Translations under genes and position numbers: made by a program
Part shown: positions 1-49,421 of the stretch, piece after piece
Numbering within the stretch: the first letter of the stretch is position 1
Layout of the letters: every line of letters begins with the position of its first letter
DNA from: Thermoplasmatota archaeon
GTDB taxonomy: Archaea; Thermoplasmatota; E2; DHVEG-1
Reading direction: 5' to 3'
Length of the DNA: 49,421 bases
NCBI GenBank assembly: GCA_016936135.1
Contig: JAFGPP010000117.1
Location: forward strand, 1 to 49,421
The notes under the pieces: model-generated
What the model was told of the DNA's origin: nothing
The model's database searches: none
Seen by the model: the letters and a program-made list of their open reading frames with translations, nothing else

Positions 1-164
1 AGAAAAAACATTTGTAAAAAGAAAAAAGTAGCGCAATTCATCACCCAAACTAAAGTTTGGGGATTTCTTGCTTACAAAATGTTAATTAATCATTTAGTTT
101 AGTAACAAATATCAACTTAAGTAAATAGTAACATTTTATAATCTGAAATTTTTATTATAATCTA

Positions 165-1196
165 ATGATTGGAATATCATATCACAAAGATTACGATAAA
201 TACGATCTTGGAACTGATCACCCTCTAATCGGAGATAAACCAACAAAGTTTATGAAATTTATAGAGGAAAAGAAAATTATTGAGTATTGTGACATATTTA
301 CTCCAAAAAAGGCCGATGTAAAATATCTACTGAAAGTTCATACCAAAGAGTATGTAAAAAGAATTGAGGAATTAAGTAAAACAGGCGGAAGACTATCACT
401 TGATACACCTGCACCAAAGGGAATTTTTGAGTACGCCTGTCTTGCAACTGGTGGAACAATTCTTGCCGGTGTTAAATTATTTGATAAATATAACATCACG
501 GTCAATCCTCTTGCTGGTTTCCATCATGCTGGAATATCTTCCTCTTCAGGCTTTTGTTTTTTTAATGATATTGCAGTGGTTATCGAATATATAAGGGAGC
601 AATACAATATAAAAAAGTTTATGATAGTAGATCTAGACGTTCATCATGGAAATGGAACACAGGAAATTTACTATAGCGATCCAACTGTCTTGTCTATTTC
701 GTTTCATCAAAATGGCAACACTTTATACCCTGGGACCGGTTTTATAGAAGAAATCGGTGAAGGGGAGGGAAAAGGTTTCAACGTAAATCTGCCTTTGCCT
801 CCTGGAACGGGCAATTTAAATTATCTAAAAGCATTTGATAGTATAATTCCCGCACTGTCATCTCAATTTAAACCAGAGATTATAATATATCAGTCAGGCG
901 TAGATACCCATCACGCTGATCCACTTGCCGATCTGAATCTTACATATCAGACATATTATAATCTTGCATTAAGAATGAAAGAAATATCGAATTCAACATG
1001 CAACAAACTTTTGGTATTATTTGGTGGAGGTTATAACAGCACTTCATGCATAAAATCATATTACAACATTTTTTGTGGCTTATTGGGAGAAAAAGGATTT
1101 ATAAAAGAAAATGTGTTCCCAGACTACAGCGGAGGCAAGATAGACAAATTAATTGATGAGATAAAAACTCAGTTGTCACTATATTGGAATTTTTGA
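165..1196 (+). CDS. Zn-dependent histone deacetylase family protein (AcuC-like lysine deacetylase)
   Basis: 343 aa. Motifs GFHHAG, GFCFFNDIAV, DLDVHHGNGTQ and GGGYN are typical of the arginase/HDAC superfamily. Confidence 0.85.
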   Translation: MIGISYHKDYDKYDLGTDHPLIGDKPTKFMKFIEEKKIIEYCDIFTPKKADVKYLLKVHTKEYVKRIEELSKTGGRLSLDTPAPKGIFEYACLATGGTILAGVKLFDKYNITVNPLAGFHHAGISSSSGFCFFNDIAVVIEYIREQYNIKKFMIVDLDVHHGNGTQEIYYSDPTVLSISFHQNGNTLYPGTGFIEEIGEGEGKGFNVNLPLPPGTGNLNYLKAFDSIIPALSSQFKPEIIIYQSGVDTHHADPLADLNLTYQTYYNLALRMKEISNSTCNKLLVLFGGGYNSTSCIKSYYNIFCGLLGEKGFIKENVFPDYSGGKIDKLIDEIKTQLSLYWNF

Positions 1197-1277
1197 TTTA
1201 TTTAATTTCGGTAACAAAGCTTATTATTACCATTTAGATATCGACCGCAGGTACCCACCATTTTAGAGGGCAAATCC

Positions 1278-3944
1278 ATGGGCGTTCAAAAACTAGATAA
1301 ACTGTTCAAACCAAACAGCATCGCAGTAATAGGTGCTTCAGATAAAATTGGCAAAGCAGGCTATAGAATTTTTCGAAATCTAATTGGATCCGGATACGAA
1401 GGGGTCGTTTATCCAGTAAATCCCACTAAAGAAAGCATCCAAGGAATCCATACATATAAAAATATTAATGAAGTTCCTAAAGTAGTAGATTTAGCAATTA
1501 TTGTAACCCCTGCAAGAGCCGTTTGTGAAGTTGTAGAACAATGCGGAAAACGCGGTGTAAAAGGGATATTAATAATTTCTGCAGGTTTCAAGGAGATTGG
1601 GGAGGAGGGAAAGAAATTAGAAAATAAACTTTTAAAAATTAAAAAAAAATATGGATTAAGAATTGTTGGTCCCAACTGTGTCGGTTACATTTTACCTTAC
1701 TTAAACATGAATGCAACTTTTGCGGGATCTATGCCTGAAAAAGGTAATATTGCCTTATTTTCTCAAAGTGGTGCGGTTTGTGGAGCAATTCTTGATTGGG
1801 CTGCAGCTGCTAAAGTAGGATTCAGTTCATTTATTTCTGTTGGTTCAATGCTTGATGTAGATTTTGGAGACCTTATTGACTATTTTGGTAGAGATGCACA
1901 CACAAGAAGTATCGTGCTCTATGCCGAATCAATTACAAATGCTAGAAAATTCATGAGTGCAGCAAGAGCTTTTGCTCGTGTTAAACCAATCATTGTAATC
2001 AAGTCTGGAAGATACTCAGAAGGTGCCAAAGCAGCTTCTTCTCATACAGGGGCAATGGCAGGTGAAGACTACATAAACGATGCGGCTTTCAAAAGAGCGG
2101 GAATGGTTCGTGTTAAAAATATTCAGGACTTATTTAATGTTTCATCAATTCTAGCCAAACAACCCAGACCAACAGGTCCAAATATCGCTATAATTACAAA
2201 TGCAGGAGGCCCCGGTGTTCTTGCTACCGATGCGATTATTGAACAAGGGGGCAAGCTGGCGAATTTATCTGCTGAAACAATGGTACAACTAAATGAGTTT
2301 CTACCTTCACATTGGAGTAAAAGTAATCCTATTGATATTATCGGTGATAGCGATGAAGAGGTTTACAAAAAGACAATGGAAGTTTGCCTTCAAGACAAAA
2401 ATATTGATGGGTTGCTAATTATTTGTGTTCCTCAAGTTATGGCTAACCCCAAAAATTTAGCAGACAATATAATTGACATATCAAAAAGATCGACAAAACC
2501 AATTTTAACGTCATTTCCTGGTGAGGCTAGCGTTCAATACGCAAGACAACTTTTAAACAATAACAATGTCCCAACATATTCTACACCAGAGGAGGCCGTA
2601 GAGTCATACATGTATCTTTACAGATATGCTAGAAATCTTCAGTTATTGTTTGAAACCCCTGAGGAAAGAAATATAATTCAAGTTGAAAATCATCAAAAAA
2701 GACTCAAGGAAATTATAAATACCGCCTTGAAGGACAAAAGAACGTTATTAAGTGAAAGCGAGGCGAAGGAATTTATCGAACTTTATGGAATAAAGTCAAC
2801 TAGACCAATTTTTGCAAAAGACGAAAATGCTGCTGTTGAAACATCTGAAAAAATAGGTTATCCGATTGTAATGAAAATTCAATCACCACAGATATCACAT
2901 AAAAGTGATGCCGGTGGTGTTGCATTAAACGTTAATTGTGAGAAAGATGTAAGAGAAGCATTTAGAAATATGATGACAAAGGTGAAAAAGAATGTACCTG
3001 ATGCAACAATTGAGGGGGTAACAATTCAAAAAATGGTAGAAAACAAAGGTTCTGAATTCATACTTGGTTCAAAAAAAGATCCAGTATTTGGTTCCGTAAT
3101 CCTATTTGGATTGGGGGGCATATTTACCGAACTTTTCAAGGATAGATCAATTGGTTTTCCACCACTTAGCCAAGTGCTCGTCCAACGGATAATAGAAAAA
3201 ACAAAGGCCTATGAATTACTGAAAGGGTACAGAAACATTCCACCTGTCGATATGGCAAAAGTTGAAGAAACCATAATCAATTTTTCCCAGCTTATCGAAG
3301 AACATCCTGAAATACAAGAAATTGATATAAATCCTCTAGCACCATCTGGTAATGATCTTATTGCATTAGATGCGCGCATAGTAATTGATGAAAATCCAGA
3401 AGGAAAACCTCACCTTATAATTGGTAGATATCCAAATCAATATATTTCGCATGTAAAACTCAAAGATGGTACCGAAGTAATTTTGAGACCAATTAAACCT
3501 GAAGACGAATATATGTGGCTAGAAATGTTTAAGAGCTTCTCCGAGGAAACAGTTAGATTCAGGTTTTTCAGATTGGTTAAAGATACGCCTCACGAAATGC
3601 GCACTCGCTATTGTAACATTGATTATGACAGAGAAATCGCAATTGTCGCGGAAATAACAGAAAATGGAAAGAGACGATTGCTTGGAGTTTCCAGAATAAT
3701 TATGAGTCCAGGAAATGAAAAAGAAGCAGAGTTTGCAATAGTCGTAAGTGATAAATGGCAACGTTTAGGTCTAGGATCTGAACTAGTTGATCATACAATT
3801 GCAATTGTTAAGAATAGAAAGTTGGAGAGAATACATGGAACAGTACTAAAGGACAACACCCCCATGATTGCTTTATGTAAGGAAAAGAAATTCAAGATAA
3901 CAGAAGGAGACCCTGGGGAATATAAAATCGAATATCATCTATAA
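1278..3944 (+). CDS. Fused ADP-forming acyl-CoA synthetase (alpha+beta) with C-terminal GNAT acetyltransferase domain (Pat/YfiQ-like architecture)
   Basis: 888 aa. CoA-binding N-terminus (IAVIGASDK), succinyl-CoA-synthetase-like loop SSHTGAMAG, ATP-grasp region (KSDAGGVALNV) and C-terminal GNAT motif A (WQRLGLGSEL). Confidence 0.85.
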   Translation: MGVQKLDKLFKPNSIAVIGASDKIGKAGYRIFRNLIGSGYEGVVYPVNPTKESIQGIHTYKNINEVPKVVDLAIIVTPARAVCEVVEQCGKRGVKGILIISAGFKEIGEEGKKLENKLLKIKKKYGLRIVGPNCVGYILPYLNMNATFAGSMPEKGNIALFSQSGAVCGAILDWAAAAKVGFSSFISVGSMLDVDFGDLIDYFGRDAHTRSIVLYAESITNARKFMSAARAFARVKPIIVIKSGRYSEGAKAASSHTGAMAGEDYINDAAFKRAGMVRVKNIQDLFNVSSILAKQPRPTGPNIAIITNAGGPGVLATDAIIEQGGKLANLSAETMVQLNEFLPSHWSKSNPIDIIGDSDEEVYKKTMEVCLQDKNIDGLLIICVPQVMANPKNLADNIIDISKRSTKPILTSFPGEASVQYARQLLNNNNVPTYSTPEEAVESYMYLYRYARNLQLLFETPEERNIIQVENHQKRLKEIINTALKDKRTLLSESEAKEFIELYGIKSTRPIFAKDENAAVETSEKIGYPIVMKIQSPQISHKSDAGGVALNVNCEKDVREAFRNMMTKVKKNVPDATIEGVTIQKMVENKGSEFILGSKKDPVFGSVILFGLGGIFTELFKDRSIGFPPLSQVLVQRIIEKTKAYELLKGYRNIPPVDMAKVEETIINFSQLIEEHPEIQEIDINPLAPSGNDLIALDARIVIDENPEGKPHLIIGRYPNQYISHVKLKDGTEVILRPIKPEDEYMWLEMFKSFSEETVRFRFFRLVKDTPHEMRTRYCNIDYDREIAIVAEITENGKRRLLGVSRIIMSPGNEKEAEFAIVVSDKWQRLGLGSELVDHTIAIVKNRKLERIHGTVLKDNTPMIALCKEKKFKITEGDPGEYKIEYHL

Positions 3945-4001
3945 GTACCACATTTTTAAAAATTAAAACAACAATTATTTCATCAAAATAAAAGAGAGTT
4001 T

Positions 4002-4025
4002 GGGAAACTGAAAATAAAGTTTCCC
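4002..4025. terminator. Hairpin between convergent genes (GGGAAAC-N10-GTTTCCC)
   Basis: Perfect 7-nt inverted repeat in the 100-bp gap between the ACD-GNAT stop and the PRC-barrel gene stop. A/T runs flank it. Confidence 0.3.
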
Positions 4026-4045
4026 TAATTTGAGATTCTTTTGCC

Positions 4046-4717
4046 CTAATATTGATATTGAGGTGGGTGCTGTTGGTTTTGATTCCAATTCCAACCTTGA
4101 TGACCTTGACCTTGCCATGCAGGTTGTGACCATCCTTGCTGATTGGTTTGTTGCGAGTTGAAACAATGATTTTGTTCCCAATAACCCTTTAATTCATCGA
4201 GAGTTTTGTCAAGTGTTATTGTATCTTTTACATGGTACACAAAGTTTGGTGGAATTGGCAACAATGTGTTATATGGAAATCTCCAGACATCACAAAGATA
4301 CGGGTCTAACCATACACCATAGTGCTGATAAGTGCCGTTGCTTTCTACCCAACCCCAGAATGTACCAACTCTAGAGTTATTCTTGTCATATACTGGTTTT
4401 TCAAATAGTTCATCTGTTGGGCAAGTTGACGTGCCACATGGAACTGCTTTGTTCCAAAATCGGCAAAGATCGTCCATTGATTTGTTGAGTGTCACGCGGT
4501 CATCTGTTTGCCTTATATAGTCACTGTATATTGGAATGAGTTTGCTTGTTCCTCTGAACCATGTATCTCTGGTGTTTTGATATGTTTTAATACCAAAGAA
4601 ATATCCAGGATATTCTTGGTTCCAACTGTTCCATGTCTTATCAATGGTACCAATGGCGTTACCATTTACATCTACAACTTCTTTTCCTACTAATTCATTT
4701 GGATTATACACCTTCAC
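4046..4717 (-). CDS. Tandem PRC-barrel domain protein with Q/N/W-rich C-terminal tail
   Basis: 223 aa with GTG start preceded by GGAGGG. Two PRC-barrel-like segments (LVGKEVVDVNGNAIGTIDK; EKPVYDKNNSRVGTFWGWVE). Tail is QQTNQQGWSQPAWQGQGHQGWNWNQNQQHPPQYQY. Confidence 0.6.
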   Translation of the reverse strand: MKVYNPNELVGKEVVDVNGNAIGTIDKTWNSWNQEYPGYFFGIKTYQNTRDTWFRGTSKLIPIYSDYIRQTDDRVTLNKSMDDLCRFWNKAVPCGTSTCPTDELFEKPVYDKNNSRVGTFWGWVESNGTYQHYGVWLDPYLCDVWRFPYNTLLPIPPNFVYHVKDTITLDKTLDELKGYWEQNHCFNSQQTNQQGWSQPAWQGQGHQGWNWNQNQQHPPQYQY

Positions 4718-5329
4718 TATCTTCCCTCCTAGTAAAGTTATAATGCATATAATTAGTGATATATAAAGTTGTTTACAATGGGAGTTTTATATTGAACACT
4801 AACACTAGCTTCCTTTTTACATTCTATTTGTTTCATTTTATTTCACCAATTTAAAATAAAATTCCTTCCTAATAAAGGATAGTAAACCCCCACTTTTACC
4901 AGAAAAGTTTAAAGAGCTACAAGGGTTGGCATAAAGATAATCAATTAACTTTCTCCAGAAAGTAGGGTATTTTGCCACTTTTATTAAGATAATTTAAAAT
5001 TTCTTTAGTATTAGTTTTCTTTATAACACTATTAAAGAAAATCAATAATTAAATTAATGGCAAATCCTTGGGTAATTTGTGTGTAAATCCTGGGGTTATC
5101 ATAATGATAACATCATTACCCCATATGAGCTATCCTGGGGTTATAATTAAAACCAAAGGTTTTCTAGTGAAATTTATATTAATACATTTAATTTGTAAAT
5201 AATTACACAATTATCTAAATAAAAATTGAAAAAATCCTATTTTGAACCACATTTTTGCAATAAAGCTTTTATAATACAACGAGATTTATTTATTTGAAGG
5301 AATTGCTAAAAGATATTGGGGGAAATAAA

Positions 5330-6325
5330 ATGAAAAGAAAAATCATAGGTTTTTTAGTTTGTACGCTTTTAATTACGACAATATTGCCAATTACAGTTTC
5401 TTCAGATTATCCATCTAACAACATTATCTACGTTGATGATGACAACATAGATGGTCCGTGGGATGGTAGCCAAGAACATCCTTATCGCCTAATTGCAGAT
5501 GGTATTGATGCAACTGTTGATGGTGACACAGTCTATGTCTACAGCGGAACCTATTTTGAAAATTTTTCGATTAGGAAATCAATTTGTTTGGAGGGAGAAA
5601 ACAAGGAAACCACTATTATTGATGGTGGTAACCTGAAACAAGTTGATGTTATCGATATCATTTGTAGCAATGTCACTGTTAAGCGATTTTCGATTATAAA
5701 TGGAGACGATGGTATAGACGTATATAGTAAAGTTGATAATATTACAATTTCTGAGAATATAATAAAATATAATATAGGACAAGGTCTTGTTTTCTTCAAT
5801 TCAAATCGGAATACAATTACACACAATATAATTAGAAAAAATGGAGATATCAGTGAACCTTTTTCTGGGGGAATTTTATTCATAAATTCAAGTAATAACA
5901 ATATTAGTGGAAACATTGTTTCAGGTAATTTTAACTTTGGAATTTCGATTTTTCTTTTATATAATAGCATCGTTTCAGGAAATAGTATCACTTATAACCT
6001 TGGTACTGGCCTTGAGTTACAACATTCATATGATACTGTTATAGTTAGGAATAACTTTATAAAAAATGGTCAGAAGACGAGCGCTTTTTTGTTAGGAGAT
6101 TTAGCAGATAATGCAATGTTTCATTATTCAATGTTTCCCGAGAGACCATACAATAACAGTTGGGACAAAAATTTTTGGAATAGAGGCCGGATATTACCAA
6201 AACCGATATTTGGTATGTATTCATCTGCAACAAGGTTGCCTATTTTTTTGCCTTGGATTACTTTTGACTGGCATCCAACACTTAAACCTTATGACATTCA
6301 GGTTCCAGAAGGGACTTTTTTCTAA
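5330..6325 (+). CDS. Secreted right-handed parallel beta-helix repeat protein (NosD/PbH1-like)
   Basis: Track ORF starts at TTG 5294. The in-frame ATG at 5330 follows GGGGG and yields signal peptide MKRKIIGFLVCTLLITTILPITVSS. Repeated ~22-aa units (ITISENII, NTITHNII, NNISGNIV, SIVSGNSI) are typical of beta-helix repeats. Confidence 0.7.
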   Translation: MKRKIIGFLVCTLLITTILPITVSSDYPSNNIIYVDDDNIDGPWDGSQEHPYRLIADGIDATVDGDTVYVYSGTYFENFSIRKSICLEGENKETTIIDGGNLKQVDVIDIICSNVTVKRFSIINGDDGIDVYSKVDNITISENIIKYNIGQGLVFFNSNRNTITHNIIRKNGDISEPFSGGILFINSSNNNISGNIVSGNFNFGISIFLLYNSIVSGNSITYNLGTGLELQHSYDTVIVRNNFIKNGQKTSAFLLGDLADNAMFHYSMFPERPYNNSWDKNFWNRGRILPKPIFGMYSSATRLPIFLPWITFDWHPTLKPYDIQVPEGTFF

Positions 6326-6702
6326 TAACATAGTGTGATGTGTTGGGTGGCCAAGCCCCATAGTTAAAATAATAAATTAATTTATTATAGTAGTCCCCCC
6401 TCAAAGACTATACATATGAGGGTAATTTTCCCAGGAAATTTGAAATTGACGTCAATTAAAATTCATTTGAAAGTAGGAAAATCAATTAAAAAGTATAATA
6501 TTTTAGGGGAAAAACGACGCTTCTAACCACTATTAATATGATAGTTATGATGGTGGGTTTTTTGTCAGTCCCATGATGTCATTCCCCATATACGATAGAG
6601 CCATATGAGGGTTATGAGGGTGTTCAGTAATTTTTATTTCTTTGGAGAAAAAAATATATAATAAATCAAAAGTTATCCCAATATCCCTTATATTTGCTCA
6701 GT

Positions 6703-7971
6703 TCAAATTAGCTTTATTCCCCGATAAGCAAGTTGTTGTTTATCTTTTATCGTAGGTCTGTAATCAGTGACGGGGATAATATTTTGGCCGTGCATTGCTA
6801 TTCCAAATTGAACGACATTTATTGGATAGTCGTATCGGTATTTTATGCACCATTCTCTGCAATTTATATATAATTTTTTAGCAAATTCATAGTTGTTTAT
6901 TGATGGTTTGCAATTTGAGTTAAGCCACATCAAAAAGCCATCTTCCTTTATCTTTCCCTTCTGAAAAATTTCAATAACTTGGTATTTGTCCATCTGGTGA
7001 GATAACCTCCACTTGTTATTCCTCAGATTTGACACACCCTCCAGGGTATAGGCTAAAAATGCAGATTTATTCTCTTCTTTCGAGTATCGAGAAATTATAG
7101 TATCATCTGGTTCAAAGGTGTGAGGACATTCGATGAATTGCCAACGCCTATAGAATCCATCATCGGCAGTATCTTCATCAATTAAAGGAATTTTATTGCT
7201 GGAAAAAAACAATTTGGCGATACTTTCATATTCGAATGGATTCTGGTGCTTGAACTGCAATGTAACTGCATCGCCCCCAGTAAAATTTTTTATTCTTCCA
7301 TAATTTCGGCCTTTTACAACAGTTGGGACATCAGAAGAAATATTTCCTCGTTTTTGGTAAATTTGTGCATTGGTGAATTTCTCTCCCAATTGATTCAAAT
7401 TAAGATTTGAGATATTATCTTTTGTAAGCCAACGGCCCAATATGTTAAGAATGGTTGACTTGCCAGAATCATTTGGACCGTAAAGATAAATTAGTTTTTT
7501 TGTAACATAATGCGGGGCGAGAATATTGCCCACCGCATCTTGAAAAGTCTCGGAATTTGCCTTGCTCATTATTTGCTCCACAAACTTATGGATGGGCTCA
7601 CTGTCAATTGATTTATCATATGTAACGGGTATACGAAAGTCAACAAATTTACTCGGGGTGTGTTTTTCCAATTTCAATGTATCAAGATTAATTAACCCAT
7701 TATTTACGCAAATGTAATTGTGCTTTATATCTTGAAGATTTGTATATGTAGATCGTTCAATGTAACCCAGCACTTCGGCTACTCTTCCACCACTTGTCTC
7801 ATCACCAAGGTTCCTGTTAATTTCTTTTTTTAAAATTGGCACAGAATTTTTGTATTCATAAAATCCGTTTCTATAAATGTAGATTCTGCCCGAGTTCATG
7901 TCGGTTTTTATATGGTTCACCTTAAGTAACGCATCACCAAGAATTTTTGTGTTGAATGCCACTGTTATCAC
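6703..7971 (-). CDS. D5/P4-family SF3 helicase (phage/plasmid primase C-terminal NTPase)
   Basis: 422 aa with GTG start overlapping the upstream stop. Walker A is YLYGPNDSGKSTILNIL. D5_N-like N-terminal region; no obvious AEP or toprim primase motifs seen. Confidence 0.8.
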   Translation of the reverse strand: MITVAFNTKILGDALLKVNHIKTDMNSGRIYIYRNGFYEYKNSVPILKKEINRNLGDETSGGRVAEVLGYIERSTYTNLQDIKHNYICVNNGLINLDTLKLEKHTPSKFVDFRIPVTYDKSIDSEPIHKFVEQIMSKANSETFQDAVGNILAPHYVTKKLIYLYGPNDSGKSTILNILGRWLTKDNISNLNLNQLGEKFTNAQIYQKRGNISSDVPTVVKGRNYGRIKNFTGGDAVTLQFKHQNPFEYESIAKLFFSSNKIPLIDEDTADDGFYRRWQFIECPHTFEPDDTIISRYSKEENKSAFLAYTLEGVSNLRNNKWRLSHQMDKYQVIEIFQKGKIKEDGFLMWLNSNCKPSINNYEFAKKLYINCREWCIKYRYDYPINVVQFGIAMHGQNIIPVTDYRPTIKDKQQLAYRGIKLI

Positions 7972-8171
7972 CTCTGCTTCGGCACTGACTCACAAACACT
8001 GATTATTCTACTCAGGGCAATTACTTCATGGTTACTTTTCTTATCTAAAAAAAGACTATTATCGTTGATTTTCTTAAGTATTCCAAAAGATGCAAAATTA
8101 TCTGTCTTCACTACCTTACAATACTTGCCTAAAAAATATTTGATTTCTTCCTTTTTTATTCCTTCTGACAT
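7968..8171 (-). CDS. Small hypothetical protein of the element (possible SH3/Sm-like beta-barrel)
   Basis: 67 aa, translationally coupled to the helicase by a 4-nt overlap. The alternating pattern CKVVKTDNFASFGILKKINDNSLFL suggests a small barrel; no firm family assignment. Confidence 0.45.
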   Translation of the reverse strand: MSEGIKKEEIKYFLGKYCKVVKTDNFASFGILKKINDNSLFLDKKSNHEVIALSRIISVCESVPKQR

Positions 8172-8371
8172 CCGTCATATTCCATCGCCAGGTCATTTAG
8201 ACCAAAAGCCTCAAGCGCGTTGGCTCCACATCCCCATACCAATATGGATTAACATCCATTTAAAATTATGGTATTCCTTCTGTAAATCATTTAAAAAAGA
8301 CAGGGGAATAATTGTATTTAGAACAATCAAATAATTGCTACAGTGGATTTATCTAAAAATTTGCCAACAGG

Positions 8372-9649
8372 TTATAACTCCTCTTTGTAGGGTTTCTTCT
8401 TTACACTTTTTAAATCCAGTTTGTATTGATCAGTGGCTACTTTTAAAGCATCTTGATATCTTTTATTGAACTCTTCTTCATTTTCTAGTTCTGTTTCCTG
8501 AATGGTAATGGTCTTAGTGAAAAAGTCAACAAACTCATTAAACCTTTTATTGACACCATCTAGTTGTTCTTGTAGTGATTCTATTTGGTCTTGATTCATC
8601 GGGCGTTCATACACAAATAACTTATGGCAACCATTCAGGTATTCTTGTGCGTGTTCTTCATATGTCCATCTATCATAGGGTTCCTCATGTCCTAGCCACA
8701 ATTCCACCATGTCCCTTTTACACACATCTTTAAGTCTTGTGTTAAAAAACTTACGCAACGTGTAAAGTCTAACTACATACCAACCAGTCTTTGGGTCTTT
8801 TTCACCTAAGCCTGTTTCCCTAAGACAACGATTCCATTTATCTCTTATGGTTTGTGGCTCATAAGGAAAGATTCGTTTGATACTATCTGAGAATTCTTCC
8901 TGTGTGATTTTCTTTTTGTTTTTGTAGATTGACCATCCATCATCTAATTGTATGAAATCATATCCTAGTTTTTGAAATTTCTCTCTATCGAAATGTGACT
9001 TTTTACAAGCTTCAATAATTAGTTTGGTTCTGCGTTTTAACCATTCATGAACTGCTTTTGTTGCTTCAGGACTCATAAAGGTAAATCTATACGCCTTATC
9101 TTTTGCTACCTCTGCTCTTACATTAACTTTAACAGGATACTTGCTCCACTCGATATCATCAATAGTCATCCTGCATAGTTCTTCTTCCCTACAACCTGAT
9201 GAAGCCATCATTAAAAAGAAAGCCCTCTCTAAAGCATCAGCGTGTTGTAATATACCTTGTAATTCTGCTACGGTTGGTATTCTATCCCTAGCTGTTGTCT
9301 TGGGTAACTTACCTCTCCTTTGAATCTTTCGTATGTATGAAGGACTAACGACAACATCATGTTCATCAAGAAATAATCGCACTGATGCAAGATAGTTGGT
9401 TATTGTTGTTCCCTCCAAGTTTTTCTCAGTTGATAGATAAGAACGAAATTCTCGAAAGTCTTTTTTGATGTCTCTGGTTTTGTCCTTTATGTATGCCTCT
9501 GGTTTTATTTTTACAAACTTAAAAAATGTTTTAAGTCTGGAACTGTGATTTCTTCTTGTACCAATTGAGTCAAAATCCTTAATCCAATTTTCTATTAAAT
9601 CCATCATTCTACCCCTTATGATTTCAATATAATTTACCCCTGTTAACAA
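8372..9649 (-). CDS. Tyrosine recombinase/integrase with C-terminal coiled-coil extension
   Basis: 425 aa. SAM-like N-domain (TITNYLASVRLFLDEH), box I SSGCREEELCRM, box II-like YTLRKFFNTRL (Tyr where His is usual) and LGHEEPYDRWTYEEH. Roughly 70-aa E/K/Q-rich tail. Confidence 0.8.
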   Translation of the reverse strand: MLTGVNYIEIIRGRMMDLIENWIKDFDSIGTRRNHSSRLKTFFKFVKIKPEAYIKDKTRDIKKDFREFRSYLSTEKNLEGTTITNYLASVRLFLDEHDVVVSPSYIRKIQRRGKLPKTTARDRIPTVAELQGILQHADALERAFFLMMASSGCREEELCRMTIDDIEWSKYPVKVNVRAEVAKDKAYRFTFMSPEATKAVHEWLKRRTKLIIEACKKSHFDREKFQKLGYDFIQLDDGWSIYKNKKKITQEEFSDSIKRIFPYEPQTIRDKWNRCLRETGLGEKDPKTGWYVVRLYTLRKFFNTRLKDVCKRDMVELWLGHEEPYDRWTYEEHAQEYLNGCHKLFVYERPMNQDQIESLQEQLDGVNKRFNEFVDFFTKTITIQETELENEEEFNKRYQDALKVATDQYKLDLKSVKKKPYKEEL

Positions 9650-9826
9650 TTATAAATAGTGATATTTAAACTCTACTATTTTTATTTGAGAAATTTATTA
9701 TTGTTATTGTTTATTTCTTTACAATTTATCTTAAAAAAACCATTTTTTAAAAAAATAAACAAATTATAAATCAATTTAAAAACTATCAATGTGCACCATT
9801 ATAGAATTATCAACAATAATGGGTGC

Positions 9827-10177
9827 CTATTCGTTAAATTCTAATATTTTTTTCTTGATGACACTATACCAGCTATCTATACATGCATCAACTTTTTTCA
9901 TAGCAATGTTAATTTCAACTATGTTATACAAATAATAGTACCCACCTGTTTTTATTTTTTTTTGCTGTTTTTCGCATAGACCGCATAAAATTAGTTTTTG
10001 TAAGGAGCGGTAAACTGTACTTCTTTCCTTTTTTAATTTTTTCGACAGTTCAATTGTTGTAGATTTGCCTGTTTGTTTTAGCAATTTATACACTTCATTA
10101 TCTAAATTGTTTAGATCAAAAACACATTTTATTAAATCTTGACAAGTTATATTTTCAATTGATTTTGGAAACTTCAT
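9827..10177 (-). CDS. Winged-helix transcriptional regulator (TrmB/MarR-like)
   Basis: 116 aa. wHTH segment EVYKLLKQTGKSTTIELSKKLKKERSTVYRSLQKLILCGL. Divergent from the thioredoxin cluster. Confidence 0.65.
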   Translation of the reverse strand: MKFPKSIENITCQDLIKCVFDLNNLDNEVYKLLKQTGKSTTIELSKKLKKERSTVYRSLQKLILCGLCEKQQKKIKTGGYYYLYNIVEINIAMKKVDACIDSWYSVIKKKILEFNE

Positions 10178-10211
10178 TTCTCATAATGTTAAAATCAAAA
10201 CAGTATTTAAT

Positions 10212-10258
10212 GGTTGTGTAATTTATTCACACAAACGTTAAATACACAATAATGTATT
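10212..10258. promoter_or_regulatory. Two palindromes in the divergent promoter region (candidate operators)
   Basis: GGTTGTGT-N9-ACACAAAC at 10212-10236 and AATACA-N6-TGTATT at 10241-10258. Both lie between the regulator start (10177) and the thioredoxin start (10268). Confidence 0.3.
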
Positions 10259-10267
10259 ATAAACCTA

Positions 10268-10678
10268 ATGGATATCGAGCTTGAAAAAATTAAAAGAAAA
10301 AAAATGGAAGAAATATTACAAAATTATTCAAAAAGAGGTATAAATGTGGATAAAAATTTGCCAAAAACGCCAATAAAACTTACAGACGCAGATATTGATG
10401 AAAATATAAAAAAATACGACAAAATCGTTGTAGACTGTTGGGCACCGTGGTGCGGCCCTTGCAGGATGGTTGGACCAATAATCGATGAACTGGCAAAAGA
10501 AATGTCTGGCAAAATGGTCTTTGGAAAATTGAACGTCGATGAAAATCAAACCACATCTTCAAAATATGGCATTATGAGTATTCCTACTTTATTAGTATTC
10601 AAAAAAGGAGATTTAATCGATAAGATAATAGGTGCCTTACCAAAGGACATGTTAAAATCTAAATTATCTCAGTATTAG
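10268..10678 (+). CDS. Thioredoxin (CGPC) with N-terminal extension
   Basis: 136 aa with the canonical WAPWCGPCRM motif and SIPTLLVFKKG. Confidence 0.85.
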   Translation: MDIELEKIKRKKMEEILQNYSKRGINVDKNLPKTPIKLTDADIDENIKKYDKIVVDCWAPWCGPCRMVGPIIDELAKEMSGKMVFGKLNVDENQTTSSKYGIMSIPTLLVFKKGDLIDKIIGALPKDMLKSKLSQY

Positions 10679-10683
10679 AAACA

Positions 10684-11313
10684 TTGCTAAACCGATTAAT
10701 TTACTGTTTGGTGATCATAATTAAAAGAAAAAAAGTTCAACCAAAAAAAAATAATAGAATATGGCTGTATGTGATAATTATTATTGTTGTATTTGTGGTA
10801 GGTGCTTCATCTGCAATTTTTATTTTAAACCAACCCTTACAAAACGAGGGTGATGATTTTGTCTACACCTCTCTAGATGGCAGTATAAAAAGTTTAAGTG
10901 ATTACAGGGGCAAGGTTGTAATAGTTGACATGTGGGCAACTTGGTGTTCACCATGCGTATATGAAATGATGGAATTGTACAAATTATATAATAACTTCAG
11001 TAGTAATGATCTCGAAATTATTTCAGTAAATATATATGAGGGGGACAGCACTCAGAAAATTCAAGATTTTTTAGAAAAATTTGAAAATGATCACGGATAT
11101 AATCTAAACTGGGAGTTTGGTAGGGAAATTGATGATAATTTAGTCAAGTATATGAATGAGAGTGCAATACCCACTCTTTGCATATTTGACAGACAGGGAA
11201 ACCTTAAATTTCGACACGCTGGCCTAAGTTTCTACAATGAAATACCATCAAATTGGCCTTCAAACACACCCGAGCCGCCATTGCTGTTTCCAATAGTTGA
11301 AGAGTTAATATAA
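10684..11313 (+). CDS. Membrane-anchored TlpA/ResA-like thiol:disulfide oxidoreductase (CSPC)
   Basis: 209 aa. TTG start as in the track; the start is uncertain. One N-terminal TM (IWLYVIIIIVVFVVGASSAIFIL), WATWCSPC motif, redoxin-like fold. Confidence 0.75.
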   Translation: MLNRLIYCLVIIIKRKKVQPKKNNRIWLYVIIIIVVFVVGASSAIFILNQPLQNEGDDFVYTSLDGSIKSLSDYRGKVVIVDMWATWCSPCVYEMMELYKLYNNFSSNDLEIISVNIYEGDSTQKIQDFLEKFENDHGYNLNWEFGREIDDNLVKYMNESAIPTLCIFDRQGNLKFRHAGLSFYNEIPSNWPSNTPEPPLLFPIVEELI

Positions 11314-11339
11314 AGAAAAATTAATAATGGGGAGATAAA

Positions 11340-11828
11340 GTGAAAAGAATCTATAAAAAAATATCAACCATAACTTTAGTAGTAATATTGATGTGCAGCC
11401 TAAGTGTTGGAATTGTTTCTGCACTTATTCCAACAATAAATATAGATCCTGAATCACCTACACCTAAATCTACAGTAAAATTTACTTCAGAAGTGGAAGA
11501 TCAAAATGTTATAGAGGTGCGTTTGCTAATACAAGAGTGTAATGCCAACACCGGAATTTGTCATGAACCAAGAGAGAACCTTTCAATGAGCAAAATCAGT
11601 GAAGGGGTATACGAAACTTCTGCAACATTGAAATTTGAAGATACAACATATATACAGTACAGTTTAAATGTGAAAACTGGCGAAGGATGGGTGCAATATC
11701 TGGAGGGAACTAAAAAGGATTTGAATCTTCAAAATAATAACGGCAATAACACACCTGGATTTGAGTTTATATTAGCTATTTTAGCAACAATACTTATAAT
11801 ACCAATTGTTTATAAACGTAAAAGATAG
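11340..11828 (+). CDS. Surface protein with signal peptide and PGF-CTERM sorting signal
   Basis: 162 aa with GTG start after GGGGAG. C-terminus is NNTPGFEFILAILATILIIPIVYKRKR (PGF, then TM helix, then basic tail). Beta-rich body with a single Cys pair (QECNANTGICHEP). Confidence 0.65.
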   Translation: MKRIYKKISTITLVVILMCSLSVGIVSALIPTINIDPESPTPKSTVKFTSEVEDQNVIEVRLLIQECNANTGICHEPRENLSMSKISEGVYETSATLKFEDTTYIQYSLNVKTGEGWVQYLEGTKKDLNLQNNNGNNTPGFEFILAILATILIIPIVYKRKR

Positions 11829-11830
11829 GA

Positions 11831-12655
11831 ATGAAATTTCAGGTCAAGCGGTTACTATCACAAATTCTAATCTTTTTTTCTGCAAATCTAGGTGCATTTG
11901 GACTGAAAACCGGATTCTGCTACCCTTTTTTTTACTGTCATGCATGTCCTGCTTCAACATCCGCATGTCCACTTAGAGCTTTAGAACAAAGTGTTTATTC
12001 AAGAAGTTTTACCTGGTATTTCTTTGTATATCCATTATTGATCTTGGGTTTTTTTGGTGTTTTAACAGGCAGAGCAGTATGTGGGTGGGCATGCCCAATT
12101 GGACTGCTTCAAAGAGCTACTGGAAAAGTTGCCAGGAGGTTTAAAAAATATAAATTTTTAAACGAAAGAACAACTAAAAAAATTGATAGATATCTAAGAT
12201 ATGCAAAATATTTTGTTCTAATCGGTTTAGTTATTTTTACTTCCTGGTTGATAGGAATTATGTTTACAGATATTTGTCCAATAGGTTTTTTAACGGGTAC
12301 CATTCCAACTTTATTATTATATCCAGGTAAATTTGTACCAAACACTTTTTTCGGGATTGCATTAATTATCTTTCTTTTATTTCTTATTTTGATATTTACA
12401 GTAGAAAGAGGTTGGTGTCGTTACTTTTGCCCGATTGGTGCCCTACTTGCACCTTTCAATAAAATTAGTTATTTACATGTTTCCAGGGTTAAAGAAGAAA
12501 CATTTGAAAAGGAATGTATTAAGTGTGATGCCTGTTCAAAAATTTGCCCTATGGGAATTGATGTTACCAAGTTGTTCAGAGATCCAGAGTGTATTCTATG
12601 CGGTAAGTGCGTTACAGCATGTCCTAAAAATCTTATCGAATTTAAGAGGAAATAA
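11831..12655 (+). CDS. NapH/MauN/CcoG-type integral-membrane polyferredoxin
   Basis: 274 aa. CX3CP motifs CGWACP and CRYFCP, an extra CHACP, several TM helices and a C-terminal 2x[4Fe-4S] region (CIKCDACSKICP, CILCGKCVTACP). Confidence 0.75.
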   Translation: MKFQVKRLLSQILIFFSANLGAFGLKTGFCYPFFYCHACPASTSACPLRALEQSVYSRSFTWYFFVYPLLILGFFGVLTGRAVCGWACPIGLLQRATGKVARRFKKYKFLNERTTKKIDRYLRYAKYFVLIGLVIFTSWLIGIMFTDICPIGFLTGTIPTLLLYPGKFVPNTFFGIALIIFLLFLILIFTVERGWCRYFCPIGALLAPFNKISYLHVSRVKEETFEKECIKCDACSKICPMGIDVTKLFRDPECILCGKCVTACPKNLIEFKRK

Positions 12656-13285
12656 ATGAAAAAATTCTTTGCTACTCAAATAACTTTAATCCTAATATTC
12701 GCCGGTGGATTATCTGGCATGTTTATATCTACTGATGTATACGAAAATGTTCAGTCAAGAATCGTAAATGTTCTTTGTCTTAGTTGTCTAAAACTTGAAC
12801 CAAAAACTATTGTCGAATTCACATTTGATACAGCAAATGGGCAATCTCATCCAGAGTTTGTCATTGAAAACCTAACAATTGGTCCAATATTTTTACATTT
12901 CAGCGAAGATGTTTGCCATGGATGCGAAGTTATGCACCCCGTCATCGAAAAGTTATTCAACATTTCATTTGAAAAAACTGATTCAGTTTATGAAATTAAA
13001 GAAATTCAAAACACTTCGGTTGTCTACATTTACATAAACATCGATCATACAACACAAGATTTGCGAAATTCTTTATACATATACGACAAGGACAATGTTC
13101 AAGGCCTACCAATGTTTTCAATAATTACCCTGGGCTATGATAACGGAATTGTAAAGCCATATTATACTTCTATTTATGGAACACTAAAGGATACAGACCA
13201 AGAGAGATTGGATTTTATTTCTTCAATTTTGCAAGAAGGAATAGAAATGTTCAAGCAAAATATTGACGGATTTTTACAACCTTAA
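12656..13285 (+). CDS. Membrane-anchored thioredoxin-like protein (CHGC) of unknown family
   Basis: 209 aa. Start ATG overlaps the upstream stop (TAAATG). N-terminal TM helix, CLSC just after the TM, and a Trx-like context IFLHFSEDVCHGCEVMHP. Confidence 0.5.
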   Translation: MKKFFATQITLILIFAGGLSGMFISTDVYENVQSRIVNVLCLSCLKLEPKTIVEFTFDTANGQSHPEFVIENLTIGPIFLHFSEDVCHGCEVMHPVIEKLFNISFEKTDSVYEIKEIQNTSVVYIYINIDHTTQDLRNSLYIYDKDNVQGLPMFSIITLGYDNGIVKPYYTSIYGTLKDTDQERLDFISSILQEGIEMFKQNIDGFLQP

Positions 13286-13358
13286 TACCCCATATTAATT
13301 AAAACAAGTTGAGATTGTATTTCCACTTTTCAGACTTGATTTAAATCATAAAAAGGCA

Positions 13359-13568
13359 TCAACCACTAGATGTTTTTTTCATTTCTTCTTCGGCCATCTC
13401 GTCAAGCTTTTTATCCACACCTAGCTCCTTTGCAATTTTTGACATTTCATCGAGCATTTGGTCCCAAATAACTTCTTGTTCCAGGGCATAATACCACATA
13501 TCCAATTTTGTTGAACCATCTGCCTTTTTGAAATCTTCAAGGAATGCCTTTTTATCTTCTTCGTTCAT
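13359..13568 (-). CDS. Small acidic hypothetical protein
   Basis: 69 aa, highly charged and helical-looking. No family recognised. Confidence 0.4.
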   Translation of the reverse strand: MNEEDKKAFLEDFKKADGSTKLDMWYYALEQEVIWDQMLDEMSKIAKELGVDKKLDEMAEEEMKKTSSG

Positions 13569-13683
13569 ATGTTATCACGATTTTAAATTAATTTTTCCTT
13601 AAATCTATAAATTGGCAATTTAGGACAGTATGTAATGAAGCATTAATAGAGTTTTTGAATTTAGTCTAATAAATCAATTTTGT

Positions 13684-14316
13684 TCAACTTCTTACAAAGG
13701 CATTATATCTTTTTTCATCGCCAATAGTCGTTGATGGTCCGTGACCGGTATATACAATTGTTTCATCTGACAAAGTATACAGCTTTGATTTAATCGAATT
13801 AGATAATTGTTCAAATGATCCTCCATGCAGATCGGCTCTTCCTATGCTGCCTTGAAACAGGACATCACCAACAAAAACAATGCTATTGTGTAATAAACAC
13901 AAACTTCCCTGTGAATGCCCAGGAGTGTGCAATACATCGAACTGGTATTCACCAACTGAAATAATGTCGCCTTCGTCTATGCATCGATCTGGTTTTAAAG
14001 CACCCCCAAAACCTAAACGATGATACCTATCGCTTTTAGGTTCTTTATCGGGAAAATCATTCTTGTGGGCGAGAAAATCTGCACCTGTTTTTTTCCTTAG
14101 TTTTTCTACTCCATCAACATGATCAAAATGACCATGTGTAGCAACTATTAATTTGACTTTTAACCCTAAATTTTTTATCTTTTTTACAATCAGTTCTACG
14201 TTATCTCCGGGATCAATTATTAGAGCTTCAAGCGTTTTTTCATCCCAAACAATGTAACAATTCGACATCAGAGGTCCCACGACCAATTTTTCTACATTTA
14301 AACCAACATTTTCCAT
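13684..14316 (-). CDS. MBL-fold metallo-hydrolase (glyoxalase II-like)
   Basis: 210 aa. THGHFDHV metal motif, HTPGHSQGS and GDVLFQGSIGRAD. Confidence 0.85.
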   Translation of the reverse strand: MENVGLNVEKLVVGPLMSNCYIVWDEKTLEALIIDPGDNVELIVKKIKNLGLKVKLIVATHGHFDHVDGVEKLRKKTGADFLAHKNDFPDKEPKSDRYHRLGFGGALKPDRCIDEGDIISVGEYQFDVLHTPGHSQGSLCLLHNSIVFVGDVLFQGSIGRADLHGGSFEQLSNSIKSKLYTLSDETIVYTGHGPSTTIGDEKRYNAFVRS

Positions 14317-14498
14317 TGTTTTACCTCAGGTGTTACTTAGCATGATTGCTTATATTTTCAGATCTAACATAATTTTAAACACATATTGCCATTTAAAATA
14401 TATGATAAAAAATTAATTTGATTAACCAGTGATTTAGATTATTTTCAGACATTTACATATACAAGATCTGCCATTATAGACGTCCAAAGAGGCAATAA

Positions 14499-15761
14499 AT
14501 GTTTGTGGAGATTCCTTACGGTCAAGGAATAAAAAAAATCAAAATAGATGAACCTTGTGATGTTTTACTTCCAAACAAGGTTGAAATCGGGGATGAAAAT
14601 CTTACAATAAAAACTGCGCTAGATAATCCCGTCTCATCAATATCATTTGAAGAGTTTGTTAAACAATCAGATAAGTTACTTATCGTTGTAAACGATGCAA
14701 CTAGGCCCACGCCTACTGCAAAAATTCTTGATACTTTACATCCTATAATTTCCAATATCAAAGATTTTAGAATTATTGTTGCAACTGGATCTCACAAACC
14801 ACCCACCCAAGAAGAATTCAAATTTATTTTTGGAGAATACTACAACCTTTACAAGGATAAAATCGTTGTTCACGATGCGAAAAATTCCTCAATGAAATTT
14901 CATGGAATAACACCGCTTGGAACAGAAGTGGCTTTTAATGAAATAATTGATAGATATCAAAATATCATAACAATAAATAGTGTGGAGCCGCATTATTTTG
15001 CAGGTTATACCGGTGGAAGGAAATCCTTCTTGCCAGGTCTAGCTTCTTATAAAACCATAGAGATGAACCACAAATTTGCTATGGATGACAGGGCATGCGG
15101 TTTGGCACTTAAAGCAAATCCTGTACATGAAGACATGATTGATTCGATAAGACTTCTTTCCGAAATAAATGTTTTTTCCATTCAAATAGTCTTAACTCCA
15201 GAAGGAAGAATTTTTAAAGTAATTACCGGTGATTTGGAAAAATCCTTTTTAGAGGCAGTTGAATATGCAAACGAAGTCTTTTGCACCTCATTAAAAAAGA
15301 AAGGCAACATCGTAATTACGGTCGCCCCTCACCCTATGGATAAGAATCTATACCAATCTCAAAAAGCATTGGAAAATGGAAAACTTGCCTTAAAAAAGAA
15401 CGGGATTATTATTTTAGTATCAAAATGTCCCGGAGGCGTTGGCCAACAAGCTTTTGTCGATCTTTTATCTAAGGCAAACAGGCCTGAAGAAGTTTTAGAA
15501 TTTTTAAAAAACGAATATAAGCTTGGATATCACAAGGCTGGAAAAATTGCAGAATTGGCAACATGGGCAGATATTTGGGCTGTAACGGATTTAGATTCAA
15601 CCGTGCTGCAAAAAGCCTTTATCAGTTCGCGTAAAGGAATTCAAGCAGCTGTTGATGATTCTATTAAAATAATTAAAAAGAAAGGCGAGAAACCCGAAAT
15701 AATTATCATACCCTATGGCAGTTTAACGGTCCCATTTTGTCAAAAAGGACAATTAATCTAA
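14499..15761 (+). CDS. larA: LarA-family (DUF2088) nickel-pincer-dependent 2-hydroxyacid racemase/epimerase homologue
   Basis: 420 aa. Motifs NDATRPTP, ATGSHKP and EPHYFAGYTGGRKS match LarA cofactor-binding and catalytic regions as I recall them. Confidence 0.75.
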   Translation: MFVEIPYGQGIKKIKIDEPCDVLLPNKVEIGDENLTIKTALDNPVSSISFEEFVKQSDKLLIVVNDATRPTPTAKILDTLHPIISNIKDFRIIVATGSHKPPTQEEFKFIFGEYYNLYKDKIVVHDAKNSSMKFHGITPLGTEVAFNEIIDRYQNIITINSVEPHYFAGYTGGRKSFLPGLASYKTIEMNHKFAMDDRACGLALKANPVHEDMIDSIRLLSEINVFSIQIVLTPEGRIFKVITGDLEKSFLEAVEYANEVFCTSLKKKGNIVITVAPHPMDKNLYQSQKALENGKLALKKNGIIILVSKCPGGVGQQAFVDLLSKANRPEEVLEFLKNEYKLGYHKAGKIAELATWADIWAVTDLDSTVLQKAFISSRKGIQAAVDDSIKIIKKKGEKPEIIIIPYGSLTVPFCQKGQLI

Positions 15762-15827
15762 AGATAATATCGTCTTTTATTGAGAAGTAAGGAAATATTT
15801 ATTAAAACTCTTAATGTTGTATTTCTG

Positions 15828-16187
15828 ATGTCTGCAAGAATTAATGATAAACCAATATTAGTAAAAAAAGATGACGGCCTAATCGACAAAAGTCGACAAG
15901 GTAAGAAGTATCAACTTAAATTAAAGTCAGATAAGATGGAGGCAATTATTGCAGAGCTTGATCCACACACAGAATCACGATGGTTTAAACATTCTGGTCA
16001 AGAAATTCATATAGTATTGAACGGTGAGATGGAATACGCAGTTGGGGACAATTTTTTCAAGCTGTGTGAAGGAGATATTTTGTGGCACGATTCTTCCAAA
16101 CCTCATCGGGCAAAAAACAACAGTGACAAAAAAGTAAAATACATAACAATTGGAACCCCACCGACTTTTATGATGGATGATATATAG
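15828..16187 (+). CDS. Cupin domain protein
   Basis: Track ORF starts at TTG 15780; the in-frame ATG at 15828 is more likely. Cupin motifs HSGQEIHIVLNGE and PHRAKN. Confidence 0.65.
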   Translation: MSARINDKPILVKKDDGLIDKSRQGKKYQLKLKSDKMEAIIAELDPHTESRWFKHSGQEIHIVLNGEMEYAVGDNFFKLCEGDILWHDSSKPHRAKNNSDKKVKYITIGTPPTFMMDDI

Positions 16188-16188
16188 A

Positions 16189-16683
16189 TCAACCAGATAA
16201 CTCATCGGTCAAATTACTAATCTCTTTATTTATTTTCTTAAAAATTTTTTCTAAGTAGACTGGAATATTTTTCTCCAATTCTGATGAAATAGTGTTTCCA
16301 AATGAAGTATCTCCTGGATGAATTCCAATAATAAAAATCTTATCGGGGACTTGTCCAAGTTTCTTTGAAAGTTCAATAATATTTAGGAAATCGGCGCAAT
16401 GCGTAGACTGGGTAATAAATGGCTTAACACTTTTGAGGTTTTTAGCATCAAATATTTCAATTTCTCCTATCTTTTTATTGAAATTCACCGCATCAATTAT
16501 AAAAACTAAATCAAATTTGGTTATTAGATGTAACAGGTTCATCCCACCTGTACCACCATCTATAATTTCAATACCACCAGATAAAATATTTTTTTTGAGT
16601 TTTATATAGTCTAAAATTTTTATACCAATGCCGTCATCTTTTCTAAAAGGATTTCCAAGGCCAATTACAGCTACTCTTTTCAT
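16189..16683 (-). CDS. [NiFe] hydrogenase maturation endopeptidase
   Basis: 164 aa. N-terminal VIGLGNPFRKDDGIGIKI is typical of the HyaD/HycI/FrhD family. Last gene of the hydrogenase operon. Confidence 0.85.
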   Translation of the reverse strand: MKRVAVIGLGNPFRKDDGIGIKILDYIKLKKNILSGGIEIIDGGTGGMNLLHLITKFDLVFIIDAVNFNKKIGEIEIFDAKNLKSVKPFITQSTHCADFLNIIELSKKLGQVPDKIFIIGIHPGDTSFGNTISSELEKNIPVYLEKIFKKINKEISNLTDELSG

Positions 16684-16687
16684 AAAT

Positions 16688-18001
16688 TTAAGAATCTACA
16701 AATTTGACATCCAGATAATGTGTACTGCAGGAAATACAGGGGTCATATGCTCTTACCAGCATTTCTAAGTTAAGTTCGATTTCTTTTTGAGGTTTGTCCA
16801 TAATCTGAGGTACTAATTTTTCCATGTCTTTTTGAATATTTGCATGATTTTGATTTGTAGGAATTACACAGTTTGCCTCAACACATTTCTGATTTTTTAT
16901 TGAATAGTCGTGAACAAGTATCCCTCTCGGAACCTCGACTATACCTACCCCGCGCCCGGATGTTTTCTTAGCTTTTACAGGTCTTTCAGGTTTTACACCA
17001 TTATTTGTAAGTTTGTCAATCAATAAAATAGAATCTTCAATGTTATGAACAAATTCTACTAGCTGTGCAACATTATTCATAAATGGATTAAAATTAATTG
17101 ATTTTAGATTAAACATCTTGGCAACTTGTTTTGCAATTGGGTGAAGCTGTGAACTATTGAGGTTAAATCTCGCTAATGCACCGACCATATATGATTCACG
17201 GTTATGTTTTGCATATTTTGCAGTGGATTGTGGAACAACGTATTCTTGCATTACAGATTCATATTTTTTTGGATCTGAGTGTATTCCTGTATCCGTTGAG
17301 GCAATTTTTCCATCGTAGAAAGCATATTCATCATCGGATTTTAATGCAATATACTCTGTTTCTCTTGAAAAATTTGGGAAATTATTAGCAACTGTACTAA
17401 CAACATTTGCAACATCCTGTGAAGTCTTGATAGCTAAGTGTAAATCCTCTTTTAATTTGATAAGCTGTTTCTTGGTTGGTAATAGAGAGAAACCTCCAAC
17501 TACCAATCTAATCGGATGGGTTGTACGTCCACAAATAAGATCAGACATTTCGTTTGAAAGTCTGTGTAATTTTACGATTTTTAATAAAGTATCTTGGTGC
17601 TTACTGCCAACAAGTGGAAATACGCTACCAACTCCAAATAGATCCGGTGCAGCAAGGTAACCAACATGCAAAATATGACTTTGCATATTTTCACCATTAA
17701 TCGCAAGCCTTCTAAACAAAGCAGATTGTTTTGAAATTTCAACGTTCAGTGCATCCTCAGTTGCTTTTAAACTTGCAAGAGAGTGTCCTATAGAACATAT
17801 GCCACATATACGGGAGGTAATCGGGCGAAGTTCATTATAATCTCTTCCTTTCAGCATTGCCTCAAAAAACCGTGGTGCCTCCGGAACCTGCCACTGAAGT
17901 TTTTCAATTGTGCCATTTTTCACATCCAAGACAATATTTCCATGACCCTCAACCCTTGTTATATGGTGGAGACTAACAGATATGTTTTTGCTCATTTGCA
18001 A
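16688..18001 (-). CDS. hydA: [NiFe] hydrogenase large (alpha) subunit, group 3b-like
   Basis: 437 aa. N-terminal RICGICSIGH and C-terminal DPCISCSTH Ni-Fe ligand motifs, followed by a short cleavable tail (YLDVKFVDS). Confidence 0.9.
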   Translation of the reverse strand: MQMSKNISVSLHHITRVEGHGNIVLDVKNGTIEKLQWQVPEAPRFFEAMLKGRDYNELRPITSRICGICSIGHSLASLKATEDALNVEISKQSALFRRLAINGENMQSHILHVGYLAAPDLFGVGSVFPLVGSKHQDTLLKIVKLHRLSNEMSDLICGRTTHPIRLVVGGFSLLPTKKQLIKLKEDLHLAIKTSQDVANVVSTVANNFPNFSRETEYIALKSDDEYAFYDGKIASTDTGIHSDPKKYESVMQEYVVPQSTAKYAKHNRESYMVGALARFNLNSSQLHPIAKQVAKMFNLKSINFNPFMNNVAQLVEFVHNIEDSILLIDKLTNNGVKPERPVKAKKTSGRGVGIVEVPRGILVHDYSIKNQKCVEANCVIPTNQNHANIQKDMEKLVPQIMDKPQKEIELNLEMLVRAYDPCISCSTHYLDVKFVDS

Positions 18002-18744
18002 ACCTCCTTACCGTAATTATAGATATTACACCGTCTCTTCATTTCTTCATAGTCAAGATTATATCTCTCTAAAATGTCATTTATGCATTCGACCTCTGGT
18101 TTCTTTAAAATCCCGCGACATCCATCACATGGGCTACCATTTGTTGGACATATGGAATTACAACCTGCCCGTGTAATTGGTCCAAGACAAAACTTACCAA
18201 GCTCAAAAAGACAGATGTTTTCATTCTTTTTACATTCCACACACACAGGATAATTTGGTATTTCCGGGTTTTTTCCCATTGCAATTGAGGTAATTACTTT
18301 CTTAAATTCATCTCGATTTATTGGACATCCATGAATATTGTAATCAACTTTTACAACTTCATCGACTGCTTTTGTTTGAAATACATCAAAAAAATCGTTT
18401 CCTTTGAGATTATAATTTCCATAAACTTCTTTTTTAACCTCAGACGGAGTCCATTGATTTCTTATCTTGTTTATTCCCCCAATTGTAGCACATGCGCCAA
18501 GTGCAACTAGGATTTTTGCATTTTCACGTATCTCTTTTAGTCGGCCTTCGTCAATTGGTCGCATGATTGAACCTTCAATTATTGCAATATCATAATCATC
18601 GGAATGTTCCTTCATTACCTCCCTAAAAGAAACAACGTCCACAATATTAATGAGATCAAGGATCTCTTCCTCCAAATCTGCTATCTGCAGTTGACAACCT
18701 TCACAACTAGCAAAGTCAAAAAAGGCAACACGAGGTTTTTTCAT
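17992..18744 (-). CDS. hydD: [NiFe] hydrogenase small (delta) subunit
   Basis: 250 aa. FASCEGCQ proximal-cluster motif plus a further Cys-rich FeS region. Overlaps both neighbouring genes. Confidence 0.85.
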   Translation of the reverse strand: MKKPRVAFFDFASCEGCQLQIADLEEEILDLINIVDVVSFREVMKEHSDDYDIAIIEGSIMRPIDEGRLKEIRENAKILVALGACATIGGINKIRNQWTPSEVKKEVYGNYNLKGNDFFDVFQTKAVDEVVKVDYNIHGCPINRDEFKKVITSIAMGKNPEIPNYPVCVECKKNENICLFELGKFCLGPITRAGCNSICPTNGSPCDGCRGILKKPEVECINDILERYNLDYEEMKRRCNIYNYGKEVCK

Positions 18745-20678
18745 TCAAATGCCTCCGGAAGACCTTTAATATCGGCATAATTAAAAACTGGTCCCTCCCT
18801 GCAGACATAAATACCATTTATTTGACAATGACCACATTTTCCTACACCACATTTCATCCGACGTTCCAACGAAACTAATATGTTTTTTTCAGGAACCCCT
18901 AGAGTCTGTAAGCATTTTATAACAAATTTGTACATAACAGGTGGGCCGATAACAATAGCTATAGTGTTTTTTGGATCGATTCTTTCTACCTTTAATTTTG
19001 GAAATAAAGTTGTAATTAATCCAACACTGCCAACCCAACATTCACCTCCACTACAAGTATCAACTGTTAGACGGCATGAAACATCTAAGCATTTCTCCCA
19101 TTCATTTATTTCTTTTTGAAATAAAACCTCGCAAGGCCTCTTTGCCCCATATAAAATTTTTATATACTTGAATTTATCACGATTTTTTTTATCAAGACAA
19201 TATTCAATAAGAGATCTCATTGGAATAATACCAGTACCGCCAGATACAAATAGTAAATGTTTACCTTCTAGCGACTTTACATCAAATCCATTACCTAACG
19301 GTCCCCGGATACCAACAGAGTCACCAACCTTCAAAGTAGCAAGTTTGGATGTAAGATTTCCTACTTTTCTAACCACCAGTTCAAATTTTGAATTTTGAGA
19401 GGGACCGGTAGAAATTCCAAATGGTGCCTCACCTATACCAAAAAGCGAAAGTTCAACAAACTGTCCAGGTTTATGTCCTAGAGGTTTTTTATCATCCAGC
19501 TCTATTTCATAAAGTGTTTCGGAATCTGTTAATTTTTCAATGCGTGTGATTGTGGCTTTTCTTGGAACATGGATTGTTCCTTTTTCAAGAAAATCTATTT
19601 GCTGTTTCAAAAAAAACTTATCTTTATTTCCTTTTCCACCAAAGCTGTGAAGTTCATTTATAACATCACACGGGTCCGCAATATCAGGTAGACATGCCGT
19701 ACTGCATCTTCCACAACCGACACATGCAATAAATCCGTAGCGTTGTGTTAGGTAATTGCCCTTTCTAAAAAAGCGATGTCTATAGCGATCTTTAATTTCA
19801 TCTCTAAATACTTCACCACTGCCAACCTTAGTAAAATCACGAAGTAGACAACCATCCCAAGTCCTAAGCCTAGTCCCATCTTCAAGATTCAAGGAAACTT
19901 CATCTTTTACGTCATAACAATAACAAGTTGGACATACCATAGTACAAGAACTGCATTCAAGACATCTATCCGATCGCTCCTCCCATAATGCATTTTCATA
20001 ATTTGCCACAAGTAAAGATGATAATTCATTTTCATCAGTTACTTTTAATTTTTTCTTATATTTACTTGGGAGTTCTATGTGAATTTTGGCAATTTTTTTA
20101 ATTTCATCATCAGTTGCTTCATCAGTACTAGCATTTTGATTCAACAATAACTTACCTTTTTGCGAGCCAATAGTAATAGCATATTTGTTTCCTAAATTTG
20201 TTAGCATTAAGTCAAAGCCAGTATCTGTAATATGTGTTCCCAAACTTGCCGAAAAGGATCTTTCAGATACTTTTTGAATGTCGATTCCGATAATAATTGT
20301 GTTTTCTCTACGTTTTTTATAAAAATCGTCCTTTTGGTCATCAAGATAAACCCGATCCGTCTGCGTCAGAGCGACTATATCATAGGGATGTACTCCAATA
20401 ATAATTCTGGGTTTATTATCAAATTTTGTTTTTACGTCAAAATTTTTCTTAAGATCAAAGTCCATCAATTTTTCATATTGAGGTAAAAAATATTTTTTTG
20501 GTGGCAAAATCGTCACATCATAATCCAGACGTAGTTCGTTGGCATCTTCTAGTTCGTCAAAAACAAAACGTTCGCCTTTGGATTTTACACCAACAACTTC
20601 GTAATGGTCATTTTGAATCAGTTTATTTACAAAAATCCCCATTTCATTTTGAGAAATGGTTTTTATTTCCTGTTTCAT
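18741..20678 (-). CDS. Fused hydrogenase beta (AsrA-like 4Fe-4S) and gamma (AsrB/PyrK-like FAD/NAD(P) and 2Fe-2S) subunit
   Basis: 645 aa. Beta part has CLECSSCTMVCPTCYCYD and CVGCGRCSTACLP. Gamma part has an FNR-like fold (GPLGNGF, LFVSGGTGIIP) and CGVGKCGHCQ. Confidence 0.8.
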   Translation of the reverse strand: MKQEIKTISQNEMGIFVNKLIQNDHYEVVGVKSKGERFVFDELEDANELRLDYDVTILPPKKYFLPQYEKLMDFDLKKNFDVKTKFDNKPRIIIGVHPYDIVALTQTDRVYLDDQKDDFYKKRRENTIIIGIDIQKVSERSFSASLGTHITDTGFDLMLTNLGNKYAITIGSQKGKLLLNQNASTDEATDDEIKKIAKIHIELPSKYKKKLKVTDENELSSLLVANYENALWEERSDRCLECSSCTMVCPTCYCYDVKDEVSLNLEDGTRLRTWDGCLLRDFTKVGSGEVFRDEIKDRYRHRFFRKGNYLTQRYGFIACVGCGRCSTACLPDIADPCDVINELHSFGGKGNKDKFFLKQQIDFLEKGTIHVPRKATITRIEKLTDSETLYEIELDDKKPLGHKPGQFVELSLFGIGEAPFGISTGPSQNSKFELVVRKVGNLTSKLATLKVGDSVGIRGPLGNGFDVKSLEGKHLLFVSGGTGIIPMRSLIEYCLDKKNRDKFKYIKILYGAKRPCEVLFQKEINEWEKCLDVSCRLTVDTCSGGECWVGSVGLITTLFPKLKVERIDPKNTIAIVIGPPVMYKFVIKCLQTLGVPEKNILVSLERRMKCGVGKCGHCQINGIYVCREGPVFNYADIKGLPEAFE

Positions 20679-20791
20679 ACAAACACCTTTTCAACTCAAG
20701 TTAAAGAAAGTCCTTGAGCCTTTAACCCCGAGAAAACCGTGAACAGCTCTCTTAATATAAGCCTTTTTGTTAAATAAAATGTAAACTACAG

Positions 20792-20798
20792 AAAAAAA
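20792..20798 (-). terminator. Oligo-T tract downstream of the malic enzyme gene
   Basis: T7 on the minus strand about 40 nt after the stop. Archaeal terminators are typically oligo-T. Confidence 0.25.
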
Positions 20799-20836
20799 TA
20801 TAATTTGAAAATTACTTAAAATCTGATGATAAGTCA

Positions 20837-22195
20837 TCAATCGGGTTTTTTTATAAATTCATTTTTCATAAGAAGGTGTGTTAAATCCCGGGCGTTCTTT
20901 ATCATTGACATCGCGTTATCATATAAAGCTTTTCTAGATGGTTTGACTCGTGCAATACCCTGGGATATTGCTCTCAATCCAACCGCTACTGCTTCTCTTG
21001 GAAAAACATCCCAAGAGTCCATAGTAGGAACTATGTATTCCTCATTTATGCCCTTATCCTCTGCCGTTTTTGCAAGTTCGTATGCAGCAGCAATACACAT
21101 TTCATCTGTAATCGTTTCAGCACGAACATCCAGCGTTCCACGGAAAATACCTGGAAAACCAAGAGAATTGTTGATTTGGTTAGGAAAATCTGACCGTCCC
21201 GTTGCAAAAATTTTCACCCCTGCTTCTTTTGCTTCCCATGGCCAAATTTCGGGAACGGGATTTGCTGTAGCAAATACGATGGAGTCAGATGCCATTGTTT
21301 TTATCCATGTTTTTTTTATTGTTCCTGGGCCAGGCTTACTTGCAGCTATACAGATATCGGCATCCATAAAAGCTTTTTCAATTGGTCCCTTTCTGATCTC
21401 TGCATTTGTATTCACACAAATCTTCCATTTCTCAGGATTTTTTCCTTTTATTTCCTCGATATCTTTTCTATCAGGATTTAATATTCCTTTACTATCGGTC
21501 ATGATAATTTTTTTGGGATCAGCTCCAGCAGCAATTAAAACTCTGGTAATAGCAATATTTGCAGCACCCGCTCCAACCATACAAAAAAATGCATTACCCA
21601 GAGATTTTCCTACAATTTTTAAGGCATTAATTGCACCTGCAGTTACTATCGTAGCCGTTCCTTGCTGATCATCGTGCCAAACTGGAATGTCCATCTCTCT
21701 ACGAAGCCGATCTAGAATGTAGAAACACTTTGGGGTCGCAATATCCTCAAGATTGATGCCCCCAAAACTTGGCTTTAACCATTTTACAACTTTAATTATT
21801 TCTTCAGGATCTTTTGTGTCTAGACAAATTGGATATGCATCAACGCCACCAAGATATTTAAAAAGTAAAGCTTTTCCCTCCATAACTGGTAGACCAGCCT
21901 CTGGGCCGATATCCCCCAGTCCAAGAACCCTAGTTCCATCGCTTATTACCGCAATTGTATTCCATTTATTTGTATAATCATACACTTTAATTGGAGATTT
22001 TTTAATTGCTTTGCAAGGCTCTGCAACCCCTGGAGTATACCATATACCAAAATCATCAAAATCACGAATACGACATTTAGGGGTAATCTCTACTTTTCCC
22101 CTGTAGAATGGATGAAGTCTCATTGCCTCTTTTCCAGGTTTTTGTGCTTTTTCTAGTAGCTTTTTTTCATCAAATTTTTCTGTTACAATCCCCAT
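20837..22195 (-). CDS. NAD(P)-dependent malic enzyme
   Basis: 452 aa. Motifs YTPGVAEPC, VISDGTRVLGLGDIG, GINLEDI and a GAGAA dinucleotide fold. Confidence 0.9.
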   Translation of the reverse strand: MGIVTEKFDEKKLLEKAQKPGKEAMRLHPFYRGKVEITPKCRIRDFDDFGIWYTPGVAEPCKAIKKSPIKVYDYTNKWNTIAVISDGTRVLGLGDIGPEAGLPVMEGKALLFKYLGGVDAYPICLDTKDPEEIIKVVKWLKPSFGGINLEDIATPKCFYILDRLRREMDIPVWHDDQQGTATIVTAGAINALKIVGKSLGNAFFCMVGAGAANIAITRVLIAAGADPKKIIMTDSKGILNPDRKDIEEIKGKNPEKWKICVNTNAEIRKGPIEKAFMDADICIAASKPGPGTIKKTWIKTMASDSIVFATANPVPEIWPWEAKEAGVKIFATGRSDFPNQINNSLGFPGIFRGTLDVRAETITDEMCIAAAYELAKTAEDKGINEEYIVPTMDSWDVFPREAVAVGLRAISQGIARVKPSRKALYDNAMSMIKNARDLTHLLMKNEFIKKPD

Positions 22196-22295
22196 AAAGA
22201 CCAGTATGATATCTTATTTAATTATATTACATTTTAGACCAAAAGATATCTAAACCACATTTTCTTTAAAGCGAAATAATAACAGGAGGTGATAT

Positions 22296-22583
22296 ATGAT
22301 TATTGCTCAACTAAGTATTTCACCAGTGGGAAAAAATATTGGACTCAGTAAATACGTTAAGAAGGTTCTTGAAGTACTGAAAAAAGAACCAATCTCTATT
22401 GAGACAAATGCTATGGCCACGGTTATCGAAGCAACAGATATTGAAACACTCCTTTCTGCAGTAAACAAGGCTCACAATTGCTTGTTTGAAGTAGGGGTTC
22501 AACGAGTTATTACCGAGCTGAAAATAGATGACAGGCGAGATAAAAACGCAACAATTACGTCCAAGTTAATCAGTATAAAATAA
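22296..22583 (+). CDS. MTH1187/YkoF-family (UPF0045) small ligand-binding protein
   Basis: 95 aa. MIIAQLSISPVG start and the overall pattern are typical of the family. Confidence 0.7.
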   Translation: MIIAQLSISPVGKNIGLSKYVKKVLEVLKKEPISIETNAMATVIEATDIETLLSAVNKAHNCLFEVGVQRVITELKIDDRRDKNATITSKLISIK

Positions 22584-22652
22584 AATTGTAAAGATAAATC
22601 TTCAAAACAGTTATATGTAACAACCATATTCCCATGCCGGGGTTGTAATATT

Positions 22653-23228
22653 ATGCCAGTTAAAGACATCATTGAAATTGTTTTTCATGGCCGAGGTGGA
22701 CAGGGTTCAGTCACGGCAGCTAATCTCCTTGTATCAGCTGCATTAGCGGATGGCAATAAGGGCGTCCAAGCTTTTCCTGTCTTTGGAGCCGAAAGACGAG
22801 GAGCACCTGTAAGAGCATTTGCTCGCATATCTGAAAATGAAATTAACCTGAGAAGTGAAATTTATTATCCCGATATTGTAATTGTTCAAGATGAAAGCAT
22901 TATTGGACTTGTTGATATTACCAAAGGACTAAAAGAAAACGGTAGAATCCTAATTAATACAACAAAAAAACCAAGTGATTTTGATTTTTCTGATAAATAT
23001 GGAGTTGCAACAGTTGATGCCACTGGAATTGCCATAAAACATGATATTCTTGTTGGTGGAATACCTGTCGTAAACACTCCAATTCTGGGCGCAGTTCCAA
23101 AGATTTTGGATAAAGTGACCCTAAAATCCATCCAAGCATCTGTAAAAAACAAATGGAAGGGAGAACTTGCGGAAAAAAATGTTAGAGCAACGCAAGACGC
23201 CTTTGGTGAGGTAGAGGTGAACTTTTGA
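22653..23228 (+). CDS. porG: Pyruvate/2-oxoacid:ferredoxin oxidoreductase gamma subunit
   Basis: 191 aa with FHGRGGQGSVTAANLL and FGAERRGAPV. First gene in gamma-delta-alpha-beta order. Confidence 0.85.
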   Translation: MPVKDIIEIVFHGRGGQGSVTAANLLVSAALADGNKGVQAFPVFGAERRGAPVRAFARISENEINLRSEIYYPDIVIVQDESIIGLVDITKGLKENGRILINTTKKPSDFDFSDKYGVATVDATGIAIKHDILVGGIPVVNTPILGAVPKILDKVTLKSIQASVKNKWKGELAEKNVRATQDAFGEVEVNF

Positions 23229-23497
23229 AAAAATACGAGGTAGTTACAAGTATCTCCTATCCAAAAAAGGGAGCAATGGGAAAAACTGGTAGCTGGAGGG
23301 TTTTTAGACCAATTTTTGATAAGGCAAAATGCGTTAAATGCCTTCGATGCTGGATCTTTTGCCCGGAAGGCACAATTAAGCGAAAAAAGGATGATTCAAT
23401 TGAAATCGATTATGATTATTGTAAGGGGTGCGGGATTTGTGCCAATGTTTGTAAAGTTAAGGCAATTACTATGGAACGGGAGGCGAAGAAAAAATGA
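23225..23497 (+). CDS. porD: Pyruvate/2-oxoacid:ferredoxin oxidoreductase delta subunit (2x[4Fe-4S])
   Basis: 90 aa with TTG start overlapping the upstream TGA. CVKCLRCWIFCP and CKGCGICANVCK. Confidence 0.85.
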   Translation: MKKYEVVTSISYPKKGAMGKTGSWRVFRPIFDKAKCVKCLRCWIFCPEGTIKRKKDDSIEIDYDYCKGCGICANVCKVKAITMEREAKKK

Positions 23498-24654
23498 CGG
23501 TAATGATTGATACTGGTAATTACATTGCCGCAAAAGCTGCGGTTATGGCAAAACCGGATGTAGTTGCAGCATATCCAATAACTCCACAAACAACTCTTGT
23601 TGAAGGAATTGCTAATTATGTAGCATCTGGTGAGTATAAAGGAGAGTACATATGTGTTGAAAGCGAACATTCAGCAATGAGCGCTTGCATTGGTTCAAGT
23701 GCAACTGGCGTTAGGACTTTCACAGCCACCTCATCTCATGGACTTTTGCTTATGCATGAAATGCTTCACTGGGCTGCTCTGGCAAGACTACCAATAGTTA
23801 TGTGTAATATTAACCGAGTTATCGGTCCGGGATGGAATATTTGGGCAGATGAGAATGATTCCATTTCGCAAAGGGATACAGGATGGATTCAATTTTACTG
23901 CAGTAGCAACCAGGAAATTTTTGATACAATTATTCAATCTTTCAAAATTGCTGAGCATGAAAAAATCTCTTTGCCAATCATGGTAAATTATAACGCTTTT
24001 ATTTTATCTCATACATCAATGCCTGCCGATATACCAAGACAAAAAGAAATTGATGATTATTTAAAACGATATAGACCTCAGTGGAATCTTGATTGTGACA
24101 ATCCAATTACATTTGGAAACATAATCGGGACCGAACACTATGAAAAGATTAGACGGGCAATGCAGGATGCCCAAGAAAACGCCCTGAGAATTATTCCTGA
24201 AGTGGCTAAAGAGTGGAAAAAGTTGTTTGGACGCTTTCATGGCGATCTTATAGAAAAATATCATTGTGATGATGCCGAGTATATTCTTTTTTCCATGGGT
24301 GCAATAGGTGCTGAAAGTAAAGTTGCTATTGATAATTTAAGAAGTAGAGGAATTAAGATAGGGCTAGCCAGAGTAAGGACTTTTCGTCCATTTCCCGCAC
24401 AAGAAATCCAAAATCTCGCCAAAAATGCCGATCTGGTTGTAATTGATAGAAACATCTCGATTGGTTATGAGGGCGCCCTATTCACCGAAATTAAAGCAGC
24501 ATTATACGGTAAATCAGATGCAAAAGTTTCTGGATTTATCGCCGGACTTGGGGGCAAAGATGTTACCTTTACGAATATCGAAAATATTTGTAAAAGGGCA
24601 ATAGATGGAAAGACCAAGGGCAGCACATGGTACGGTTTTGAGGGGGCTAATTAA
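23494..24654 (+). CDS. porA: Pyruvate/2-oxoacid:ferredoxin oxidoreductase alpha subunit
   Basis: 386 aa with AAYPITPQT and ESEHSAMSACIGSSATGVRTFTATSS. Confidence 0.9.
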   Translation: MTVMIDTGNYIAAKAAVMAKPDVVAAYPITPQTTLVEGIANYVASGEYKGEYICVESEHSAMSACIGSSATGVRTFTATSSHGLLLMHEMLHWAALARLPIVMCNINRVIGPGWNIWADENDSISQRDTGWIQFYCSSNQEIFDTIIQSFKIAEHEKISLPIMVNYNAFILSHTSMPADIPRQKEIDDYLKRYRPQWNLDCDNPITFGNIIGTEHYEKIRRAMQDAQENALRIIPEVAKEWKKLFGRFHGDLIEKYHCDDAEYILFSMGAIGAESKVAIDNLRSRGIKIGLARVRTFRPFPAQEIQNLAKNADLVVIDRNISIGYEGALFTEIKAALYGKSDAKVSGFIAGLGGKDVTFTNIENICKRAIDGKTKGSTWYGFEGAN

Positions 24655-25559
24655 TGGCAATAAAAGATCTTCCTATTGATGAATGTTTATTAACCGGAAA
24701 TGCTGCTTGTCCTGGTTGCCCTGCAACACTAGGCCTTCGCCTTGTATTCAAAGCCCTTGGAAAAAACACAATCATGGTTGTCCCGGCGTGCTGCACAGCA
24801 GTAATCGAGAGTTTGTACCCGCACACTTCATTTGACATACCAGTGATGAATATTGCATTTGAAGCAGCTGCGGCTGGTGCGTCTGGCGTTGAAGCTGCCC
24901 TTAGAAAACTTGGTAAAAAAGATACAACTGTACTTGCATGGGCAGGAGATGGAGGAACTTACGATATAGGTATCCAGGCATTGTCTGGTGCAATTGAACG
25001 TGGAACTAATTTCATTTATATTTGTTACAATAATCAAATTTATTCAAACACGGGAATCCAAAGGAGCGGAGCTACCCCTTATGGGGCTTGGACTACCACA
25101 ACAGTAGGTGGTAAAACCGAGTTTCGCAAAGATATGGGTGAGATTATTATTGCTCATCATTTGCCTTATGCTGCGCAAACCTGTATTAGCTACCCAGAGG
25201 ACTTGTATGGGAAAGTAAAAAAGGCCAAGGACATAAAGGGCCCTAAATATATAGAAATTTTGGCTCCTTGCCCACCGGGTTGGCGTTTTAGTATGGACAG
25301 GACGATTGATATGGGCATTCTTGCTGTAGAAACGGGTGCATGGGCATTATATGAATACGAAAACGGAAATATGACGTTCAATGGAAAAAGTAAACTTATT
25401 TTAGAAAATAAAATTGATCGAAAACCTGTAGAAGAGTGGATTAGACAACAAGGCAGATTTTCACATCTTTTCAAACCCGAAAAAGATACAACAAAGATTA
25501 CTGCCATACAGAAAAATATTGATCAAACTTGGGAGCGATATCGGAAACAATATTTATAG
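24654..25559 (+). CDS. porB: Pyruvate/2-oxoacid:ferredoxin oxidoreductase beta subunit (TPP-binding)
   Basis: 301 aa with CPGCP and GDGGTYDIG motifs. Confidence 0.9.
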   Translation: MAIKDLPIDECLLTGNAACPGCPATLGLRLVFKALGKNTIMVVPACCTAVIESLYPHTSFDIPVMNIAFEAAAAGASGVEAALRKLGKKDTTVLAWAGDGGTYDIGIQALSGAIERGTNFIYICYNNQIYSNTGIQRSGATPYGAWTTTTVGGKTEFRKDMGEIIIAHHLPYAAQTCISYPEDLYGKVKKAKDIKGPKYIEILAPCPPGWRFSMDRTIDMGILAVETGAWALYEYENGNMTFNGKSKLILENKIDRKPVEEWIRQQGRFSHLFKPEKDTTKITAIQKNIDQTWERYRKQYL

Positions 25560-25605
25560 TAAATAAGTATTGTGGGGATTGTGATTATTATGGAGGCTGT
25601 GTGCA

Positions 25606-26163
25606 ATGCATTCAATGGCAATGGTGAAGCAGAGCCTCCCCCTACTTATCACCTGTGGAATTGGTGGCATTATCGCCGGCAGCACACTTAGTGTGATGTC
25701 TGAGATTTTAGAAAATATTCCTGGCTTGATAGTTGTAATTCCTGCAATTATCGCCCTACGTGGAAATATCAGTACAGCTCTTGGTTCTAGATTGGGGTCT
25801 GCATATCATCTTGGTGTAATTGGTGCTGAAAACATGTGGAATCCCGAACTTAGACAAAACATTCTAGGATCACTAGTTTTGAGTTTTTTAGTATCAATCT
25901 TGATTGGCATAATTGCTTATGTCACTACCGTCTTGTTTTTTAAAATGCATCCGGATCCATTCAAACTGCTTTCAATTGTCATTCTCGCCGGAATAATCTC
26001 GGCATTTATCCTCACAATTTTGACAATCACAATAATTTATCTAGTGTTTAAACGTGGTTATGATCCCGATAATATTACAGGTCCTGCTCTTGCAACATTT
26101 GGGGATATCGTCACTATGTTCTGTGTTTTTGGCAGTTCAATAATAGTCGAGGTGATAATATGA
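25606..26163 (+). CDS. MgtE/SLC41-like divalent-cation transporter, TM-domain-only protein, copy 1
   Basis: 185 aa, 4-5 TM helices. ALRGNISTALGSRL and PDNITGPALATFGDIV resemble MgtE TM motifs. Confidence 0.7.
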   Translation: MHSMAMVKQSLPLLITCGIGGIIAGSTLSVMSEILENIPGLIVVIPAIIALRGNISTALGSRLGSAYHLGVIGAENMWNPELRQNILGSLVLSFLVSILIGIIAYVTTVLFFKMHPDPFKLLSIVILAGIISAFILTILTITIIYLVFKRGYDPDNITGPALATFGDIVTMFCVFGSSIIVEVII

Positions 26164-26717
26164 TTTACAGTTGGAAAAAAATTGTTAGATATAGTTTACC
26201 ACTTCTAACTTTATGTGTTTTTATTGAGATTTTTGCTGGTCAATTACTCAACAGTGCACAAGATTTACTGATTGCATTACCAGTTTTTCTAATCGCAATT
26301 CCAGTTATTAATGGAATAGGGGGCAATATTGGAAGTATTTTAGGTGCACGTCTCGCATCAGGATTGCATGTAGGATATGTAAGTCTGGACATTAAAGATA
26401 GTGAAATGATAGAAAATCTGCTTGTATCAATAGTACTGGGGGCATCAACTTATGCATTTCTTGCGATACTTATATATTATATAGCATTATTTGGTGGTAT
26501 AGAAATGAGCATAGGTTTGCTTGAATTCACCGCTATCATAATGGGGGCAGGTTTCCTTCTCCTGTGTATCATATGCATCGTCAGCGTTTTAACTGCCTTT
26601 TTATCCTTCAAAAGAGGTCTTGACCCTGATGACATGGTTGCCCCCATTGTTACTACAGTCGGAGATACTCTTGGCATCTCTTTGTTATTTTTGTTTATTG
26701 GAGTAGTAGGAGTATGA
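26160..26717 (+). CDS. MgtE/SLC41-like divalent-cation transporter, TM-domain-only protein, copy 2
   Basis: 185 aa paralogue of the upstream gene (GIGGNIGSILGARL, PDDMVAPIVTTVGDTL), with a 4-nt overlap. Confidence 0.7.
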   Translation: MIYSWKKIVRYSLPLLTLCVFIEIFAGQLLNSAQDLLIALPVFLIAIPVINGIGGNIGSILGARLASGLHVGYVSLDIKDSEMIENLLVSIVLGASTYAFLAILIYYIALFGGIEMSIGLLEFTAIIMGAGFLLLCIICIVSVLTAFLSFKRGLDPDDMVAPIVTTVGDTLGISLLFLFIGVVGV

Positions 26718-27376
26718 AGGAAAGGGATAAACGAAGTATTTTTGGTAGACTACAACGAACACCCAAATGGCAAAAGGAGGAGTTCACAGAGCTTGAATAT
26801 CAGCCAACATCAGTTAAAGAGCTTCTAACCGAGATGAAGGACATTTCCGAGTTGATAATAGATCTAGCATACTCTGCAGTATTATTCAATAACAAGGAGA
26901 TGGCCGAGGAGGTAAAGTTTTTAGACGTAAGAATGGACAAGCTAAACTACGACATCAGGATAATGGCAATGATGGCTGCAAGAACAAAGGAAGACGCAGA
27001 ACAACTCGCAGGAATTCTCCAAGTAGCTGAAGCTGCCGAAACAATATCTAATGCAGCGGGTGACATCATAAGTCTCTTGGCAGAAGAGGAAACCGGGCCA
27101 ATTCTCCCAAAGATATTGAAGCAGGCGGACGAGCAGTTGTTCAGAGCAAAAATTTCTCCAACATCCATGGCATGCGATCAAAAAATCGGTGATCTGAGTG
27201 TGGAATCAGAGACAGGTATGAGGATAATTGCAATAAGAAGAGATGATTGTTGGATTTACAACCCTGATCCCGATACCGAGTTGAAAGCCGATGATTGGTT
27301 AATTACAAGAGGTACAGACGAGGGATTTAACGAACTCAATAACTTTTTAAAAGGAAAGTCAAAGGAGCTAGAATGA
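26714..27376 (+). CDS. PhoU-like helical domain plus TrkA-C (RCK_C) regulatory protein, copy 1
   Basis: 220 aa. N-terminal helical bundle, then a TrkA-C-like segment IGDLSVESETGMRIIAIRRDDCWIYNPDPDTELKADDWLITRG. Confidence 0.65.
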   Translation: MKERDKRSIFGRLQRTPKWQKEEFTELEYQPTSVKELLTEMKDISELIIDLAYSAVLFNNKEMAEEVKFLDVRMDKLNYDIRIMAMMAARTKEDAEQLAGILQVAEAAETISNAAGDIISLLAEEETGPILPKILKQADEQLFRAKISPTSMACDQKIGDLSVESETGMRIIAIRRDDCWIYNPDPDTELKADDWLITRGTDEGFNELNNFLKGKSKELE

Positions 27377-27954
27377 AAGAAAAAACAGTTGAAGATATTG
27401 TCCTTGAAATAAAGGATAAATCCGAACTCATGCTGGACCTTGCTTATTCTTCTTTGATATATGATAATAAAACAATAGCCAAAGAAGTTTATGATCTAGA
27501 AGATTTAATTGATGACATGTATCACACCTTGCAGGAAAAAACTTTAGAAGCAGTTAGGGGCAAGGAGCTAAGTGTTAGTGATGCTCTAAGCATCCTACGG
27601 CTTGCAGAATGTGGGGAGAAAATCGCAGATGCTGGGCAAGAAATTGTTGATGTCGAACTACGAGATGTTGAATTACATCCAATCTTAAAAATGAGTATTA
27701 GGGAATCCGATGTAGTATTTACTCGCGTTCTTGTTGAACCTTCTTCAGTATTATGCAACAAAACACTTGGTGAAATTAAACTTGCAAGTGAAACAGGTAT
27801 GACAGTTATTGCAATGAGACACCAAGATACCTGGCTTTACGGACCAAATAAAAATACAAGAATTGATGCTGGGGATATTTTATTTGCTAAAGGTCCAGAA
27901 GATGGAGAAAAACATTTGATTGATTTAGCAGCTGGAAAGACTACTAAGATTTAA
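27373..27954 (+). CDS. PhoU-like helical domain plus TrkA-C (RCK_C) regulatory protein, copy 2
   Basis: 193 aa paralogue (LGEIKLASETGMTVIAMRHQDTWLYGPNKNTRIDAGDILFAKG), with a 4-nt overlap. Confidence 0.65.
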   Translation: MKEKTVEDIVLEIKDKSELMLDLAYSSLIYDNKTIAKEVYDLEDLIDDMYHTLQEKTLEAVRGKELSVSDALSILRLAECGEKIADAGQEIVDVELRDVELHPILKMSIRESDVVFTRVLVEPSSVLCNKTLGEIKLASETGMTVIAMRHQDTWLYGPNKNTRIDAGDILFAKGPEDGEKHLIDLAAGKTTKI

Positions 27955-28010
27955 ATTTCCTTGGAAAATTATTTCAATAATTTTTATAATATAACGATGG
28001 TTGAATCCAG

Positions 28011-28169
28011 ATGGTTCGTGGAATGGATGGAGAAAAACCGAAAAAAAAACACACCGGTTTAATGCAGGATAAAGATTACATTACCGAGGCTATGCTTCAA
28101 GGTGGCAAAGCCTATGGCAAAATAATTAAGGGATTAAGTAAGAAATCAAGTCAAAAGAAAAAGAAATAG
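28011..28169 (+). CDS. Possible small Lys-rich protein (52 aa), not in the ORF track
   Basis: My manual translation: MVRGMDGEKPKKKHTGLMQDKDYITEAMLQGGKAYGKIIKGLSKKSSQKKKK. No clear SD; contains an A9 run. Speculative. Confidence 0.2.
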   Translation: MVRGMDGEKPKKKHTGLMQDKDYITEAMLQGGKAYGKIIKGLSKKSSQKKKK

Positions 28170-28195
28170 CGTAATTTATATTTGATATTATCAAA

Positions 28196-29437
28196 CTAGA
28201 AAAACTTCCAGATAAGTATTGCATCCTCTGCAGCGTTTCCTGCATTATCATAGGCAATTACTTTTAGAAAATGCATTGAAAAAGACATTTCAAACCATGT
28301 CCAAACAAACGATTCACCTGTAAAATTTTCCCTTAATTGATTATCTATGTACAATTCCAAATATGCTACACCAGATTCCTCATCTGTTGCAATAGATCCA
28401 ATTTCAATAAATCCTAAAGCTATTGGACTCAAAAACCCCATTATTTTATTGTTTCTGACATATATACCATTTTCAGGTTGAATTATTTTTACAAAGGGCG
28501 GAGTGGAATCAGGAATTTCTATTGTCACCATAGCAAGATCAGTTGCTTTATATCCCAAGCTATCGTTAACAATCAATATTGCAGTGTAAATTCCTTCATT
28601 AAGATAAGTGTGTTTCGGATTCTGAAAAGTGGATATGCCTCCATCGCAAAAATCCCAATAATATGAGTAAGGTGGTTTTCCGCCGCTAGCAGACCCGCTG
28701 AATTGAATTGGTTTATTTATTAAACCCCTATAAGGTCCATTTGCTTCTGCAGCAAGGCTTTCGGTTATATAAAAAATATTAATCAATTTGGATTTTGCAA
28801 TATTTCCACAAAAATCAATGGCCCAAAAGTGAAAAGCGTATCTGCCAACAATATCATAGGTTTGATTACAATAATAGCATTCACCATTGTTGTTTGATAA
28901 TATCGATAAGTTTTCCTTACTAAGATTAGGGTATTGAATAACGACCCGCACGTCTTTTAACCCATTATTATCCTCAGCATTCGCAGATAAATTTATGTAT
29001 CCTCCAGCTTGTTGAAGAGCAGGAGAAACTTGTTCATTAAATATCTGAGGCTTTTCTACATCACTAATTGATACATTCTTAGAAGTTTTGTCGATAAAAC
29101 CGTCATTATCTTCAATTGACAAGGTCACATTGTATATTCCACAGGTTAGATATGTGTGATTTATAATTTTTCCATCACCCCCTGTAAAATCTCCAAAATC
29201 CCAATAATATTCTATTATTACTCCGTCAGGGTCAAATGATGATGAGGCATTAAAAATCACGAATCTGCCATAGACCAAACAATTGAAGTCGGCAAATGGA
29301 GGTTCTTTATCAAATCCACAAATTAACTCAATACTTCCAGAATCACAATTTCTCAAAAGTGATAAGGAACCAGCAGGTGAAACACTAGCTGAAATTGTGA
29401 AAATAGTTATTATGGTTAGAATAATTGATTTTTTCAT
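28196..29437 (-). CDS. Secreted PKD-domain surface protein
   Basis: 413 aa with a signal peptide. Two clear PKD repeats (FDPDGVIIEYYWDFGD...HTY...YNVTLSIEDNDG; YSYYWDFCDG...HTY...YTAILIVNDSLG). Confidence 0.75.
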   Translation of the reverse strand: MKKSIILTIITIFTISASVSPAGSLSLLRNCDSGSIELICGFDKEPPFADFNCLVYGRFVIFNASSSFDPDGVIIEYYWDFGDFTGGDGKIINHTYLTCGIYNVTLSIEDNDGFIDKTSKNVSISDVEKPQIFNEQVSPALQQAGGYINLSANAEDNNGLKDVRVVIQYPNLSKENLSILSNNNGECYYCNQTYDIVGRYAFHFWAIDFCGNIAKSKLINIFYITESLAAEANGPYRGLINKPIQFSGSASGGKPPYSYYWDFCDGGISTFQNPKHTYLNEGIYTAILIVNDSLGYKATDLAMVTIEIPDSTPPFVKIIQPENGIYVRNNKIMGFLSPIALGFIEIGSIATDEESGVAYLELYIDNQLRENFTGESFVWTWFEMSFSMHFLKVIAYDNAGNAAEDAILIWKFF

Positions 29438-29534
29438 ATAAAATTTCTCGCTGGTAATTTAGCAAAAGTTATACTTTTTCAGGTCTTAAAATTTATGTAT
29501 TGAAAAATATTCAAATACATACATTATAAATAAT

Positions 29535-30398
29535 TTAATCTTTCTTTATAACATGGGCACCAGATTGATCAACCTTACAAACATATACTTTGCCAAAGTT
29601 TGAAAGAACTTTAGACAATTTATCAGTATCGCCACATGCAAATAAGGAATTTCCAAGCATGCACATACTCCCGGTACCATAACCCTTGGCAACATTAATT
29701 GCCTCGTTTACACGGTTTTCTGCAAGTCCTGTTTTTTTGGTGAAGAGCTGCGACATTAAGAATAGGTTTTCTATTGTCGGATTATCAATTAACTTTTTTA
29801 TACAATATTTGCCGTACTGAGAGATATCTACTATTTTTTCACGATCAGATAGAATTTTACTAGTATCCAGTTGATCACCAATGACACATAAAACTAAATC
29901 CAATGAACCAGGAATGTGCTCTATCATTCCCCATGGGGGAAGCCCCGCTTCTTTTCTTATTTCAATTCCGCCAAAACAACTTGCTATAACATCTCCAAGT
30001 CCTGTTTTCAATTGTACTTCTGCAAAATGTGCCGCCTTCATAGCTTTCTGATTTGGTATCCCAAGTATTTTTGCAAGAGCATAACTTGCACTAACGGCAC
30101 TTGCAGCACTCATACCAAAACCCTGACCTATTGGTAAATCAAGATTCGTATGAACAGTTACATGAAGAGGTTGAACCCCTATTAGATAATTGAATGCTAA
30201 TCGAACTACTGGCGAATCACAATTTTTATTATTAATAAAAAAATCAAAGATCTGAACTTCTGAATCTTTAAACTCAACTTCCGAAACGGCACCTAACGAA
30301 AGATTGATACCCGCCCCCCGGGAACCTGTCTTTTCCATATCATATTCATTATAAACAGGTTCGAAGAATCCTGAAATGTGTCCTGGTGCAAATGCCAA
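29535..30398 (-). CDS. Pantoate kinase (archaeal GHMP-family kinase)
   Basis: 287 aa. N-terminal APGHISGFF and GHMP motif LPIGQGFGMSAASAVS. Adjacent to coaBC. Confidence 0.75.
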   Translation of the reverse strand: MAFAPGHISGFFEPVYNEYDMEKTGSRGAGINLSLGAVSEVEFKDSEVQIFDFFINNKNCDSPVVRLAFNYLIGVQPLHVTVHTNLDLPIGQGFGMSAASAVSASYALAKILGIPNQKAMKAAHFAEVQLKTGLGDVIASCFGGIEIRKEAGLPPWGMIEHIPGSLDLVLCVIGDQLDTSKILSDREKIVDISQYGKYCIKKLIDNPTIENLFLMSQLFTKKTGLAENRVNEAINVAKGYGTGSMCMLGNSLFACGDTDKLSKVLSNFGKVYVCKVDQSGAHVIKKD

Positions 30399-30413
30399 AG
30401 CCTTCAGTGATAA

Positions 30414-31616
30414 TCACCCCTTTAAAATCGTATCAAATATTTGGTCTGCGATTTCTAACTTGCTGCCTTTTTTGTTTAATGTCTTGTATTTCTTATCCAT
30501 TAACCATATTTCGGTTTCATCTTTATTTAATGCAGATATTATATTTCCAACAACAAAATCAATAGAGTATCTATCAATTAATTCTTCCATACTTTTTTTA
30601 AGACTTTCACTGCTTTCCTCCAGCTTGAAACCAACAATAGTAGCTTTTGGTGCAAGCTTTCTCAAAATAGTCATTATTTTTTTTGTAGGTTTTAGTTCAA
30701 TTATAAGTTTTTCACGTTTTGAAGATATCTTTCCATTGATTTTATCAGGTTTATAATCTGCTAATGCTGCGCACAATACTATAATATTAAACTTAGTTAA
30801 TGAAGTTGTTTCAAGCAGTTCAATCAATTCATCTAAGGTGGAAAATCTTGAATAATTTAGAAATTCAGGAACGGGTTCAGAACTACATCCATACCATAAT
30901 TCAACCTTTGCTCCTCTAAGAAATGAACTCATGGCTAGTGAAATGGCTGTTTTTCCTGAACTTTGATTTGAAATTGCTCTGACATCGTCAATTGGTTCGA
31001 TAGAAGATCCGCCTATTATCAGCACATTTTTGTTTTTTAAATCAGACACACCAATAAGTCTGATTACGTTTGTAACAATTTCTTTTATACTTGGAAGCTT
31101 AGCTTTATTGCGCTCAATCTTTGGATCAATAAAATTTATACCGATTTTTTTGCATTTTTCAATATTTTCCTGAACGAATTTGTGATTATACATAGATAAA
31201 TGCATTGCAGGTACAATTATTATGGGAATTTTTGACCCTATTGCAGTTGATGCAAAAGTTGTAACAGCAGTGTCATCAATTCCATAGGAGATTTTTGAAA
31301 TTGTATTTGCAGTACAAGGTGAAATCAAAAAAAGATCTGCTTTATCGGAAACTCGGCCGCACATCTCAACGTGTTGGGTTTCACCAGTTAAACTAATAAT
31401 TGGTTCAACCCCAGTTGCAAACCATAATGCATCTGGATGAATAATTCTTGTAGCAGCCGGGGTCATTACCGGATAAACTCTTGAACCATGTCTAATTAGT
31501 TCCCGAGCCAATTTTACTGTTTCAACAGCCGCAATACTTCCCGTAACACCCAGAACGATTTTCTTGTCTTGCAGTTTTTTACTTTTTTCACCACGAATCT
31601 CGTCTGCTGGATGCAT
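30414..31616 (-). CDS. coaBC: Bifunctional phosphopantothenoylcysteine decarboxylase / phosphopantothenate-cysteine ligase
   Basis: 400 aa. Flavoprotein N-domain (LGVTGSIAAVETVKLAREL) and DFP C-domain (EPIDDVRAISNQSSGKTA). Confidence 0.9.
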   Translation of the reverse strand: MHPADEIRGEKSKKLQDKKIVLGVTGSIAAVETVKLARELIRHGSRVYPVMTPAATRIIHPDALWFATGVEPIISLTGETQHVEMCGRVSDKADLFLISPCTANTISKISYGIDDTAVTTFASTAIGSKIPIIIVPAMHLSMYNHKFVQENIEKCKKIGINFIDPKIERNKAKLPSIKEIVTNVIRLIGVSDLKNKNVLIIGGSSIEPIDDVRAISNQSSGKTAISLAMSSFLRGAKVELWYGCSSEPVPEFLNYSRFSTLDELIELLETTSLTKFNIIVLCAALADYKPDKINGKISSKREKLIIELKPTKKIMTILRKLAPKATIVGFKLEESSESLKKSMEELIDRYSIDFVVGNIISALNKDETEIWLMDKKYKTLNKKGSKLEIADQIFDTILKG

Positions 31617-31637
31617 TCACATCACAAAATACAAAAA

Positions 31638-32078
31638 TTATCTTACAACCATAACAGATCGATTGGCATGCCTGACCACTTTGTCTGTTACACTGCCAAG
31701 CAAAAACCTTCCTTCTTTCCCATACCCCTTGTAACCAATAATAATTACATCAACGCCATGTTTTTTTCCAGCTAAAAGAATTTCATCAGCAGGATCTCCT
31801 GATTCAACTGCAACTTCAGTCTTTTTAACACGGCCTTCGGCAGTTTTTGCCACTTTTCTTAATGTTTCCGCAGCTTTTTCTTTAAAACTACCGGATTTCA
31901 CAATTGAACTGAGATCAATTGTTGGCAGCAACATTTTTGTAAAAGAAGATTCTGCCAGTTCTGCTGGTATTACAGTAAGAAAAACCATTTCATCTTCCTT
32001 TTTTGAACAATTAATAGCTACTTCCACAGCTTTTTTTGATGCATCTGAACCGTCATAGGCAACAAGTATTTTTTTCAT
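31638..32078 (-). CDS. Universal stress protein (UspA family)
   Basis: 146 aa with KILVAYDGSDASKKA and GSVTDKVVRHANRSVMVV. Confidence 0.85.
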   Translation of the reverse strand: MKKILVAYDGSDASKKAVEVAINCSKKEDEMVFLTVIPAELAESSFTKMLLPTIDLSSIVKSGSFKEKAAETLRKVAKTAEGRVKKTEVAVESGDPADEILLAGKKHGVDVIIIGYKGYGKEGRFLLGSVTDKVVRHANRSVMVVR

Positions 32079-32131
32079 ACTAAATCGGAATGGAATAATA
32101 ATATCATATTATAAAATGTTTCTAATGAGAA

Positions 32132-32650
32132 TCATCGACAAAGATAGCAAATAAAATCCGACAAGGGCATTCCATTTTCCCATCTCATCACATAATTACC
32201 GTTTTTACTAGATTCAAGTTTAGGTATTCGCCTGTGAAGTACCTTTAATCTTCCTTCTAGACCATCAATATCAAGCGAAAATATTTTCCATGAATCGCCT
32301 CTGTGGTTTTTCAATCTAAAAGCGTAAATAGGTAGAGTTTTTGTTTTCTCACATAACTTAGCCATAACATCTGCCTGCTGCTGGAGTTTTCCGCCAATGC
32401 TGCTGAAATGAAGGGTATCTCCAACACTTGTCTTAATTTCCATTAAAAAGGAAACATCGCCTCTGACAGCCACAAGGTCAACACCAAGGGATCCAGCAGC
32501 CCTTATTACAGCAAAGGGTTTTTGAAAAATTTGTTCGTAATTATTTTTTTCCAATGCTGAGCAAGTTTTCGTAATTCTTACAAGTGTTTTTTCTTCTCCT
32601 TCCAAAATATTTTTTAATTCTCTTTCGTACTGACTACCACCCATATACAT
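32132..32650 (-). CDS. hjc: Hjc-family Holliday junction resolvase with insertion and C-terminal extension
   Basis: 172 aa. Hjc pattern GSQYERELKNILEG ... FAVIRAAGSLGVDLVAV ... FLMEIKTS, giving catalytic E, D and E-x-K. About 26 aa are inserted after the first helix, and there is an extra ~40-aa tail. Confidence 0.65.
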   Translation of the reverse strand: MYMGGSQYERELKNILEGEEKTLVRITKTCSALEKNNYEQIFQKPFAVIRAAGSLGVDLVAVRGDVSFLMEIKTSVGDTLHFSSIGGKLQQQADVMAKLCEKTKTLPIYAFRLKNHRGDSWKIFSLDIDGLEGRLKVLHRRIPKLESSKNGNYVMRWENGMPLSDFICYLCR

Positions 32651-32733
32651 TACCTATATAACAATCGAAAGGTTTTAATGTTTAGGATAAATTGTTAATG
32701 TATAAAAGTTGTTAAAGATTTGGAGTAAAATTA

Positions 32734-33288
32734 ATGAGCCGAGGTAGTTTCCTAGTTAGAGAAGCAATGAAAATGAATCCTGTTACAGTTGGACCAGAGG
32801 CAACTGTAATGCATGCAGCTCAAAGGATGAAAGAAAAAAAAATCGGAAACTGTATTGTAGTTGATAAAAAACCAATCGGTATTATAACCGAAAGCGACAT
32901 ACTAAAAAAGGTTGTGGCCTTGGATTTGAAAGCTAGCGAGGTAAAGGTCAAGGACATCATGACCAGCCCAATTATCATTACTGATCCAAATATCTATTTG
33001 GAAGAGGCAATTAAAATGATGGGGAAATGCAACATAAGAAGATTGCCCGTAGTGGAAAACGGTCAGCTTATTGGCATTTTAACCCAAAGAGATGTTTCAA
33101 GAATGTCGCCTGTCATGCATGAAATATCTCGAGAATGGTACAATATTTCACGAAAGGACGAAGCATTCTTACGCTCACAAGTTTTTTCTGGAAAGTGTGA
33201 GGATTGCGGCGCACTTTCCACAAACCTAAGAACCATAGAAGGAAGGCTAATCTGTGAGGACTGTATTGACGCCTTGAAATATGAGTAG
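32734..33288 (+). CDS. CBS-pair protein with C-terminal zinc ribbon
   Basis: 184 aa. Two CBS motifs, then CEDCGALSTNLRTIEGRLICEDC. Confidence 0.8.
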   Translation: MSRGSFLVREAMKMNPVTVGPEATVMHAAQRMKEKKIGNCIVVDKKPIGIITESDILKKVVALDLKASEVKVKDIMTSPIIITDPNIYLEEAIKMMGKCNIRRLPVVENGQLIGILTQRDVSRMSPVMHEISREWYNISRKDEAFLRSQVFSGKCEDCGALSTNLRTIEGRLICEDCIDALKYE

Positions 33289-33323
33289 TGGTTAGAATAT
33301 CAGTTTGAGGAGATTATGATAAA

Positions 33324-34097
33324 ATGAAAGTTGAAGAGGTAATGACAAAGGAAATAATTTCTGTCGACAAAGACGTTGAGTTGGAATTAGTTCTCAAATT
33401 AATGAAAAAACATGATATAACAAAGATACCTGTTCTTGAAGAAAAAAAGTTAATCGGAATTGTAACTGACAATTTAATTGCCTACAAATTGGGCGCAATA
33501 AGAACACGTGGTGTTCCTGCCTCAAGATTGCACGCATCATCAGTTACCGAAAAGGATGTTGTAGTGATTTCACCAGATACGGATATCGACGATGTTCTTA
33601 AGGAGGTTGGAGAACCTGGACTTACCATGCTTCCGGTTGTTGAAAAAGATAAATTAGTAGGGGTTCTGACAAAGGCGGATTTGTTGCCTCTAGTAAAAAG
33701 TAAGAAAAAAATTAAGGAAATCATGCACAAGAGATTAGTTGCTGTATCTCCCACTGATAGGGTAATTCATGCCCGTCGACAAATGATAAACGAAAAAGTA
33801 GCAAGACTTCCTGTACTTAATCAAGGGAAACTTGTTGGTATGATTTCAGATACCGAAATTGCTTTTGCCCTTGCAGAATTAAAATCCCTTCCGTTGGGCA
33901 GACAGAAACGTAGGCTTGATGAGTTGATCGTTTCAGATGTAATGAAAACCCTAGTTGTTTGGACAGAAGGGGGAATATCCGTTGAGGAAGCTGCAAAAAT
34001 AATGCTAAAACACAACATAGGTGCACTTCCAATCCTGGAAGATGAAAAAATAGTTGGATTGGTTACAAGAACTGACCTAATACGAACAATAAATTGA
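33324..34097 (+). CDS. Four-CBS-domain protein
   Basis: 257 aa. Four repeats of the pattern (V.D/EVM...I...V...KL.GI.T..DL). Confidence 0.8.
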   Translation: MKVEEVMTKEIISVDKDVELELVLKLMKKHDITKIPVLEEKKLIGIVTDNLIAYKLGAIRTRGVPASRLHASSVTEKDVVVISPDTDIDDVLKEVGEPGLTMLPVVEKDKLVGVLTKADLLPLVKSKKKIKEIMHKRLVAVSPTDRVIHARRQMINEKVARLPVLNQGKLVGMISDTEIAFALAELKSLPLGRQKRRLDELIVSDVMKTLVVWTEGGISVEEAAKIMLKHNIGALPILEDEKIVGLVTRTDLIRTIN

Positions 34098-34132
34098 GAG
34101 AATTTAAGTAATGAATAATATTTTGGTATGCG

Positions 34133-34528
34133 ATGAGTTACCATATACCATCTGATGAACAAATCGAAAAAGCTTTAGTTAAAGTCTTGAATAAGTTTCA
34201 TACAGTTCAATCGCAATCAAAGTTGAAACAATTGATCAACAAATCTCTGGACACCAAAAAAAATAGATATGGTGTAACTGGTGAAAGAATTAGAAAGGTT
34301 GCAATTAATTCAGATTTTATAAGATTGGAAATTCATTCTCGTGAGGGAGATCCTAAAAAATTGCTGACCAAATGCCCCGTGTGTGAAGGGCAGTTAAAAA
34401 AAGTAAAAAATCTAACAATCTGGGGCGGTGAAGTTACAATTGAATTTAGATGCTCAACCTGTGGATACTGGACAGGAAAAAAGAAAAGAGTTCCAACTCG
34501 ATATGTTTTTTATCTTAAAAAGAAATGA
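34133..34528 (+). CDS. Hypothetical zinc-ribbon protein
   Basis: 131 aa, basic. CPVCEG ... CSTCGYW gives a four-Cys ribbon. No family recognised. Confidence 0.5.
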   Translation: MSYHIPSDEQIEKALVKVLNKFHTVQSQSKLKQLINKSLDTKKNRYGVTGERIRKVAINSDFIRLEIHSREGDPKKLLTKCPVCEGQLKKVKNLTIWGGEVTIEFRCSTCGYWTGKKKRVPTRYVFYLKKK

Positions 34529-34616
34529 TTTATTTTTTTTAATTAAAGACATCATAAAAATAATTTCTACAATAAAAGATTTATATAATCTCTTTTACAT
34601 ATATTAAAAGGTAAGT

Positions 34617-37196
34617 ATGAACTTTAAAAGAAAATTTGTTTGTTTGACAAGTGTATTTCTGATAATCTCTTGTCCATTTTCATCTTTCTCAATTGCTAGT
34701 CCCATTGATACTGCATATATAAAAGATAGTTCTTTTGATGATATTCAAGGAGCACACCGATACAATGTTCAGGGATGGGTATACGTTTACATCGAAGGAG
34801 ATCCATATGAGAGGGGATATCAATACGGAAAATTAGCCCCAAACGAAATTGTAGATTTAATGAATCGCTGGAGCAATATGATTCATAATCATCCAATATT
34901 AAAACCTCTAAATGGTATTTTATCTAAAGACAACTATCAGAAAATATCTGATATATGGTGGAATTTTTGTAAAAAGAATATTGTTGAAATATACTGGGAT
35001 AAATTTCCTGAAGAATACCAAAATGAAATAAAAGGAATTGCAGCCGGTGTTAACAGTGAAGATGGTAAATTTCATGGGCGAAGCATAGATTACCAGGATG
35101 TCTTGGTCTCAAATATGATGTATGAATTTTTATCAAAATTAACTTATCATCGATTAGCAAAGGGCTTTCATCCCTTGCTTACACTTTTTAAATATTTACA
35201 GGAAGAAATATCTTCTCTAAAAAATATCTCGCCCCTAACTTTTATTTTGGACTTTGTTGACCAACCCATTCATCATAAATGTAATGGATTTATTGCAACG
35301 GGTGATGCAACAACCAATGGTCAAATCGTAATGTCAAATTCAATGTGGAGTACTGGCAATGGTGTCGGTGCATGGTGGTGGTCATACTACATAACTTTTC
35401 GATGGAACATTGTACTTGATGTAAATCCTTCCACAGGCCATAGATTTCAGATGGCTACAGCCCCAGGATATATATGGAGTGACCACGATTATTATCAAAA
35501 CCAGGAAGGAATACTATTTTTGGAAACTACCAATCAACAAGGCATATGGGACAACATCGGCCGACCACTGGCTGTAAGGGCCAGACTTGCCGTCCAATAC
35601 AGCGAAAATATTGACGATGTTATGTATTATCTAAAGTACCTCAACGATGGTTGCATGAATGCAGTATGGCTAATAGGAGATACAAAAACAGGGGAAATTG
35701 CTAGGTTTGAGCTTGGTTATAGAAATTCTTGGTGCAATAGAACATTTAACGGTTTCCATTGGTCAGCAAATAACCCGATGGATTTCAAAGTTAGACTTGA
35801 AAAAATTCATTTCAGAGATATTATAATCGATGCTCTAAGTTATTATCTATTCCATAAAGGTACACGTGTTTACAGTTTTCCAAAATATCGGCCTTCCAAT
35901 AGAGACAGGGCATTTGAAGAATTGGGAAATAAGTACTATGGAGAAATCGACATTGATATTGTAAAACAAATAATGTCTACAAAACCAATGTCTCCCTGGT
36001 CACCTGATTGTAAACTTTCTGACACTAATCTTGTTAACGAAAACGGATTGTGGGTTCTAATAGGCAACCCAGAGGGAAAGGTAATGCAGTTTGAAAACTT
36101 GGATTACCCAAAGATTTCTGTTGAAAATGTTCCCCCTGCTGGATGGTTAAGAATATTCGGATTGCCAACCAACTGTAAACAAATTTTGAAAACAACGCAT
36201 GAAGAACTGGGGATAAATCCGGTTATCCAGTGGACTTATGCAACCTCATCCGACAATAACGAATTCTATTCGTCCTCTTTAATAGACAACAATATTATTT
36301 ACGTTACAACATCGCCAGGTGAACTTCTGGCTCTTAATCTTGATGACGGTTCTTTAATTATGAATATTTCACTCAGCAAGAATCCCACAGTTCCGGTAAT
36401 TTCTGAAGATAAATTATTTTTAGGAACATCAACTGGTTTGACAATTTTAGATCTAAACTGGATGACTAAGGGAGAAAAAACAATTGGTAAGATTTGCTCA
36501 AAGGCAATTGTTTCAGAAGGAAAAGTAATAGTTGGAAACGAGAATGGAGAATTATTTGCATTCGACATTGACACGGGAAATATTTTATGGCAATCAAATT
36601 TTCCTTTTGAAATATATATATCAGAGCCTTGGAATTCTTATATATTTGTCTGCTCTGGGAAAAATTGCTATAAAGTAAATATTGAAACAGGTATTACGGA
36701 ATGGTTATTTGAAACGGGTGGAATGGTCACCTCTTGCCCACAGGTATTCAACGATAATGTTTACTTTGGGTCATGGGATTCACATCTTTACAAAATAAGT
36801 GCAGAAAGCGGAATACTCAAATGGAAATACGAAACCGGGTGGGGGATTGAAACTACACCTGTTGTTGACAATGGCAATGTATTTTTTGGATCGCACGACA
36901 ATAATTTTTATTCAATATACGACAATAATGGAAGTCTTTGCTGGATTTTTTCATGTTTTTCCGCAATTCAATCTTCACCAGCGGTAAGTGATGACAATGT
37001 AATATTTGGATGTGATGATGGAGGAGTATACTGTCTTAATAAATCAAACAGTGATTTAAAATGGGCGTTTTTTCCTGGCTACAGAATGCAAGGCACAAAA
37101 AATTATCTCACCACTCCTATTATCTCAGATCCTATTGTTAAAGATAATGTTGTCTACATTGGGTCCATAGGAAATATCTATTCAATTTTCGTTTAA
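34617..37196 (+). CDS. Secreted Ntn-hydrolase-like (peptidase C45 / phospholipase B-like) domain fused to a PQQ-like beta-propeller
   Basis: 859 aa with a signal peptide. N-domain has GDPYERGYQYG and a candidate nucleophile context HHKCNGFIATGDATTNGQIVMSNSMW. The C-terminal ~320 aa carry repeats such as GELFAFDIDTGNILW, HLYKISAESGILKW and GGVYCLNKSNSDLKW. Confidence 0.6.
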   Translation: MNFKRKFVCLTSVFLIISCPFSSFSIASPIDTAYIKDSSFDDIQGAHRYNVQGWVYVYIEGDPYERGYQYGKLAPNEIVDLMNRWSNMIHNHPILKPLNGILSKDNYQKISDIWWNFCKKNIVEIYWDKFPEEYQNEIKGIAAGVNSEDGKFHGRSIDYQDVLVSNMMYEFLSKLTYHRLAKGFHPLLTLFKYLQEEISSLKNISPLTFILDFVDQPIHHKCNGFIATGDATTNGQIVMSNSMWSTGNGVGAWWWSYYITFRWNIVLDVNPSTGHRFQMATAPGYIWSDHDYYQNQEGILFLETTNQQGIWDNIGRPLAVRARLAVQYSENIDDVMYYLKYLNDGCMNAVWLIGDTKTGEIARFELGYRNSWCNRTFNGFHWSANNPMDFKVRLEKIHFRDIIIDALSYYLFHKGTRVYSFPKYRPSNRDRAFEELGNKYYGEIDIDIVKQIMSTKPMSPWSPDCKLSDTNLVNENGLWVLIGNPEGKVMQFENLDYPKISVENVPPAGWLRIFGLPTNCKQILKTTHEELGINPVIQWTYATSSDNNEFYSSSLIDNNIIYVTTSPGELLALNLDDGSLIMNISLSKNPTVPVISEDKLFLGTSTGLTILDLNWMTKGEKTIGKICSKAIVSEGKVIVGNENGELFAFDIDTGNILWQSNFPFEIYISEPWNSYIFVCSGKNCYKVNIETGITEWLFETGGMVTSCPQVFNDNVYFGSWDSHLYKISAESGILKWKYETGWGIETTPVVDNGNVFFGSHDNNFYSIYDNNGSLCWIFSCFSAIQSSPAVSDDNVIFGCDDGGVYCLNKSNSDLKWAFFPGYRMQGTKNYLTTPIISDPIVKDNVVYIGSIGNIYSIFV

Positions 37197-37202
37197 ATTC
37201 AT

Positions 37203-39284
37203 TTATTGCAGATTAGAAGAACAAAAGGAATCATCCATCTTAAAAGCCAGTATTGGAAATTTATCTTTTAATCTTTGAATTGTGGTTTTCAATATTGTTT
37301 TTGATGGGGCTGTGCTCTGTGTAACTTTTATTTCAAGTATCTCAGACCATCCTAGACTTTGCAAACCTGTTAAATCCTTTGCTTTAACCCTTACATTGTA
37401 TTCTCCTTCTTGTAACCATGTATGCTCCAAATTTACATTTTCCCCAGATTCAAAAGGTCCCATCCATCCGCTACTTGTCCCATCATCCCAATCAAACAAA
37501 ATATAAACTGAATCTCCATCGGGGTCATTTGTAAAAGTTCTATATGAACAAGTTTCCTGTTTTAAACAAAGATTATTTCCTTCTGGCAAAGCAGGTGTAA
37601 CTGGTGGGTTGTTCTGCATAATTTGATTTGGAACTGGAAGAATTATGCAAGAAGGATGCTCGCTGTCCATATATAAAATATTTTGAGCAACATTGTAAGT
37701 TGTATTACCATAAATTGGATCTTGGGTATTTGGGTTATTTAAAAATCTAGGATAATTTGACGAAGATACGTCAACTCTCACCCTGTGGCCCGTATTCCAA
37801 ATATATGACGTGCTCCATAAATCTACAATAACTTCGTAAATCTCGCCTGGTTGCATGAATTCCCAGTGATCAAAACCGTTGCGGTTTCTCATGCGAATAA
37901 TTCCATCAGTAATCAACATAGATCTTCCATCAGGATATACATCTGTGAGTTTAACAGTAAAATCAGTGTCAAAACAGTCTGATGAAACATAAAGTCGTGC
38001 GTTTATTGGGCCAGTTGCCTCAAATGGTTCTTGTAAAATATCGCTTGTAAATACAAGCACATCATTTCTGTCTTCCACAGGTCTTTGATCATAAGGACCT
38101 TTTGGCAAAACTAAATTTTGTCCCCCAAGTGTTGGAACAGGATCGGTTGGATCGTATAAATAAGAAAGTGGGGAATATTCACCTGGATAAGATGTACTAA
38201 GCACACCATTGTCGTGGAAATAGCATTCTAATTTAGTATGTGGTATCGGCCAGTCATCAGCTGTTCGCCACTCATTTCCTGGGGCATCAATGTCATCAAC
38301 ATCACCCATAACATAGTACGAAACCGCAGGTCTGTTATCAAAATCTTTTGGACCATCCAAGCAATATTGGTTAATCATTTCCACAAACATTTCCCCAGCA
38401 GTAGTATAATCTGCATTTTCTGGATATACTAGTTCGCCTACATGCCTATTCAAACCGTGAGACCAAGGACCCATTATCAACTTAGATTTACCTAGAGAAC
38501 TGGGACCGCCGAGATATTGATAACCCATAAATCCATCGATAATTCCTTGTTCAAAGCAGTCGTACCATCCACCCAAGTGAATCGCAGGAACATTGACACT
38601 TTCCCAGTTGTCTTCAAGGGATGTGTTAGTCCAGAAATCAAGGCTATAGTTTTCATTGACCCACAATTCAGGTAAAATAAATAAGCTTCCTTGCCCCCCT
38701 AGCCATTCCTCAACTAAGTATTTTCTGAATTCTCCCCCTTGGTACACGGCATGTTTATACAAATTGGGAGTGGCTACGCTAATATATTGACAAGCAAGAT
38801 TTGATGGATTTGCACCGGCCATGTAGTACTGATTTATCCCAAGAGCGGAACCTCCAAAGGTAGCAATTTTACCGTTAGACCAACTTTGTTGGGCAATCCA
38901 AGCAAGGGTGTCCGGTCCATCCGTGTGGGCATTTCTGAAGACTGTGTCAATGCCTTCTGAGGAAAAGCGGCCCCTCATATCTTGAATTACTGCAGGCCAT
39001 CCATCACTTGCAATATTGATTCCAATAGCACTTGCCTCATTTTTATTGTATGGAGTTCTTATCAGGATTGCGCCATGTGCTGAATTTAGGTTTTTTGGCA
39101 AATAAACATCCGTTGCAAGATGAATTCCATCCCTCATCTCAACCATATATTCGGTAGGTTGAATACATCCAGAAAACATTACAAAAGTACATGTAATGAT
39201 AAAAAGTAAAACAACTAATTTACGTATTTTTCCTTTTTCATAATTAATCAGCCTTGATTTCCCCTCATTATAATTCATAGCCAA
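37203..39284 (-). CDS. CocE/NonD (X-Pro dipeptidyl-peptidase S15) family hydrolase with C-terminal PKD-like domain; probable lipoprotein
   Basis: 693 aa. MRDGIHLATDVYLP, a GGSALG nucleophile elbow and a lipobox-like VMFSGC after the N-terminal TM. C-terminus is DPDGDSVYILFDWDDG...YNVRVKAKD. Confidence 0.75.
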   Translation of the reverse strand: MAMNYNEGKSRLINYEKGKIRKLVVLLFIITCTFVMFSGCIQPTEYMVEMRDGIHLATDVYLPKNLNSAHGAILIRTPYNKNEASAIGINIASDGWPAVIQDMRGRFSSEGIDTVFRNAHTDGPDTLAWIAQQSWSNGKIATFGGSALGINQYYMAGANPSNLACQYISVATPNLYKHAVYQGGEFRKYLVEEWLGGQGSLFILPELWVNENYSLDFWTNTSLEDNWESVNVPAIHLGGWYDCFEQGIIDGFMGYQYLGGPSSLGKSKLIMGPWSHGLNRHVGELVYPENADYTTAGEMFVEMINQYCLDGPKDFDNRPAVSYYVMGDVDDIDAPGNEWRTADDWPIPHTKLECYFHDNGVLSTSYPGEYSPLSYLYDPTDPVPTLGGQNLVLPKGPYDQRPVEDRNDVLVFTSDILQEPFEATGPINARLYVSSDCFDTDFTVKLTDVYPDGRSMLITDGIIRMRNRNGFDHWEFMQPGEIYEVIVDLWSTSYIWNTGHRVRVDVSSSNYPRFLNNPNTQDPIYGNTTYNVAQNILYMDSEHPSCIILPVPNQIMQNNPPVTPALPEGNNLCLKQETCSYRTFTNDPDGDSVYILFDWDDGTSSGWMGPFESGENVNLEHTWLQEGEYNVRVKAKDLTGLQSLGWSEILEIKVTQSTAPSKTILKTTIQRLKDKFPILAFKMDDSFCSSNLQ

Positions 39285-39657
39285 TCTATAGTGATATTAC
39301 TTTAATAATTTATCATTATGATTACGGCATTTTCTAAATATTCAGATGAAAATCTATTAGCTAGTTTGAAACATTTTATTATGGTTTAAAAATCAGTTTT
39401 TAATTATAGTTATTTTTTCAAAAAAAGAAAATATTTGTTATTTTAAAGTAAGGATATTTCCACTCGTCATCATCCTCATCATCTGGCTCATCATCATATG
39501 GACCCAAAGTATCTTTTCTCATTTTTCACCTCATTAAATGAATTAACAATAATCAAGAAAAACTATTTTAAATTATCTTGTCTTGAAAATTTACATAAAT
39601 AATTGCGGAAATACTGGTATCTAAGGGAAAAATTAAAATATCGAGGTATTCCAGATT

Positions 39658-40209
39658 TTAAATTTCTAAATCATTTACAAGATTTGTGTACTTCTCATGA
39701 ATCATTTTCCGGTCAAAATCCCAGAACTTCTCAAGCATGTTTTCTTGCTCCTCTTTATTAAAATATTCCATAATCGGGTAGAAAAATGCCTCATCTTCTG
39801 TATAAATGTGTCTTGGATACAGTGCAACAAGATTTTCCAAATTAGACACAATCTCTTTTATAGATCTTTTGTTGCCGTTTGCAACACTAACATTAGCGTC
39901 GTTGAGTGCACCAACTGTTTTTCTGGCAACCACATGGTCCTCGACTAATTTGTTCATTATTTTTTTATGTTCTGAAGAAAGCTCTTTCTTGGCAAGTTCT
40001 CTAAAAAGGATATCCTCTTCTTTCCCATGATGAGTTCTATCAGCATATGTTTTGAAAAAATCTATTCCAACCAAAATAAGATTTGTATCTATCTTGTCAG
40101 TCTCCTTAATTTTTACTACTTCTTTCTCCAATATTTTGACCATACGTTCAATTAGTCTATGTTCCCACATTAACGGACCAATGAGTTTCATAATATTTTC
40201 CACCAACAA
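39658..40209 (-). CDS. Hemerythrin-like domain protein
   Basis: 183 aa with HHGKEEDILF and HIYTEDEAFFYP, the metal-ligand patterns of hemerythrin/HHE domains. Confidence 0.75.
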   Translation of the reverse strand: MLVENIMKLIGPLMWEHRLIERMVKILEKEVVKIKETDKIDTNLILVGIDFFKTYADRTHHGKEEDILFRELAKKELSSEHKKIMNKLVEDHVVARKTVGALNDANVSVANGNKRSIKEIVSNLENLVALYPRHIYTEDEAFFYPIMEYFNKEEQENMLEKFWDFDRKMIHEKYTNLVNDLEI

Positions 40210-40457
40210 TTTGTAAATTCATATAAAATTAAATAGTTACCGTTAGAATTAAACATTTAATATAATTCCCCCTCCACGGAATAACCTTTAGCAACAATAA
40301 ATCACCATAGCATAAAAGCAGTTTCTAATCAAAATTGTACAAATAAAAACTATTCAAATATACTATTTTAATTTCGAACAAAAAATATATAGAAAGTATT
40401 TAGTCATTTCTTTATCTATCGTTATCATTGTATTAAAAATTGGAAGGAGTTATCAAA

Positions 40458-40622
40458 ATGAACTTAAAAGACGAGACTGTTTTGTCAATAGGCATGTTCT
40501 CTCTTACCTTCGGAATATTTATTGGACGTTTTACTTATTTTGAGTATTCTGGTTTTTCAATTTCTGATTTCATAGAGGGTGTTTTGTATGGTCTATCCCT
40601 AGTTATGAATCTTTTTATTTAA
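40458..40622 (+). CDS. Small membrane protein (54 aa)
   Basis: ATG at 40458 follows GGAAGGAG; the track ORF starts at TTG 40440. Two hydrophobic segments; no family recognised. Confidence 0.35.
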   Translation: MNLKDETVLSIGMFSLTFGIFIGRFTYFEYSGFSISDFIEGVLYGLSLVMNLFI

Positions 40623-40870
40623 TTAAAAAATCAAAGAAATTGAAAAACATATCTTGATCTAATTCCTCGAGGTATCTCTTCTTTTTTATTTTGATTTTTA
40701 GTGATATAATTTTACCTTCTCGATAGTTTTGATGATGAAAAGCCTCGTTACAAAACCAAAAAGGGGAAATACGGAATCAGATTTAACCTTATAGTTAAAC
40801 GCAGGGGAAATATTTTACCACCACAATATGCAAGACGGTAATGGAACAAATAATTATTATGCATGCACTA

Positions 40871-41146
40871 TTAACTGTTTGCAATTGCTAATTTTTTAGG
40901 CTTAAAAATAACATTTAAAATCAGCATGAGAATAGATGAAATAACGGATGTTAATAGAACTAGAGATGCGCCAATACCAAGAAAAATAGGACCGACGATT
41001 CCACTGACATTTGCAGATATAATCAATGAGATTTCTCCCCGAGGCCCCGTTGCTAATCCGCAGAGAAGTGCTATTTTAAAAGGAACCTTAAAACGCATCA
41101 ATATAAATGTAAATATCAATCCTTTTGAAAAAATAGCGATGATCAA
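40871..41146 (-). pseudogene. Truncated cation:proton antiporter (CPA) C-terminal fragment
   Basis: 91 aa covering only the last 2-3 TM helices of a Na+/H+-exchanger fold (LCGLATGPRGEISLIIS). Directly downstream of an intact CPA2 gene on the same strand. Confidence 0.45.
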
Positions 41147-41330
41147 ATTTTTACATTAAATTGCATTTATAAATAAATATTTTAGACTAACAAAATCTTA
41201 TGATGAAATGTAATTTTTGTTTATGTAGCTTTCTTGAAAAGATAAAAAAGTCATAGGGTTAACCATCAGTTCAGTTAACTTCGTAAGAAGAATTGGCGAT
41301 TTACTTACTCAAAAAAAGAGTCCAAAAAAG

Positions 41331-42971
41331 CTATGTTCCAGATGATACCCAAGATACCTGCTTAATTAATCTTCTATAATATTTTATAACAAGATAACAG
41401 AACAAAATGCCGATTAAAACTCCCAAAATCGCAACAAGTTTCTCCGGTTCAGTTGCATGGCTCAAATTTTGGATTTCTAAACCACAGATTATAAAAGTGA
41501 ATGCTCCCACGAGATAATAAAGGAGTTTGTCCTGTTTTTCCTTTTTTTTCTTTAATTGTTGGGTAGAGATGGACGATGTTTTCTTTTCGATACTATAATG
41601 CTTATTACAGCTATCGCAATACCAGATGTTTTCCTTAAGAGTCAATCTCAGTGGAGAAACGCAGTTTGGACAACAAGGAAGACTGCATGATTTTAGTTTA
41701 GTTTTTCCAAGAATTTTCTGGAATGGAGAATTTATACTTCGTTTGAGCAATGGTGGTGTGATAAGACAGCTTGTTATAATCAAGAGAAGTGTTGCAGTTC
41801 GTATTTGATTTGCTAAGAGACCCTGCGCATCCCCAAACATACCTCTATCGATCCCTGTCGTAATAATGATAAGTGCCACTCCCATAATTGGCATCATACC
41901 AATACCGACACTCATGGAGTCTCTCCTTTTTAGTCCTGACAATCTCGCTCCAAGTGTTCCTCCAAGGAAATTACCCAGAAGTGCAAAAGAAACAAACACT
42001 ATGATGAACAAGATAAAAATTTCTAACTGCCCTGAATGAATAATATATAAAAAGTCAAAGCTTGAACCAACCCAGACAAAAAAAAGAGGAATAAAAAAGA
42101 TGTAGCCAATGGTCTTTATATGTTCCAAGATAAAACTGGCCTGTGGTGTTTTACCCACGAATAAGCCTGCGATGAACGCACCAATAATCGCAGTAAGTCC
42201 CATATTCTCAGCAAATAACGAAAATAAAAAGCAAATCATCAATGCTGATGTAATAAGAATCATTGGTGTCTTTCTCGATGTTTTTTTCTTTGCAGTATAT
42301 CGTAGCATGACATATCCTAAACCTATCGTGAGTACGAAAAACAAAAATATTTGCATAAACAATAATAGGAAAGAATTATTTGTACCAAATACCGCAGCAA
42401 AAATAAGTATCGCAAGAATATCATTGAGAACAATTGCTGAGCGTAATGTTAATCCAACTCGTGTTGAAAGGACATCCAGGTCAGTAAAAATACGTATGGT
42501 AATCGTTGCTGACGTGGCATTAAAAATTGCCCCTAAAGCCATACTCTGCAATATGGTCATACGGAAAATTAGACCAACGAGACATCCAAATAAAAATGGA
42601 ACAATGACAGCAAAAATACCTACAAAAAAACCTGCTTTCTTTACCTTTTTTAAATCATCAACCCTGGTTTCCAACCCAACGATAAACAACAAAAAAATCG
42701 CACCAATGAGTGCAATTTCCTTAAACTCAGGGGTCGTGAGATCAAACTGAAAAAAATAAGATTTGACATTGAAAAAATTAAAAGACATTCCAGACAACAT
42801 ACCTACACAACAAGGACCAAGCAGAATGCCCGCAAATATCTCTCCGATAACACCGGGTTGTTTTAACTTTTGAAAAAATAAATTAAAAATTTTTGCGACA
42901 ATAATTGCTATGGTTATTTCAAGCAACATTAGAGCATCCCAATTCCTTAAAAAAGGAATAGCTACCAACAT
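41331..42971 (-). CDS. CPA2-type cation:proton antiporter with C-terminal zinc ribbon and extra TM pair
   Basis: 546 aa. N-terminal KQPGVIGEIFAGILLGP and about 11-12 TM helices, then CPNC...CDSC, a K-rich linker and two further hydrophobic helices. No RCK/KTN domain. Confidence 0.8.
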   Translation of the reverse strand: MLVAIPFLRNWDALMLLEITIAIIVAKIFNLFFQKLKQPGVIGEIFAGILLGPCCVGMLSGMSFNFFNVKSYFFQFDLTTPEFKEIALIGAIFLLFIVGLETRVDDLKKVKKAGFFVGIFAVIVPFLFGCLVGLIFRMTILQSMALGAIFNATSATITIRIFTDLDVLSTRVGLTLRSAIVLNDILAILIFAAVFGTNNSFLLLFMQIFLFFVLTIGLGYVMLRYTAKKKTSRKTPMILITSALMICFLFSLFAENMGLTAIIGAFIAGLFVGKTPQASFILEHIKTIGYIFFIPLFFVWVGSSFDFLYIIHSGQLEIFILFIIVFVSFALLGNFLGGTLGARLSGLKRRDSMSVGIGMMPIMGVALIIITTGIDRGMFGDAQGLLANQIRTATLLLIITSCLITPPLLKRSINSPFQKILGKTKLKSCSLPCCPNCVSPLRLTLKENIWYCDSCNKHYSIEKKTSSISTQQLKKKKEKQDKLLYYLVGAFTFIICGLEIQNLSHATEPEKLVAILGVLIGILFCYLVIKYYRRLIKQVSWVSSGT

Positions 42972-43492
42972 ATTTAATGCTTAATATGTTGATGCATAGT
43001 TACCTGCACAATTAGTGGCCAAGAAAATAGGAAATGTTTTTGCTAAATTGTATTGGATAAAAAATAATATTTGAATATAGTTTTACCAGTATTCATCTTC
43101 CCAAAATACATCGGGGACTTAAAATTTCTGAATAGTTACCATATGAGTTATGCAGCTGGAACTATTGCGAGAGTGAAAAGGATAATAAAGATAGAAACCA
43201 GCACTTTTTTATTTATTCCATTTTCGTTTACAAAATAATTTTTAATTATATCCATCATCTATCAACCAACCTCCTAACTTATTATACCATGACAATATTT
43301 ATCAATACTAATATTTAAAGATATTTTAGCAAAATTACAATTTGATAAAACGACTGGGAATAATTACACGGAAGGGCAGGTCTTTTTTCTCAGATTTCAA
43401 GTTAAGCGGTCATTGATTAGATAAAATATTATATTTGCTAACTATAAAATCATTTATAAATTATTTAGTATTACCAACTTTTCAGATAAAGT

Positions 43493-43912
43493 GTGGAGGG
43501 AAAAAAATTGAAATTAAATGATAAGAGCGCTATGATTATTGCGATTGTTGCAGGTATACTTTTAATAATAGCGGGAGTTAGTGGTTTAGCAACATGGGAA
43601 ACAATTAAAGATTTTGTAACTACCCATGTTATTGATAATAATATAGTTCAGATAGTATTTGCCATTCTAATATTCATCGCATCATTAGGTGGAATTGCAG
43701 TCATTGCTGGTGGTTTATTATTAGGTAAAAATAAGGTTGGAACTGGTAAATTTCTTATTACTCTTGGTGCGGGACTTGGTTTAATTGGTTTAATATTTTC
43801 ATTTATCGTGGCTTATACAGAACAAAATCTTTCCCTAGGAAGTTTTTTATCGATAGGTACAATTGGATTAATTCTTTCAATCATAGCAAGAATTATTACA
43901 AAGAAAGAATAA
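43493..43912 (+). CDS. Hypothetical integral membrane protein (4 TM)
   Basis: 139 aa, G/I/L-rich helices. The start is ambiguous: GTG 43493, or TTG 43508 after GGAGGG. Confidence 0.55.
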   Translation: MEGKKLKLNDKSAMIIAIVAGILLIIAGVSGLATWETIKDFVTTHVIDNNIVQIVFAILIFIASLGGIAVIAGGLLLGKNKVGTGKFLITLGAGLGLIGLIFSFIVAYTEQNLSLGSFLSIGTIGLILSIIARIITKKE

Positions 43913-44083
43913 ACTTTACCACTTATTCAAAAAAATATGCCTTGAGACGAAATTTGGGCTAAAATTTACTGGCAAGAAATGCATAGGACGAGAATGAATT
44001 TCTAAATTCAAATCTTACATTTCTTTTTCTCTTCTAATAGATTAATAAAATTAGTTAATTTTCTAGTATTGGAAATATTGGTA

Positions 44084-44167
44084 TGCAGGGGACGAGATTT
44101 GAACTCGCGGACCACTAAGGACAAGACCCTCAATCTTGCGCCGTTGGCCAAGCTTGGCTACCCCTGC
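44084..44167 (-). tRNA. tRNA-Leu (anticodon GAG), type II with long variable arm
   Basis: Folded by hand, 84 nt. Acceptor GCAGGGG/CCCCTGC, anticodon arm CAAGA-TTGAGGG-TCTTG, T arm GCGAG-TTCAAAT-CTCGT. No encoded CCA. Confidence 0.9.
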
Positions 44168-44196
44168 AAAAAAAATATTTTTAGAATAACAATTCA

Positions 44197-44364
44197 TTAG
44201 AGTTCTATTGCGTTAGTTGGACATTCGTCAACACACGCCCCGCACTCAGTACATTTCTCCTCGTCGATAATTGCAATATCTTCAAGGGTAATAGCCTCAA
44301 CAGGACAAGCATCAACGCAAGTACCGCATGCTATACATTCATCTTTTTTGACTCTTGCAGCCAT
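44197..44364 (-). CDS. 2x[4Fe-4S] ferredoxin (55 aa), absent from the ORF track
   Basis: My manual translation: [55 protein letters not shown]. Two CxxCxxCxxxCP motifs. Confidence 0.85.
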
Positions 44365-44436
44365 AAATACACCTCCGTGAAGTATCCCTTTTAGGGGTTT
44401 AATCTAGATATCGTATTTATTTTTTCTGGTATTGGC

Positions 44437-44961
44437 TCAGATATCGTTTAAATCCATTCCACAAATATCAGATAACTCTTTGTGAAGTTTTACCAGTCTA
44501 ATAGCATATTCTCTGTTTCCATCTGTCAAAGCCCTCTCAATTTCATTTTCAATTTTTTGCCTTGAAGAATTATCAACAAGATTATCTGCGTGACAAACAA
44601 TTTTTTCTTCCAAGGTCTCAGGCAAGTAATTTTTAACAGGTAGACGGAGTTTTTTTGCCTCTTCTTTAGTCAGTCCCGCACCGATGTGTCTTTCAATAAT
44701 TCGGATTATAGATTTTGGAAGATTGAGTCTTCTGGCAATAGAAGCACCTTCAACGGCATGAAAAATACCATGTGTATTTGATCGACCGATGTCATGCAGC
44801 AATGCTCCTACCTCAACAAGGTTTCTATCTGCATCTGTCTTATAAGCAATTCTAACCGCAACATCTCTTACCGCTAAAGAATGTTTAATTACTTCATCCG
44901 AACATCCACTTTCTTTTAACAAATCTAAACATTTTTGTGGCGATAGGTCTTTTATATTCAT
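44437..44961 (-). CDS. HD-domain phosphohydrolase
   Basis: 174 aa with LLHDIGRS and HADNLVD. Confidence 0.8.
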   Translation of the reverse strand: MNIKDLSPQKCLDLLKESGCSDEVIKHSLAVRDVAVRIAYKTDADRNLVEVGALLHDIGRSNTHGIFHAVEGASIARRLNLPKSIIRIIERHIGAGLTKEEAKKLRLPVKNYLPETLEEKIVCHADNLVDNSSRQKIENEIERALTDGNREYAIRLVKLHKELSDICGMDLNDI

Positions 44962-44970
44962 TAAACAAAT

Positions 44971-45483
44971 TCACTCCTCGACCGACACTACTTTTTTTCC
45001 GTTATCACACGGGAGAATTTCTATCTTTCCTTTAAATTGTTTTTCAGTCCACTTGCCGTTGGTAAATCTATCTAAAAAAAGTGCTAAAGCAGCAACTTCA
45101 GAATGTGGTTGATTTCCCACAGAGATATTGTAGTCAGACACTTGATATATTTCTGGTGGTACCTTTTCTGCTCCGATTATAATCAATATATCTTTATTTT
45201 TATCAATTTTAGTTATTGCTTCATCAAATCTCTGACCATACATTGTAAGATGAACAATAATACCTTTCCATTTTTTTATTAATTTTTTCCTATCAATTCC
45301 TGTTTCTATTTCAAATTTACCACCAAAACGCTCGGAAATTGACCTTATATTTTTTTCGATTTGCTTGTCTTGAGTTTCAATAATTATCTTATCTGCTCCA
45401 AAAGCACGTGCAACAAGAGCGACATGAGTTGTAATGCGCTTATCACGGCCGATTCTGTGCCCAAGTCTTAATACAGCAATCAT
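44971..45483 (-). CDS. tRNA (cytidine56-2'-O)-methyltransferase aTrm56 (SPOUT)
   Basis: 170 aa. N-terminus VLRLGHRIGRDKRITTHVALVARAFGAD is characteristic of archaeal Trm56. Confidence 0.85.
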   Translation of the reverse strand: MIAVLRLGHRIGRDKRITTHVALVARAFGADKIIIETQDKQIEKNIRSISERFGGKFEIETGIDRKKLIKKWKGIIVHLTMYGQRFDEAITKIDKNKDILIIIGAEKVPPEIYQVSDYNISVGNQPHSEVAALALFLDRFTNGKWTEKQFKGKIEILPCDNGKKVVSVEE

Positions 45484-45573
45484 TGTATCACGTTACAAAA
45501 TACTAAAGATAAATTATTTAATTTTAAAAATAACAATTAACCCATAAAAATTTCTTTTTCATATTTGTGATAA

Positions 45574-46128
45574 TTATTTCTTGGTCCTTGGTTTGAAACC
45601 TTCACTAAACGTACCGTCTGTATTTTGGACCATAACCGTTGCATCTCGATCCCTGGCAATTTTTCTAGCTTCTTCTATAGCGTTTTCCTTTTTTCTATGA
45701 TAACTATAAATCTTTCCATGACTTCTTACAGCCCAGTCGCCCTTTACCTGACCGGGTTGCGGTTTGCTTACAACATAAATTACATTTGAAGGTTTCGGGG
45801 TTTTTTTATCTTTTTTTGATTTAACAATTCTATCGATTCTTCTCTCAAGTGCACTGTTCTTATAACCAGTTAAAGAGTCGTGACTAGGTGACAAATTATC
45901 AATCTTTTCTCCAATTGTGTCTACATCCCTCCAAATTCTTTGACAAGAATAGGCGTCAGTTTTTTGATTTGGGGGTTGAGTCCTTGGTTGAATGTTTTCA
46001 TCTGAATATAGTGTTTCATGATACTCGGCTAGATTACGCGTTGATGATTTTTTAAAAGTCTCTACTTTAACCTCTTTGGGTTTCTTCTGAGTGGGTTTTA
46101 ATTTTTTAATTATGTTCCATTCTACCAT
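45574..46128 (-). CDS. Basic protein with C-terminal DUF2188-like domain
   Basis: 184 aa. C-terminal GDWAVRSHGKIYSYHRKKENAIEEARKIARDRDATVMVQNTDG resembles DUF2188. The N-terminal half looks disordered. Confidence 0.55.
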   Translation of the reverse strand: MVEWNIIKKLKPTQKKPKEVKVETFKKSSTRNLAEYHETLYSDENIQPRTQPPNQKTDAYSCQRIWRDVDTIGEKIDNLSPSHDSLTGYKNSALERRIDRIVKSKKDKKTPKPSNVIYVVSKPQPGQVKGDWAVRSHGKIYSYHRKKENAIEEARKIARDRDATVMVQNTDGTFSEGFKPRTKK

Positions 46129-46297
46129 ATAAAGCCGTCCTAAAAACGGTTTATCTACTATATATAAAAGTTATCTGTATTGATAAATCTTTTTCTTGGG
46201 ATTATCTGTAAATAAATTTAACGTTTGGTTTTTATTTTTGGTACTTCTGTCTTTACAATAGTTATAATTTAAATAACAAATTTAGCTATCTGATTTC

Positions 46298-46666
46298 ATG
46301 GAATTGCTTGGCATTGAAATTGGAGAATTGTTTACCTCCACAATAATTCAATTTGTAATAACTGTGCTATTGGGGGGAATTTTACTTCATATCGCTACAG
46401 GAATATTAAAATTTGAAAAGAGGAGTTTTACGATAGCAATTGCAGTTGTAATTGTTGGCGGAGTATTTTTGTCCTTTCTAAATTTAATTTCAATACCATT
46501 CGTTTGGTTACTTGGATTAATAGGATATTGGTTTCTAATTAAAAACCTATACAATGTTGGATGGGTTAAGGCAATTTTAGCCTGGTTGATGAGTATTTTT
46601 GTTGCTTTCGTAATTGCATTGATTCTGATAGCAATATTGGGATTTTCAGCATTTTTGTTTTACTAA
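46298..46666 (+). CDS. Hypothetical membrane protein (4 TM)
   Basis: 122 aa and hydrophobic throughout. Confidence 0.5.
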   Translation: MELLGIEIGELFTSTIIQFVITVLLGGILLHIATGILKFEKRSFTIAIAVVIVGGVFLSFLNLISIPFVWLLGLIGYWFLIKNLYNVGWVKAILAWLMSIFVAFVIALILIAILGFSAFLFY

Positions 46667-46705
46667 AGGAAAATCTAATATTTCTTTCAGAGATTGCAAA
46701 AAGGC

Positions 46706-46778
46706 GGGCTTATGGTCTAGTGGTTATGACGTCGCCTTCACACGGCGGAGGTCGCCGGTTCAAATCCGGCTAAGCCCA
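46706..46778 (+). tRNA. tRNA-Val (anticodon CAC)
   Basis: Folded by hand, 73 nt. Acceptor GGGCTTA/TAAGCCC, anticodon arm TCGCC-TTCACAC-GGCGG, T arm GCCGG-TTCAAAT-CCGGC. Confidence 0.9.
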
Positions 46779-46814
46779 TTGGGATTTTAAGAAAAACCAA
46801 TTTAAAAAACTTCT

Positions 46815-47975
46815 TTACCGGAAATTTTTATTTTTACTATATGGTCTTCTAATGATAAAAGGCAGACTCTTAAAATTAGGCATATTCGCCCTATGTATCT
46901 CCAGATTGTCGTTGCTTTGCACATTTCTAAAATTATCATGATCTGGTTTAGTCAGCAGGGTGATTGCATTTCCGTTTTCACCGGCTCGTGCTGTTCGACC
47001 CACCCTATGAATGTATTCTTGAGAAGTTTTTGGAACATCATAATTATAAATGTGAGTAACGTTTTTTATATCAAGACCTCTAGCAGCAACATCTGTAGCT
47101 ACAAGAATATCGGTATTTTGTTTTTGTAATAGATCGAGCGAGCTCAATCTTTTCTTCTGAGTCATACCTCCATGTATTGCACAAGCCCTCAATCCCTGAT
47201 TTTTTAGATTTCTTGCTACAAGATCTACCTGATTTCTAGTAGAACAAAATACTATTGACATGCCTTTGTAATTTTTTCTAATCAAGTGGACTAAAAGAGA
47301 AAACTTATTTTTCTTGTTGTAAATATCGTAATATAATTGTTTCAATTTACTAGTTTCTAAATATGAATCAACACTTACAATCAAGGGATTCTTTAGATGT
47401 TTGGACATAATTCTTAGTAAATCATTCTGCATTGTGGCACTAAACATTAACGTCTGTCTATCTCTAGGAACGTAACTTATTATTTCTTCAACATCTTCAA
47501 TAAATCCCATTTCAAACAATTTATCAATTTCGTCTATAACCAGAAATCTCATCGATCTAAAATCTATTGTGTTTCTTCCAATATGATCTAGCATTCTGCC
47601 AGGAGTACCAACAACTATTTCTGAATTTTGTAAACTGTTTATCTGGGGTTCTATTCTTACACCGCCAAATACGCTTGCTACTTTCAAATCAAATATCGAT
47701 CCCAATTCTCGAAAAACCTGTGTTATCTGAACGCAGAGCTCTCTAGTTGGCGTAAGAATAACAGCTTGAATTCCTTTTCCATTTTGCACCTTGTCAATTA
47801 TTGGGATTGCAAAGGCAAAAGTTTTTCCAGAACCCGTCTTTGACTGTCCAACTATATCTCTTCCCTTAATTATTTCAGGAATACATTTATCTTGTATTGG
47901 TGTAAGTACATAAAATCCCAAATCTAGGATTTTTCTATTTAATTTCGAGCTAATATCTAATTCATCAAATTTCAT
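46815..47975 (-). CDS. DEAD-box family RNA helicase (motif II reads DEID)
   Basis: Q motif TPIQ, motif I GQSKTGSGKT, motif II VIDEID, SAT, ARGLD and HRVGRTARAG. I prefer the ATG at 47975 because it follows GGTGA; the track ORF extends to 48008. Confidence 0.85.
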   Translation of the reverse strand: MKFDELDISSKLNRKILDLGFYVLTPIQDKCIPEIIKGRDIVGQSKTGSGKTFAFAIPIIDKVQNGKGIQAVILTPTRELCVQITQVFRELGSIFDLKVASVFGGVRIEPQINSLQNSEIVVGTPGRMLDHIGRNTIDFRSMRFLVIDEIDKLFEMGFIEDVEEIISYVPRDRQTLMFSATMQNDLLRIMSKHLKNPLIVSVDSYLETSKLKQLYYDIYNKKNKFSLLVHLIRKNYKGMSIVFCSTRNQVDLVARNLKNQGLRACAIHGGMTQKKRLSSLDLLQKQNTDILVATDVAARGLDIKNVTHIYNYDVPKTSQEYIHRVGRTARAGENGNAITLLTKPDHDNFRNVQSNDNLEIHRANMPNFKSLPFIIRRPYSKNKNFR

Positions 47976-48161
47976 TATTTCACCATAAATTTTAATACAA
48001 TTATTCAAAAAGTTCTATCTAAAAAATACATCTATAGTTAAGTTAATATCTTTCAATATGAGATCCAAATAGTCAAATAAATAACACTTGTAATATCTGC
48101 AACTTCTTTTTATTACTTCTTTCATAAAATTTCACCAATAATTAAAAACCAGAATATGTAA

Positions 48162-48338
48162 TTAAAACGAATATTTGCAATTCTTACAATTCTCTTCTTT
48201 AGTGGAATTTTCCATTGAAACAAATTGATTACAACTTTCGTGTTCCCAAACAATACGCTTAAAGTAATTACATCTAATTATATTCTTGGGGGCATTGTTT
48301 TTATTATTTCTTTTCGGTCTATTGTTTTTTCCTTGCAT
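48162..48338 (-). CDS. Possible 58-aa Cys4 mini-protein, not in the ORF track
   Basis: My manual translation: MQGKNNRPKRNNKNNAPKNIIRCNYFKRIVWEHESCNQFVSMENSTKEENCKNCKYSF. Basic N-terminus and four Cys. TATA-like TTATAT about 25 nt upstream. Speculative. Confidence 0.25.
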   Translation of the reverse strand: MQGKNNRPKRNNKNNAPKNIIRCNYFKRIVWEHESCNQFVSMENSTKEENCKNCKYSF

Positions 48339-48813
48339 TTTTTATCACTTGTCAGATATAATCTAAACTTAATTAGTACAAAAACCAATAACAAAAAATT
48401 CCAAATTCAAAAATAATTTTAGATTTGGACAATCCATTATTAATTTTTCTTTGGCAACAGTTAGGTGTTTACAGCCTTAAATAGTTTTGTATAACAATAT
48501 TGGGAATTAAAATAATTTGATTAAAAAAAAATTAATTTATAAATTTAAATCATGATTTTCTCGTCATTATTCCCATTTTAAAAACTAAATGGTATCAGCA
48601 ATCTTTAAAAAAATTTTTAGGAGAAAAGAAAGAATTCATAATAATTTTAGATTTACTTGCAACATTTTTAGATTAATAACAATGTATATAAGTAATTTCT
48701 AATTATATTACAATGAAGAGGATTTGAATTATTAATTTCGTTCAAAAGCTTGGATTGGGATTTTTAATTTTTAGTCTCTTTTATATTGAAAAACTACCGG
48801 GATTTGTATTAAT

Positions 48814-49263
48814 ATGAAAACCGTAGAGATGGGAGATAAGATTCAGATAAGTTGCGAAGGAAAACTTCAAGATGGTCAGGTTTTTTTAAAAAATGAGGAA
48901 AATAAACATATCAGTTTAACCGTGGGTGAAAACGCACTTTTTCCTGCATTGGAAAAAGAACTGATTGGCATGAAAGTTGGAGAATCCAAGAATATAATAT
49001 TGGAACCACAAGATTCTTTTGGAAATCCAGATCCCGGTCTTATAATGGAAACTTCAAAGGATAATCTGAATCCCGATATATCAATAGAGATTGGTTGTAG
49101 AATAGGAATTGACCTTCCTACAGGGAAAAAATTATACGGATTAATAACTGAAATGACGGAAGACAAAGTTACTGTTGATTTTAATCACCCTTTAGCCGGA
49201 AAAACAGTAATATTTACTGTCACGTTAATTGCTATTGAGGACCCTTTAAAAAGCGTAAATTAA
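48814..49263 (+). CDS. FKBP-type peptidyl-prolyl cis-trans isomerase (SlyD-like, with insert-in-flap domain)
   Basis: 149 aa with GDKIQISCEGKLQDGQVF, LIGMKVGE and DFNHPLAGKTVIFTVTLI. Confidence 0.85.
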   Translation: MKTVEMGDKIQISCEGKLQDGQVFLKNEENKHISLTVGENALFPALEKELIGMKVGESKNIILEPQDSFGNPDPGLIMETSKDNLNPDISIEIGCRIGIDLPTGKKLYGLITEMTEDKVTVDFNHPLAGKTVIFTVTLIAIEDPLKSVN

Positions 49264-49382
49264 TCTGTCATCTATATTTGCAGAGCTTTTTAATCTAATT
49301 TTGTTTATTAAGATTTGGAAAATATTACTTTTTATTTTAATGTTAATTTGTGCTTTGTGTCATTATTCTCACCTTGGATAAA

Positions 49383-49421
49383 TTAGCACATTCCACAGAA
49401 TTGTCCGTAACCACATCTCAA
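49383..49421 (-). CDS. 3' end of a gene running off the window (Cys-rich C-terminus)
   Basis: Minus-strand frame reads ...LRCGYGQFCGMC then stop. Too short to classify. Confidence 0.2.
   Translation of the reverse strand: MRCGYGQFCGMC

Follow-up and report, generated by a model that had tools for sequence, protein, structure and literature searches.

A conserved Thermoplasmatota gene block that ties a NapH-type polyferredoxin to extracytoplasmic thioredoxin-like proteins: a candidate DsbD-like thiol relay

In a 49-kb window (the whole 49,421-nt stretch of Thermoplasmatota DNA analysed here) we find a five-gene operon, g1–g5, with a divergently oriented regulator gene and intergenic gaps from g1 to g5 of 5, 26, 2 and 0 nt (Table 1). 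Judging from its sequence, we give somewhat better than even odds to the reading that this cluster specifies a reductive thiol relay of the archaeal envelope, similar to DsbD but with the NapH-type polyferredoxin g4 in place of DsbD-beta/CcdA. Gene content, motif invariance, synteny, gene fusions, the g5 fold and regulator–operator co-occurrence were established computationally, and the six open reading frames (with their positions), Cys motifs and promoter palindrome of the original prediction were all confirmed. We found no published description of such an Fe-S-driven envelope thiol system.

Table 1. The operon, its shared promoter and its divergent regulator (positions counted from the first nucleotide of the window).
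Feature	Position	Strand	Basis
wHTH regulator	9827-10177	-	Pfam TrmB match
Operator palindrome	10203-10245	.	Inverted repeat, shared divergent promoter
g1, cytoplasmic thioredoxin	10268-10678	+	TIGR01068, WCGPC
g2, TM-anchored TlpA/ResA-like	10684-11313	+	AhpC-TSA/Redoxin, WCSPC
g3, surface protein	11340-11828	+	Signal peptide, Cys pair, C-terminal sorting signal
g4, NapH-type polyferredoxin	11831-12655	+	Fer4_5, CX3CP + CX2CX2CX3CP motifs
g5, membrane Trx-like protein	12656-13285	+	N-terminal TM, CLSC + CHGC, modelled Trx fold

Conserved gene order and natural fusions

Of 66 species-level Thermoplasmatota genomes (counting species loci with enough flanking sequence), 63 share the ordered block of thioredoxin, TlpA-like protein, surface protein, polyferredoxin and membrane Trx-like protein, and the three exceptions retain g4 and g5 or g3, g4 and g5. 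Flanking genes vary between genomes. The synteny sought in related genomes is thus near-universal, and chance is far exceeded as the source of the pattern. The hosts are sediment-dwelling Thermoplasmatota archaea, some of which, such as UBA33 (L033 and L036), carry two copies of the system.

Moreover, g3, g4 and g5 are fused in related lineages: g4 to g5 in P0293, all three in a single chain of ~950 aa (g4–g5–Trx–Ig–g3) in P0317, P0320, L088-L092 and L106, and g5 to g3 (g5–Ig–g3) in L104 and L105, where g4 adjoins the fusion in an overlapping gene. The g3 profile matched the C-terminal domains of the fusion proteins with E values of 4e-13 to 1e-10, and the g4 C-terminus and g5 N-terminus are both predicted to be cytoplasmic, which matches the fusion order. 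Fused and unfused architectures alike keep the cysteines assigned below to the relay, save that one lineage lacks C39 of g4; g4 C30 is found only in loci of the five-gene type. Given the synteny, the fusions, the predicted topology, the lack of DsbD, CcdA and VKOR in the window and the flanks of related loci and the finding that g4 is no NapH or CcoG orthologue (see below), a functional tie of g4 to the extracytoplasmic Trx-like g5 and the surface protein g3 appears supported.

Thiol proteins of the operon

g5 consists of a predicted N-in membrane anchor, a membrane-proximal CXXC (VLCLSCLKLEP; C41, C44) and a Trx-fold domain in which a second CXXC (C87, C90) stands at the start of a helix and G-x-PMF forms a loop of the cis-Pro type. 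Sets of 30 and of 84 sequences both show all four Cys as invariant. g5 matched no family in Pfam or NCBIfam, and its own, a small one, counts 96 representatives in 1.84e9 proteins. Its AF2 model (pLDDT 83.1, pTM 0.72), with strand 78-83 followed by helix 88-101, retrieved thioredoxins and thioredoxin-fold proteins as top Foldseek matches in the PDB (best E 5e-3, TM-score against the target ~0.5). As modelled, g5 is a thioredoxin fold with canonical CXXC placement, which bears out its earlier description as a TM-anchored protein with CLSC and a Trx-like CHGC; we propose that it acts as a DsbD-gamma-like acceptor.

In g3, a signal peptide and a secreted domain of ~100 aa are followed by an N/G/D-rich linker, TPGFE, a TM segment and an RKR tail. 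The PGF-CTERM-type sorting tail that had been claimed for it is present, but the Pfam PGF-CTERM model scored below its cutoff (14.7 vs 18.8), and the model that passes instead is the NCBIfam 'Heimdall-CTERM' sorting model (28.4 vs 24; 27 of 28 orthologues), although the host belongs to Thermoplasmatota. Two cysteines, C67 and C74, are retained in 99% of 79 orthologues in the hairpin pattern E-C-x(3-9)-C (QEC…GICY), and this hairpin can be aligned locally to the active site of DsbD-alpha (YQGCADAGFCYPP). Against a seven-sequence DsbD_N alignment, hhalign gave a probability of 45-58% (P ~1e-4) and a score of 28.8, compared with 9.9±1.8 (maximum 17.8) for 300 column shuffles, over a local stretch of ~42 columns; Pfam DsbD_N matched weakly in 3 of 28 orthologues. 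The hairpin occupies the middle of the g3 domain, whereas that of DsbD-alpha is close to the C-terminus, and we regard the likeness as suggestive, not conclusive. Some lineages carry g3 as part of a fused relay protein, and its hairpin is similar to the active site of DsbD-alpha; g3 is therefore more likely a relay component, proposed here as a DsbD-alpha-like adaptor, than the substrate or metal-binding partner first envisaged.

The first two genes are those originally described, a cytoplasmic Trx and a TM-anchored TlpA-like redoxin. g1 (active-site motif DCWAPWCGPC) exceeded the TIGR01068 cutoff (119.5 vs 96.8 bits; Pfam Thioredoxin 2e-28), and a sequence scan found no hydrophobic or TM segment in it, consistent with its predicted cytoplasmic location. 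It has a conserved, charged N-terminal extension of ~35 aa and a third conserved Cys, C57, which like C62 and C65 is kept in 99% of 70 orthologues. g2 matched AhpC-TSA (56 bits) and Redoxin (55 bits) above cutoff, and NCBIfam ResA and TlpA below it. Its only TM (30-48) follows a KRKK…KK stretch, and its catalytic domain (C88 and C91, kept in 97% of 72 orthologues) is predicted to lie outside. Both genes are missing near the fused versions and can therefore be considered accessory; co-occurrence there gives g1 no support as electron donor.

A NapH-type polyferredoxin with predicted outward-facing cysteines

g4 contains two Fer4_5 stretches and, as the original prediction had it, two CX3CP and two 4Fe-4S (CX2CX2CX3CP) motifs, but that list missed C30, C36, C39, C46 and C149, five of the 17 Cys invariant in 25 homologues (66-74% identity). 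In the predicted four-TM topology, C30, C36, C39 and C46 lie outside in loop 1 and C149 in loop 2, with the CX3CP cysteines (C84/C88 and C196/C200) and the C-terminal 2x[4Fe-4S] domain inside. Loop charges (mean K+R 11.9 for residues 79-127 and 0.6 for residues 147-172) and the alignment of region 69-268 to E. coli NapH (E 1e-14) agree with this arrangement. Predicted topology thus puts five conserved g4 Cys outside the membrane, and it does the same for all four g5 Cys. NapH has four TM helices and cytoplasmic Fe-S clusters (PMC9012536), but the four loop-1 Cys of g4 have no counterpart in the E. coli protein, where the N-terminal Cys motif is missing. The AF2 model of g4 was of low confidence (pLDDT 49), and we found no solved structure of a NapH-type membrane domain detectable by sequence. 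Scores fell below the curated cutoffs for NapH/MauN (94.5 vs 213) and CcoG (44 vs 316.7 bits), and no nap, nos or cco genes were seen near g4 in the neighbourhoods read. We therefore rejected g4 as an orthologue of either and retain its initial assignment as a NapH-like multi-TM polyferredoxin.

The same architecture, Fer4_5 plus 2x[4Fe-4S], is common to g4 and CcoG, and bacterial copper delivery involves TlpA and Sco-type Trx folds. The operon might on these grounds be a metal module, in which g4 reduces Cu(II) or another metal or metalloid while g3 (which has a conserved Met besides its Cys pair), g5 and g2 act as surface binders or chaperones of the reduced metal, as do Sco, PCuAC and TlpA. 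CcoG is a demonstrated cupric reductase, also with a periplasmic Ig-like domain, and is thought to feed Cu(I) to cytoplasmic CopZ and P1B-type export ATPases (PMC7558416), which implies cytoplasmic reduction; a reaction of that type would need no outer-loop cysteines. Together with the low CcoG score, the absence of cco, copper ATPase and CopZ genes from the neighbourhoods read, the g2 CxPC (which differs from the Sco CxxxC…H pattern; SCO1-SenC E 0.055) and conservation profiles of g3 and g5 that show no conserved His/Met copper motif or cluster, this makes a metal module very unlikely.

The outer cysteines could also serve the reverse flow, in a DsbB/VKOR-like machine that forms disulfides in quinone-poor anaerobes: oxidation of exported proteins would fall to g5 and g3, and g4 would re-oxidise these two through its outer-loop Cys, passing electrons inwards through Fe-S to a cytoplasmic acceptor. 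DsbB has two periplasmic Cys pairs, which the loop-1 CXXC and loop-2 Cys of g4 recall, the g5 CXXC variants (CHGC, CAGC and CSAC) are neither Trx-like nor TlpA-like, and quinones and cytochromes go unmentioned in a genomic study of Thermoprofundales. Nevertheless, we judge such an oxidase improbable: its partners are of reductant types (a WCGPC Trx, a WCxPC TlpA/ResA-like protein and the DsbD-alpha-like hairpin), electron transfer from thiols (~-120 to -270 mV) to low-potential Fe-S or ferredoxin is thermodynamically uphill, and the cytoplasmic Trx of the operon would have no role in the pathway.

Regulator and operator palindrome

The divergent wHTH gene and promoter palindromes noted initially hold up. 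The regulator scored 48.7 bits against the Pfam TrmB cutoff of 25.6 (single-domain wHTH, TrmB/Lrs14/Sta1-like) and below cutoff against NCBIfam Sta1 and Lrs14, and it keeps C12 in 100%, C68 in 96% and C99 in 93% of 27 orthologues. The palindrome has 17-nt arms (10203-10219 and 10229-10245; 88% complementary) around a core GGTTGTG-N11-CACAAAC, with A/T-rich TATA-like sequence on either side. The window contains its motif once, at 10212. All 26 related loci with the regulator have it 51-67 nt upstream of g1, as do two further loci, and it is absent from all of ~40 g1-containing loci that lack the regulator. The protein is probably a thiol-sensing regulator of the OxsR type, for which binding near thiol-relay operons has precedent (PMC9426492).

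Such a regulator and palindrome also suggest a stress regulon, and the operon might be a co-regulated oxidative-stress set with no transmembrane relay, its Trx, TlpA-like and Trx-like proteins being independent antioxidant enzymes reduced elsewhere (e.g. by a CcdA encoded elsewhere, our CcdA search having covered the window and flanks) and g4 having an unrelated job such as ferredoxin-linked membrane oxidoreductase. That g1 and g2 are unlinked to the fused versions fits this reading, but repeated fusion or gene overlap of g4, g5 and g3 is unexpected for independent enzymes, and the invariant outer-loop Cys of g4 and membrane-proximal CXXC of g5 are left unexplained. We accord it a low probability.

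Genomic neighbourhood

Neither the window nor the flanks (~5-6 kb) of ~95 related loci yielded a gene for DsbD, CcdA or VKOR, and the earlier claim that these are absent is narrowed to that scope. An 86-aa CxxC protein with no assigned family occurs in 46 loci, and 43 loci have a Trx-Omp28-Ig surface protein; with the WCGPC Trx and the WCxPC TlpA-like protein, these reductant-type partners count in favour of a reductive relay, as does, as metabolic context, the presence in the window of genes for pyruvate:ferredoxin oxidoreductase and NiFe hydrogenase.

Secreted peptidases and large CARDB/Ig/PKD surface proteins adjoin the system in the window and related loci. Along with the duplicate copies in some genomes, they would suit use of the same relay for catabolism rather than maintenance, as an outward reductase of external disulfides or sulfur compounds (disulfide-bonded detrital proteins before proteolysis, cystine or polysulfide) that provides an electron sink or aids substrate access. 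This use seems doubtful, as neither a terminal reductase nor a gene for sulfur metabolism accompanies the cluster in the neighbourhoods read, and a thiol-sensing regulator better matches maintenance or repair.

A proposed reductive relay

Turning to the relay favoured here, the replacement of CcdA/DsbD by the polyferredoxin, as first put forward, stands insofar as synteny, fusions and predicted topology couple g4 to g5 and g3, electron transfer itself staying a proposal. An earlier proposal already casts NapH-like proteins as modular conduits that carry electrons across the membrane to redox proteins outside the cytosol (PMC8238504). What follows on membrane topology, the direction in which electrons flow, their donor and their acceptors or substrates is inference. 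A low-potential cytoplasmic donor would reduce g4; candidates are reduced ferredoxin docking on its C-terminal 2x[4Fe-4S] domain and, alternatively or additionally, the co-encoded g1, which would act on the CX3CP cysteines. From there, Cys/Fe-S sites of g4 within the membrane would pass electrons to the outward-facing C36 (with C39), C46 and C149, and these may reduce C41/C44 of g5, which would in turn reduce C87/C90 of its own Trx domain. g5 would then reduce the hairpin (C67/C74) of the surface-anchored adaptor g3, and g3 could supply g2 and further thiol proteins of the surface with reducing equivalents. In g4, the outer cysteines may act as dithiol/disulfide or as ligands of an Fe-S cluster beside the g5 disulfide, a possible parallel to ferredoxin:thioredoxin reductase, in which a cluster lies next to a disulfide. 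Against the relay, we know of no demonstrated precedent for coupling one-electron Fe-S to two-electron disulfide chemistry across a membrane, and assembling an Fe-S cluster would be hard on the outward side of a polytopic protein inserted by Sec.

With its expression presumably set by an OxsR-type thiol-sensing regulator at the conserved palindrome, the relay would serve to keep envelope cysteines reduced, or to repair them, in a strictly anaerobic, ferredoxin-based heterotroph. If this is correct, reducing power reaches extracellular cysteines in these archaea by a route not yet described.

Organization and family assignments of the gene block

The six open reading frames of the original prediction were recovered at exactly the coordinates it gave, and a family scan upheld their assignment to a winged helix-turn-helix (wHTH) regulator, a thioredoxin (g1), a TlpA-like redoxin (g2) and a membrane polyferredoxin (g4), alongside the surface protein g3 and the membrane-anchored thioredoxin-like protein g5; the palindrome claimed in the shared promoter is likewise real. 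Gaps between consecutive genes from g1 to g5 are 5, 26, 2 and 0 nt.

Coordinates of the regulator, its operator, the five cluster genes and the open reading frames of a neighbouring 4.9-kb segment
Feature	Position	Strand	Assignment or remark
Regulator	9827-10177	-	TrmB-type wHTH, PF01978 48.7 vs cutoff 25.6
Promoter palindrome	arms 10203-10219 and 10229-10245		inverted repeat
g1	10268-10678	+	thioredoxin, TIGR01068 119.5 bits vs cutoff 96.8
g2	10684-11313	+	AhpC-TSA/Redoxin-fold, TlpA/ResA-like, one N-terminal TM
g3	11340-11828	+	no domain family; C-terminal sorting signal
g4	11831-12655	+	Fer4_5 polyferredoxin, far under curated NapH/MauN and CcoG cutoffs
g5	12656-13285	+	no family match
NosD/beta-helix protein	5294-6325	+	within 4.9-kb segment
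D5_N/DUF5906 primase-helicase	6703-7971	-	within 4.9-kb segment
Small ORF	7968-8171	-	within 4.9-kb segment
Tyrosine integrase	8372-9649	-	within 4.9-kb segment

The thioredoxin g1 has a third conserved cysteine (DCWAPWCGPC) and a conserved charged N-terminal extension. With Pfam scores of 56.1 and 55.3 bits (AhpC-TSA/Redoxin), both over the cutoffs, a WCSPC motif and a transmembrane (TM) helix at residues 30-48, g2 combines the Redoxin/AhpC-TSA fold, WCxPC motif and N-terminal membrane anchor of TlpA/ResA/CcmG-type proteins, and it scores under the equivalog cutoffs for both ResA (74 vs 170) and TlpA (66 vs 230).

Conservation and taxonomic distribution

Homologues of g4 numbered 547 among the word-sharing candidates, the best 120 of them 65-91% identical, and a scan of GTDB, with each species represented by one genome, gave 461 relatives, all of the best 80 belonging to Thermoplasmatota; hundreds of additional matches occur in metagenomes. 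Those g4 and g5 homologues with a named source, in a taxon sampling made up of metagenome-assembled genomes (MAGs), are from Thermoplasmatota, some labelled 'Euryarchaeota' or 'Methanobacteriota', and come from Marine Benthic Group D/Thermoprofundales-type archaea (for example, Thermoplasmatales archaeon SM1-50 and ex4572_165). Bacterial NapH-like loci (L093-L096; 26-28% identity) have no thioredoxin-like neighbours and were uninformative.

The gene order that the original prediction had singled out recurs in related genomes, g1-g2-g3-g4-g5 being kept in order and orientation in 63 of the 66 loci with enough flanking sequence. The other three retain g4 and g5 or g3, g4 and g5, and so point to these as the core of the system. 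Although g3 evolves fast and yielded only eight word-sharing homologues, a profile recognises it in 79 loci. Flanking genes vary among loci (NiFe hydrogenase, ApbE plus Rnf, DUF7286 and others); a link to ApbE/Rnf was dropped because the adjacency, present in L003 and L004 alone with ApbE before the rnf genes, is not conserved. Two MAGs hold the system twice, each on two contigs: UBA33 has two complete copies (L033, L036), and JL_UM_3 has one complete copy and one truncated by the contig end to g3-g5 (L008, L079). These doubled copies could be due to paralogy or to mixed-strain bins.

The polyferredoxin g4

The original label of g4 as NapH/CcoG-type stands as far as architecture goes, and fails at the curated cutoffs of both families. 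Like NapH and MauN, g4 has four TM helices, two CX3CP motifs (C84/C88 and C196/C200, in two Fer4_5 stretches) and two C-terminal 4Fe-4S motifs (CX2CX2CX3CP), and its residues 69-268 align with Escherichia coli NapH at E 1e-14; 17 cysteines are invariant across its homologues. Its scores against TIGR02163 and NF007013 were 94.5 vs 213.05 and 82.4 vs 234, respectively, and napG/napA and mau genes were absent from both the window and the 86 related loci that were read. A role in nitrate, nitrous oxide or organohalide respiration was rejected, as no partner genes occur in any neighbourhood, and so was one in cytochrome c maturation, whose partner genes are absent from all neighbourhoods read.

NapH is described as having four TM helices and cytoplasmic Fe-S clusters (PMC9012536). 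Across g4 orthologues, the loop at residues 79-127 averages 11.9 K+R and that at 147-172 averages 0.6, from which the former is predicted to be cytoplasmic and the latter external. This predicted topology would place both CX3CP motifs and the 2x[4Fe-4S] domain in the cytoplasm, with C30, C36, C39 and C46 (GFCYPFFYCxxCPxxxxxCP) and C149 (DICP) facing outwards. The N-terminal cysteine motif has no counterpart in the alignment with E. coli NapH, so that g4 differs from it in having five conserved outer-loop cysteines, of which NapH lacks the four in loop 1. A PDB profile search with g4 gave a match confined to the ferredoxin domain, and its AF2 model, from a 25-sequence alignment at 66-74% identity, was unusable (pLDDT 49, pTM 0.36).

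The g4 architecture also resembles that of the cupric reductases CcoG/RdxA/FixG, which share the Fer4_5 membrane core and two [4Fe-4S] clusters, CcoG carrying in addition an extracytoplasmic Ig-like domain (PMC7558416). A CcoG-like copper role is nonetheless very improbable: g4 scores 44 bits against TIGR02745, far under the cutoff of 316.7, no cco genes (ccoNOQP/ccoHIS) were found near the cluster and no cbb3 oxidase, copper-trafficking or other copper genes in the neighbourhoods read, and g3 and g5 lack His/Met motifs. The cluster is rich in thiol-disulfide proteins instead.

The thioredoxin-like protein g5 and the surface protein g3

g5 consists of a short basic N-terminus, one TM helix, an invariant VLCLSCLKLEP motif and a domain in which C87-x-x-C90 sits at the N-terminal end of a helix preceded by a strand; a G-x-PMF loop is positioned as the cis-Pro loop of thioredoxins. 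This domain models as a thioredoxin fold (AF2 pLDDT 83), with thioredoxins and thioredoxin-fold proteins as top PDB matches, at modest scores. The g5 profile found a small family of 96 matches, several of them multidomain, among 1.84 billion representative proteins.

g3 comprises a signal peptide, a domain (~100 aa) in which an E-C-x(3-9)-C loop is invariant, a linker rich in N/G/D and a tail (TPGFE, TM and RKR). The PGF-CTERM tail of the original prediction is recognised as an archaeosortase-type sorting signal by the curated model NCBIfam NF045529 (28.4 vs 24, passed by 27 of 28 orthologues) and falls short of the Pfam PGF-CTERM model PF18204 (14.7 vs 18.8); TIGR04126 matches in 4 of 28 orthologues. 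NF045529 bears the name 'Heimdall-CTERM' and yet scored over its cutoff on these Thermoplasmatota tails (11745-11828 in the window and 27 orthologues), as did 'Loki-CTERM' in 19 of 28, so the names of such models are unreliable as taxon markers. An Asgard origin, first suggested by the 'Heimdall-CTERM' match, was rejected because the best 80 genome matches and all named homologues are Thermoplasmatota; the model merely recognises this type of sorting tail.

A PDB profile search with g3 gave no match even at E 10. When its profile was compared with E. coli DsbD-alpha, QECNANTGICH was placed on YQGCADAGFCY, the alpha active site, and the hairpin QEC…GICY aligned with the DsbD-alpha sequence YQGCADAGFCYPP. 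Local hhalign against DsbD_N, with a comparison alignment of seven sequences built from plasmid-borne homologues, gave a probability of 45-58%, P ~1e-4 and a score of 28.8 over ~42 columns only, compared to 9.9±1.8 (maximum 17.8) for 300 column shuffles and 15.9 for the reversed template. Pfam DsbD_N (PF11412) gave weak matches, at E 0.14 or weaker, in 3 of 28 g3 orthologues. Full-domain homology is not claimed: global hhalign gave 11% probability only, and the cysteine hairpin is placed differently, in the middle of the g3 domain but close to the C-terminus of DsbD-alpha. The claim is thus limited to a local active-site resemblance in sequence, with homology unproven.

Natural fusions of the core modules

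Genes that are separate in the window are joined in other lineages. Pfam and our own profiles identified a g4-g5 fusion in protein P0293; a longer chain of g4, g5, a second thioredoxin (Omp28-like), Ig, g3-like and TM modules in P0317, P0320 and loci L088-L092 and L106; and a g5-Ig-g3 fusion in P0287, P0289 and P0295. At L104 and L105, g4 is a gene of its own that overlaps the start of a g5-Ig-g3 fusion gene by 8 nt. Wherever g4 and g5 are joined (P0293, P0317, P0320, L088-L092 and L106), the CXXC-bearing, thioredoxin-like g5 domain lies directly C-terminal to the membrane module, as DsbD-gamma does, and the order of ferredoxin domain, g5 TM and thioredoxin domain agrees with the predicted topologies. 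Every architecture retains C36, C46 and C149, both CX3CP and both 4Fe-4S motifs of g4, and both CXXC of g5; C39 has disappeared from one lineage, and C30 occurs in the five-gene type alone. The thioredoxin g1 is predicted to be co-transcribed in the five-gene type, and neither g1 nor g2 was found near fused versions. That the cluster genes share regulation and nothing else, with no relay joining their products, is improbable in view of these fusions.

Fused versions adjoin very large CARDB/Ig/TSP3 surface proteins, which are candidate clients of such a relay. In L089-L092, the fusion gene is directly preceded, in the same orientation, by genes for secreted proteins (750-1200 aa) that carry CARDB, Ig-like and TSP3 repeats, and L088 has an 890-aa ORF in a similar position. 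Another surface protein, ~483 aa long and combining a thioredoxin CxxC domain with an Omp28-like region and a Big_7 Ig domain (L010:7500-8951 and 42 other loci), is often encoded 1-5 kb downstream of the operon and is absent from the window; a thioredoxin module resembling its own is built into the ~950-aa fusions. This protein could be either another member of the relay or one of its clients.

Regulator and operator

Among 27 regulator orthologues, C12 is kept in 100%, C68 in 96% and C99 in 93%. All 26 loci with a detected regulator have the sequence GGTTGTG-N11-CACAAAC 51-67 nt upstream of g1, as do two loci without one, and it is in none of the ~40 other g1-containing loci that lack the regulator; within the 49-kb window it was found once. 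In regulator-less loci, an 86-aa CxxC protein (C-x3-C-x2-C, FCLEQCAKC), with no Pfam match and no assigned family, is encoded upstream of g1 on the same strand (L005:4207-4467 and 45 others). The operon thus has two alternative 'heads', the regulator with its palindrome or the 86-aa protein.

In Haloferax volcanii, the single-wHTH TrmB protein OxsR has been shown experimentally to be a thiol-based regulator that acts through a conserved cysteine in its N-terminal part and binds close to operons for thiol relays (PMC9426492). The cluster regulator, of ~120 aa, likewise has a single wHTH TrmB domain and a conserved N-terminal Cys and lies near thiol-relay genes. By this analogy it can be classed as OxsR-type with a putative redox-sensing function, although its operator is an A/T-flanked palindrome whereas the OxsR motif is CG-rich.

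Comparison with known systems and proposed mechanism

Envelope thioredoxin-fold proteins are fed by DsbD or CcdA, and the cluster mirrors the parts of the E. coli DsbD system, whose relatives include ScsB and CcdA: a cytoplasmic thioredoxin (g1), a membrane module (g4), an extracytoplasmic thioredoxin-fold CXXC gamma domain (g5), a small Cys-hairpin domain (g3, in the place of alpha) and a TlpA/CcmG-type acceptor (g2), with all modules in one polypeptide, as in DsbD, in some lineages. It differs in that it lacks the DsbD-beta/CcdA domain (PF02683) with its two essential cysteines, its membrane module is of the NapH type with Fe-S motifs, g5 has an additional membrane-proximal CXXC, and the modules run membrane–gamma–alpha, against alpha–membrane–gamma in DsbD. 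PF02683 had no Pfam match in the cluster proteins or the window ORFs scanned, where VKOR and DsbB families were also absent, so the claim that CcdA, DsbD and VKOR are missing holds for these ORFs. A search with E. coli DsbD-beta (phmmer) plus a motif scan, a weak test, found none in the window or ~95 related loci.

NapH-like transmembrane electron-transfer systems, including NapH, NosR/NosH and PceC, have been linked to ApbE flavinylation, and the bacterial proteins were proposed to serve as modular electron routes to flavinylated proteins outside the cytosol (Méheust et al., 2021; PMC8238504). The g4 module is alike in its PF12801 four-TM core, two CX3CP motifs and cytoplasmic 2x[4Fe-4S], and in its proposed role as a modular conduit to an extracytosolic redox partner. 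The partner there, however, is an FMN-binding domain, whereas here it is a thioredoxin-fold/Cys-hairpin protein; g1-g5 have no FMN_bind domain and the block has no ApbE gene. CcdA–Etrx1/2–MsrAB2 of Streptococcus pneumoniae (PMC3914529) and CcdA–ResA and CcdA–StoA of Bacillus (PMC2665060) are systems of surface-anchored thioredoxin-fold reductants, supplied from the cytoplasm in a monoderm envelope and serving extracellular oxidative-stress resistance or maturation. The cluster shares such anchored reductants, with a proposed cytoplasmic supply, but the membrane step in those systems is CcdA, and the cluster has no linked Msr or cytochrome c maturation gene. No published account of a NapH-type module with thioredoxin-type and DsbD-alpha-like partners turned up in the literature searched, in line with the original view of the combination as undescribed.

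The evidence best supports a DsbD-like relay, working reductively, in which a NapH-type Fe-S module would replace DsbD-beta. Electrons from a donor (ferredoxin and/or g1) would pass through g4 to C41/C44 of g5, then to C87/C90 of g5 and on to C67/C74 of g3, and g3 would finally reduce g2 along with further thiol proteins of the surface. Quinol is an unlikely donor in these archaea, judging from a genomic study of Thermoprofundales that mentions neither quinones nor cytochromes. An oxidative, DsbB-like role for the system is hard to credit, being disfavoured both by partners of the reductant type and by thermodynamics, and we give little weight to a catabolic use of the same relay in the reduction of external disulfides.

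For the reductive relay, the outer cysteines of g4 could act in two ways. They may cycle between dithiol and disulfide, like those of DsbB, VKOR and DsbD, a variant that fits better with the loss of C39 in one lineage and would need no cluster assembly outside the cell. The 'C…CP' cysteines may instead ligate a cluster beside the g5 CXXC, a possible solution to the one-electron-to-disulfide step, with chemistry like that of ferredoxin:thioredoxin reductase (FTR). Fe-S disulfide reduction is common to FTR and the heterodisulfide reductase HdrB, a chemical analogy alone and not a sequence comparison, and both differ in being soluble cytoplasmic enzymes. Tentatively, and with rather less than even confidence, g4 and g5 may together form a ferredoxin-driven Fe-S transmembrane disulfide reductase, a third coupling of cytoplasmic and envelope thiols beside the all-cysteine DsbD/CcdA and quinone-linked DsbB/VKOR; its NapH-type cluster chain would end in outward cysteines, possibly as an FTR-like cluster/disulfide site with the membrane-proximal CXXC of g5, and a surface-anchored archaeal counterpart of DsbD-alpha would complete the relay.

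Genomic surroundings of the cluster

Other genes of the window code for hemerythrin, pyruvate:ferredoxin oxidoreductase, a NiFe hydrogenase module and a secreted S15 peptidase that carries PKD domains, a set characteristic of an anaerobic heterotroph with a ferredoxin-based metabolism. The stretches 16189-20678 and 22653-25559 hold the hydrogenase module, made up of a HycI protease, the large and the small subunit and a 645-aa Fer4_22/FAD/NAD subunit, and further on the pyruvate:ferredoxin oxidoreductase subunits; both are low-potential electron sources or sinks near the cluster. At 1278-3944, an 888-aa ADP-forming acyl-CoA synthetase (CoA_binding, Succ_CoA_lig, ATP-grasp_5) with a C-terminal GNAT fusion adjoins a histone-deacetylase-family gene (165-1196), and the two may be a protein acetylation/deacetylation pair.

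Two variable segments border the operon. A 4.9-kb stretch (4768-9650) is missing in the closest relative, L007, which is 85-86% identical in nucleotide sequence on both sides; it is bounded by imperfect ~16-nt direct repeats, A(T)TAGTGATAT(A/T)TAAA, at 4750-4766 and 9655-9670, has no tRNA gene at either junction and looks like a small integrated element just past the 3' end of the regulator gene. The second segment (13286-16187), downstream of g5, likewise fails to align with L007. It encodes a 69-aa ORF product, an MBL-fold hydrolase, a homologue of LarA-like lactate racemase and a cupin; NiFe hydrogenase genes directly follow g5 in L001.

Significance

Thermoprofundales-like Thermoplasmatota are among the most abundant archaea of marine sediments. 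To our knowledge, how electrons are supplied to or removed from surface cysteines in strictly anaerobic, quinone-poor archaea is largely unknown, and the cluster is a concrete and widely conserved candidate for this function. Its regulator/operator pair is unusually clean for studying archaeal redox sensing, and the natural fusions are ready-made constructs for biochemistry and structural work. If the relay works as proposed, the NapH-type Fe-S scaffold would feed thiol-disulfide proteins besides its known partners, many orphan 'NapH/polyferredoxin' genes would gain a testable function, and the design principle of DsbD would reach a non-homologous membrane engine; the Fe-S-to-disulfide transmembrane step, if real, would itself be a new mechanism.
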